From a virus, in the UHGV virus genome UHGV-0166683: a DNA stretch of 15,589 bases, one strand, 5' to 3'. The translations under genes and the position numbers were made by a program. Positions 1 to 15,589 of the stretch are shown here, piece by piece; positions within the stretch are counted from its first letter, which is position 1, and each line of letters opens with the position of its first letter. Below the pieces are notes generated by a model. That model saw only the letters and a program-made list of their open reading frames with translations. It searched no databases and was not told where the DNA came from.

Positions 1-43
1 TACTTCTAAGAATGAAAGCATCGAAAAAATCCATATTTTCTTT

Positions 44-895
44 ATGTGGAAAGATATCCTTTCATTAATTTCTGATCATCATAACAGTGACTGCTCTGTC
101 TTATTTTTCACCAATGAAGACAAAAGTTATACAGTCGAACTCACGCATTTTTTACAATATAGCGAGATTAATCGCTTATCGAACTCGTCTCTTAAATATG
201 AAATTATAAAGGAGCTTCTCGACACAATAAAAATCAATGATTTACACAAAAGCGAGCGCAAGCTCGTTATACGCTCAGCCATAAACGAAGTATTTAAAGC
301 AAATGGTACGTTCAATTTCTTTGACTTGCTTAACTCTACTGAACTCGTCAGGAAAAAATATGATGAACTATATGAGATTTACACAAAGAGGTTTTCTGTA
401 AATAAAATTCTTAACGAACTCGATGAGAAAAATCTTGAGTTCACGAGTAAAATTAACGAATTCATATCATCTAATCAGACAAAAGCATTGACTATTCCCG
501 GTGCATTAATAGCAGCTGGTGGCTTAGTGAAGGCTAATGAAACAACCGAAGCAATATTGATTATCGCAGGACTTTGGATGATAAAAAAAGTCAATTACAT
601 TTCTATTGAGATATTCAATGAAACATTCGACAACTTACGTTCTCGAGTGGAGTCCGCTTTCGATAAGTATTTAAAGTTTGAAGAAAATAAAGAAATCAAA
701 GATAATGCAGATAGTATTAAGAGTAGCATTACAGGTTTGATTGATAAAGCTAAAAAAAGGATGAGAACTGTTAAATATCTCGCATCAGCCATGTTTTATG
801 GAGGCCTTATTTACGTTGGATATAAACAGTTCCCAGTCTTTTTTGAAAAATCGGCAGTAAATCTATTTTATTTTTTATGCCATACTATAAGCTAA
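44..895 (+). CDS. Hypothetical AT-rich membrane-associated protein, function unknown (possible prophage moron or flanking-island gene)
   Basis: 283-codon ORF in strongly AT-rich DNA, where long ORFs are unlikely by chance. Predicted hydrophobic hairpin (ALTIPGALIAAGGLVKA ... AILIIAGLWMI) and a C-terminal hydrophobic stretch. Frame is open back to window position 2, so the true start may lie upstream of the window. 3' end overlaps the Q-like gene convergently by 21 bp. No family recognised by eye. Confidence 0.5.
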   Translation: MWKDILSLISDHHNSDCSVLFFTNEDKSYTVELTHFLQYSEINRLSNSSLKYEIIKELLDTIKINDLHKSERKLVIRSAINEVFKANGTFNFFDLLNSTELVRKKYDELYEIYTKRFSVNKILNELDEKNLEFTSKINEFISSNQTKALTIPGALIAAGGLVKANETTEAILIIAGLWMIKKVNYISIEIFNETFDNLRSRVESAFDKYLKFEENKEIKDNADSIKSSITGLIDKAKKRMRTVKYLASAMFYGGLIYVGYKQFPVFFEKSAVNLFYFLCHTIS

Positions 896-1246
896 CATTG
901 CTAAACAGCCATCAACAAACCCCATTGCAGTTTGCAGTTCCTTCCTAATTGTGCCATCAGAGCATTTTCTCTTCTTCGCAATAGTGCGTAATGAGATACC
1001 GATAACAAAGTGGGCGATGATGAGCTCATATTCCTCTGGTTTATACCTTCTCAACCGAGCCACACAACTGTCTATCATGATGCCTTCGTCATCATCACAC
1101 TGAATCCGTGACTTTTTGCCATGAGGTAAAAGTCCCTTGAAACCAGCCGCTATCGGCTGCCAGTCCACTCCGCTATTGTCTGAAGCAGCCCAAGCTCCCC
1201 AACGATCCATTACTTCATACATATCACGCATCAACTTTCTCCACAA
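875..1246 (-). CDS. Phage antitermination protein Q-like (small Q family, about 123 aa)
   Basis: Protein contains RWGAWAA ... W..IAAGFKGL ... CDDDEGI.IDSCVARL ... CSDGTIRKEL, which I recall as characteristic of the short Phage_antitermQ family. It is the last gene of the minus-strand early operon, as expected for Q. Confidence 0.7.
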   Translation of the reverse strand: MWRKLMRDMYEVMDRWGAWAASDNSGVDWQPIAAGFKGLLPHGKKSRIQCDDDEGIMIDSCVARLRRYKPEEYELIIAHFVIGISLRTIAKKRKCSDGTIRKELQTAMGFVDGCLAMLAYSMA

Positions 1247-1248
1247 AA

Positions 1249-2244
1249 TCAGGCCAACACACCAATTGCCAGCGCACGATCGATAAAACGAAATATCAAC
1301 TCCAGCTGGGAGCCATACTTCTCTTCAAATGCCACGGTATCCGCATGCAGCTCGTCGTGATGCTTTCTGCACAAAGGCAGCACAAAGAGATCATGCGCTT
1401 TTGTACCCATTCCCCCCTGACCGTGGCCTATCAGATGGTGGGGATCATCAGCAGGCTTTCCACAACATGCACACGGCTGCGTCTTAACCCAGCGCGTGTA
1501 CTTTTCATTAACCCAGCGGCGACGTTTTGGGCGTAACATAAAAGACTCCGGCGACTCCGGATCCACTTTCAGCGCCAGCACCTTTTTAGCTTTATCCTGG
1601 ATGATGCTGGTGGCAGGAACCGAAGGCACAAGGTCACTTTCCCGGGTGACAGATGGCACAACAGGCTTCGGTAATCTCAGTGCCTTACGGGCTGCACTTT
1701 CCGGTAAGGCATCCGCCAGATCATTACGAACCAGCCACCAGCACAGTTCCGGCATTGTCACAACGTGACTGTCATCAAAACCGAGATCCCGACGCACGAC
1801 AGACAACACCCAGCGGGCACAGTTATCCGTTGCCATTGATTCCAGCCGTTCCGTGAACTGGTCACGCAGCTGGTTATCGCAGTGCCAGCACAGACGAATT
1901 GCTCCCGGAGCGTGCCGCATTGTGGTCATGTTCTCGCTGTGCCAGTCAGAATGAGGCCACTGACAGCCCTTTTCACGAAGTAACCAGCTTTCAAGACATT
2001 CCACGCCACCAGCACGACGGATCACTGCCTCATTGCGGAACACGGTCCGAACGGCAGGATCATCCGCCAGCGGTTGTGATGCCGCCGGAACGGCACCACT
2101 GGCGAAAGATGAATAACGTTCCGGCTCTGGCTCCAGCAGGACACGCCCCTGCATAAACAGGGGCATCAGCTCTGAACCTGGCCTGAACAATACGATCCCC
2201 ATACGCGGGGCAATTTCAGGCGTCAGTAGTGCTCTCACGGTCAC
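1249..2244 (-). CDS. DUF968-family phage protein with HNH-like Cys/His motif (YdfU-like)
   Basis: 331-aa ORF. C-terminal CACCGKPADDPHHLIGHGQGGMGTKAHDLFVLPLCRKHHDELH is a Cys/His-rich HNH-like signature typical of DUF968 proteins found next to Q in lambdoid prophages. Start lies 2 bp from the upstream gene stop. Confidence 0.7.
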   Translation of the reverse strand: MTVRALLTPEIAPRMGIVLFRPGSELMPLFMQGRVLLEPEPERYSSFASGAVPAASQPLADDPAVRTVFRNEAVIRRAGGVECLESWLLREKGCQWPHSDWHSENMTTMRHAPGAIRLCWHCDNQLRDQFTERLESMATDNCARWVLSVVRRDLGFDDSHVVTMPELCWWLVRNDLADALPESAARKALRLPKPVVPSVTRESDLVPSVPATSIIQDKAKKVLALKVDPESPESFMLRPKRRRWVNEKYTRWVKTQPCACCGKPADDPHHLIGHGQGGMGTKAHDLFVLPLCRKHHDELHADTVAFEEKYGSQLELIFRFIDRALAIGVLA

Positions 2245-2245
2245 C

Positions 2246-3043
2246 TCAATGAACGGTATCGAGTAGCTTTAACAGCTCAGGGAATCGGGATTCGAAGAAA
2301 TGCGGCTGCGTCTCGCGCGGATTTGCGGGACTGGTGATGTTCTTGCCGAACATGCAGCCTTTCGCCGTCAGCGACCAGAATTTTTTGATGTTGTTAATCG
2401 CGGTACGGCTGTATCGTTCGCGCTGCTCGACGATCCCCAGCTTCACCATCTGGTGATATGCCTGATTAGCTGTCAGGCGGATACCATACTGCTTCAGCAG
2501 TGCACTCAGTGACAGCGTGGGGCGGCTTGAGCCATCAGGCGCGTCAGCAGGAGCATCAATGGCATAGCGCGGTGCCAGATTCGGTAAGCCAACAGCCTCC
2601 TGGAGTTTCTGACAGGCTCCAAGCACTGAAGAGTTAGACAGATTTAACTCCCGGCGCATAAAGTCCAGCAGAATCACGCCAGCCTGCATCTTGTCAGCAG
2701 CCTGTCCGGATAATTTTTCAGGTGCGCTGGTTACCATGTCGAAAGTACGGATCACCTTCAGATGGAATGACGGGCTGATCCACATTGCATAGGCATACAC
2801 CAGTTCTTTGCAGACATACGTCCCCTGGTTATTTCCGCCACGAATAACGTTAACTGGCTCTATATTGACCGAGTTGCAAATCTGCAACTCGCTTATTAAA
2901 CGTTCAGTTTGCTCATTGCGGAGCCAGAATGCAGGCTTATGCTTATCCAGAGAACCGGCAGCCCTGTGCAGATCGTTCAGGCTGTAACGACCATAAGCAT
3001 CACGACGAACTTCAATACCATCAATGACCATCAGATTATTCAT
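2246..3043 (-). CDS. KilA-N domain protein (putative antirepressor/DNA-binding protein)
   Basis: N-terminal about 100 aa (MNNLMVIDGIEVRRDAYGRYSLNDLHRAAG ... KPAFWLRNEQT ... YVCKELVYAYAMWISPSFHLKVIRTF) matches the KilA-N fold pattern. SD-like AGAGGAGA precedes the ATG at 3043-3041. Confidence 0.7.
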   Translation of the reverse strand: MNNLMVIDGIEVRRDAYGRYSLNDLHRAAGSLDKHKPAFWLRNEQTERLISELQICNSVNIEPVNVIRGGNNQGTYVCKELVYAYAMWISPSFHLKVIRTFDMVTSAPEKLSGQAADKMQAGVILLDFMRRELNLSNSSVLGACQKLQEAVGLPNLAPRYAIDAPADAPDGSSRPTLSLSALLKQYGIRLTANQAYHQMVKLGIVEQRERYSRTAINNIKKFWSLTAKGCMFGKNITSPANPRETQPHFFESRFPELLKLLDTVH

Positions 3044-3062
3044 ACTTCGTTTCTCCTCTTAA

Positions 3063-3452
3063 TCAGGCGGCTGCACCCGCCGGTTTCTCGTACTTACTGA
3101 TAGTGATCTCGACCTTCCCTTCCGGGATAACCGGTCCCCACTCCACCAGCATTCTTTTCACCTGACTGTCGTCTTCCCACACACCCGCGTGGGTCAGGGC
3201 GTCAAACAGCGCCTTGTTATAGTTGTCCAGATCGCGGATCCGGTTATCCGGAGGAAACAACACGATCTCCACTGAAGCTGGTGCCGACGTTGGTTTCGGC
3301 AGACGGCGTAACTGCTCAATGATGGCGGCACACGCCGCGCCCTGGAATTTACGCCCCGCCGCGCTTATCAGGCTCTTACCTGCAAAAGCCCCTTTGTTGG
3401 GGTGTCGCCAGTACGTGTTCACGCTGGGGGGAAACGGCAGGATCAGCTTCAT
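3063..3452 (-). CDS. rusA: Holliday junction resolvase RusA (crossover junction endodeoxyribonuclease)
   Basis: 129 aa. MKLILPFPPSVNTYWRH ... DLDNYNKALFDALTHAGVWEDDSQV matches the RusA signature (PPS.N.YWR, DxDN acidic catalytic motif, DAL...G...DD.Q). ATGA start/stop overlap with the upstream gene. Confidence 0.85.
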   Translation of the reverse strand: MKLILPFPPSVNTYWRHPNKGAFAGKSLISAAGRKFQGAACAAIIEQLRRLPKPTSAPASVEIVLFPPDNRIRDLDNYNKALFDALTHAGVWEDDSQVKRMLVEWGPVIPEGKVEITISKYEKPAGAAA

Positions 3453-3775
3453 ACTTTCAGGCCCCTCTCATGTAACCAGTGGGCTGCACGCAGCCTGGCG
3501 TTTTCCTCACCAGCAAGCAGTGCGCGGATAATCCCGGCCACCTCGCTGTCGTCGTCCTTCACCGCGGTATGAAGAGTTATCCCCCGGGCCACGCCACGCT
3601 TTATCGTGATGACGCCTTTTTTCTCCAGTGCGCGAAGATGCTCCACCGCTGCATTCACTGAACGGTATCCCAGCATGGTTGCCACCTCCTGATTGGTTGG
3701 CGGGAAGCCACGTTCTTTCTGGTAAGAAATCAGCATATCCAGCACCTGCTGCTGGCATTGAGTTAACGTCGTCAT
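3449..3775 (-). CDS. LexA N-terminal DNA-binding-domain-only protein (winged HTH, no S24 peptidase domain)
   Basis: 108 aa. MTTLTQCQQQVLDMLISYQKERGFPPTNQEVATMLGYRSVNAAVEHLRALEKKGVI aligns by eye with the LexA N-terminus ([56 protein letters not shown]). The protein ends before any Ser/Lys protease domain. ATGA overlaps at both ends. Confidence 0.7.
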   Translation of the reverse strand: MTTLTQCQQQVLDMLISYQKERGFPPTNQEVATMLGYRSVNAAVEHLRALEKKGVITIKRGVARGITLHTAVKDDDSEVAGIIRALLAGEENARLRAAHWLHERGLKV

Positions 3776-4425
3776 GCCGCCATCTCCCTGACCAGTTTTT
3801 CCGCCTGCTGGCGAACCTGCGCCAGAAAGGCCTCACCACATGCCTCAAGTTCATCGCGCCCGATGTAGCTGATTGCCGATCCCTTCCAGGTCTTGTCGAA
3901 AACAGCAATAGCACCAGCGAAGAAAGCACCTGTCGGCACCTGCTTCTCGTCCTTCGGTATAAACCAGGCAGGTAGTTCAAAACCAATACGCCCGCGAATA
4001 AAAGCAATATGATCTGCATCTTCCGGCCACCACACTTCGCTGGTAGCTGCTTTGATCAAGAAAACATAGCGCCCGCCTTTATCACGCATGGCACTGGCAT
4101 GCTTCATGATGTAACGCATGCCGGTGATGTATTGCCCCTCATGCTGACTGGCGCGGCTGTATGGGGGATTACCAAAGGCAGCACCTTTAAGCTCCGCAAG
4201 ACGTTCTGACCAGTCATGCGCCAGCGCGTTGTCTTCCGCCGTGTAATACGCGGCACATTTGGCGTTATCACCGTCAGTGAACAGATCCAGAACAAACGGG
4301 CCAAACAGGGTGTTAATTCCCCAGAAAATGTTGTCCGGCGTGCGCCACTGATCGCCCACTTCCTTCAGTTCATGGGCTGGTTTGTTCCGCAGTTCCACCA
4401 GCGCCTGCCAATATTTATTACTCAT
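3772..4425 (-). CDS. Phage DNA N6-adenine methyltransferase (Dam-like, YfdM-like)
   Basis: Contains the FGNPPY catalytic motif of N6-adenine methyltransferases. Start chosen at ATG 4425-4423, which overlaps the upstream stop (TAATG coupling); the six-frame ORF extends to 4458 (11 extra codons), so the start is ambiguous. Confidence 0.8.
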   Translation of the reverse strand: MSNKYWQALVELRNKPAHELKEVGDQWRTPDNIFWGINTLFGPFVLDLFTDGDNAKCAAYYTAEDNALAHDWSERLAELKGAAFGNPPYSRASQHEGQYITGMRYIMKHASAMRDKGGRYVFLIKAATSEVWWPEDADHIAFIRGRIGFELPAWFIPKDEKQVPTGAFFAGAIAVFDKTWKGSAISYIGRDELEACGEAFLAQVRQQAEKLVREMAA

Positions 4426-4919
4426 TAAGCCCCCACGTAATTCCCTGACAGATACCACTCATCACCCGATACAGCGCACTTGCTGCTTTTCCGTAAGCAC
4501 CGCTCACGGCGCGCCAGAAAATTGTTTCGTTCTGGCTGGGAGTGGCTTTCACGGAATGCCGCCATCCACACGGTTGCAGCACGACGGTATAAGCCCCTGG
4601 ACTCCAGTTCTTCAGCCTGGCGGGTCAGGCACAAAATTACCCGTGGATCGTTAGTGCCGACATAGAAATTGCGCACAGGTCTGGTTTCACGAACTGGTTG
4701 TGGTTCCGGCTCCTGCGCTCTCTCAGTCAGGCGCGGGAAATGTCTGCGTGTATCTCCTTCACAACGGTGAGCCACACGCCCACTCTGACGTAACTTGCTT
4801 GCTGACTGCAGAACGCGCTGCCGTGAGTAATCTGCAAAAGCATCCGCAATGTCTCCGGAAGTACACCCCGGATGGGCTTCAATGAATTTCTGAACGTCAT
4901 TTAACAGACTCATGATCAC
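4425..4919 (-). CDS. Putative regulatory protein, YfdN-like, with PerC-like C-terminal region
   Basis: 164-codon ORF (GTG at 4919 or ATG at 4913). C-terminal segment LTRQAEELESRGLYRRAATVWMAAF resembles the PerC/Pch-family core as I recall it. GTGA overlap with the replication gene stop. Confidence 0.55.
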   Translation of the reverse strand: MIMSLLNDVQKFIEAHPGCTSGDIADAFADYSRQRVLQSASKLRQSGRVAHRCEGDTRRHFPRLTERAQEPEPQPVRETRPVRNFYVGTNDPRVILCLTRQAEELESRGLYRRAATVWMAAFRESHSQPERNNFLARRERCLRKSSKCAVSGDEWYLSGNYVGA

Positions 4920-5857
4920 CCCCTGAATCCTGCCGGGATCTGGCTGTAGTCCACATTGTCGTAACTGGATTTGAAGTACGGGTCTTCGCGTTTTTCGGTG
5001 TACGTGCTTACGGACGGCGATAAGCGCAGGGAAAGCTCATCCCATTTTTCCCGCAGCTTCGACGGGCTGAGCACGTTACGGCACCAGAACGGATCGCGGC
5101 TGACGCGGCTGTACATCTCGCAGATTTGTTTGTGAGTACGACCATCCTGCACACACATCAGGCGAATTTCGTTTGCCCAGGCTGTCCAGTTCGGTTCTTT
5201 GGGACGAACCACCTCGCCGTCACATTCGGCAGCCTGCTCGTACAGGGCGATGATTTTTTTCCAGAGCCACTGTGCGCAGGTCAAATCATCCTGCGTCCCC
5301 CACTGGCGCTTTTTAGGGCTGAATACAACCGCATCAGGATGGCGAGTTAAAAAATCCTGTTCAGCCGTCTGCGTGTCCGGTTGCGAAGCGTCCGGACGAG
5401 AAGGTTTTTTATCTGACGGATCATGTTTTGATTTTACTGACGGATCCCCGCCAGATTCTGACGGGTGAAAACCTGCTTTTTTGCCAGATTTCGACGCATC
5501 AAATTTTGACGGGTCAGATTTTGATGCGTCAGATTTTGACGGGTCAGAATCTGACAGTTGAGAAAATGCCGCTGCCTGAAGCTTCGCAACGTTAAGCTGA
5601 TAAACATTCGACGCATTGCGGTTACCCTGGCGACGCGCCTTACGCGTTAACCAGCCTTCTGCTTCCAGCCGTGCGATAGCCGTTCTGACGGTACTCATCC
5701 CCGCGCCAATCTGACGGGCAATGGTTTCAATTGATGGCCAGCACACACCTTCGTCATTACTGAAATCAGCCAGGCGGGCCATAATTGCCACGCTGGATAA
5801 CTTCATGCCTGATGCAGCGCAACCATCCCATACATAGCCGGTTAATTTAGTGCTCAT
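4916..5857 (-). CDS. Phage replication initiation protein (O-like; N-terminal HTH, repeat-encoded linker)
   Basis: 313 aa. N-terminal region (WPSIETIARQIGAGMSTVRTAIARLEAEGWL) is HTH-like as in phage replication initiators. A central low-complexity linker SDPSKSDASKSDPSKFDASKS is encoded by 15-bp tandem repeats. SD AGAGG lies 6 nt upstream of the ATG at 5857-5855. Confidence 0.8.
   Translation of the reverse strand: MSTKLTGYVWDGCAASGMKLSSVAIMARLADFSNDEGVCWPSIETIARQIGAGMSTVRTAIARLEAEGWLTRKARRQGNRNASNVYQLNVAKLQAAAFSQLSDSDPSKSDASKSDPSKFDASKSGKKAGFHPSESGGDPSVKSKHDPSDKKPSRPDASQPDTQTAEQDFLTRHPDAVVFSPKKRQWGTQDDLTCAQWLWKKIIALYEQAAECDGEVVRPKEPNWTAWANEIRLMCVQDGRTHKQICEMYSRVSRDPFWCRNVLSPSKLREKWDELSLRLSPSVSTYTEKREDPYFKSSYDNVDYSQIPAGFRG
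5411..5556. repeat. Iteron-like 15-bp tandem repeats inside the replication initiator gene (candidate origin of replication)
   Basis: Three tight tandem copies TTTTGACGGGTCAGA / TTTTGATGCGTCAGA / TTTTGACGGGTCAGA at 5504-5548, plus degenerate copies containing CTGACGGAT/CTGACGGGT at 5413-5421, 5437-5445, 5458-5466 and 5490-5498. Confidence 0.5.
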
Positions 5858-5866
5858 GACCGACCT

Positions 5867-6205
5867 CTATTTCCCTGAATTTACGACGAAACTGTTCGAG
5901 CGGACTGAAGCATTCATGCTCATAACCTTCGCGGAGGTAGATAACCCGTTGTGTTTCCGGTTCCCAACGAATGACTCTGACGGGCACTCCGTAGTGATCT
6001 TTGAACCAGCGGTTAACTTGTCGCAAAGGACTGCCTCCTTCTGCCGGTTGAAATCACCCACAGCCCACTCTGCAAAGCTGTGGGTTACAATTTCCCTGTC
6101 ACCTGGTACATTCACTGCATAGCAATACTCCACCTTCGCTTTTCCACCCGGAACCGGAAGCGCAATCAGTTGCGAGCGACGGTAGTGTGTTGTTAAACTG
6201 TTCAT
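5867..6205 (-). CDS. Hypothetical small protein (112 aa) between the CII-like and replication genes
   Basis: Start ATG overlaps the stop of the upstream CII-like gene (ATGA at 6202-6205) and its stop lies 9 bp before the replication gene start, consistent with operon membership. Composition is not strongly protein-like and a competing plus-strand ORF exists, so confidence is low. Confidence 0.35.
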
Positions 6206-6765
6206 GCGTTAGTTTCTCCACAGTCACGACACGCCACGGCGCCCGGAGCTGCACACTCGCGGGCGTCACTACTTTCTGAAACGCAAAAGATTTTGTAGAC
6301 CAGTGCTGCATGCTCCTGCAGCTTCGAAATTGAGAGGTACAGCTCGTCGTTAATTGCTGTCTTCTCATGCGGTTCCACTACACCGTCTTCGATTGCTGAA
6401 CGAATCTGTTTTGAATAACTGCCGATCTGTTCAATGACCTCCAGCAGGCGTTGGTTGATATCGGCATTGTCCACATCCTCGACGTCAGGAAGAGACACAA
6501 AGACGCCATTTGCAGACTGCGCCACAGCATCAGCAATGAAGTGAGTGCCACCAGCACGCTGCAAAACCATTGCCCATCCCAGCGGGAAAATCTGATCGCC
6601 ATCTGCACGAAGGCGGTTGAATAAAGCGTTTTCTGTTACATCGAGCCAGTCAGCCGCTTCAGCGTAACCACCCGGCAACGCCGCGATAGTTTTTCTGACA
6701 GCTTTCACGTACCACTCAGGCTGTTTTTCTATTTTCCAGTGATGCTTACCCACGATTAGCCTCAT
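6202..6765 (-). CDS. Phage regulatory protein, CII-like (CP76-type architecture)
   Basis: 187 aa, second gene after cro-like. N-terminal HTH-like segment ([37 protein letters not shown]) followed by a helical C-terminal region, an arrangement I associate with CP76-type CII regulators. Family assignment is from memory. Confidence 0.55.
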
Positions 6766-6796
6766 CGTTCTGTGGTTAAAAATTGAAAGTGTTCTG

Positions 6797-6997
6797 CTAA
6801 TCTTTCGGATAGATATCCGGTCTTAAGTCAGATTTCGTAATTGCACCTGATGTGTATTGCTCAAGTTTTTTAGCCAGCACAAAACTGGCTTTTTTATAGC
6901 CATTGAAAACCAGCCGTAAGTAGCCAGGTGTTGAGCCAACTTTTCCGGCCAACTCGCCCTGCTGTTCTTTGGTTAAAGAGTCCCAATACGCTTTCAT
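6797..6997 (-). CDS. Cro/YdaS-like HTH regulator (66 aa)
   Basis: MKAYWDSLTKEQQGELAGKVGSTPGYLRLVFNGYKKASFVLAKKLEQYTSGAI is a small HTH protein divergent from the CI-like repressor. Start chosen at ATG 6997-6995, preceded by GGAGG. The longer ORF to 7300 would overlap the cI-like gene and the operators. Confidence 0.65.
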   Translation of the reverse strand: MKAYWDSLTKEQQGELAGKVGSTPGYLRLVFNGYKKASFVLAKKLEQYTSGAITKSDLRPDIYPKD

Positions 6998-7087
6998 ACA
7001 ATATGTACCTCCGGTGTACATATTACATGATTGAAATGAACCTTCAAGATACTTGTACCTTAACGGTACAAGGGTTTTAATTTCGTT
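6998..7087. promoter_or_regulatory. Immunity control region (oR-like) between divergent cro-like and cI-like genes, with two 17-bp operators
   Basis: Two 17-bp sites of form TGTACC-N5-KGTACA: TGTACCTCCGGTGTACA (7004-7020) and TGTACCTTAACGGTACA (7054-7070). The second sits inside a perfect 8-bp-arm palindrome CTTGTACC-TTAAC-GGTACAAG (7052-7072). Candidate pR -35/-10 on the minus strand (CTTCAA 7042-7047, ATATTA 7020-7025 as written on plus). Confidence 0.5.
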
Positions 7088-7762
7088 ATGAAAACAATCC
7101 ATGACATCCGGCGGTCTAACGCCAGAAAACTGAGAGATGGTGTTGGCGGGAATTCTTCCTTTGCCACTATGATTGATCGCGAGCCAACCCAGACCAGCAG
7201 GTTTATGGGAGATGGTGCTACTAAAAATATCGGTGACAGCATGGCACGACACATCGAAAAATGTTTCGACCTGCCTGTAGGATGGCTCGATCAAGAACAC
7301 CAGACAACGAACATCACAAAAAAACCTGATGTTTCAATCACTAATAAACAAATCACATTAGTCCCTGTCATATCATGGGTACAGGCCGGAGCATGGAAAG
7401 AAGTTGGATATTCTGAGGTTGATTTGAGCACAGCAGAAACGTATCCCTGCCCTGTACCCTGTGGGGAAATGACTTATATCTTGCGGGTGATAGGTGATTC
7501 AATGATTGATGAGTACCGCCCGGGAGACATGATTTTTGTCGATCCTGAAGTACCTGCCTGCCACGGTGACGACGTTATTGCATTGATGCACGATACAGGT
7601 GAAACCACCTTCAAAAGGTTGATAGAAGATGGGACACAGCGTTATCTCAAAGCGTTAAACCCAAACTGGCCTGAGCCTTACATTAAGATCAACGGTAATT
7701 GCTCTATAATTGGTACTGTGATTTTCTCAGGAAAACCAAGAAGATACAAAATCAAAGCCTAA
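7088..7762 (+). CDS. CI-like prophage repressor (N-terminal HTH plus C-terminal S24 LexA-like autopeptidase domain)
   Basis: 224 aa. HTH-like N-terminus. C-terminal domain has an Ala-Gly cleavage-site candidate (VQAGAW), the catalytic Ser context (VIGDSM) and Lys context (TFKRL), typical of RecA-stimulated self-cleaving repressors. No SD before the ATG, so the mRNA may be leaderless as for lambda cI. Confidence 0.8.
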   Translation: MKTIHDIRRSNARKLRDGVGGNSSFATMIDREPTQTSRFMGDGATKNIGDSMARHIEKCFDLPVGWLDQEHQTTNITKKPDVSITNKQITLVPVISWVQAGAWKEVGYSEVDLSTAETYPCPVPCGEMTYILRVIGDSMIDEYRPGDMIFVDPEVPACHGDDVIALMHDTGETTFKRLIEDGTQRYLKALNPNWPEPYIKINGNCSIIGTVIFSGKPRRYKIKA

Positions 7763-7774
7763 TCAATGTTTATG

Positions 7775-7797
7775 AACCTGCTTCGGCAGGTTTTTTT
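7775..7797 (+). terminator. Rho-independent terminator downstream of the cI-like gene
   Basis: AACCTGC-TTCG-GCAGGTT: 7-bp stem with a TTCG tetraloop, running into a 7-T tract (7791-7797), 13 bp after the cI-like stop. Confidence 0.7.
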
Positions 7798-7801
7798 ATA
7801 C

Positions 7802-7829
7802 TTGACAATGTGCCTTTGAGATACATAAT
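7802..7829 (+). promoter_or_regulatory. Candidate sigma70 early-left (pL-like) promoter
   Basis: TTGACA (7802-7807), 16-bp spacer, CATAAT (7824-7829). An operator half-site TGTACC (7829-7834) abuts the -10, and a degenerate TGTGC-N7-ATACA lies in the spacer. Located just after the cI terminator and about 100 bp upstream of the first plus-strand early gene. Confidence 0.45.
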
Positions 7830-7935
7830 GTACCCAAGAGAAACAACAAACAGGCAGGACGCCCACGAAGTAGCCGCCTGGGGCATATGAAGTCCAGGAT
7901 GATTCGTTAGCGGATGATTTCAGTGGAGAGAATAG

Positions 7936-8244
7936 ATGAATGAGCAGGATTTGAAGCATGTGATCGCATTGTTGCTGGAAGACGCTAAACGTTTGCAGCA
8001 GATAGAGCCAAATGCAGGCACTGAGGCCCGTATTTTGTTAGCAAAACAGGCATTAAAGACTTGCGAGGCGCAAGACCCTGATCGAACCAAGTTCATGAAT
8101 TTCATGGCTAACACGATCACCCCACTGCCATGCAATGGAGAGAGGGTGAGCCGTGTTTATCACGACACAATGGTTAAGGCATTAAGAATCGAGCTTGATG
8201 GGCTTAGGCGTAAGATCGTGATGAACAAAATCGTTGCCAACTAA
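7936..8244 (+). CDS. Hypothetical early-left protein (102 aa)
   Basis: SD GGAGAG 7 nt upstream of ATG 7936; first ORF downstream of the pL-like promoter. No recognisable domain; not Arg-rich like lambda N. Confidence 0.5.
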   Translation: MNEQDLKHVIALLLEDAKRLQQIEPNAGTEARILLAKQALKTCEAQDPDRTKFMNFMANTITPLPCNGERVSRVYHDTMVKALRIELDGLRRKIVMNKIVAN

Positions 8245-8523
8245 GGAAGCAGACGGAAGTAAGCATGCGCTTTGTTCAAATTTGCAGACAAATATATTTG
8301 CGTCAACACCAGCACTGTTAGCAATGGAAAAAGTTTGATCAAGGATTTGTTGGCAGTTCATTGTGCTTTTGAGGATATATCCCTCTGGAATCAGTCTGCA
8401 GCAGCTATCGTCAGACTCTTTGATTGTTTTCTGGTACAGAAAGTTAAGCATTAATTCTTCAAATTTTTTGGTCTGTTCGGCTGTTGCTTCAAACAGACGA
8501 ACGTGAACATAAAACTGGTTCAT
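8182..8523 (-). CDS. Hypothetical protein (113 aa from internal Met; ORF extends to 8559)
   Basis: AGGA SD (AAGGAAACCTA-ATG) before ATG 8523-8521. Protein-like composition (FYVHVRLFEATAEQTKKFEELMLNFLYQ). Overlaps the 3' end of the 7936-8244 ORF convergently by 63 bp, so one of the two may be spurious. Confidence 0.4.
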   Translation of the reverse strand: MNQFYVHVRLFEATAEQTKKFEELMLNFLYQKTIKESDDSCCRLIPEGYILKSTMNCQQILDQTFSIANSAGVDANIFVCKFEQSACLLPSASLVGNDFVHHDLTPKPIKLDS

Positions 8524-8665
8524 TAGGTTTCCTTGCTGGCTGTGTGAGAACTCCAGCATACCACCGAGCCTGAAGTGGTGAAAAGACAGGCAATAGTTTC
8601 ATTGCTGTGTGTAGTCCTGGCGGTACCAGTTTGTACCCTTGCTTCCGGCTGGTACCGCTCTTTTT

Positions 8666-8754
8666 ACAAAACAGAGAAGAGCATCACCGGACGACGGGCT
8701 CATAACCCAATCCATCCGGGCGGCTGCCACCGCAGGTGTTCTTCTCTGTTTTGT
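8666..8754. repeat. Perfect 15-bp inverted repeat pair with 59-bp spacer in a divergent intergenic region
   Basis: ACAAAACAGAGAAGA (8666-8680) and its exact reverse complement TCTTCTCTGTTTTGT (8740-8754), with partial extension of complementarity. Spacer is GC-rich with internal self-complementarity. Confidence 0.45.
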
Positions 8755-8802
8755 GGAGAAACCAACCGACCTTGCAGGGTCGATATGATGAGGAGCAGCA
8801 AA

Positions 8803-9165
8803 ATGGCTAGCGAACGCGGTACTGATGTGCAGGCATTTATCGGGGAGCTGGACGGCGGCGTATTTGAAACCAAAATCGGCGCAGTTCTCAGTGAAGTCGC
8901 TTCCGGTGTGATGAACACGAAAACCAAAGGTAAGGTCTCACTCAACCTGGAAATCGAACCATTTGATGAGAACCGTGTGAAAATCAAACACAAACTCTCA
9001 TATGTTCGCCCGACTAACCGCGGGAAAATTTCCGAAGAAGACACCACCGAAACGCCGATGTATGTCAATCGCGGTGGGCGCCTGACTATTCTGCAGGAAG
9101 ACCAGGGACAATTACTGACTCTTGCCGGTGAGCCTGACGGAAAACTCCGCGCAGCAGGTCATTAA
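8803..9165 (+). CDS. Hypothetical early-left protein (120 aa; position corresponds to YfdP-like gene upstream of yfdQ)
   Basis: Strong SD AGGAG (8791-8795), 7 nt before ATG 8803. The upstream in-frame extension back to 8575 is Cys/Arg-rich and lacks an RBS, so it was rejected. Confidence 0.6.
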   Translation: MASERGTDVQAFIGELDGGVFETKIGAVLSEVASGVMNTKTKGKVSLNLEIEPFDENRVKIKHKLSYVRPTNRGKISEEDTTETPMYVNRGGRLTILQEDQGQLLTLAGEPDGKLRAAGH

Positions 9166-9230
9166 TATCGTTCTTAATTAACTGATTATTTACCTCATCA
9201 CTGAATATCTTTATATAGTGAGGACTTATT

Positions 9231-10055
9231 ATGTCTCAGAACTTAGACGCAACCGCAATTAATCAAATCCATGCCCTTATTTCTGCTCAGGGTGTTAATG
9301 AAATTATCAGTAAGATTGGTGCCGACGCAGTGGCATTACCTGAAAATTTCCGCATTCATGATCTGGAAAAATTTAATTTAAATCGCTTCCGTTTCCGTGG
9401 CGCGCTTTCCACTGCCTGCATCGATGACTTTACCCGTTATTCTAAAGATCTTGCAGATGAAGGCACCCGCTGCTTTATCGATGCCGATAATATGCGTGCC
9501 GTCAGTGTTCTTAACCTGGGTACTATTGATGAACCAGGTCACGCAGATAATACCGCCACTCTCAAACTGAAAAAGACAGCACCGTTCTCTGCACTGTTGT
9601 CTGTTAACGGCGAGCGTAACTCCCAGAAGTCACTGGCAGAATGGATTGAAGACTGGGCCGACTACCTTGTGGGCTTTGATGCTAATGGTGACGCCATTCA
9701 GGCAACCAAAGCGGCTGCGGCGATCCGTAAAATCACAATTGAAGCGAACCTGACTGCTGATTTTGAAGACAATGACTTCAGCGGCAAACGCTCCCTGATG
9801 GAGTCTGTCGAAGCGAAGACCAAAGACATTATGCCAGTGGCATTTGAATTTAAATGCGTTCCGTTTGAAGGCCTGAAAGAACGTCCGTTTAAATTACGCC
9901 TCAGCATTATCACTGGCGATCGTCCTGTACTGGTACTACGCATTATTCAGCTGGAAGCAGTGCAGGAGGAAATGGCTAACGAATTTCGTGATCTGCTTGT
10001 TGATAAATTCAAAGACAGCAAAGTAGAAACCTTTATTGGTACTTTCACCGCCTGA
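9231..10055 (+). CDS. yfdQ: YfdQ-like protein (DUF2303 family), function unknown
   Basis: 274-aa ORF with SD GAGGA before the ATG. Length, position immediately upstream of an HD-domain YfdR-like gene, and the sequence as I recall it match CPS-53 prophage YfdQ. Confidence 0.7.
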
Positions 10056-10067
10056 TTTCATTACTGC

Positions 10068-10089
10068 AAATGCCCCTGCGGGGGCATTT
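10068..10089 (+). terminator. GC-rich stem-loop downstream of yfdQ-like gene (possible attenuator or weak terminator)
   Basis: AAATGCCCC-TGCG-GGGGCATTT: 9-bp perfect stem starting 13 bp after the stop codon. Only a short U-rich tail (TTTAT), so likely partial termination or an RNA stability element. Confidence 0.35.
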
Positions 10090-10183
10090 ATGGAAACGTA
10101 ATTGACTCAATAATCGCCTGATGGCGAGGGTTTTCTTTAACCAAAATTCAGCGCGGTGCAGCGCATATAACGTGGAGAACAAA

Positions 10184-10720
10184 ATGTCATTTATTAAAAC
10201 TTTTTCCGGGAAGCATTTTTATTATGACAAGATAAATAAAGACGACATCGTTATTAACGATATCGCGGTTTCCCTTTCAAATATCTGCCGCTTTGCAGGA
10301 CACCTTTCACACTTCTATAGCGTCGCCCAACATGCGGTGCTTTGCAGCATGCTGGTACCGCAGGAATTTGCTTTTGAAGCATTAATGCATGATGCAACAG
10401 AAGCGTATTGCCAGGACATTCCCGCACCACTGAAACGCCTTCTTCCTGACTATAAACGGATGGAAGAAAAAATAGACGCCGTAATCCGTGAGAAATACGG
10501 GTTACCTCAGGCTATGAGCACGCCCGTGAAATATGCCGATCTCATCATGCTGGCAACCGAACGCCGCGATCTCGGGCTTGATGATGGCTCTTTCTGGCCA
10601 GTATTGGAAGGTATCCCGGCAACAGAGATGTTCGAAGTTGTTCCTCTGGCTCCTGGCCATGCCTACGAGATATTTATGGAACGTTTTAAAGAGCTGCATA
10701 AGATACATAAGCAATCCTGA
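10184..10720 (+). CDS. yfdR: YfdR-like HD-domain protein (5'-deoxynucleotidase family)
   Basis: 178 aa from ATG 10184 (SD GGAG 6 nt upstream; ORF track begins at 10121). HD-domain motifs present: H..H (GHLSHFYSVAQHA) and HD (LMHDATEAY). Confidence 0.75.
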   Translation: MSFIKTFSGKHFYYDKINKDDIVINDIAVSLSNICRFAGHLSHFYSVAQHAVLCSMLVPQEFAFEALMHDATEAYCQDIPAPLKRLLPDYKRMEEKIDAVIREKYGLPQAMSTPVKYADLIMLATERRDLGLDDGSFWPVLEGIPATEMFEVVPLAPGHAYEIFMERFKELHKIHKQS

Positions 10721-10775
10721 CAGCGAAATTAACTAGTGAAATAGTTTTGTAGCAAAAGAAATGAGGTTATCAAAA

Positions 10776-11021
10776 ATGCTTCAAATGCTGACACTTGAGG
10801 AATGGGCTGCGGAAAAATTTAGGAGTAATCCTCCAAGTGTGTCCACATTGCGTCGTTATGCTAAGCAGAATTTATTTTGTCCACCAGCAATGAAACAAGG
10901 TCGACTCTGGCGAGTACGTGAGGACGCAGAGTTAGTTGGGGAATTAGTTACTCCAGTAATCAAGAAAAGTGATTCTATTATTCTGCAAAGGATTTTAAGC
11001 AATGGCAGCCAGACCACGTAA
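10776..11021 (+). CDS. xis: Excisionase (lambda Xis-like)
   Basis: MLTLEEWAAEKFRSNPPSVSTLRRYAKQNLFCPPAMKQGRLWRVREDAEL parallels lambda Xis (MYLTLQEWNARQRRPRSLETVRRWVRE..FPPPVKDGREYLFHESA). Overlaps the int start by 20 bp as in lambda. Start ambiguous among ATG 10761, 10776 and 10785. Confidence 0.75.
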   Translation: MLQMLTLEEWAAEKFRSNPPSVSTLRRYAKQNLFCPPAMKQGRLWRVREDAELVGELVTPVIKKSDSIILQRILSNGSQTT

Positions 11022-12129
11022 AAATAATGTTTCAGTACCTAACTTGTATCCGCTTTATAGTAGAAAAGTAAATAAAGTCTATTGGCGATATAAGCATCCA
11101 GTGACCGGGAAATTTCATTCGTTGGGCACAAATGAAGCTGAAGCTATTGCTATTGCCACTGAAGCTAACACTCGTCTGGCTGAGCAAAGAACCCGGCAGA
11201 TTCTAGCTATCAGTGATAGGATCGCAACCAGCAAAGGAAAAGCGATCACAACGTCAACCTGGTTAGATCGCTATCAAGCGATCCAGGATGACAGGCTCAA
11301 AAGTGGTGATATAAGACTCAACACCTATAAGCAAAAAGCTAAACCAGTATCCTTGCTCAGAGAACGAGCAGGAATGAAGTTGATCTCATCCGTTGATGTT
11401 AGAGATATAGCACAATTGCTTGATGAGTATATTGCAGCTGGACAGCCTAGAATGGCCCAAGTCGTTAGGTCTGTATTGATCGATGTGTTTAAGGAAGCAC
11501 AGCATTATGGCGAAGTTCCGCCAGGGTATAACCCTGCTCTTGCGACGAAGCAACCCAAAAGAAAAATTACCCGTCAACGCCTCAGCCTGGAAGAATGGCA
11601 AAAAATATTCGATATAGCAGACGCCAGTCATCGTTACATGGGAAATGCCATGCTCCTAGCTTTGGTCACTGGGCAGCGTTTGGGAGATATATCCAAAATG
11701 AAATTTAGTGATATTTGGGAAGATCATCTTCACGTCATTCAGGAAAAGACTGGAAGCAAAATCGCTATCCCTCTTTCTCTTCGCCTCAATGCGATTAACT
11801 GGAGTTTACGCGATGTAATAGCCCGCTGCCGTGACTATGCAGTCAGCCCATACCTAGTGCATTTTTTCCGTTCAACTTCACAAGCAGAACGTGGGGCACA
11901 GGTTAAATCCAATACATTGACGATGAACTTTAGTAAAGCGAGAGATTTAGCAGGAATTGACTGGGGTGATGGCTCACCCGCAACATTCCATGAACAAAGA
12001 TCGTTATCTGAACGCCTGTACAAGGAGCAAGGGATAGATACCAGAAAGCTACTTGGGCATAAAACACAACAACAAACCGATCGTTACCATGATGACCGAG
12101 GGAAAGGTTGGAGCAAAGTAGCTTTGTGA
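11002..12129 (+). CDS. int: Tyrosine site-specific integrase (lambda Int family)
   Basis: 375 aa. C-terminal catalytic region HEQRSLSERLYKEQGIDTRKLLGHKTQQQTDRYHDDRGKGW matches lambda Int (HELRSLSARLY ... LLGHKSDTMASQYRDDRG), including the conserved His and catalytic Tyr. Preceded by and overlapping xis. Confidence 0.9.
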   Translation: MAARPRKNNVSVPNLYPLYSRKVNKVYWRYKHPVTGKFHSLGTNEAEAIAIATEANTRLAEQRTRQILAISDRIATSKGKAITTSTWLDRYQAIQDDRLKSGDIRLNTYKQKAKPVSLLRERAGMKLISSVDVRDIAQLLDEYIAAGQPRMAQVVRSVLIDVFKEAQHYGEVPPGYNPALATKQPKRKITRQRLSLEEWQKIFDIADASHRYMGNAMLLALVTGQRLGDISKMKFSDIWEDHLHVIQEKTGSKIAIPLSLRLNAINWSLRDVIARCRDYAVSPYLVHFFRSTSQAERGAQVKSNTLTMNFSKARDLAGIDWGDGSPATFHEQRSLSERLYKEQGIDTRKLLGHKTQQQTDRYHDDRGKGWSKVAL

Positions 12130-12340
12130 GCGTTTAAGTTTCTCAATCCCACATTAATTATCTCATCACACATGTAACAGGCCCAAACAGACTGCTCTGA
12201 GCGACGAACCGTTGTTGACCAGTAACGCCATAGAGTATATTCAGTAAGTGTTCCAATGTATATAAGAAATGCGCTGTGTATATTTTTAATTCAAAATAGT
12301 TTGAAGCACAATCATGAAACAGATTCTTATGAATACAAAA

Positions 12341-13456
12341 TTAAATTAAATCAAATAGCCCATGTTCATCTATAGCCTTTGAACTAATTAAGTTCGCGGC
12401 TTCTATGTCATTGTCACTTGCCTCAGAAATAAGGAAAAATGAATCAACATGATTTTGCAAAATAATTTCCTTATACTTCTTGAGCCATTGTAATTTACCT
12501 GTAGTGAACAATACTTTACGCGGTAGCAAAATACGGCTAAAAACTGATGGAAGATACTCACTTCTATTAAATGGAATAAAAGGGTCGCCTAAAGAAAGAA
12601 TAGTTAGACGATTAAATTCACCGTGCGAATTCAATTTTTCAGCTGATTTGGCTATACCACTTGGTAAAAAAACACCTGTCTTGATACCGTTGCGTAAAGC
12701 AACAACAGCCATCATTTTATCAAAGGCAGTACCTCCAAATAATAAGGAATATCCTTTTTTAACAGAAAGATCAATAGTATCAAGAACAACTTGTTTTTCT
12801 ATATCACTTGGTGACGTGCTCGAAATTATCGAAAGATCAAAATCAGTAAATAACTGCCCAGTATAATAAAGATTTTTGCCGGTGAAAGTTGACAACTTTA
12901 AAGGAAACATTTTATCATCATGCTTAATTTCAGATACATTAAGATCTGTTAAGGATGGATAGTTAAAGTTTGGTGAGGCTTTTCCGTGTTTATTATTTTT
13001 TGATGCCTGCGGACTAAAAACTAGAATTTCATTTTTATTATTACACAGGTAATCCTGTATCATTTTTTTTACAATATCCCAATCAAGACCACCGTGACCA
13101 CAACCTAAAGCTGGCAGGGTGATTGTTTTTCCATGTTTATTATCCAAATATTTCGAGAGCCAATGCAGTCCTTTTTCGATATATTCGTACTTAGACTTAT
13201 TTCTCCAATGATCCTTGGTGGGAAAGTTTATGATTTCTATTTCCTTACCATACGTATCATTACCTTTCCAAACAGCTGGTCTTCCTGGAGATATTTCTCC
13301 TTTTTTACACAGCAATACGTATTCATTATACATTTCAGGAAACTTATTCTTAAAAGCAAAAGCAACCCCTGCCCCCATTACACCAACACAATTAACTGTA
13401 TTAATTCTAATGTCAGCAGCATAATCGAAAAAATCACCATCAACATATCTAATCAT
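12341..13456 (-). CDS. darG: DarG-like macrodomain protein (putative antitoxin; N-terminal macrodomain plus about 200-aa C-terminal domain)
   Basis: Start chosen at ATG 13456-13454 with strong SD AGGAGG (ORF extends to 13582). N-terminal region GDFFDYAADIRINTVNCVGVMGAGVAFAFKNKFPEMY ... IINFPTKDHWR ... LPALGCGHGGLDWD matches the DarG/TARG1-type macrodomain as I recall it from M. tuberculosis DarG. AT-rich gene. Confidence 0.7.
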   Translation of the reverse strand: MIRYVDGDFFDYAADIRINTVNCVGVMGAGVAFAFKNKFPEMYNEYVLLCKKGEISPGRPAVWKGNDTYGKEIEIINFPTKDHWRNKSKYEYIEKGLHWLSKYLDNKHGKTITLPALGCGHGGLDWDIVKKMIQDYLCNNKNEILVFSPQASKNNKHGKASPNFNYPSLTDLNVSEIKHDDKMFPLKLSTFTGKNLYYTGQLFTDFDLSIISSTSPSDIEKQVVLDTIDLSVKKGYSLLFGGTAFDKMMAVVALRNGIKTGVFLPSGIAKSAEKLNSHGEFNRLTILSLGDPFIPFNRSEYLPSVFSRILLPRKVLFTTGKLQWLKKYKEIILQNHVDSFFLISEASDNDIEAANLISSKAIDEHGLFDLI

Positions 13457-14163
13457 AAAACCTCCTTTGGTCAGAGTATACATCCTTATTTCTGGCTCTT
13501 CAATTCTATTGTCAAAAACTTTTACAAAGTCTGCATCAGTAAAACTGATGGCGCATTTTAAAATTAAAATCAATATGTCCATATCAAACGTTATATTTGT
13601 TATTTTTTGTATTTATTATTCATATCCATCATGTGCTATTAAATCGCCCAAAAGAACATAATAAATTATGTGCACCACTTTCTTCTTATTGAATTTTGGA
13701 TTACATTACGATCTAAATTAGATCTTTTGCCAATATCATAAACATATGCAGCAAACGTTGCAACAAGCTGTTCTCATTCTAACAGTTAGTAGAATATAAA
13801 CTCTGTAATTAGCACACTGAATTCCCTTCATCTATGAGTTACAACATCCTTTAAGTGAATAGTATTGTTAGTTTAAATCTATTAATATCATTCATAAAAC
13901 TATTTTATATAGTTAAAGTCATTATAAATCCATCTGAATATATACAGATGGATTCTGCCAATAGTCTTTGCAGGTGAAGTGCATGTTATATATTTTTTAG
14001 GGAATATATTTTCTAATTATTTCTCAGATAAAAATTTGCAGAACGAAATTACTTTACATAATACCGAATGTTACAGATTATTTTATTGCATATAAGCATT
14101 GAACTAACCACTATCACAGTGACTATGTTAATCATAAAATCTGCATCAAATTCAAAAAGCTCC

Positions 14164-15510
14164 TCATAAACTGTTCCCCTGCAATCTTTGGAGAACTTCA
14201 TCCCGGAGATCATCGATCCCGTCAGAAACCTGAGCTAACCAAACTTGACTTAATGAGCCAATATCAGCCTTACTTAGGGCTACTAACATATTGATATCTT
14301 CAGAAGATGTAACTATATCGAACAACTGATTTTTATTCCTCCCTTTAGCTACTATTTCCCCCAATAAATCATCATACGTAACTAACATCATTATTTTTCT
14401 AACTAGATCGGTTTGTATGACTGGCAGATCTTCTGTCAAAATTCGTTGTAGCATCGCAAGTGACTTCCTAGGATGCTCTCCATCTGCCTCATGCATGTAA
14501 TTATTATTCCAACGTGTTTTAGGCCCTTTGCCTATATCATGCAAATAAGCGGCCAACTCCAAAACTTCCTGATGAATAGAGTCTAATTGATAAAACTCTG
14601 GTGAATTAACTACAAGACTAGCCACTCGTCGACTATGAGAGCCAACATCTTCATTATGAGGCCCGTAGCTCGTCCCCAATCCATCGATATCTTCAAGCTC
14701 TTGGATGGAGGAGAAATTACCACGAATTGCACTTAGAGCATCACTAATACTTTGAAATTTTGGCCTCGTTTCTCGTTGAAATGAAGTTACATATTCAATA
14801 GCTTCATCAAAAAGCATTTTTAACACTACCGGTCCCGTGACTAAGGATGAGGACCAGTTTCCAGGTTGATAATAATAATGTTGAAAATCACCCTCAACAA
14901 TATTTGGTGGAACAATACCTTTGTTCTGGAAAATACTCCTCACAATATCAGACATAGAACGATTCCATGTAATTATCTGATTTATTTCGCTTAAAGAGAC
15001 ATGATCTGGCAGCAAAAGTTCTGCCATCTTTTTATGCCTCTGAGTCTCGTCAGCATAACCCCATGCATTATTATCTATGGTAGCCCAATCTAATACATCA
15101 AGCTGGTCAGCTTGAGTATTACCAGAATAAAAGTTCGGTGGATTAACTGTATTTGCGGAAGCATCTGTAAAATATGACCCATTCCTTGTTTCGAGTGATA
15201 ATATAGAAACTGAAAGATAGATAATAAATTGCTGATCTACATTTTTTTTATGAAGAACAGACAATTGCATGGGCGTTTTTTTTGCAAAATAAAAAGGAAC
15301 ATAATCATGAACACAACGACCATTCGTATTAGGCACCTGCATCACTGCCCTACGCCCCTGTATTCCTTCATCAGCAACATTCACATGTGATATACGACGT
15401 GCAATTTTCTGATTAGTCGAAAACAGCCCAGTTTCAATTATTGATTCAAGATTATCTACTGACGTAAAGTGATATGCATTTCGGTGTCTATGGTGAACAG
15501 GAACTGTCAT
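14164..15510 (-). CDS. darT: DarT-like DNA ADP-ribosyltransferase (DUF4433) fused to a C-terminal HD-phosphohydrolase-like domain
   Basis: N-terminal about 215 aa carries DarT hallmarks: YHFTSVDNLESIIETGL, HDYVPFYFAKKTPMQ, and the catalytic-Glu context KKMAELLLPDH (compare Mtb DarT HFTHVDNLPSIL, GDYVPFYFGPRSPM, RRMAEFLLRGH). C-terminal about 230 aa contains HD-domain motifs SHSRRVASL ... LELAAYLHDIGKG (HD codons at 14541-14536). AT-rich gene. Confidence 0.7.
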   Translation of the reverse strand: MTVPVHHRHRNAYHFTSVDNLESIIETGLFSTNQKIARRISHVNVADEGIQGRRAVMQVPNTNGRCVHDYVPFYFAKKTPMQLSVLHKKNVDQQFIIYLSVSILSLETRNGSYFTDASANTVNPPNFYSGNTQADQLDVLDWATIDNNAWGYADETQRHKKMAELLLPDHVSLSEINQIITWNRSMSDIVRSIFQNKGIVPPNIVEGDFQHYYYQPGNWSSSLVTGPVVLKMLFDEAIEYVTSFQRETRPKFQSISDALSAIRGNFSSIQELEDIDGLGTSYGPHNEDVGSHSRRVASLVVNSPEFYQLDSIHQEVLELAAYLHDIGKGPKTRWNNNYMHEADGEHPRKSLAMLQRILTEDLPVIQTDLVRKIMMLVTYDDLLGEIVAKGRNKNQLFDIVTSSEDINMLVALSKADIGSLSQVWLAQVSDGIDDLRDEVLQRLQGNSL

Positions 15511-15525
15511 GTACTGATGAATCCC

Positions 15526-15549
15526 CTAATGATTTTGGTAAAAATCATT
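15526..15549 (-). promoter_or_regulatory. Perfect 10-bp-arm inverted repeat 16-39 bp upstream of the darT-like start (candidate operator or 5'UTR hairpin)
   Basis: TAATGATTTT-GGTA-AAAATCATTA (arms 15526-15535 and 15540-15549), immediately upstream of the SD-like GGGGA and the ATG at 15510. Confidence 0.4.
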
Positions 15550-15589
15550 AAGTTAAGGTGGATACACATCTTGTCATATGATCAAATGG

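What the first reader, a model, noticed from the sequence alone, without database searches (positions are those of the whole stretch)
44..895. AT-rich membrane-protein gene convergent on Q where the late/lysis genes should begin
Downstream of Q one expects the late promoter, qut site and lysis cassette on the same strand. Instead an AT-rich 283-codon ORF on the opposite strand overlaps the Q 3' end by 21 bp. This is either a moron inserted at the classic cargo position downstream of Q (as toxin genes are in some lambdoid phages) or evidence that the prophage is truncated after Q and abuts foreign island DNA. The protein has a two-helix hydrophobic hairpin and coiled-coil-like regions, compatible with a membrane-acting abortive-infection or exclusion factor, though that is speculative.
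Basis: partly seen in the sequence, partly recalled or inferred. Interest (0 to 1): 0.5.

Follow-up and report, generated by a model that had tools for sequence, protein, structure and literature searches.

The report
Known anti-phage gene beside prophage Q
The AT-rich reverse-strand gene next to the prophage Q gene is the cut-off end of a two-gene phage-defence system (DS-1) that has already been published and tested, carried as cargo in an intact prophage, so it is real but not new.

Summary
The ORF is real: 32.5% GC against 49% for the prophage backbone, convergent on Q, with a 21-bp overlap. It is cut by the window edge. The frame is open from base 2, and the ATG at 44 is an internal Met. 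The true gene has 404 codons.

The fragment alone passes NCBIfam equivalog NF053869 ("DS1_2_antiphage"). It differs at one residue from WP_000150292.1, the second gene of DS-1. DS-1 was validated experimentally by DeWeirdt, Mahoney & Laub (Science 2026): Bas1 EOP was below 1e-7, and Bas26, Bas3, T3, T5 and T7 were also restricted.

Its obligate partner lies just upstream, outside the window. This is a zinc-ribbon plus YejK/NA37 nucleoid-associated protein (identical to WP_000355468.1 in the closest genome). The pair had this arrangement in 16 of 16 loci examined.

In the closest genomes the cassette sits antisense between Q and a conserved late-promoter/terminator block. Holin, lysozyme and structural genes follow, so the prophage is not truncated. 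Related prophages carry other cargo in the same slot.

The architecture matches "type II PANGU", a nucleoid-protein sensor paired with a membrane effector that acts by abortive infection. Sequence identity with that system could not be checked.

Verdict: already known, low interest.

The parts
2..895 (+). 3' part of the DS-1B gene (residues 108-404 of 404, plus the stop at 893-895). This is the membrane effector of the DS-1 anti-phage system. The first 107 codons lie outside the window.
   Evidence: The frame is open from base 2. The fragment scores 323.9 bits on NCBIfam NF053869 DS1_2_antiphage (cut-off 315); the full-length protein scores 375.3 bits. It is identical to WP_000150293.1 of APEC O2-211 over the fragment. 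It differs at one residue, S131A, from the experimentally tested WP_000150292.1.
338..484 (+). Long juxtamembrane helix (residues 220-268). This is the most conserved stretch of the family: KKYDELYEIYTKRFSVNKILNELDEKNLEFTSKINEFISSNQTK.
   Evidence: Alignment A4 of 49 homologues has invariant Y227, S239, N241, K242, E246, K257, Q266 and K268. AlphaFold2 predicts a helix at 220-268.
485..607 (+). Hydrophobic hairpin: two short helices, ALTIPGALIAAGGLVK and EAILIIAGLWMIKK, joined by the loop ANETT. Predicted to be the membrane-inserted element.
   Evidence: Kyte-Doolittle maxima fall at 269-283 and 290-309. The model has helices at 271-284 and from 288. A269, P273, A275 and A278 are invariant.
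608..775 (+). Amphipathic, coiled-coil-like helical region (residues 310-365), predicted cytoplasmic.
   Evidence: The model has helices at 288-331 and 337-383. The segment has net charge +2 and is rich in K and E.
776..892 (+). C-terminal aromatic and hydrophobic helices (residues 366-404). A possible third and fourth membrane segment. Poorly conserved beyond about residue 383.
   Evidence: The model has helices up to 383 and at 385-403. The alignment shows a conserved hydrophobic LAxxMFxGGxxYL followed by variable tails.
875..1231 (-). Antiterminator Q gene of the prophage. The last roughly 7 codons lie in cassette-specific DNA.
   Evidence: PF06530 match, E 3.2e-47. Annotated as an antiterminator Q family protein. 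Homology among Q alleles ends inside the last codons.
875..895 (.). 21-bp tail-to-tail overlap of DS-1B and Q. This is the left junction of the cargo cassette, and it has no terminator hairpin.
   Evidence: Coordinates. Four other cargo variants have an 8-12 bp G+C-rich hairpin here, whereas the DS-1 junction folds no better than shuffled sequence. No + strand terminator-like site was found in 896-2300.

Best explanation
The ORF is the C-terminal three quarters of DS-1B. DS-1B is the membrane effector of the two-gene anti-phage system DS-1. The system is carried as a low-GC moron, antisense, between the Q gene and the late promoter of an intact e14-like lambdoid prophage integrated beside icd.

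Shown here:
- Family membership, and one-residue difference from the tested protein.
- In the closest genomes, an upstream and probably translationally coupled partner DS-1A: an N-terminal zinc ribbon plus a YejK/NA37 nucleoid-associated domain.
- A-B linkage in 16 of 16 loci across Enterobacterales, Pseudomonas and marine gammaproteobacteria.
- The cassette boundaries, and an intact lysis and structural region beyond them.

Shown by others for the near-identical pair (identical A, B one residue different):
- On a low-copy plasmid with its native promoter it restricts Bas1 (no plaques), Bas26, Bas3, T3, T5 and T7.

Inferred mechanism, by analogy with type II PANGU, which has the same architecture:
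1. In uninfected cells DS-1A sits on the nucleoid, and DS-1B is held inactive in the inner membrane by its hydrophobic hairpin.
2. Phages that degrade host DNA release DS-1A.
3. Free DS-1A binds the mildly acidic N-terminal domain of DS-1B.
4. DS-1B then oligomerises or opens through its strongly conserved juxtamembrane helix and Gly/Ala-rich hairpin and damages the membrane.
5. The infection aborts.

Steps 4 and 5, the membrane damage itself, have not been shown by anyone.
For: Identity:
- NF053869 scores 375 bits for the full-length protein and 324 bits for the window fragment (cut-off 315).
- The partner scores 451 bits on NF053868.
- The accessions are listed as TU D390 = DS-1 in Tables S6, S8 and S11 of PMC13092281.
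- EOP data are in Table S7.

Partner fold:
- Pfam NA37 match, E 1e-23.
- PDB YejK 9be2: E 1e-9 by sequence and 4.5e-15 by fold. It was the only significant hit.

Linkage:
- 16 of 16 loci have the arrangement.

Architecture of DS-1B:
- The AlphaFold2 model has mean pLDDT 85: an alpha/beta N-domain at 1-218, then long helices with a hydrophobic hairpin.
- The N-domain is acidic in all 49 homologues examined, with net charge -1 to -19.

Context:
- The cassette is 34.8% GC.
- A conserved promoter/terminator block and the holin lie beyond it.
- The slot holds alternative cargo in related prophages.

Mechanism by analogy:
- The preprint 10.64898/2026.04.06.716658 covers Pag2A/Pag2B. It reports that both genes are required, an abortive-infection phenotype, escape through denA, a KD of 19 nM between Pag2A and the Pag2B N-domain, and relocalisation of Pag2A.
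- From my own knowledge, the phages DS-1 restricts (T1-like, T5-like and T7-like) all degrade host DNA.
Against: - The sequences of the PANGU type II systems are not held, so equivalence of DS-1 and PANGU-Ecu is not demonstrated.
- The reported host ranges differ. PANGU-Ecu blocks T4 and not T1 or T5. DS-1 has no T4 entry in the part of Table S7 read here, and it does restrict T5 and the T1-like Bas1. Expression levels also differed between the two studies.
- The N-domain is only mildly acidic (pI 5.2). That is weaker than classic DNA mimics.
- The hydrophobic segments are short (about 15 residues), and only one passes a 19-residue hydropathy threshold.
- No mutants or mechanism for DS-1 itself have been published.
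Confidence: 0.8

Rival explanations
1. Superinfection exclusion at the membrane. DS-1B blocks DNA entry or an early envelope step of incoming phages directly and the cell survives. DS-1A acts only as a regulator or chaperone.
For: The protein is prophage-encoded and membrane-associated. Bas1 gives no plaques at all (-log EOP 7.6), which is typical of entry blocks. The DS-1 paper reports no toxicity or abortive-infection data.
Against: The restricted phages use different receptors and ejection machineries (T1-like, T5-like and T7-like). Strict co-inheritance with a cytoplasmic DNA-binding YejK homologue (16 of 16 loci) is hard to explain for an entry block. Small-plaque phenotypes fit a post-entry or abortive mechanism better. 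The type II PANGU systems of the same architecture behave as abortive infection.
Confidence: 0.1
2. A classical toxin-antitoxin pair. DS-1B is a membrane toxin that is continuously neutralised by DS-1A, and it is released when phage shuts off host expression.
For: It is a two-gene operon with a membrane protein. Many prophage abortive-infection modules are TA systems. In strain MDR_56 the A gene is frameshifted while B is intact, which shows that B alone can be tolerated or is silent.
Against: That same MDR_56 observation argues against B being toxic without A. For the analogous PANGU operons, neither gene alone was toxic and A acts as an activator. The gene order, sensor first, and the large sizes (391 and 404 aa) are atypical for TA pairs.
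Confidence: 0.05
3. The prophage is truncated after Q, and the ORF belongs to unrelated island DNA or is a non-functional remnant.
For: The window itself stops inside the gene, so nothing beyond it is visible. There is a sharp GC drop at the Q stop.
Against: All genomes that match the window at 99.9-100% continue with DS-1A, a conserved late-promoter/terminator block, holin, lysozyme, Rz-like genes, terminase, portal, capsid and tail genes. The gene is intact and conserved in about 100 complete E. coli genomes and in other genera.
Confidence: 0.02

Closest known systems
DS-1 (DefensePredictor system 1, lab code D390; DeWeirdt, Mahoney & Laub, Science 2026, PMC13092281); NCBIfam NF053868/NF053869
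   Same: It is the same two genes. In the closest genome DS-1A is identical to WP_000355468.1. DS-1B differs from WP_000150292.1 at one residue. Both pass the equivalog cut-offs.
   Different: Nothing of substance differs. The window holds only residues 108-404 of DS-1B, and this allele is WP_000150293.1. The paper gives host range only, with no mechanism, mutants or genomic context.
Type II PANGU (Pag2A YejK-like NAP + Pag2B transmembrane effector; Li et al., bioRxiv 10.64898/2026.04.06.716658)
   Same: It is a bicistronic operon with the YejK-like protein first. The effector has a soluble acidic N-terminal domain and a C-terminal membrane region. It occurs in E. coli and is anti-phage.
   Different: Sequence equivalence is unverified. 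The reported host ranges differ: PANGU acts on T4 and Bas34 but not T1 or T5, whereas DS-1 acts on T1-like Bas1, T5-like Bas26, T5, T3 and T7. DS-1A carries an N-terminal zinc ribbon that is not mentioned in the text of the preprint that I read. The acidity of the DS-1B N-domain is modest.
Kiwa (KwaA membrane protein + KwaB DNA-binding protein)
   Same: It works in a broadly similar way on paper: a membrane protein paired with a DNA-binding protein in a two-gene defence operon.
   Different: There is no homology. There are no PADLOC or Pfam DUF4868 hits, and the only fold match of DS-1A is YejK. The gene order is reversed.
Q-downstream cargo of lambdoid phages (for example the stx genes of Stx phages)
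   Same: The cargo sits between Q and the lysis cassette of a lambdoid prophage.
   Different: From my own knowledge, stx lies downstream of pR'/tR' in the sense orientation and is expressed with the late operon. Here the cargo lies between the Q stop and the putative pR'. It is antisense and has its own promoter-like site, so it is presumably expressed in the lysogen.
ClyA-family alpha-pore-forming toxins and CorA channels
   Same: The C-terminal half of DS-1B is modelled as long helices carrying a short hydrophobic hairpin, an arrangement these proteins also have. They recur among the weak fold matches.

Membership tests
DS-1 anti-phage system (NCBIfam NF053869 / NF053868) | The effector protein matches the equivalog model DS1_2_antiphage above its curated cut-off. 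| tested here: met
   Full length: 375.3 bits against a cut-off of 315. The window fragment alone: 323.9 bits.
DS-1 anti-phage system (NCBIfam NF053869 / NF053868) | A YejK/NA37 partner gene lies immediately upstream on the same strand and matches DS1_1_antiphage. | tested here: met
   It lies outside the window but is present in the genomes identical over window 1-895: 451.4 bits against a cut-off of 330. The two genes are 2 nt apart. The arrangement held in 16 of 16 loci.
DS-1 anti-phage system (NCBIfam NF053869 / NF053868) | Near-identity to the experimentally tested transcription unit (WP_000355468.1 + WP_000150292.1). | tested here: met
   A has the same accession in APEC O2-211. B differs only at S131A.
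DS-1 anti-phage system (NCBIfam NF053869 / NF053868) | The system confers phage resistance when expressed. | not testable with these tools
   Published for the near-identical pair: Bas1 7.6, Bas26 2.7, Bas3 1.7, T3 1.7, T5 1.0 and T7 0.9 logs (Table S7).
Type II PANGU (Pag2A/Pag2B) | A YejK-like nucleoid-associated protein acts as the sensor component. | tested here: met
   Pfam NA37, E 1.2e-23. YejK 9be2, E 1.1e-9 by sequence and 4.5e-15 by fold.
Type II PANGU (Pag2A/Pag2B) | The effector has a C-terminal transmembrane region. | tested here: met
   There is a hydrophobic hairpin at 269-305 and hydrophobic helices at 366-403. The segments are short, and no dedicated TM predictor was available.
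Type II PANGU (Pag2A/Pag2B) | The effector has an N-terminal acidic DNA-mimicking (DMK) domain that binds the NAP. | tested here: inconclusive
   The N-domain has net charge -8 and pI 5.2, and it is acidic across the family. Surface charge pattern and binding could not be examined.
Type II PANGU (Pag2A/Pag2B) | Sequence homology to the characterised Pag2A/Pag2B (PANGU-Ecu). | not testable with these tools
   The preprint's sequences are in a supplementary table that is not held.
Type II PANGU (Pag2A/Pag2B) | Both genes are required, the phenotype is abortive infection, and the trigger is phage-induced host-DNA degradation. | not testable with these tools
   Reported for PANGU-Ecu only.
Kiwa | A KwaB (DUF4868) DNA-binding partner and a KwaA four-TM protein. 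| tested here: not met
   No PADLOC hit for either protein. No DUF4868 in Pfam. The fold search of DS-1A returns only YejK.
ClyA-family alpha-pore-forming toxins / CorA channels | Significant structural similarity over the helical bundle and the membrane hairpin. | tested here: not met

The most novel reading that the evidence does not exclude
Two points remain open.

(1) The effector may be a new kind of inner-membrane pore or channel. Its long helical bundle and Gly/Ala-rich hairpin would be opened by binding of a DNA-free nucleoid protein. The preprint on the analogous system states that how the sensor activates its effector remains to be determined.

(2) The cassette lies antisense between Q and the late promoter. 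Unlike the four other cargo variants examined in this slot, it has no terminator at the Q junction. Early-right transcription through Q during the prophage's own induction would therefore collide with and silence DS-1. That would spare the prophage from its own abortive-infection system. Conversely, DS-1 transcription in the lysogen would make antisense RNA against Q.
Probability: 0.15. Interest if true: 0.5.

Novelty: already known. Interest (0 to 1): 0.2.

Why it matters
For the scan, the finding resolves to a correct but already catalogued call. NCBI already names this protein 'anti-phage protein' in recent annotations, and the gene pair has been validated experimentally.

This analysis adds context that the DS-1 paper does not describe:
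- In E. coli the system rides in a variable cargo slot between the Q gene and the late promoter of e14-like prophages.
- It is always antisense there.
- It has strict A-B linkage across genera.
- The effector's most conserved element is the juxtamembrane helix plus the first hairpin helix.

How a YejK-like protein switches on a membrane effector is still an open mechanistic question, and these points could guide experiments on it.

Tried and rejected
- Pfam gave no family for the protein, either as the window fragment or at full length.
- PADLOC-DB 2023 gave no hit for either DS-1 protein, because the library predates the system.
- An HMM search of the PDB with the DS-1B family alignment found nothing (best E 6).
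- Kiwa-like homology was considered, since Kiwa also pairs a membrane protein with a DNA-binding protein. It was rejected because DS-1A matches only YejK by fold and neither protein hits Kiwa models.
- A tblastn of DS-1B against 50,697 deposited phage genomes found no match, so no sequenced free phage in that collection carries it.
- I tried to confirm that PANGU-Ecu equals DS-1. The preprint holds no accessions or sequences in its text, and no supplements are held.
- The reading 'truncated prophage' was rejected.

Full report
**Observation**

The window is the early region of a lambdoid prophage.
- The integrase gene is at 11002-12129 (+), and a cI/LexA-like repressor gene (ymfK) is at 7088-7762 (+).
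- The early-right operon runs on the - strand. It includes RusA, KilA-N and DUF968 genes and ends with an antiterminator Q gene (PF06530, E 3e-47) at 875-1231.
- A + strand ORF ends at 895 and overlaps the Q 3' end by 21 bp.
- The region 1-895 is 32.5% GC, against 49.0% for 896-12130.

So the core observation holds. The '283 codons from 44', however, is an edge artefact. The frame is open from base 2. In all near-identical E. coli genomes the gene has 404 codons and begins 319 bp upstream of the window. Window 1-895 is identical to E. coli APEC O2-211.

**What it is**

The full-length protein has no Pfam family and no PADLOC-2023 hit. It does pass the NCBIfam equivalog NF053869 'DS1_2_antiphage' (375 bits, cut-off 315). 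The gene immediately upstream passes NF053868 'DS1_1_antiphage, nucleoid-associated anti-phage protein' (451 bits). The 297-residue window fragment alone also passes NF053869 (324 bits).

The name traces to DeWeirdt, Mahoney & Laub, 'DefensePredictor' (Science 2026, PMC13092281).
- Tables S6, S8 and S11 list the transcription unit WP_000355468.1 (YejK/NA37 domain) plus WP_000150292.1 (404-aa hypothetical protein) as clone D390 = DS-1.
- Table S7 gives its activity in MG1655 from a low-copy plasmid with the native promoter region, as -log EOP: Bas1 7.6 (no plaques), Bas26 2.7, Bas3 1.7, T3 1.7, T5 1.0, T7 0.9. SECphi27 gave only smaller plaques.
- The main text mentions only that a 'YejK nucleoid-associated domain' was newly validated in defence. 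It gives no mutants and no mechanism for DS-1.

In APEC O2-211 the A protein has the same accession as the tested one. The B protein (WP_000150293.1, the window's allele) differs at one residue, S131 versus A131.

**Genomic anatomy**

The order in the closest genomes is as follows:
- icd;
- a DarT-HD gene and a macro-domain gene;
- intE and xisE;
- the early region;
- Q;
- DS-1B and DS-1A, both antisense;
- a 292-bp spacer;
- lambda-family holin, lysozyme and Rz-like genes;
- iss;
- HNH, terminase, portal, protease, capsid and myovirus-type tail genes.

The prophage is therefore not truncated.

Related prophages share the Q and holin flanks but carry different antisense cargo between them:
- a TIGR04255 protein with two hypothetical proteins;
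- two hypothetical proteins;
- a TIR protein, which matches PADLOC TIR-TM;
- an SDH Clp-fold protease.

Aligning the flanks gives both junctions.
- Right junction: a block of about 240 bp upstream of the holin is conserved in all five. It begins about 60 bp beyond the DS-1A start codon.
- That block contains a stem-loop, AAACCCGCC-ATCG-AGCGGGTTTTGTCGTTTCT. Its loop varies while its stem is kept.
- I read the block as the late promoter, qut site and tR' terminator. This is an inference. It is supported by its position and by the way its first bases co-vary with the Q allele.
- Left junction: homology ends inside the last roughly 7 codons of Q.
- The 21-bp overlap is therefore the cassette junction itself.

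A sigma-70-like site (TTGATA, 16 nt spacer, AAAAAT) lies 26-53 bp upstream of the DS-1A ATG, in cassette-specific DNA. The two DS-1 genes are 2 nt apart.

The four other cargo variants have an 8-12 bp G+C-rich hairpin between the Q stop and the cargo stop. The DS-1 junction has none, and no + strand terminator-like site follows within 1.4 kb.

**The family**

DS-1B has 69 homologue clusters at 90% identity. Most are in Enterobacterales; others are in Pseudoalteromonas, Pseudoteredinibacter and relatives. A P. aeruginosa copy sits beside a Pf filamentous prophage: 28% identity, hhalign probability 100%, and it passes NF053869.

In 16 of 16 loci examined, a DS-1A homologue lies directly upstream on the same strand. 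These comprise 12 GTDB species representatives and 4 others. One of the 16 is degraded and one is cut by a contig end. The Pseudescherichia copy is also convergent on a Q gene. E. coli and Klebsiella episomal records likewise place it next to Q. No deposited free phage genome carries it.

About 100 of 5,426 complete E. coli genomes have the cassette. In strain MDR_56 the A gene carries a 1-nt deletion.

**Structure**

DS-1A:
- The AlphaFold2 model has mean pLDDT 86.6.
- It is an N-terminal CxxC...CxxC zinc ribbon followed by a YejK fold.
- E. coli YejK (9be2) is the only significant PDB match, at E 4.5e-15 by fold and 1e-9 by sequence.

DS-1B:
- The model has mean pLDDT 85.1.
- Residues 1-218 form an alpha/beta domain.
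- A 49-residue helix follows (220-268), then a short hydrophobic hairpin (271-284 and 288-about 305).
- Two further long helices (to 331, and 337-383) and a terminal helix complete the protein.

The most conserved part of the family is the juxtamembrane helix plus the first hairpin helix. Invariant residues are Y227, S239, N241, K242, E246, K257, Q266, K268, A269, P273, A275 and A278. This suggests a functional gate or interface rather than a simple anchor.

The N-domain is mildly acidic (net charge -8, pI 5.2). It is acidic in all 49 homologues.

Fold searches gave only generic helical-bundle matches. CorA and ClyA-family pore formers recur among them but are not significant.

**Mechanism**

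A 2026 preprint (Li et al., 10.64898/2026.04.06.716658) defines 'PANGU' systems. In these, a YejK-like nucleoid protein leaves the nucleoid when phage nucleases degrade host DNA, and it then binds a DNA-mimicking domain of an effector.

Type II PANGU pairs the nucleoid protein Pag2A with Pag2B. The preprint reports the following:
- Pag2B has an N-terminal acidic domain and a C-terminal transmembrane domain.
- Both genes are needed, and neither is toxic alone.
- Protection is abortive.
- T4 escapes through denA mutations.
- Pag2A binds the Pag2B N-domain with KD 19 nM.
- How the membrane effector is activated is left open.

DS-1 has the same architecture, so this is the most likely mechanism. 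The set of phages DS-1 restricts (T1-like, T5-like and T7-like) fits a host-DNA-degradation trigger, since all of them degrade host DNA; this last point rests on my own knowledge.

I could not verify sequence equivalence, because no sequences are held. The reported host ranges also differ. I therefore file the gene firmly under DS-1 and only provisionally under type II PANGU.

**Verdict**

The 'truncated prophage' alternative is wrong. The thing itself is already known and experimentally validated, so interest is low.

Two questions remain open. One is the effector's mode of action. The other is the meaning of the antisense, terminator-less placement against Q.

Noticed in passing
window 12341-13582 (-) and 14164-15510 (-): A second low-GC (34%) defence-like module lies between the integrase and icd. 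One gene is a 448-aa DarT ADP-ribosyltransferase fused to a C-terminal HD domain (Pfam DarT E 5e-40, HD E 3e-6). The other is a 413-aa macro-domain, DarG-like protein with an extra C-terminal half that has no family match. Both fall below the NCBIfam DarT/DarG equivalog cut-offs, so this is a DarTG variant.
   Followed up: partly
window 15514-15589: The last 76 bases are the terminal end of an IS10/ISVsa5-type IS4-family element. It is inserted 3 bp upstream of the DarT-HD start codon. The closest genomes lack this insertion. In strain MDR_56 the same gene is split by IS50R, so this toxin-like gene has been hit by IS elements independently at least twice.
   Followed up: partly
L003 15712-19058; L004-L007 (outside the window, to the left of base 1): The interval between the Q stop and the conserved block upstream of the holin is a variable cargo slot in this prophage family, and the cargo is always antisense to Q in the five variants examined. 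The cargos seen are DS-1, TIR-TM, TIGR04255 with two hypothetical genes, an SDH Clp-fold protease and two hypothetical genes. Most of these are uncharacterised candidates for defence genes.
   Followed up: partly
window 860-960; L004-L007 Q/cargo junctions: Four cargo variants have a strong G+C-rich hairpin (bidirectional-terminator-like) between the Q stop and the cargo stop. The DS-1 variant has none and overlaps Q by 21 bp instead, so convergent transcripts of Q and DS-1 should overlap.
   Followed up: partly
L003 18499-18731 (alignment A1): The first bases of the conserved block upstream of the holin differ in step with the Q allele. CTAACGCGTACGCAAAAA goes with the window-type Q. CTCACGCGGTCCGCAGAAA goes with the Q alleles that are 49-53% identical. 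This is what a Q-binding element would be expected to do.
   Followed up: no
L001 18504-19680: In E. coli MDR_56 the DS-1A gene carries a 1-nt deletion that truncates the protein at about residue 250, while DS-1B stays intact. This is a natural case of the effector gene persisting without its partner.
   Followed up: yes
L009-L011 5001-7422: In Pseudomonas aeruginosa the DS-1 homologue pair lies directly beside a Pf-type filamentous prophage (Zot and DUF2523 genes). This is a different mobile context from the lambdoid slot.
   Followed up: partly
L003 20031-20321 (outside the window): The same prophage carries iss (the increased serum survival lipoprotein, bor-like) antisense just after the lysis genes. 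This is a second moron, with relevance to virulence in avian pathogenic E. coli.
   Followed up: no

Follow-up and report, generated by a model that had tools for sequence, protein, structure and literature searches.

The segment at about 5399–5563 of the window (the whole stretch of DNA analyzed, 15,589 nt) is most probably the replication origin of a lambdoid prophage, located within the gene for its own initiator; the repeats are almost certainly iterons, the sites at which the initiator would bind. This reading is drawn from sequence comparison and upholds the original prediction, which took the repeats in this gene to be both a protein linker and the origin. Comparison by itself supported such a double role (module linkage, frozen codons, an out-of-frame motif, an AT-rich stretch and predicted disorder), selection on the DNA being seen in the frozen synonymous sites and the out-of-frame motif. 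Literature searches on SfII, SfIV and SfV iterons, on intragenic prophage iterons and on the motif strings found no description of this origin. For a family of prophage initiators that is very common in enterobacteria, the element offers an iteron consensus and a testable candidate origin of about 165 bp. It also provides a clean natural case of dual coding, in which the sequence of a disordered linker is set by DNA sites predicted to bind protein.

The initiator gene and its repeated linker

Domain and homology searches showed the gene to code for a two-domain protein of the lambda O type, consisting of an HTH_36 winged helix, a linker of ~65 residues and a lambda-O-like C-domain. Its features are as follows:

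4916–5857, minus strand: replication initiator gene, a lambda-O-like ORF of 313 aa
5573–5857, minus strand: N-terminal winged-helix DNA-binding domain (aa 1–95; Pfam HTH_36)
5027–5341, minus strand: C-terminal domain (aa 173–277), homologous to the C-terminal domains of lambda O and phi80 gp15
4919–4945, minus strand: C-terminal tail SQIPAGFRG, matching the last residues of E. coli DnaT at 8 of 9 positions

The PF13730 (HTH_36) match covered residues 23–70 (4.3e-11), and the protein corresponded to phrog_391, ‘replication initiation O-like’ (8e-136). The gene had been predicted to be O-like; in agreement, BLASTP matched its product to lambda O with E=7e-26, most strongly between residues 173–277 of the window protein and 177–270 of lambda O, and the repeat linker was colinear with lambda O codons 117–145. 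In tblastn searches the C-domain was 39% identical to lambda 39202–39495 (5e-19) and 35.7% identical to phi80 gene 15 (9e-20). At the DNA level, the gene was ~99% identical to the rep genes of phages Kati, SfII and SfIV (megablast, phage records). The genes downstream of it are PerC-like, Dam, LexA-DBD-like and RusA.

An AlphaFold2 model built from a 16-sequence alignment was of low confidence (mean pLDDT 52.8), and its linker was predicted to be disordered, with a pLDDT of about 30. Foldseek found no significant match to this model in the PDB (best E-value 0.86, generic winged-helix repressors only); given this result and the low confidence of the model, the structure search assigned no fold to the C-domain. 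The only similarity that emerged from PDB sequence searches, run both with the single protein and with a profile, was a marginal one between the N-domain and MarR/GntR proteins; DnaT was absent among the matches, and a search of NCBIfam gave no useful family. DnaT or ‘primosomal protein I’, the name used in several phage records, was considered as the identity of the protein and rejected: there was no PF17948 match, and only the last nine residues matched.

The 15-bp tandem repeats predicted for this gene were confirmed by Tandem Repeats Finder, which delimited an array at 5485–5548 (period 15, 4.3 copies, 81% matches, score 86; also called with period 30, 88%, score 100). Shuffle statistics agreed: the motif GAYSCRTCR matched nine times in the 15.6-kb window, compared with 1.81 expected (200 shuffles, none of which reached nine), and eight of the nine matches lay within 5414–5545. 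The units were listed for the coding (minus) strand by weight-matrix scanning and direct reading:

5549–5563, minus strand: unit A0, degenerate leading unit TCTCAACTGTCAGAT (weight-matrix score 13.7)
5489–5548, minus strand: array A, four head-to-tail palindromic 15-bp units (Tandem Repeats Finder and weight matrix)
5534–5548, minus strand: array A unit TCTGACCCGTCAAAA, encoding SDPSK
5519–5533, minus strand: array A unit TCTGACGCATCAAAA, encoding SDASK
5504–5518, minus strand: array A unit TCTGACCCGTCAAAA (second copy), encoding SDPSK
5489–5503, minus strand: array A unit TTTGATGCGTCGAAA, encoding FDASK
5471–5488, minus strand: spacer with an A6 tract, TCTGGCAAAAAAGCAGGT, from array A to site B (read from the sequence)
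5456–5470, minus strand: isolated unit TTTCACCCGTCAGAA (weight-matrix score 20.8)
5451–5470, minus strand: site B, TTTCACCCGTCAGAATCTGG, the isolated unit with its CCAGA-N-TCTGG palindrome
5435–5449, minus strand: unit GGGGATCCGTCAGTA
5411–5425, minus strand: unit CATGATCCGTCAGAT
5399–5449, minus strand: two 24-bp repeats, GATCCGTCAGTAAAATCAAAACAT and GATCCGTCAGATAAAAAACCTTCT, an AT-rich candidate unwinding element

The element lies in the middle of the minus-strand ORF. It is composed of head-to-tail 15-bp units, palindromic and with the consensus TCTGACSSGTCAAAA (four tight and one degenerate), followed by the isolated copy and then by two 24-bp copies that contain GATC. The original prediction had placed at least three tight and several degenerate copies at 5411–5556; these coordinates were accurate, the whole element running from ~5399 to 5563. 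Put differently, the linker DNA holds 7–8 copies of a 14-bp palindrome, TYTGAC-SS-GTCARA, with 4–5 of them head to tail at 15-bp spacing. On the plus strand, TTTTGACGGGTCAGA occurs exactly at 5504–5518 and 5534–5548, and 5519–5533 reads TTTTGATGCGTCAGA. Array A scored 17–24.6 on the coding strand and 16–19.8 on the opposite strand, high values on both that mark its units as palindromic. A spacing of about 33 bp in the region from array A to site B was found again in homologs. Both 24-bp repeats begin with GATC (5443–5446 and 5419–5422). The peptide read from the ORF, SDPSK SDASK SDPSK FDASK ... HPSESGGDPSVKSKHDPSDKK, is the Ser/Asp/Lys/Pro linker that had been expected in mid-gene.

Conservation of the repeats among homologs

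About 90 homologous genes from some 40 enterobacterial genera were compared; among those aligned or fetched, the N-domain was 59–100% identical. With 2370 protein clusters at E<=1e-5, the family takes in SfII and SfIV, phages that convert the serotype of Shigella, and appears in databases as ‘helix-turn-helix protein’, ‘primosomal protein’, ‘GntR regulator’ or, in some cases, ‘Replication protein 15’. All 87 intact homologous genes contained weight-matrix matches (1–10 per gene, mode 6), and 509 of their 517 coding-strand matches lay inside the linker. Repeat number across relatives, a check suggested earlier, ranged from 2 to 9 units when close relatives were compared. There are also genes in which the array is deleted in frame (the one examined in context lies in a prophage remnant); these deletions recall the known in-frame ori- deletions of lambda.

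Codon use among the homologs showed selection to act on the repeats as DNA and not through the protein alone. Serine at unit position 4 was encoded by TCA in 452 of 520 cases, compared with 17% elsewhere in the same genes, and serine at unit position 1 by TCT in 70%, compared with 11%. The block F[D/H]P[S/P]ESGGDPSV had frozen codons (TTT 65/65, GAA 62/62, TCT 63/65, GAT 65/65, CCG 62/65 and GTA 65/65); its spacer Gly codon varied freely, and its amino-acid changes were single-nucleotide changes. On average, the majority codon had a frequency of 0.88 in this block and of 0.54 across 44 conserved columns of the N-domain (p=4e-4); as a control for the frozen repeat codons, invariant N-domain residues used 3.6 codons on average. 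Site B falls in the DNA block that is best conserved across the family, with ~2 bits at all codon positions (74 sequences). In three homologs (L005, L007 and L083) the site B sequence is also present out of frame, TTTSACCCKTCAGAATCTG being translated once as FDPSDS and a second time as VLTLQNL or VFTRQNL; the motif is independent of the reading frame. The units vary at positions 7 and 9, in the center of the palindrome, a pattern expected of sites bound by a dimeric HTH protein.

These data bear on the idea that the repeats are a low-complexity Ser/Asp/Lys/Pro protein linker, made by slippage and devoid of DNA function. The predicted disorder of the linker would fit this idea, as would a copy number that differs between close relatives in the manner of slippage-prone tracts. 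The codon and frame data, however, already contradict it. Synonymous sites are frozen over ~40 genera, whereas in the adjoining N-domain synonymous change has reached saturation; the three homologs mentioned carry the identical DNA motif in a different frame; amino acids at the unit center vary freely but the flanking nucleotides do not; and the units form palindromes, for which a repeated peptide has no need. A linker without DNA function is therefore highly improbable. Whether the palindromes could be RNA hairpins in the early-right transcript, serving for example translational or stability control, was also considered. Many inverted repeats are indeed detectable, but 248 of the 517 units have C·A at palindrome positions 2 and 13, 50% being pairable, a compensatory pattern is absent, conservation is symmetric across both strands, and an Rfam scan of the whole window matched no family, which makes the hairpin proposal barely credible.

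The repeats stay with the N-terminal DNA-binding domain across four or more exchanges of the C-domain: the module formed by N-domain and repeats was attached to C-domains of the window type, Phg_2220_C, the phiP27 type and the EKP1 type (types were assigned by Pfam on representatives; single-linkage BLAST clustering merged types). The C-domain of the window was joined to a different N-domain in mEp460_4F5, which has 23-bp CATCGGGTCAAAGTGACCTGATG repeats at the DNA level, and in P0036, where a protein-level comparison revealed the peptide repeat VDPSN/IDPST at the same place. More distant HTH_36 initiators (Min27, RAH1 and a Vibrio phage) contain palindromic repeats of their own in an equivalent position. 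Across these genes the iteron sequence was seen to co-vary with the N-domain, the C-domain being exchangeable, although co-inheritance of repeats and N-domain is partly expected since the N-domain coding region adjoins the repeats. Similarly, the N-domain lay upstream in 108 of the 110 motif-carrying viral contigs with enough upstream sequence, an association that, with the motif inside the same gene, does not count as independent evidence. The HTH_36 domain is presumed to be the reader of the iterons. The ‘P27’ of Kozłowska et al. (PMC7466680) was set aside as distinct from the phiP27 L17 homolog used here; it has a lambda-type O and lambda-type iterons.

The conserved DNA might instead be the target of another protein, such as a host factor, the phage repressor, a regulator of the Cro/CII type, or Dam/SeqA acting via the GATC pair. 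The two GATC sites are invariant and the phage carries a Dam gene; moreover, two neighbor genes (a 112-aa gene and the PerC-like one) are uncharacterized. Nevertheless, the type of repeat switches with the N-domain and not with the neighbor genes or the C-domain, neighbor genes vary among homologs whose repeats are unchanged, and GATC is present in just two of the 7–8 units. Recognition by a protein other than the initiator is thus very unlikely.

The AT-rich stretch, the C-terminal tail and a candidate mechanism

In the family alignment, AT content peaked at the 24-bp repeats (0.73 versus a gene mean of 0.49). The least stable 40-bp segment of the initiator gene was 5399–5438 (-47 kcal/mol, the gene mean being -57); ranked over the whole window, its instability was at the 86th percentile, which is moderate and not extreme. 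This stretch, with the two GATC sites, lies directly downstream of the isolated unit in the direction of transcription. No DnaA box was found near the element, the sole TTWTNCACA match in the window being at 13303.

The initiator could bind these sites mainly for autoregulation or copy control, by titration or handcuffing, with strand opening taking place elsewhere in the phage genome. Plasmid iterons are known to have such dual roles, and single further copies of the motif lie upstream at 5710–5718, 5976–5984 and 6039–6053 (the last one detected by weight matrix). However, the position of the element is colinear with that of oriλ in the homologous gene, the conserved and least stable AT-rich stretch adjoins the sites, DnaA boxes are absent nearby, and Tandem Repeats Finder and pattern scans found no second cluster of the unit motif in the window. 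A mainly regulatory role is therefore considered unlikely.

If the element is the origin, the paradigm of lambda, P22 and phi80 suggests how it might work. Dimers of the N-terminal domain would bind the palindromic units to form an O-some-like complex, which would destabilize the adjoining AT-rich stretch at 5399–5438; the C-terminal domain and the tail would then recruit the host DnaB helicase. Some units may stay unoccupied at any one time, because their 15-bp spacing is much tighter than the 20–24 bp of lambda. The steps after binding are conjecture, since a helicase loader gene is absent beside the initiator. The odd peptide repeat would be explained by the need for the same nucleotides to code also for a tolerable disordered linker. 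Finally, the packed palindromes, the conserved GATC pair and the phage Dam may allow methylation-timed control of firing.

BLASTP similarity between E. coli DnaT and the initiator was limited to the last nine residues (SQIPPGFRG in DnaT, SQIPAGFRG in the initiator). The GFR tail was present in 49 of the 87 homologs, and a loader-like gene was found in none of 48 GFR-tail cases for which 0.7–1.5 kb directly downstream was sampled; in the window, the initiator is not followed by a gene for P, DnaC or DnaB. Given the DnaT tail motif and the lack of an adjacent loader gene, the helicase would probably be recruited by a host factor that normally recognizes DnaT, and not by a phage-encoded loader, a more speculative proposal. 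By extension, we tentatively suggest that the extreme C-terminal peptide of O-type initiators might possibly be a swappable docking motif that sets the helicase-loading route. Tails of the IPxGFRG type may mimic DnaT and plug the origin complex into host DnaB-DnaC loading, no phage loader being needed; HWNSPEGW or NTDW tails may pair with a downstream P-like gene, and DPHWFVGG and phiP27-type tails with downstream DnaC-like plus DnaB-like genes. The role of the DnaT tail was not found in a 2026 preprimosome paper or in a review; the way in which tail types correlate with loader genes is a route to learning what this tail binds in the host.

Comparison with known systems

The window shares with lambda a homologous C-domain, the order N-terminal DNA-binding domain, linker iterons, AT-rich stretch and C-domain, and an initiator gene located in the early-right operon after cII. 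The origin oriλ consists of four 18-bp iterons, inverted repeats as here, plus an AT-rich region inside O. The parallel with this origin drawn in the original prediction extends to position, since the window units occupy codons 99–149 and the lambda iterons codons 117–145, both before the shared C-domain. The differences are several. The N-domain of lambda O is Phage_rep_O (PF04492), while that of the window is HTH_36 (PF13730) with no PF04492 match; the lambda iterons of 18 bp are spaced at 20–24 bp, whereas the units here are of 14–15 bp and abut at 15 bp, forming 7–8 sites in three sub-blocks; and no P gene follows the initiator. In addition, the window protein ends in a DnaT-like GFRG, and lambda O in a ...TDWIYGVDL-type sequence.

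Gene 15 of phi80 (‘replication protein 15’) has a homologous C-domain, but the phi80 N-domain was absent among the matches listed (60 of 70 records) in the N-domain search. Gene 18 of P22 and gene 18 of phage L contain, as here, distinct short repeats inside the initiator coding region, proposed to be the cognate iterons; in phage L these are six imperfect 11-bp repeats (bioRxiv 10.1101/2020.10.05.325894). Both phages differ in repeat sequence and N-domain, and in having their own DnaB-type helicase (gene 12), none being present beside the window initiator. DopC (Brézellec et al. 2017, PMC5509034) is an O-like protein that has been domesticated; as the window protein does, it joins an HTH_36 N-domain to a DnaT-like motif at the C-terminus. 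However, DopC loci are reported to lack iteron-like sequences and to show no origin activity, and they have a P-like gene, DopE, adjacent (PMC5509034), whereas the window gene combines a complete set of iterons with a C-domain of the lambda O type and has no P-like gene beside it.

Iteron plasmids (RepA/π/TrfA-type) resemble the window in their winged-helix initiator, multiple direct repeats and adjacent AT-rich element. Plasmid iterons are usually 17–22 bp long, intergenic, spaced at about 22 bp and accompanied by DnaA boxes. An origin of the plasmid type was considered and rejected, the repeats being intragenic at 15-bp spacing and no DnaA box lying nearby. The arrangement follows the classic lambda plan; it involves no new principle and leaves the established picture of lambdoid replication unchanged.

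The initiator gene and its repeat units

The window corresponds to the early region of a lambdoid prophage. Its minus strand carries, in order, genes for Cro/YdaS-like and CII-like (PF06892) proteins, a 112-aa protein, the initiator, a PerC-like protein, Dam, a LexA-DBD-like protein, RusA, KilA-N and DUF968; the S24 repressor and integrase genes lie on the plus strand. Phages Kati, SfII and SfIV have replication genes 98-99.6% identical in DNA to the initiator gene (4916-5857, 313 aa). The original description of the initiator gene as O-like was borne out by matches to phrog_391 (‘replication initiation O-like’; 8e-136) and to full-length lambda O (BLASTP, 7e-26), residues 173-277 aligning with lambda O 177-270. 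In tblastn, the C-domain matched lambda 39202-39495 (39% identity, 5e-19) and phi80 gene 15 (9e-20); by these alignments it is homologous to lambda O. The N-terminus is a winged-helix (Pfam HTH_36, aa 23-70, 4.3e-11), and the Pfam search found there no Phage_rep_O domain, the type present in lambda O. The linker between the two domains is predicted to be disordered (pLDDT ∼30, in a model that is poor as a whole). The database name ‘primosomal protein’ is unjustified beyond a 9-residue DnaT-like tail.

Several neighbouring genes were also inspected. The PerC-like gene (4425-4919, minus strand, 164 aa) directly follows the initiator, at the position of P in lambda; aa 100-153, in its C-terminal part, are PerC-like, and the only match to its first 105 residues is a PHROG family of unknown function. 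The early-right operon also includes, between Dam and RusA, a gene for a 108-aa protein (3449-3775, minus strand) made up of the LexA DNA-binding domain alone (PF01726, 2.9e-19). Just past the integrase (11002-12129), genes for a Macro-domain protein (12341-13582, minus strand, 413 aa) and a DarT/HD-domain protein (14164-15510, minus strand, 448 aa) resemble a toxin-antitoxin or defence pair of the DarT/DarG ADP-ribosylation type.

The 15-bp repeats predicted within the initiator gene at 5411-5556 were confirmed. Tandem Repeats Finder placed a period-15 array at 5485-5548 (4.3 copies, 81% matches), the matches rising to 88% at period 30. The coding-strand unit is TCT GAC SCG TCA AAA, encoding SDPSK or SDASK. 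Since every unit is an inverted repeat (TYTGAC-SS-GTCARA), the weight matrix scores both strands. The complete set of units was obtained from a weight-matrix scan and direct reading of the initiator gene.

Repeat units of the element, in coding order (minus strand; weight matrix or reading, the spacer by reading)
5549-5563, minus strand: leading unit, degenerate
5534-5548, 5519-5533, 5504-5518 and 5489-5503, minus strand: four tight units
Between the tight units and the isolated unit, minus strand: spacer with A6
5456-5470, minus strand: isolated unit, with the extended palindrome TTTCACCCGTCAGAATCTGG at 5451-5470
5435-5449 and 5411-5425, minus strand: two 24-bp repeats with the 5′ start GATCCGTCAG

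The window contains nine matches to the pattern GAYSCRTCR where 1.8 would be expected; none of 200 shuffles gave as many, and eight of the nine fall in 5414-5545. Stray copies of CCCGTCAGA or unit-like 15-mers lie beyond the array (5710-5718, 5976-5984, 6039-6053 and 14218-14226). One of them falls in the sequence coding for the winged helix, in a different frame (ARQIG), and two fall in the 112-aa gene upstream. These copies may have arisen by chance or may serve as weak auxiliary sites.

Constraint on the DNA of the linker

Codon use indicates that the DNA, and not the peptide alone, is selected. The Ser at unit position 4 is encoded by TCA in 452 of 520 cases and that at position 1 by TCT in 70%; in the remainder of these genes, TCA and TCT account for 17% and 11% of Ser codons, respectively. 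In the conserved block F[D/H]P[S/P]ESGGDPSV the codons are close to fixed (TTT 65/65, GAA 62/62, TCT 63/65, GAT 65/65, CCG 62/65, GTA 65/65), while the spacer Gly uses all four codons. Replacements in the block are single-base changes that keep the remaining codon bases (TCA>CCA, TCA>TTA, GAC>CAC). As a control, as many as six codons are used for invariant N-domain residues of these sequences; mean majority-codon frequency was 0.88 for the block versus 0.54 over 44 conserved N-domain columns (Mann-Whitney p=4e-4). Further, the motif is independent of the reading frame. The sequence TTTSACCCKTCAGAATCTG appears twice in phiP27, Stx2_KH16-043 and a Citrobacter prophage: the first copy is in the usual frame (FDPSDS or FHPSDS), and the second, 32 bp on, is in a different one (VLTLQNL or VFTRQNL).

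Variation within the palindromes is mostly central (positions 7 and 9), a distribution typical of sites bound by a dimeric HTH protein; at the protein level it makes the middle residue of S-D-x-S-K variable. The palindromes are unlikely to represent RNA hairpins, given that 248 of 517 units have C·A at positions 2/13 and that Rfam gave no match.

In an alignment of 74 distinct sequences, GTTTTgACCCgtCAGAATCTGGnGGgGATCCGTCAGTAAatTCAAaacaaGATCCAtcAG was conserved at almost all codon positions, and AT content peaked just past it (0.73 versus a gene mean of 0.49). The least stable 40 bp of the initiator gene are 5399-5438 (-47 versus a gene mean of -57 kcal/mol). This AT-rich unstable stretch has two GATC sites 24 bp apart (5419-5422 and 5443-5446), at which the Asp codon is GAT in 65/65 homologs; the array units favour GAC. 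No DnaA box was found near the element. A phage-encoded Dam gene (3772-4458, minus strand) lies two genes downstream of the initiator, and a methylase is nearby in most homologous loci too.

Repeats and N-domain across homologs

The comparison covered 14 phage loci and 80 genomic loci from ∼40 genera of Enterobacterales. All intact homologs that have this N-domain (59-100% identity) carry the motif in the linker, at 1-10 hits per gene (mode 6); 509 of 517 coding-strand hits and all 389 reverse-strand hits were in the linker. The C-terminal parts joined to this N-domain are of the window/lambda-O type, the Phg_2220_C type (phiNP, Flotzy, YeP1), the phiP27 type, with DnaC-like and DnaB-like genes downstream, and the EKP1 type, with a toprim-helicase gene downstream. 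Phage mEp460_4F5, with a C-terminal half 96.8% identical in DNA to that of the window, has an unrelated N-terminus and, where the window has its units, 4-5 palindromic 23-bp repeats (CATCGGGTCAAAGTGACCTGATG; L013:1855-2013, the locus of this phage). The arrangement suggests a second type of origin, with lambda-like spacing, attached to the same C-module. The mEp460_4F5 N-terminus matched no Pfam family, and three A-rich 12-bp repeats (TACAGAGAATAC-like) follow the 23-bp ones.

The initiator variant P0036, compared at the protein level, likewise joins the window's C-domain to a divergent N-domain (∼59% identical) and has a different peptide repeat in its linker. Distant HTH_36 initiators have palindromes of their own after the N-domain, each different: GGGGCAGGAGCTGCCCC three times in Min27, TATGCCATCTGATGGCA four times in RAH1 and GGTCAAATTCCGACC in a Vibrio phage. 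The window gene shares nucleotides 2-479 with phiNP and 443-942 with mEp460_4F5, and the module junctions flank the element. Sequence comparison shows the classical lambdoid pattern, in which specificity resides in a single module made of the O N-terminal part plus the iterons, joined to an exchangeable C-terminal part. Two IMG/VR contigs (L133 and L182) have the conserved origin block without an intact in-frame N-domain: one is frameshifted across the iterons, whose translation becomes QILTRQNLTHQNL, and the other carries a replacement of the upstream part. Both are probably pseudogenes or assembly errors.

Repeat number, the comparison proposed in the original prediction, varies from 2 to 9 units among close relatives, in steps of whole 5-codon units. 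The array is lost in frame in the variants P0015, P0018, P0029 and P0034, the last represented by 128 contigs and widespread in Salmonella. The P0034 locus (L216:10001-10867) lies in a Salmonella prophage remnant adjoining icd, and the surrounding 10 kb has neither head nor terminase genes. The loss fits with a cis-acting origin being dispensable in a defective prophage.

Putative initiation mechanism and comparison with lambda

The lambda/P22 initiation paradigm is established knowledge. The steps proposed here are modelled on it (bioRxiv 10.1101/2020.10.05.325894; PMC7466680) and start from the anatomy, lambda O homology and DNA-level constraint demonstrated for the element. Dimers of the N-domain would bind the palindromes, the complex would open the adjoining AT-rich stretch, and the C-terminal part might recruit the helicase, the weakest link of the scheme. 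Speculatively, alternate units (30 bp) may be those occupied, on one helix face; the better 30-bp periodicity (88% versus 81%) points the same way.

The window initiator is not followed by any P-, DnaC- or DnaB-like gene. Its C-terminus, SQIPAGFRG (4919-4945, minus strand), shares 8 of 9 residues with the very end of E. coli DnaT, and a GFR[GST] ending is found in 49 of 87 homologs. Loader- or helicase-like genes (P-, DnaC-, DnaB- or primase-helicase-like) were found downstream of 0/48 checked homologs with GFR tails versus 17/38 with other tails, as raw counts over the 0.7-1.5 kb sampled downstream, with shared ancestry ignored. HWNSPEGW or NTDW tails have P-like genes downstream, and DPHWFVGG and phiP27-type tails DnaC-like plus DnaB-like genes; tail and partner types pair up, each tail with its own partner.

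The intragenic-origin principle of lambdoid phages has stood in textbooks since the late 1970s; literature searches found no published description of the window origin. The present analysis adds clean evidence of dual coding, an iteron array of unusual compactness and a lead from the DnaT-like tail. The lambda record places the four ori iterons at 39034-39118 (O codons 117-145); an A-rich tract comes next, and then the shared C-domain. The window repeats (codons 99-149) lie immediately ahead of this C-domain; because they directly precede the same C-domain as the lambda iterons, the element is positionally homologous to oriλ. The unstable stretch is on the transcription-downstream side of the iterons in both. 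In contrast to lambda, the window N-domain is outside the Phage_rep_O family, the initiator is not followed by a P gene, and the units are far tighter (15 bp, ∼1.4 helical turns, versus 20-24 bp). The proposal that the repeats are both linker and origin is supported by colinearity with oriλ, by their association with the N-domain and by the DNA-level constraint. The element, set ahead of a C-domain that is a lambda-O homolog, would work like oriλ.

Follow-up and report, generated by a model that had tools for sequence, protein, structure and literature searches.

A DarT-HD toxin paired with a macrodomain-DprA-like antitoxin: a probable variant DarTG2-class module in an e14-type prophage

The window (the whole stretch of DNA analyzed, 15,589 nt of the virus genome UHGV-0166683) contains two minus-strand genes that probably constitute a variant toxin-antitoxin module of the DarTG2 class, carried as cargo by an e14-type prophage. 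Judging from its sequence, the product of the gene at 14164-15510 is a DarT ADP-ribosyltransferase fused to an HD(IG) phosphohydrolase domain; that of the gene at 12341-13456 is modeled as a macrodomain of the DarG type joined to a domain with the DprA fold. By analogy with characterized DarTG systems, such a module probably functions in defense or addiction.

A sequence-only reading of this DNA had recognized two minus-strand genes in an AT-rich segment, the first for a DarT-like ADP-ribosyltransferase that has an additional domain and the second for a DarG-like macrodomain protein. Both ORFs are indeed found at these coordinates, and the GC content over 12001-15500 is 0.28 to 0.38, versus 0.43 to 0.56 in the prophage body. 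The HMM searches and structure prediction that it proposed as checks agree with its assignments: both N termini match the respective DarT and DarG models, and the predicted structures fit a domain-extended DarT-like toxin beside a macrodomain protein of the DarG type.

Toxin with DarT and HD domains

14164..15510, minus strand: darT-HD toxin gene of lineage A, an intact ORF of 448 aa
14872..15474, minus strand: DarT ADP-ribosyltransferase domain (residues 13-213; catalytic E164; R53/R54, H14, and Y74)
14167..14658, minus strand: HD (HDIG-type) metal-dependent phosphohydrolase domain with a helical tail (residues ~285-448)

The 448-aa protein matches the Pfam DarT family (PF14487) with an E value of 5e-40 over residues 13-213, the PADLOC DarT model with an E value of 1.4e-42, and the Pfam HD family (PF01966) with an E value of 2.8e-6 over residues 290-361. 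Its score against the NCBIfam DarT equivalog NF048013 is 135.4 bits, under the cut-off of 150. The protein has the DarT/DUF4433 ART fold together with its catalytic Glu and NAD+/DNA-binding Arg. Specifically, E164 (in KKMAELLL), which the sequence-only reading had singled out as the putative catalytic residue, aligns with the catalytic Glu160 of Thermus DarT, the residue mutated to Ala in 7omv, and R53/R54 correspond to the Arg51 position of that enzyme. The AF2 model has a pLDDT of 91.9 and a pTM of 0.84.

The DarT domain is more similar to DarT2 than to DarT1, with an identity to the short DarT2 enzymes of only 20 to 27%. The whole toxin is 72 to 77% identical to those encoded in Vibrio, Xanthomonas, Nitrosomonas, Idiomarina, and Aeromonas (loci L004-L007, L009, and L011). 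Characterized DarT proteins consist of a single domain of ~210 aa, to which a linker and the HD domain are added here; the departure from the canonical toxin architecture, suspected from the letters, thus takes the form of a conserved HD/HDIG phosphohydrolase. The HD fold contains the H...HD...D metal-binding motif, with H292, H324-D325 (HDIGK), H346, D380-D381, and D416 as the key residues; it is a second, predicted catalytic domain. The closest structural match is the region of a tRNA nucleotidyltransferase that binds nucleic acid, and the fold is also similar to those of signaling phosphodiesterases such as HD-GYP, PgpH, and GppA. A profile search of PDB sequences reveals no close characterized relative of this domain.

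Antitoxin with macro and DprA-like domains

12341..13456, minus strand: macro-DprA-like antitoxin gene of lineage B, 371 aa, with a Shine-Dalgarno sequence, AAAGGAGG, at 13461-13468
12977..13456, minus strand: DarG/TARG1-type macrodomain (residues 1-160; N22, and K81 in an FPTK motif)
12344..12949, minus strand: DprA-fold (SLOG/Rossmannoid) C-terminal domain (residues ~170-371)

The antitoxin ORF, 12341-13582, spans 413 aa. Its true start is M43 at 13456, which yields the 371-aa product already assumed in the sequence-only reading: AAAGGAGG is found 4 nt upstream of this codon, and every homologue begins at the corresponding Met. The N-terminal part, and only this part, matches DarG, with an E value of 6.6e-58 for the PADLOC model (positions 1-160 of 329) and 1.9e-66 for the NCBIfam model (positions 1-162 of 338), the latter at 224.7 bits, under the cut-off of 250. 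The TARG1-type macrodomain has the catalytic Lys (K80 in Taq) and the Asn (N22); in the alignment of homologues, N22 is invariant and K81 almost invariant. The AF2 model of the antitoxin has a pLDDT of 85.6.

Model coverage in NCBIfam and PADLOC, the fold, and hhalign all indicate that the C-terminal DarT-binding domain of canonical DarG is absent. A divergent version of that domain was considered and rejected, as hhalign gives a probability of 0.2% against the canonical DarG of Bacteroidales. The relative in locus L004 aligns across 324 of the 338 positions of the NCBIfam DarG model, gaining ~30 extra bits. In the predicted structure, the C-terminal domain of the antitoxin adopts the Rossmannoid DprA fold. 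The window antitoxin does not match the Pfam DprA family (PF02481), to which 22 of 46 homologues show weak matches (best E value, 1.1e-6), and a PDB-sequence profile search with the domain does not retrieve DprA; in the PDB searches with the HD and DprA-like domains, matches to CFTR (E of ~0.5) are noise. Since the link to DprA consists of the fold and these marginal Pfam matches, binding of ssDNA or RecA is a prediction. Used as a single-sequence query against 1.84 billion representatives, this domain retrieves just 22 proteins; apart from one marginal match of 546 aa, these are proteins of 370 to 382 aa with the same architecture and short fragments, and the domain has no other clear context in that set.

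Relation to known systems

In DarTG2 (DarT2 with the macrodomain protein DarG2; Thermus aquaticus, Mycobacterium tuberculosis, and EPEC), the toxin is half the length of the one described here and, in contrast to it, lacks the conserved linker and the HDIG phosphohydrolase domain. In the window antitoxin, the DprA-fold domain replaces the DarT-sequestering C-terminal domain of DarG2. Both window proteins score under the NCBIfam DarTG equivalog cut-offs. In the canonical DarTG2 operon, darT is located directly upstream of darG and overlaps or is coupled to it, whereas in the window the two genes keep this order and are separated by a long spacer and derived from different lineages.

DarTG1 (DarT1 with a NADAR antitoxin; E. 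coli C7) shares with this pair the ART family and uses, as this pair is predicted to, reversible DNA-base ADP-ribosylation for phage defense; its hallmarks, a NADAR-domain antitoxin and a guanine-specific DarT1, are not found in the window pair. ShosA, a DprA-like antitoxin of type IV that binds both ssDNA and RecA (PMC11961720, PMC12961424), has no sequence-level similarity to the window antitoxin and carries a SAM domain rather than a macrodomain; its cognate toxin, ShosT, is a phosphoribosyltransferase rather than an ART. The SidE-family effectors, which combine mART and PDE domains, are another near known system.

Hybrid origin of the operon

13928..14162, minus strand: decayed relic of macro(A), the 5' part (residues ~10-96) of the toxin's original partner
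13475..13925, minus strand: decayed relic of darT-HD(B), the 3' HD half (residues ~262-438) of the antitoxin's original partner
13475..13503, minus strand: putative antitoxin promoter, TTGAAG-17 nt-TATACT, within the darT-HD(B) relic

The gene order is that of canonical darT-darG, and the unusual spacing, both remarked upon in the sequence-only reading, amounts to 707 nt from the toxin stop to the antitoxin ATG, because the spacer is made up of two pseudogene relics. The relic of macro(A), which takes in a spurious 54-aa ORF (14049-14213), is detected by tblastn with an E value of 1.5e-5 using the macro proteins of loci L004, L005, L006, L009, and L011 as queries. The alignments pair ELFEFDADFMINIVTVIVV with DFFEFDADIMINTVNCVGV and MHFTCKDYWQNPSVYIQMD with INFPTKDHWKNPSEYYYID and include a stop and deletions; in blastn, the relic is 68 to 70% identical to the junctions of toxin end and macro start in L004-L006.

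The relic of darT-HD(B) aligns at the DNA level with the intact gene of E. coli LR-28 (locus L002) and is found by tblastn in two frames (E values of 2e-12 and 8e-11) with five in-frame stops; the motif AAYLHDIGK has become AAYVYDIGK. The last 42 codons of this relic account for the residues by which the 413-aa ORF is falsely extended at its N terminus. The relic is 85% identical to its counterpart in Citrobacter (locus L003), a divergence close to dS. The antitoxin is 85% identical to the macro protein of LR-28, but the toxins of these two loci share only 43% identity; overall, lineages A and B are 43 to 48% identical. As the spacer holds the remains of both macro(A) and darT-HD(B), these alignments show the operon to be a hybrid of two ancestral operons, with toxin A placed beside antitoxin B.

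Compared with the Citrobacter copy, the toxin has a dN/dS of 0.29 and the antitoxin one of 0.16; the lowest value within the toxin, 0.11, is that of the linker. By this measure, both genes have been under purifying selection since the hybrid arose. The darT-HD(B) relic probably retains the antitoxin promoter: the candidate hexamers TTGAAG and TATACT match the consensus at 9 of 12 positions, and neither differs among the two relics (window and Citrobacter) and the intact LR-28 gene, whereas the stretch that separates them varies. Promoter and terminator scans of the locus perform at chance level.

IS10 insertion and toxin expression

15514..15589, plus strand: outside end of IS10/ISVsa5, first 76 nt; the element runs beyond the window
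15559..15589, minus strand: 3' half of the RNA-OUT of IS10, transcribed from pOUT toward darT-HD (Rfam RF00240)

An IS10 end, which the sequence-only reading did not mention, occupies positions 15514-15589, 3 bp upstream of the darT-HD ATG. It is an exact match to the IS10 termini in E. coli strains C9 and 1000C-3, where these adjoin a transposase of the ISVsa5 family. The RNA-OUT match (33.5 bits, model positions 40-70) ends at the window edge, and the full RNA-OUT at the same position in a complete IS10 scores 98.8 bits. A truncation artifact, considered because strain 181.1 has no counterpart, was rejected: the window end aligns with the IS copies, and 181.1 has no IS10.

By its position, the insertion cuts the toxin gene off from its native promoter and Shine-Dalgarno sequence in this genome. 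The native upstream sequence, with a GGGGGA Shine-Dalgarno, is preserved in locus L001; in the IS10 allele, the nearest similar sequence is AGGGGA, 11 nt away from the ATG. The promoter pOUT of IS10 is able to drive adjacent genes, and toxin expression would now rely on pOUT read-through and this badly spaced site. Expression in the IS10-carrying genome is probably reduced, and the toxin may be silent in this strain. In the sister strain MDR_56, darT is split by IS50R and the macro gene is intact. The IS insertions thus strike the toxin alone, either just ahead of its start or within it, a pattern that would be expected of a toxic gene and that lends indirect support to toxicity.

These observations lend themselves to another reading, in which the module is a decaying, silent remnant whose toxin ceased to be expressed once IS10 removed its promoter and Shine-Dalgarno and whose antitoxin merely persists. 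The relics in the spacer, the disrupted MDR_56 allele, and the rarity of the locus (7 of 5,426 complete E. coli genomes) all point in this direction. However, both ORFs of the window are intact and identical to those of the seven genomes, which are free of the IS and align with the window only as far as 15513; each gene has a dN/dS far lower than 1, and pOUT is oriented into the toxin gene. As IS10 is absent from every complete genome with the locus, its insertion seems recent. A silent remnant is therefore possible, if rather less than probable.

Location within the e14-type prophage

11002..12129, plus strand: intE, the lambda-type integrase of an e14-like prophage (Pfam Arm-DNA-bind_1, 2e-37; Phage_integrase, 1.4e-17)
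10761-11021: xisE (Pfam Exc, 1.8e-12)

The sequence-only reading placed the pair next to int, which is correct, and attributed this to an island at the att site, which is not: the pair is cargo inside the prophage, flanked by intE on one side and by the conserved icd-proximal end of e14 on the other. RefSeq annotation shows intE/xisE adjoining icd. A tRNA or att site beside int as the reason for the location was set aside as superfluous, icd being the integration site of this e14-like element.

In the e14 of E. coli K-12, the same cargo slot is occupied by lit, annotated as "cell death peptidase Lit." It is a T4-exclusion gene, and Lit acts in phage exclusion by abortive infection. Lit and the products of ymfD-ymfE share with the DarT-HD module this slot, which is bounded by intE and the icd-proximal end of the prophage, but the proteins and their mechanism are unrelated to it. 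The int-proximal slot of e14-type prophages therefore appears to swap abortive-infection cargo, with IS elements repeatedly striking the toxin gene.

The position directly beside int/xis would also suit a pair that serves mainly for addiction, stabilizing the prophage or its cargo slot through post-segregational killing on excision, rather than for phage defense. DarT-HD relatives are found on plasmids too, and a DarTG system hindered deletion of its host element in Vibrio cholerae (PMC11481870). The occupation of the K-12 slot by lit argues against this, as do canonical DarTG1 and DarTG2, which are demonstrated defenses (summarized in PMC11543638 and PMC11825919), making a mainly stabilizing role unlikely. 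For the window pair itself, a predicted defense role is backed by context, namely the slot held by lit in K-12 and the matches to the PADLOC models. The two roles can coexist.

Phyletic distribution of DarT-HD

A search with DarT-HD retrieves 958 proteins at E values of ≤1e-5, the weaker of which may cover the DarT domain alone; the 120 listed among them are full-length or fragmentary relatives. DarT-HD genes are found in 79 genome loci from Proteobacteria, Firmicutes, Bacteroidota, Planctomycetota, and one archaeal MAG. A macro gene follows in 73 of the 79, abutting or overlapping the toxin gene in 64, where the macro domain starts at -19 to +79 nt from the toxin ORF end. Among 81 sequences from many phyla, E164, R54, Y74, and D69 of the DarT domain and H292, H324-D325, H346, D381, and D416 of the HD domain are each retained in at least 95%, and the catalytic Glu in all 81.

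Short DarT proteins pair with the canonical DarG C terminus, whereas DarT-HD pairs with macro proteins bearing other C termini, a DprA-like domain having taken the place of the toxin-binding one. Among these loci, canonical DarG C termini are seen only in Bacteroidales, beside an extra short DarT; there, DarT-HD lacks its own macro partner and is encoded upstream of a complete canonical DarT and DarG. This arrangement agrees with a neutralization that relies on macro activity instead of a dedicated binding domain. The DarT-HD gene is not found in 50,697 deposited phage genomes. The literature searched, with the paper that defined the DarTG2 of E. coli outside its scope, contains no description of the DarT-HD architecture or of a DprA-like domain on DarG, and no experiment on any DarT-HD protein; the mechanistic work in it deals throughout with single-domain DarT and with either NADAR or a DarG that carries the sequestering domain. 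DarT-HD is a widespread and apparently unstudied architecture.

Proposed mechanism and the role of the HD domain

Few systems both write and erase a modification of DNA bases; DarTG, one of them, is under development for genome editing. By analogy, the DarT domain would use NAD+ to ADP-ribosylate bases of ssDNA. Because this domain is nearest the thymidine-specific DarT2 and has a macrodomain partner, thymidine is the probable target. The modified DNA would block replication, with the HD(IG) domain presumably providing a second catalytic activity on the nucleic acid or the ADP-ribose adduct. The DarG-type macrodomain would strip ADP-ribose from DNA. Its DprA-fold companion, predicted to bind ssDNA and possibly RecA, might bring this eraser to the lesions or aid recombinational repair in the manner of ShosA; ADP-ribosylated DNA lesions are repaired by RecF-mediated recombination (PMC7003065). 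Neutralization would then be mainly enzymatic, similar to that of type IV antitoxins, so a hybrid operon would be tolerated. The module probably acts as an abortive-infection-type phage defense, a prophage stabilizer, or both. The window represents a natural experiment, in which a toxin and an antitoxin of different lineages are kept jointly under purifying selection; such a pair predicts enzymatic, non-cognate neutralization.

A further-reaching view, which we regard as doubtful, treats these systems as a third, mechanistically distinct class of DarTG, with a two-step toxin and a two-module repair antitoxin that neutralizes without touching the toxin. After ADP-ribosylation of ssDNA by DarT, the HD domain would cleave a phosphodiester of the adduct or the DNA backbone, the adduct giving, for example, phosphoribosyl-thymidine, as in SidE chemistry; the antitoxin would combine an ADP-ribose eraser with a DprA-like ssDNA/RecA loader. 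If true, this would explain both the natural recombination of lineages that are 43 to 48% identical in a hybrid operon and the sharing of the neighboring canonical DarTG's DarG by DarT-HD in Bacteroidales.

Instead of a second effector, the HD domain might be an intramolecular regulator or sensor that keeps DarT off until infection, e.g., a nucleotide-binding or -hydrolyzing switch that replaces the DarT-sequestering C-terminal domain of canonical DarG. The clean correlation between toxin length and type of antitoxin C terminus fits such a role, as do the fold similarity to signaling phosphodiesterases, the strong constraint on the linker, and the AF2 pTM, which suggests rigid packing of DarT, linker, and HD domain. 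However, the complete conserved metal-binding set suits catalysis equally well, and the best structural match is a nucleic-acid-binding region, so that a purely regulatory HD domain seems improbable. Another reading makes the HD domain a nuclease of ssDNA like Cas3 and thereby the principal toxin, with DarT only directing it or marking DNA for it. This is highly improbable: Cas3 resembles the domain no more closely than numerous other HD families do, the partner is invariably an eraser of ADP-ribose rather than a nuclease inhibitor, and the DarT catalytic Glu is conserved in all 81 sequences.

Architecture of the toxin-antitoxin pair

The module lies in AT-rich DNA (GC content 0.28 to 0.38 over 12001-15500, versus 0.43 to 0.56 in the remaining prophage). 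ORF calls and this GC profile bear out the two intact minus-strand genes proposed in the sequence-only reading, which had missed the IS10 end.

12341-13582, minus strand: antitoxin ORF in its longest form, intact, 413 aa
14164-15510, minus strand: toxin ORF (darT-HD), intact, 448 aa
15514-15589, running past the window end: outside end of IS10/ISVsa5, exact match, 3 bp upstream of the darT-HD ATG
15559-15589, minus strand: 3' half of RNA-OUT, within the IS10 end

The toxin is a DarT2-like ADP-ribosyltransferase with intact catalytic residues and an additional HD domain with a conserved metal site. HMM searches agree with the predicted DarT-like enzyme carrying an extra domain: residues 13 to 213 match the Pfam DarT family (PF14487; E = 5e-40), residues 290 to 361 match the HD family (PF01966; E = 2.8e-6), and the PADLOC DarT model is matched at E = 1.4e-42. 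On the NCBIfam DarT equivalog model the score is 135 bits, under the cutoff of 150. The AF2 model is confident (pLDDT 91.9, pTM 0.84). Glu164 in the KKMAELLL motif, previously suggested to be the catalytic residue, indeed occupies the position of the catalytic Glu160 in the alignment with Thermus DarT, in which Arg53 pairs with Arg51. A PDB search with the HD domain gave no sequence-level relative. In 81 sequences, Glu164, Arg54, Asp69, and Tyr74 of the DarT domain and His292, His324, Asp325, His346, Asp381, and Asp416 of the HD domain are each conserved in at least 95%, so both domains are very probably catalytic.

The antitoxin is a DarG-type eraser. Its true start is Met43 at 13456, yielding a protein of 371 aa, the length first proposed: a Shine-Dalgarno sequence, AAAGGAGG, lies 4 nt 5' of this codon, and all homologues begin at the same Met. 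The RefSeq models (410 and 413 aa) are too long and begin within a pseudogene relic. The expected DarG-like macrodomain is found at the N terminus, which is of the DarG/TARG1 type; both the PADLOC DarG model (6.6e-58, positions 1 to 160 of 329 only) and the NCBIfam one (1.9e-66, 224.7 bits, cutoff 250, positions 1 to 162 of 338 only) are covered by the macrodomain half alone. The place of the sequestering domain of canonical DarG is taken by a DprA-fold domain (pLDDT above 90; 85.6 for the whole AF2 model). A canonical DarT-sequestering C terminus was ruled out by comparison with canonical DarG proteins covering the full length of the NCBIfam model (hhalign probability 0.2%). The macro partner of a lineage A toxin at locus L004 (6338-7483) matches positions 1 to 324 of the 338 in NCBIfam DarG and passes the cutoff with 259 bits; its C-terminal domain, however, is of the DprA-like family, for which hhalign shows no similarity to canonical DarG C termini. 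Heterogeneity of the model seed may be behind this extended match.

Hybrid origin of the operon

The spacer between the two genes consists of relics of two others. E. coli LR-28 has a 444-aa DarT-HD gene and a 371-aa macro gene that overlap by 4 nt. Alignment of the two loci shows that 13475 to ~13925 of the window is the decayed 3' HD half from a toxin gene of the LR-28 type (tblastn 2e-12 and 8e-11, two frames, five stops), in which AAYLHDIGK has become AAYVYDIGK. Its last 42 codons (13457-13582) are in frame with the macro gene, thus creating the false 413-aa ORF, and lie outside the antitoxin proper. The adjacent segment, 13928-14162, corresponds to decayed residues ~10 to 96 of a different macro gene (E = 1.5e-5), of the type that accompanies the window toxin lineage in Vibrio, Xanthomonas, Nitrosomonas, and Aeromonas. 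Protein identities to the window pair confirm that two lineages meet in one operon.

Identity of related pairs to the window proteins
Lineage A (L004 to L007, L009, L011): toxin 72-77%, macro protein 44-48%
Lineage B (LR-28): toxin 43%, macro protein 85%

The relics and the identity matrix together define the order darT-HD(A), macro(A) remnant, darT-HD(B) remnant, macro(B). This order is most simply explained by two tandem operons that lost ~1.6 kb or more between them to a deletion, or by a comparable illegitimate recombination event. Citrobacter sp. Cu233 has this hybrid too (92% nucleotide identity). Since the Citrobacter split, dN/dS has been 0.29 for the toxin and 0.16 for the antitoxin, whereas the relics have diverged by 15%, close to dS (0.13 to 0.16), indicating that both genes have been under selection while in the hybrid. 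At 13503-13475, TTGAAG and TATACT, separated by 17 nt, form a candidate antitoxin promoter (-35 and -10). These hexamers are unchanged in the darT-HD(B) relics of the window and Citrobacter and in the complete gene of LR-28, whereas the bases between them vary; the promoter scan as a whole was at chance level.

Insertion sequences at the toxin gene

IS10 splits the darT-HD ORF from its native GGGGGA Shine-Dalgarno sequence and promoter. The Shine-Dalgarno-like sequence nearest the ATG is now AGGGGA, 11 nt away within the IS terminus, and pOUT is directed into the gene. The insertion probably changes darT-HD expression, most likely lowering it. Of 5426 complete E. coli genomes, seven have a locus 100% identical to that of the window, and none of the seven has IS10 at darT-HD. 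In one of them, MDR_56 (L085, 3535-6424), IS50R splits the DarT domain and the macro gene is intact; RefSeq names the toxin halves "DarT family" and "HD domain-containing protein." Two independent insertions affecting the toxin and none affecting the antitoxin form an asymmetry expected of a toxic gene.

Phyletic distribution and partners

The DarT-HD search retrieved 958 proteins at E ≤ 1e-5, and the antitoxin search 2739; every DarT-HD match listed (120 of 958) is either a full-length relative or a fragment with this architecture. A genome scan yielded 79 DarT-HD loci from Gamma-, Alpha-, and Deltaproteobacteria, Bacteroidota, Firmicutes, Planctomycetota, Chloroflexi, and one archaeal MAG. 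Downstream of the toxin, 73 of these carry a macro gene, and in 64 of the 73 the macrodomain starts -19 to +79 nt from the toxin ORF end. The partner C terminus is variable, with the DprA-like domain in 36 loci. Giant partners of 1160 to 1450 aa with an N-terminal DarG-type macrodomain are found in nine (L021, L022, L027, L032, L033, L041, L044, L054, and L063). Seven Bacteroidales loci (L023, L028, L038, L047, L058, L073, and L080; ~5000-8050) encode, in this order, DarT-HD, a canonical short DarT (171 bits), and a canonical full-length DarG (371 bits; both NCBIfam), so that DarT-HD supplements a DarTG2 system that is already complete. Six of the 79 loci have no macro gene, and five of these are from Chloroflexi (L074, L075, L077, L078, and L079). 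These orphans retain Glu164 and the HD motif but have substitutions at the Arg53 and His68 positions, and may act on another substrate or with another partner.

Predicted mechanism

PADLOC and RefSeq already name these genes DarT-family and macro-domain proteins, so the kind of system is known. Canonical DarTG2 combines a single-domain equivalog toxin with the DarG C-terminal domain; the window pair has neither and instead carries two added domains, HD and DprA-like. This architecture is not categorically new, but it is widespread and apparently unstudied: none of the papers searched describes DarT-HD, although a system already tested could still be of this type.

Single-stranded DNA (ssDNA) is the predicted target of ADP-ribosylation by DarT-HD, with thymidine the probable base, and the macrodomain would reverse the modification. 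The lack of a canonical toxin-binding domain in the antitoxin suggests that neutralization is mainly enzymatic, which fits the hybrid operon, the variable partner C termini, and the Bacteroidales DarT-HD without a macro gene of its own. The hybrid operon thereby yields a sharp prediction that experiments can test, namely that neutralization is enzymatic and works between non-cognate partners. ShosA, a DprA-like type IV antitoxin, requires ssDNA and RecA binding (PMC11961720, PMC12961424), and RecF-dependent recombination repairs ADP-ribosylated DNA lesions (PMC7003065). By analogy, the DprA-like domain may direct the eraser to ssDNA or aid RecA loading. The HD domain may act on the ADP-ribose pyrophosphate (in a two-step chemistry like that of SidE), on ssDNA, or on a regulatory nucleotide.

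Genomic setting

The order xisE-intE-macro-darT-HD-icd in strain 181.1 identifies an e14-type prophage integrated in icd. The pair does adjoin the integrase gene, as the sequence-only reading had it, but lies inside the prophage rather than in an island beyond the att site. The K-12 e14 feature begins within icd, with ymfD, ymfE, and the cell death peptidase gene lit between that end and intE, and the ~125 bp adjoining icd in 181.1 are also kept in K-12-type e14. The module is thus interchangeable prophage cargo, occupying the slot that holds lit in K-12.

A second AT-rich cargo (window 1-895; 374-2766 of L001, a locus that keeps the native darT-HD upstream region; GC 0.32 to 0.35) lies between the Q antiterminator and a lambda-type holin. 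One of its genes, immediately to the left of the window, specifies an NA37/NdpA-like nucleoid-associated protein (Pfam, 1.2e-23). The other, for a 404-aa protein without Pfam or PADLOC matches, has its last 283 codons at 44-895; the two could form another accessory or defense pair. Just upstream of xisE, the early region encodes the small prophage HD-domain protein YfdR (10121-10720), which has a weak match to YfbR-like 5'-deoxynucleotidases (5.7e-5) and is unrelated in sequence to the toxin HD domain.

Follow-up and report, generated by a model that had tools for sequence, protein, structure and literature searches.

The spacer of a prophage-borne DarTG locus holds remnants of a darG and a darT gene and separates a toxin gene from an antitoxin gene of another lineage

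Results and Discussion

The DarTG locus and its flanking genes

The window analyzed here, the whole 15,589-nt stretch of virus genome UHGV-0166683, contains a DarTG toxin-antitoxin locus carried on a mobile element, at the end of an E. coli e14-like prophage at icd, where the prophage integrase adjoins it. Read along the minus strand, the locus consists of a darT gene with an HD domain (darT+HD), a gap of 707 bp (13457-14163), and a macrodomain darG gene (Table 1). A preliminary description of this DNA had pointed to about 700 bp of AT-rich sequence between darT-like and darG-like genes, and this was borne out by a GC content of 0.28 in the spacer, compared with 0.33-0.43 in the flanking genes, and by the Pfam and PADLOC assignments of both genes. 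Its premise that toxin and antitoxin genes normally overlap also proved true for the DarT+HD/DarG family, in which canonical relatives overlap by 1-4 bp; the adjacent or overlapping bicistronic arrangement expected of DarTG is absent from the window.

The toxin matched the Pfam DarT domain (PF14487) with an E-value of 5e-40 over residues 13-213 and an HD domain over residues 290-361, and was also called DarT by PADLOC. In an alignment with Thermus DarT (7OMV), a Glu of the window toxin (KKMAELL) lies opposite an Ala of the deposited chain; we take this Ala to be the E160A catalytic mutation and the aligned Glu to be catalytic. The antitoxin matched Pfam Macro (3e-17) and PADLOC DarG (5e-58), and alignment with the Thermus DarG macrodomain (5M31) showed that the first Lys of TKKHW is retained, as TKDHW. 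By our own count this residue is K80 in the Thermus protein, presumably the catalytic Lys of DarG.

The repeated element at the end of the window is an annotated ISVsa5 family transposase, whose end displaces the native GGGGGA Shine-Dalgarno sequence of darT and its native promoter region. Seven IS-free E. coli loci align to the window only as far as 15513, and the native sequence upstream of darT reads ...atgggggatacATG. The E. coli strains 181.1, APEC O2-211 and MS1679 carry the locus in IS-free form.

Table 1. Positions of genes, gene remnants and sequence elements of the DarTG locus in the window
Feature	Coordinates	Strand	Basis or remark
darG(A), 371-aa antitoxin with N-terminal macrodomain and C-terminal domain	12341..13456	-	actual start codon: ATG at 13456
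Spurious N-terminal extension of the darG ORF	13457..13582	-	C-terminal codons of the darT(A) remnant
Putative darG promoter and ribosome-binding site block	13461..13503	-	promoter scan, 10-locus alignment
Putative Shine-Dalgarno GGAGG	13461-13465	-	constant in 10/10 loci
-10-like TATACT	13475-13480	-	17-nt spacing to the -35-like hexamer
-35-like TTGAAG	13498-13503	-	promoter scan
darT(A) pseudogene remnant, codons ~256-444 of a 444-aa DarT+HD	13474..13935	-	tblastn, DNA alignment
Palindrome GATCTAA-A-TTAGATC	13710..13724		exactly on the 46-nt deletion junction in the darT(A) remnant
Palindrome ATCCATCTG-N8-CAGATGGAT, 9-nt arms	13928..13953		adjoins the junction of the two remnants
darG(B) pseudogene remnant, codons ~8-92 of a ~380-aa B-type macrodomain antitoxin	13936..14167	-	tblastn, DNA alignment
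darT(B), 448-aa DarT ADP-ribosyltransferase with C-terminal HD domain	14164..15510	-	Pfam, PADLOC; frame intact
IS10/ISVsa5-type insertion sequence end	15514..15589		3 bp upstream of the darT(B) start codon

The flanking genes belong to different DarTG lineages

Comparison with related loci showed that the toxin and antitoxin of the window are not one co-inherited cognate pair, the toxin being of a B lineage and the antitoxin of an A lineage. The window DarT is 73-77% identical to the DarT of canonical B loci, which bear their own overlapping DarG(B), and only 42% identical to DarT(A). The window DarG is 84-85% identical to the DarG of the canonical A-type loci L002 and L041, and only 43-45% identical to B-type DarG. 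Between the two lineages, identity is 42% for DarT and 43-45% for DarG. The ~450-aa DarT+HD toxins have at least 958 homologues.

Both parental pairs exist elsewhere. The B pair is intact and overlapping in E. coli JBJNDR01, Vibrio MIKK01 and Serratia JAROCW01, and the A pair overlaps in an E. coli P2-like prophage (where DarT is split) and on the Klebsiella plasmid NZ_CP124697. In L009, L012 and L015 the gene next after darT(B) is darG(B), and in L002, L024, L038, L039 and L041 the gene just before darG(A) is darT(A). In the comparison of homologous loci that the preliminary description had suggested, an intact darG(B) or darT(A) stands at the matching position in canonical loci.

The same scar recurs, at 613-717 bp, in Citrobacter (L004 and L018), in Pectobacterium (L008) and in contigs of metagenome or viral origin (L005-7, L020, L027 and L037); four diverged lineages (E. 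coli, Citrobacter, Pectobacterium and metagenomes) carry it with common indels. The spacer matched 10 of 5,426 E. coli genomes, every time at a DarTG locus, which indicates that it is not a repeated element. A mobile-element origin was rejected on this count. In Pectobacterium L008, darT(C) is followed by aa 4-173 of a darG as a remnant (E 1e-29 to 1e-32), by darT(B), by the scar and by darG(A); this locus is a second case of the same gene-loss process.

Remnants of two genes account for the spacer

The part of the spacer next to darT(B) derives from darG(B). A vestigial darG(B) ATG overlaps the darT(B) stop codon (ATGA, 14164-14167), and the same ATGA overlap was seen when the DNA was aligned with the junctions of canonical darT(B)-darG(B) pairs. 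A tblastn search of DarG(B) against the window returned collinear matches to aa 8-26 and aa 64/76-94, and the frame translations ELFEFDADFMINIVTVIVV and HFTCKDYWQNPSVY match GDFFEFDADIMVNTVNCVGVMG and NFPTKDHWKKPSEY of DarG(B). The best single score in the window is a weak 25.8 bits, compared with a maximum of 21.6 in 1000 shuffles, and the call for the window thus depends partly on the DNA alignment and on better-preserved relatives, namely L005 and L007, where the match is continuous over aa 8-90 (E 2e-4). A 16-nt deletion in this remnant is common to all four chimeric loci compared, and three of the four also share a 9-nt gap, which is larger in L008. By score alone, B-type and A-type darG queries did not separate the type of the remnant; its assignment to the B type follows from the FEFDAD signature, from its place immediately behind the darT(B) stop and from how its DNA aligns with canonical B junctions.

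The two thirds of the gap nearer to darG derive from darT(A), the cognate toxin type of the downstream DarG(A). With DarT(A) of L002 and L041 as tblastn queries, aa 278-326 matched 13872-13726 (53% identity) and aa 374-438 matched 13669-13475 (43-45%), in collinear blocks with E-values of 1e-10 to 1e-11. The best score of 53.9 bits compares with a maximum of 24.3 in 1000 dinucleotide shuffles, and the gap DNA is about 70% identical to intact darT(A). This remnant is broken by stops, by frameshifts and by internal deletions of 46 and ~35 nt, and its HD motif AAYLHDIGK now reads AAYVYDIGK (13726-13752). The two remnants join at about 13928-13945.

Homology to DarG(B) and DarT(A) explains essentially the whole interval, and the order that remains on the minus strand is darT(B), codons ~8-92 of darG(B), codons ~256-444 of darT(A), and darG(A). 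Both remnants are truncated genes with stops in all frames and at least two deletions each, as expected of pseudogenes, and the GC content of 0.28 compares with 0.35-0.40 in the intact homologues. Amongst the options raised in the preliminary description, a decayed third gene is the supported one and an understatement, a darG being represented by its 5' third and a darT-HD gene by its 3' 40%.

The darT(A) remnant also affects the annotation of the antitoxin. The spacer had been described as lacking any ORF of 60 codons or more, which is mechanically incorrect: the darG-containing ORF is open upstream to an ATG at 13582 (413 aa), and a 64-codon TTG ORF lies on the plus strand at 13467-13661, neither being conserved in related loci. 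RefSeq models of this antitoxin are 410-413 aa long, and their extra N-terminus MDILILILKC...RMYT matches DMLILIAKC...RMYT of intact DarT(A). The extension is in frame through a 1-nt insertion, ATACT[C]TGACC, and the extra base is missing from all nine other aligned loci. The 410-413-aa 'macro domain-containing protein' models of E. coli in RefSeq thus carry a false N-terminus from a dead toxin gene.

The spacer evolves about neutrally between two constrained genes

Pairwise identities of the spacer were 0.86, 0.62 and 0.62, lower than those at third codon positions of the flanks (0.89-0.92, 0.72-0.73 and 0.66-0.74). The Jukes-Cantor distances of the spacer calculated from such identities (~0.16 and ~0.5) lie near the flanking dS values of 0.13-0.18 and 0.45-0.9. 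The spacer therefore evolves about neutrally except for its last ~60 nt, while both flanking genes are under purifying selection (omega 0.07-0.33). An unconserved spacer at homologous loci, which the preliminary description had itself set against a functional reading, is what about 90% of the interval presents.

For darG(A), dN/dS was 0.07-0.15 in both domains, and the C-terminal domain is present and conserved (omega 0.10-0.14). For darT(B), dN/dS was 0.11-0.33, with values for the DarT domain of 0.16-0.33 in chimeric loci versus 0.05-0.10 in canonical B loci. The darT(B) frame is fully open in the window, L004, L005, L008 and L037. In L018 the darT ORF ends about 5 codons early, and in strain MDR_56 darT is split by IS50R. 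The A-type DarT of the P2-like prophage is also split.

Neither a small RNA nor a small unannotated ORF, both suggested earlier for this gap, is supported. An Rfam search of 13300-14300 (E<=1) gave no match, and the transcribed strand of the gap, folded at full length, gave z-scores of -1.68 in the window and +0.55 in L005, which are neither significant nor shared; the sequence is also not conserved. Six ORFs of at least 25 codons lie entirely within the gap; every one of them has a frameshift or an interruption in two or more of the four relatives compared (L005, L018, L004 and L008), and none is preserved across these loci.

The palindromes that had been reported, GATCTAA-A-TTAGATC and CATCTG-N8-CAGATG (13931-13950), are both correctly described, the latter lying inside a longer palindrome (Table 1). 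One arm of this longer palindrome comes from darG(B) codons ~86-88 (CCATCTG is also found in canonical L009) and the other sits where the darT(A)-derived part begins; this palindrome is imperfect in L005, and L004 and L008 lack it. The site at 13710-13724 is not palindromic in L005 (GGTTTAATTTAGATT), L004 or L008. Counting arms of at least 7 nt and loops of at most 10 nt, the window spacer has 6 distinct perfect palindromes, compared with 1.2 expected from dinucleotide shuffles, of which ~0.3% reach 6. The closest relatives L005 and L018 have 0 and 1, respectively. The excess is thus real in the window lineage, lineage-specific and not conserved. The palindromes were rejected as functional sites, given that the two named ones are degraded or absent in L005, L004 and L008 and that the excess is missing in the closest relatives.

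A conserved block precedes darG

The last ~60 nt of the gap have a mean pairwise identity of 0.84-0.85, compared with 0.42-0.77 in the rest. In this stretch the promoter scan found TTGAAG-17-TATACT (13503->13475), which scores 9/12, a match to consensus only, at bases that in canonical loci are also under coding constraint. The -35-like TTGAAG is invariant in nine of the ten aligned loci (TTGAGC in L039). All six chimeric loci and L002 have TATACT as the -10-like hexamer, whose form is TATAAT for L024 and L038 and TACAAT for L039. The 17-nt spacer between the hexamers is fixed in length in all ten loci and variable in sequence. Together with GGAGG, these hexamers are probably darG's own promoter and ribosome-binding site. 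Promoter-like sites are present on both strands of the region, and their number (15) does not exceed the 15.6 expected from shuffles. An independent promoter for the macrodomain gene, as proposed in the preliminary description, is plausible only for the last ~60 nt of the gap. The terminator scan found no terminator-like site on the minus strand inside the gap, so that read-through from darT(B) into darG is possible.

Origin of the spacer and alternative explanations

Altogether, these observations make it very probable that the spacer is a composite pseudogene of two genes, formed when two DarTG systems were joined and drifting thereafter, and that a hybrid operon was left. One illegitimate recombination or deletion would have joined darT(B)-darG(B) with darT(A)-darG(A), both formerly overlapping pairs, with roughly the final three quarters of darG(B) and the initial ~60% of darT(A) being lost. 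What the spacer itself presents is ordinary gene decay, and the scar has drifted neutrally, with stops, frameshifts, deletions, loss of GC and the gain of lineage-specific palindromes; the gap is explicable without any new element. No intact tandem of all four genes, darT(B)-darG(B)-darT(A)-darG(A), turned up in genome, viral or metagenome contigs, plasmids or phages (which yielded 2, 17 and 3 loci, 1 canonical A locus and 0 loci, respectively), and the course of events, by deletion inside a tandem or by recombination of separate loci, is for this reason one that we can only infer.

In the surviving operon, the toxin stands with a non-cognate antitoxin, which shares only ~44% identity with the toxin's cognate one. 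Such a pairing may be tolerable because, as published work suggests, the target of the DarG macrodomain is the reaction product, ADP-ribosyl-thymidine in DNA, rather than any one toxin. In EPEC, the DarG macrodomain alone abolishes DarT toxicity, and the C-terminal domain sequesters the cognate toxin (Lawaree 2020, PMC7003065). SCO6735, an unrelated macrodomain hydrolase, removes thymidine-linked ADP-ribose (PMC9411070). On this view, DarG(A) would cross-neutralize DarT(B). The last ~60 nt, once the 3' end of darT(A), may give darG(A) an expression that is independent of translational coupling to the toxin.

A different explanation is that the whole 0.7-kb gap is a selected regulatory region, with a promoter and a small RNA or small protein that tune the toxin:antitoxin ratio. 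Its length of 613-717 bp in four lineages with dS up to ~1, the excess of perfect palindromes in the window copy and the several promoter-like sites on both strands would fit this explanation, which we nevertheless judge very unlikely: the gap has many indels and diverges no more slowly than synonymous sites do, has no Rfam match, shared fold or preserved ORF, has palindromes that are missing in the nearest relatives and promoter-like sites that do not exceed shuffles, and is covered essentially throughout by darG(B) and darT(A) homology. The persistence of a 0.6-0.7 kb pseudogene over dS ~0.5-1 is long-lived for bacteria and leaves room for the spacing to have some selected role. That the gap is foreign DNA (a decayed insertion sequence, MITE or other mobile element) placed between adjacent darT and darG genes can be practically dismissed, as the flanking genes are not a cognate pair and the homology of the gap is to darG and darT genes, correctly ordered and oriented, even though it is AT-rich with many palindromes and IS elements do target the locus (IS10 at 15514 in the window and IS50R in darT of MDR_56).

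Another explanation is a dying locus, in which effective control or use of the toxin has ceased, darT(B) is becoming a pseudogene and there is no current toxin-antitoxin or defense function. The loss of the darT Shine-Dalgarno sequence and promoter to the IS10 end in the window, the interrupted or shortened darT genes of MDR_56 and L018, the split A-type DarT of the P2-like prophage and the higher DarT-domain dN/dS of chimeric loci than of canonical B loci all agree with this. We consider it unlikely, given the open darT(B) frames in five loci including the window, a darT(B) dN/dS well below 1 across dS 0.4-0.6 with the presumed catalytic Glu kept, and the strong constraint on both domains of DarG(A). 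Also unlikely, and offered tentatively, is the idea that DarTs of different subfamilies are stacked upstream of one macrodomain acting as a general antidote, with redundant antitoxins being shed and the scar kept to uncouple antitoxin expression. The scar's own promoter and the lost translational coupling would then set a workable toxin:antitoxin ratio for a non-cognate pair. This idea draws on Pectobacterium L008, where two intact toxins, darT(C) and darT(B), precede darG(A). If true, DarTG would be a modular multi-toxin defense array instead of strict two-gene pairs.

Implications and comparison with known systems

The locus represents a natural experiment on antitoxin specificity, as a DarT+HD toxin has been handed down in E. 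coli, Citrobacter and Pectobacterium together with an antitoxin of only ~44% identity to its own, with purifying selection on both genes. If DarG(A) does neutralize DarT(B), this would support the notion that macrodomain antitoxins act mainly via repair of the DNA adduct and can be swapped between systems. Such swapping bears on the recombination of defense modules, and is also relevant to phage-encoded DarG-like enzymes that may disarm many DarTs. Additionally, the locus is suited to testing whether the C-terminal toxin-sequestering domain is needed in a non-cognate pair, and it offers a candidate internal antitoxin promoter. Within the literature consulted, a search for DarT-HD fusions and for hybrid or tandem DarTG loci found nothing relevant.

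The DarTG systems of Thermus and M. tuberculosis were reportedly described by Jankevicius in 2016, with DarT as an ADP-ribosyltransferase of thymidine in single-stranded DNA and DarG as its macrodomain partner, and LeRoux is said to have placed DarTG in phage defense in 2022. The window resembles DarTG2-type systems in that its toxin has a DarT (PF14487) domain with Glu at the presumed catalytic position, its antitoxin has an N-terminal macrodomain with Lys at the presumed catalytic position and a C-terminal domain, and the toxin gene lies upstream on the same strand of a mobile element. Unlike in those systems, the genes are 707 bp apart and of different subfamilies, with only fragments of their cognate partners between them, and the toxin differs from the characterized DarTs of ~210-240 aa by its C-terminal HD domain.

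With the canonical A and B DarT+HD/DarG loci, the window shares the ATGA overlap signal and the putative -35/-10/Shine-Dalgarno block before darG(A), both of which are retained; in those loci, however, the toxin gene overlaps that of its own antitoxin and there is no gap. The truncated, frameshifted and collinear fragments, their neutral drift and their loss of GC are like those of bacterial pseudogene remnants and orphan toxin-antitoxin genes. The window differs from such orphans in that the loss is reciprocal, involving one antitoxin and one toxin, and has left a complete hybrid pair that is inherited across several genera.

Genomic setting and gene content

Up to position 15513, the right end of the window is 100% identical to seven complete genomes of E. 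coli, where the region is bordered by chromosomal icd on one side and by intE/xisE of an e14-like prophage on the other. The two genes bordering the gap are annotated there as 'macro domain-containing protein' and 'DarT ssDNA thymidine ADP-ribosyltransferase family protein'. Alignment to the Thermus structure 7OMV located a conserved Glu in the window DarT (KKMAELL), and in the window DarG the Lys of TKDHW aligned to TKKHW of structure 5M31; we take these residues to be the catalytic E160 and K80, respectively. The DarT family is large, with 958 homologues of the window protein at E<=1e-3. Proteins of this architecture, about 448 aa with an HD (metal-dependent phosphohydrolase) domain C-terminal to DarT, occur widely among Gammaproteobacteria and Betaproteobacteria, and a literature search of incomplete coverage returned no description of them.

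Features of the window and of the Pectobacterium locus
Sequence	Feature	Coordinates	Strand	Details
Window	darG(A)	12341-13456	minus	371 aa; Pfam Macro; PADLOC DarG 5e-58
Window	Gap (scar)	13457-14163		707 bp
Window	darT(A) remnant, aa 264-334 of P2-like prophage DarT	13687-13475		42% identity, 6e-11 (tblastn)
Window	darT(A) remnant, aa 174-222 of P2-like prophage DarT	13872-13726		53% identity, 3e-9 (tblastn)
Window	Altered HD motif	13726-13752		AAYLHDIGK to AAYVYDIGK
Window	TTGAAG hexamer	13498-13503
Window	Palindrome	13534-13550
Window	Palindrome	13656-13671
Window	Palindrome	13710-13724		GATCTAA-A-TTAGATC
Window	Palindrome	13928-13953		9-nt arms
Window	Palindrome	13988-14009
Window	darT(B)	14164-15510	minus	448 aa; Pfam DarT residues 13-213 (5e-40), HD 290-361; PADLOC DarT match
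Window	IS10/ISVsa5-type element	15514-15589
L008	darT(C)	1876-3219
L008	Gap				781 bp
L008	darT(B)	4001-5347
L008	Scar				613 bp
L008	darG(A)	5961-7076

A toxin and an antitoxin of different subfamilies

The window DarT and DarG belong to different DarTG subfamilies. Relatives of DarT(B) at 73-77% identity occur in E. coli (L009), Vibrio (L012) and Serratia (L015), and the gene of each overlaps that of a 380-aa partner, the B-type DarG, to which the window DarG is just 43-45% identical. The window DarG is instead 84-85% identical to the A-type DarG of a P2-like prophage (L002) and of a Klebsiella plasmid (L041), whose DarT proteins are 42% identical to that of the window. Thus, the window pairs toxin B with antitoxin A.

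Remnants of both missing partners

Similarity of three further E. coli genomes to the window was restricted to 12339-13668 at 83% identity, a stretch comprising the macro gene and about 210 bp of the 'spacer'. In one of them, the genome with the P2-like prophage L002, a DarT gene overlaps the macro gene by 4 bp, so the matching 210 bp represent the 3' end of a darT. A tblastn search with this DarT gave the expected match on the window's own darT, with just 39% identity, and two extra collinear matches within the spacer; the best score there was 53.9 bits, against a best of 24.3 in 1000 dinucleotide shuffles of that part of the spacer. At the DNA level darT(A) and the gap aligned at about 70% identity with two deletions (46 and about 35 nt). 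The Klebsiella plasmid (NZ_CP124697) carries an intact 444-aa DarT(A) overlapping a DarG 84% identical to the window's, and in its numbering the window blocks correspond to codons 278-326 and 374-438; an additional 22-codon match (codons 256-277) was found in the viral or metagenomic contigs L005 and L007. With the frame-1 reading added, these matches trace the darT(A) remnant over the HD-domain half of the gene, beginning near codon 256 and reaching the final codon, 444; its HD motif is altered. The A-type DarT of the E. coli P2-like prophage, located between tail sheath and tail fibre assembly genes, itself appears to be broken within the DarT domain, the annotation dividing it into one CDS of 89 and another of 340 aa (L002 5116-6449, L022 and L023); the plasmid copy is unbroken.

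If toxin B formerly had its own antitoxin, the start of that gene would be expected directly after the darT(B) stop, and it was found there. This stop still lies within TTATGA, the same ATGA overlap as in canonical B loci. Translation just past the stop gives ELFEFDADFMINIVTVIVV compared with GDFFEFDADIMVNTVNCVGVMG of DarG(B), and further along the gap HFTCKDYWQNPSVY compared with NFPTKDHWKKPSEY. Collinear tblastn matches placed DarG(B) aa 8-26 at spacer positions 2-58 and aa 64/76-94 at positions 144/180-236; the best match in the window scored 25.8 bits, and none of 1000 shuffles exceeded 21.6. In the better preserved L005 and L007, aa 8-90 matched without a break (E 2e-4). When four loci with the spacer were aligned to three canonical darT(B)-darG(B) junctions, DNA homology was clear, with a 16-nt deletion common to all four and an extra 9-nt gap common to three of them and larger in L008. 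The switch from the darG(B) to the darT(A) part falls at about 13928-13945, adjoining the palindrome with 9-nt arms, and the two remnants jointly cover essentially the entire interval.

Other readings of the gap, and a conserved block upstream of darG

The preliminary description held that the gap contains no ORF of 60 codons or more, which is literally untrue: the darG frame continues without a stop as far upstream as an ATG at 13582, and at 13467-13661 the plus strand has an ORF of 64 codons starting with TTG. The resulting 413-aa ORF owes its existence solely to a 1-nt insertion, ATACT[C]TGACC, which places darG in the reading frame of the final 36 or so codons that remain of darT(A). The window alone carries this insertion among ten aligned loci, and the RefSeq models of 410-413 aa are therefore over-extended. 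In these models (window 13457-13582; L001 4242-5474) the surplus N-terminal 39-42 residues are the dead C-terminus of darT(A); the conserved darG start is the ATG at 13456, with GGAGG ahead of it. The suggestion of a small unannotated gene fails, as all six ORFs of at least 25 codons wholly within the gap carried a frameshift or interruption in two or more of four related loci. A small RNA fares no better: there was no Rfam match at E<=1, and whole-gap folding z-scores were -1.68 for the window and +0.55 for L005. Nor is the gap repeated or mobile sequence: just 10 genomes among 5,426 of E. coli gave matches to it, in every case at a DarTG locus.

Both palindromes first noted in the gap were confirmed at their stated positions, and the second, CATCTG-N8-CAGATG, extends to 9-nt arms. 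With arms of at least 7 nt and loops of at most 10 nt, the window gap contains six distinct perfect palindromes against 1.2 expected, a number reached by about 0.3% of shuffles. The gaps of L004 and L037 contain five each; L005 has none and L018 one, despite gaps 86% identical to that of the window. GATCTAA-A-TTAGATC lies exactly at the 46-nt deletion junction of the darT(A) remnant. Clusters of 3-6 substitutions separate the window from L005 at 13534, 13656 and 13710; L005 there resembles intact darT(A), and each cluster perfects a formerly imperfect palindrome. The pattern resembles, and may result from, template-switch correction of quasi-palindromes in unconstrained DNA; it does not look like a conserved site.

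Sliding-window identity among five loci was 0.42-0.77 over most of the gap and 0.84-0.85 in the last 60 nt or so (13447-13506). Across ten loci (six chimeric, four canonical A-type), TTGAAG is unchanged in nine, L039 having TTGAGC. A second hexamer follows after 17 nt: the six chimeric loci and L002 all have TATACT, L024 and L038 have TATAAT, and L039 has TACAAT. The intervening 17 nt are fixed in length and variable in sequence, and a GAGG/GGAGG Shine-Dalgarno and the darG ATG are retained. The bases of the block are noncoding in chimeric loci, and their conservation suggests a regulatory role, as a putative antitoxin promoter that formerly lay inside darT(A), at its 3' end. The TTGAAG/TATACT pair scored as a 9/12 match in a promoter scan in which such sites were no commoner than in shuffles. 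The scan found no terminator-like site on the minus strand of the gap, and transcription could therefore also read through from darT(B).

Distribution and evolutionary rate of the scar

Every DarT(B) relative at 83-93% identity that could be located on a contig was followed by an AT-rich gap of 613-717 bp and then an A-type DarG. These chimeric loci were found in Citrobacter freundii (L004), Citrobacter sp. (L018), Pectobacterium (L008) and metagenome or viral contigs (L005-7, L020, L027 and L037), several of the latter being e14-like prophages at icd. Four independent lineages could be aligned across the entire gap and have a common junction with differing later indels.

Spacer identity to the window was 0.86 in L005, 0.62 in L004 and 0.62 in L008, in each case below the third-codon-position identities in the flanks of 0.89-0.91, 0.72-0.73 and 0.66-0.74. 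Jukes-Cantor spacer distances from these pairwise identities (about 0.16 and about 0.5) were close to the Nei-Gojobori dS of the flanks (0.13-0.18 and 0.45-0.9), and the scar is therefore evolving neutrally. Homologous stretches of intact genes have a GC of 0.35-0.40 and the scar one of 0.28, which fits AT-biased decay. Omega was 0.07-0.15 for DarG(A), in the macrodomain and C-terminal domain alike, and 0.11-0.33 for DarT(B), canonical B loci being somewhat lower (0.05-0.11). Between the same pairs of chimeric loci, dS of darT(B) was below that of darG(A), for L004 and L008 0.36-0.38 compared with 0.93-1.0; possible reasons are recombination histories or codon-usage constraints that differ between the two parts of the hybrid operon.

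Insertion sequences and the state of the toxin gene

The IS10/ISVsa5-type element ending the window has its terminus, CTGATGAATCCCC..., 3 bp ahead of the darT(B) ATG, where IS-free genomes read ...atgggggatacATG; the native GGGGGA Shine-Dalgarno and promoter region have therefore been removed. The IS end presumably resembles that of IS10 with its outward promoter pOUT, from which darT(B) may now be transcribed. In E. coli MDR_56 (L003, NZ_CP019903, 5065-7954), IS50R splits darT(B) in an otherwise identical locus, leaving an 'HD domain-containing protein' CDS and a partial DarT pseudogene, a second independent insertion in the toxin. Of eight E. coli copies examined, two thus carry an insertion sequence affecting the toxin, which fits a costly toxin in a sample too small to show it. 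In Citrobacter sp. Cu233 (L018 2952-4295) the darT(B) ORF ends at 4283 and similarity to the window DarT continues to 4295, suggesting a premature stop about 5 codons ahead of the usual end.

The hybrid operon and known systems

The operon runs from toxin B through the scar to antitoxin A, with both genes intact and under purifying selection. The DarG(A) macrodomain would strip ADP-ribose from DNA thymidine irrespective of the enzyme that added it, and so neutralise DarT(B); with two adjacent systems one antitoxin would be redundant, and deletion of darG(B) and darT(A) could be tolerated. Such cross-neutralisation draws support from published results: the EPEC DarG macrodomain by itself abolishes DarT toxicity, the C-terminal domain working by binding its own toxin (PMC7003065), and SCO6735, a macrodomain hydrolase outside any DarTG pair, cleaves thymidine-linked ADP-ribose (PMC9411070).

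Pectobacterium sp. CHL-2024 (L008, JBIXKT010000002, 1876-7076) provides a second instance of the same process. Its third toxin, DarT(C), has 447 aa and is 46% identical, and the gap behind it holds a darG remnant (aa 4-173, E 1e-29 to 1e-32). This three-cassette chain carries two intact toxins and then one intact antitoxin.

The spacer itself is ordinary, a pseudogene scar. A hybrid operon of DarT and non-cognate DarG inherited across genera was not described in the literature that our search, incomplete in coverage, returned. The parts of the window locus are DarTG2-like, that is, of the macrodomain type, and the locus departs from DarTG2 in two defining features, the overlapping arrangement and the cognate pairing.
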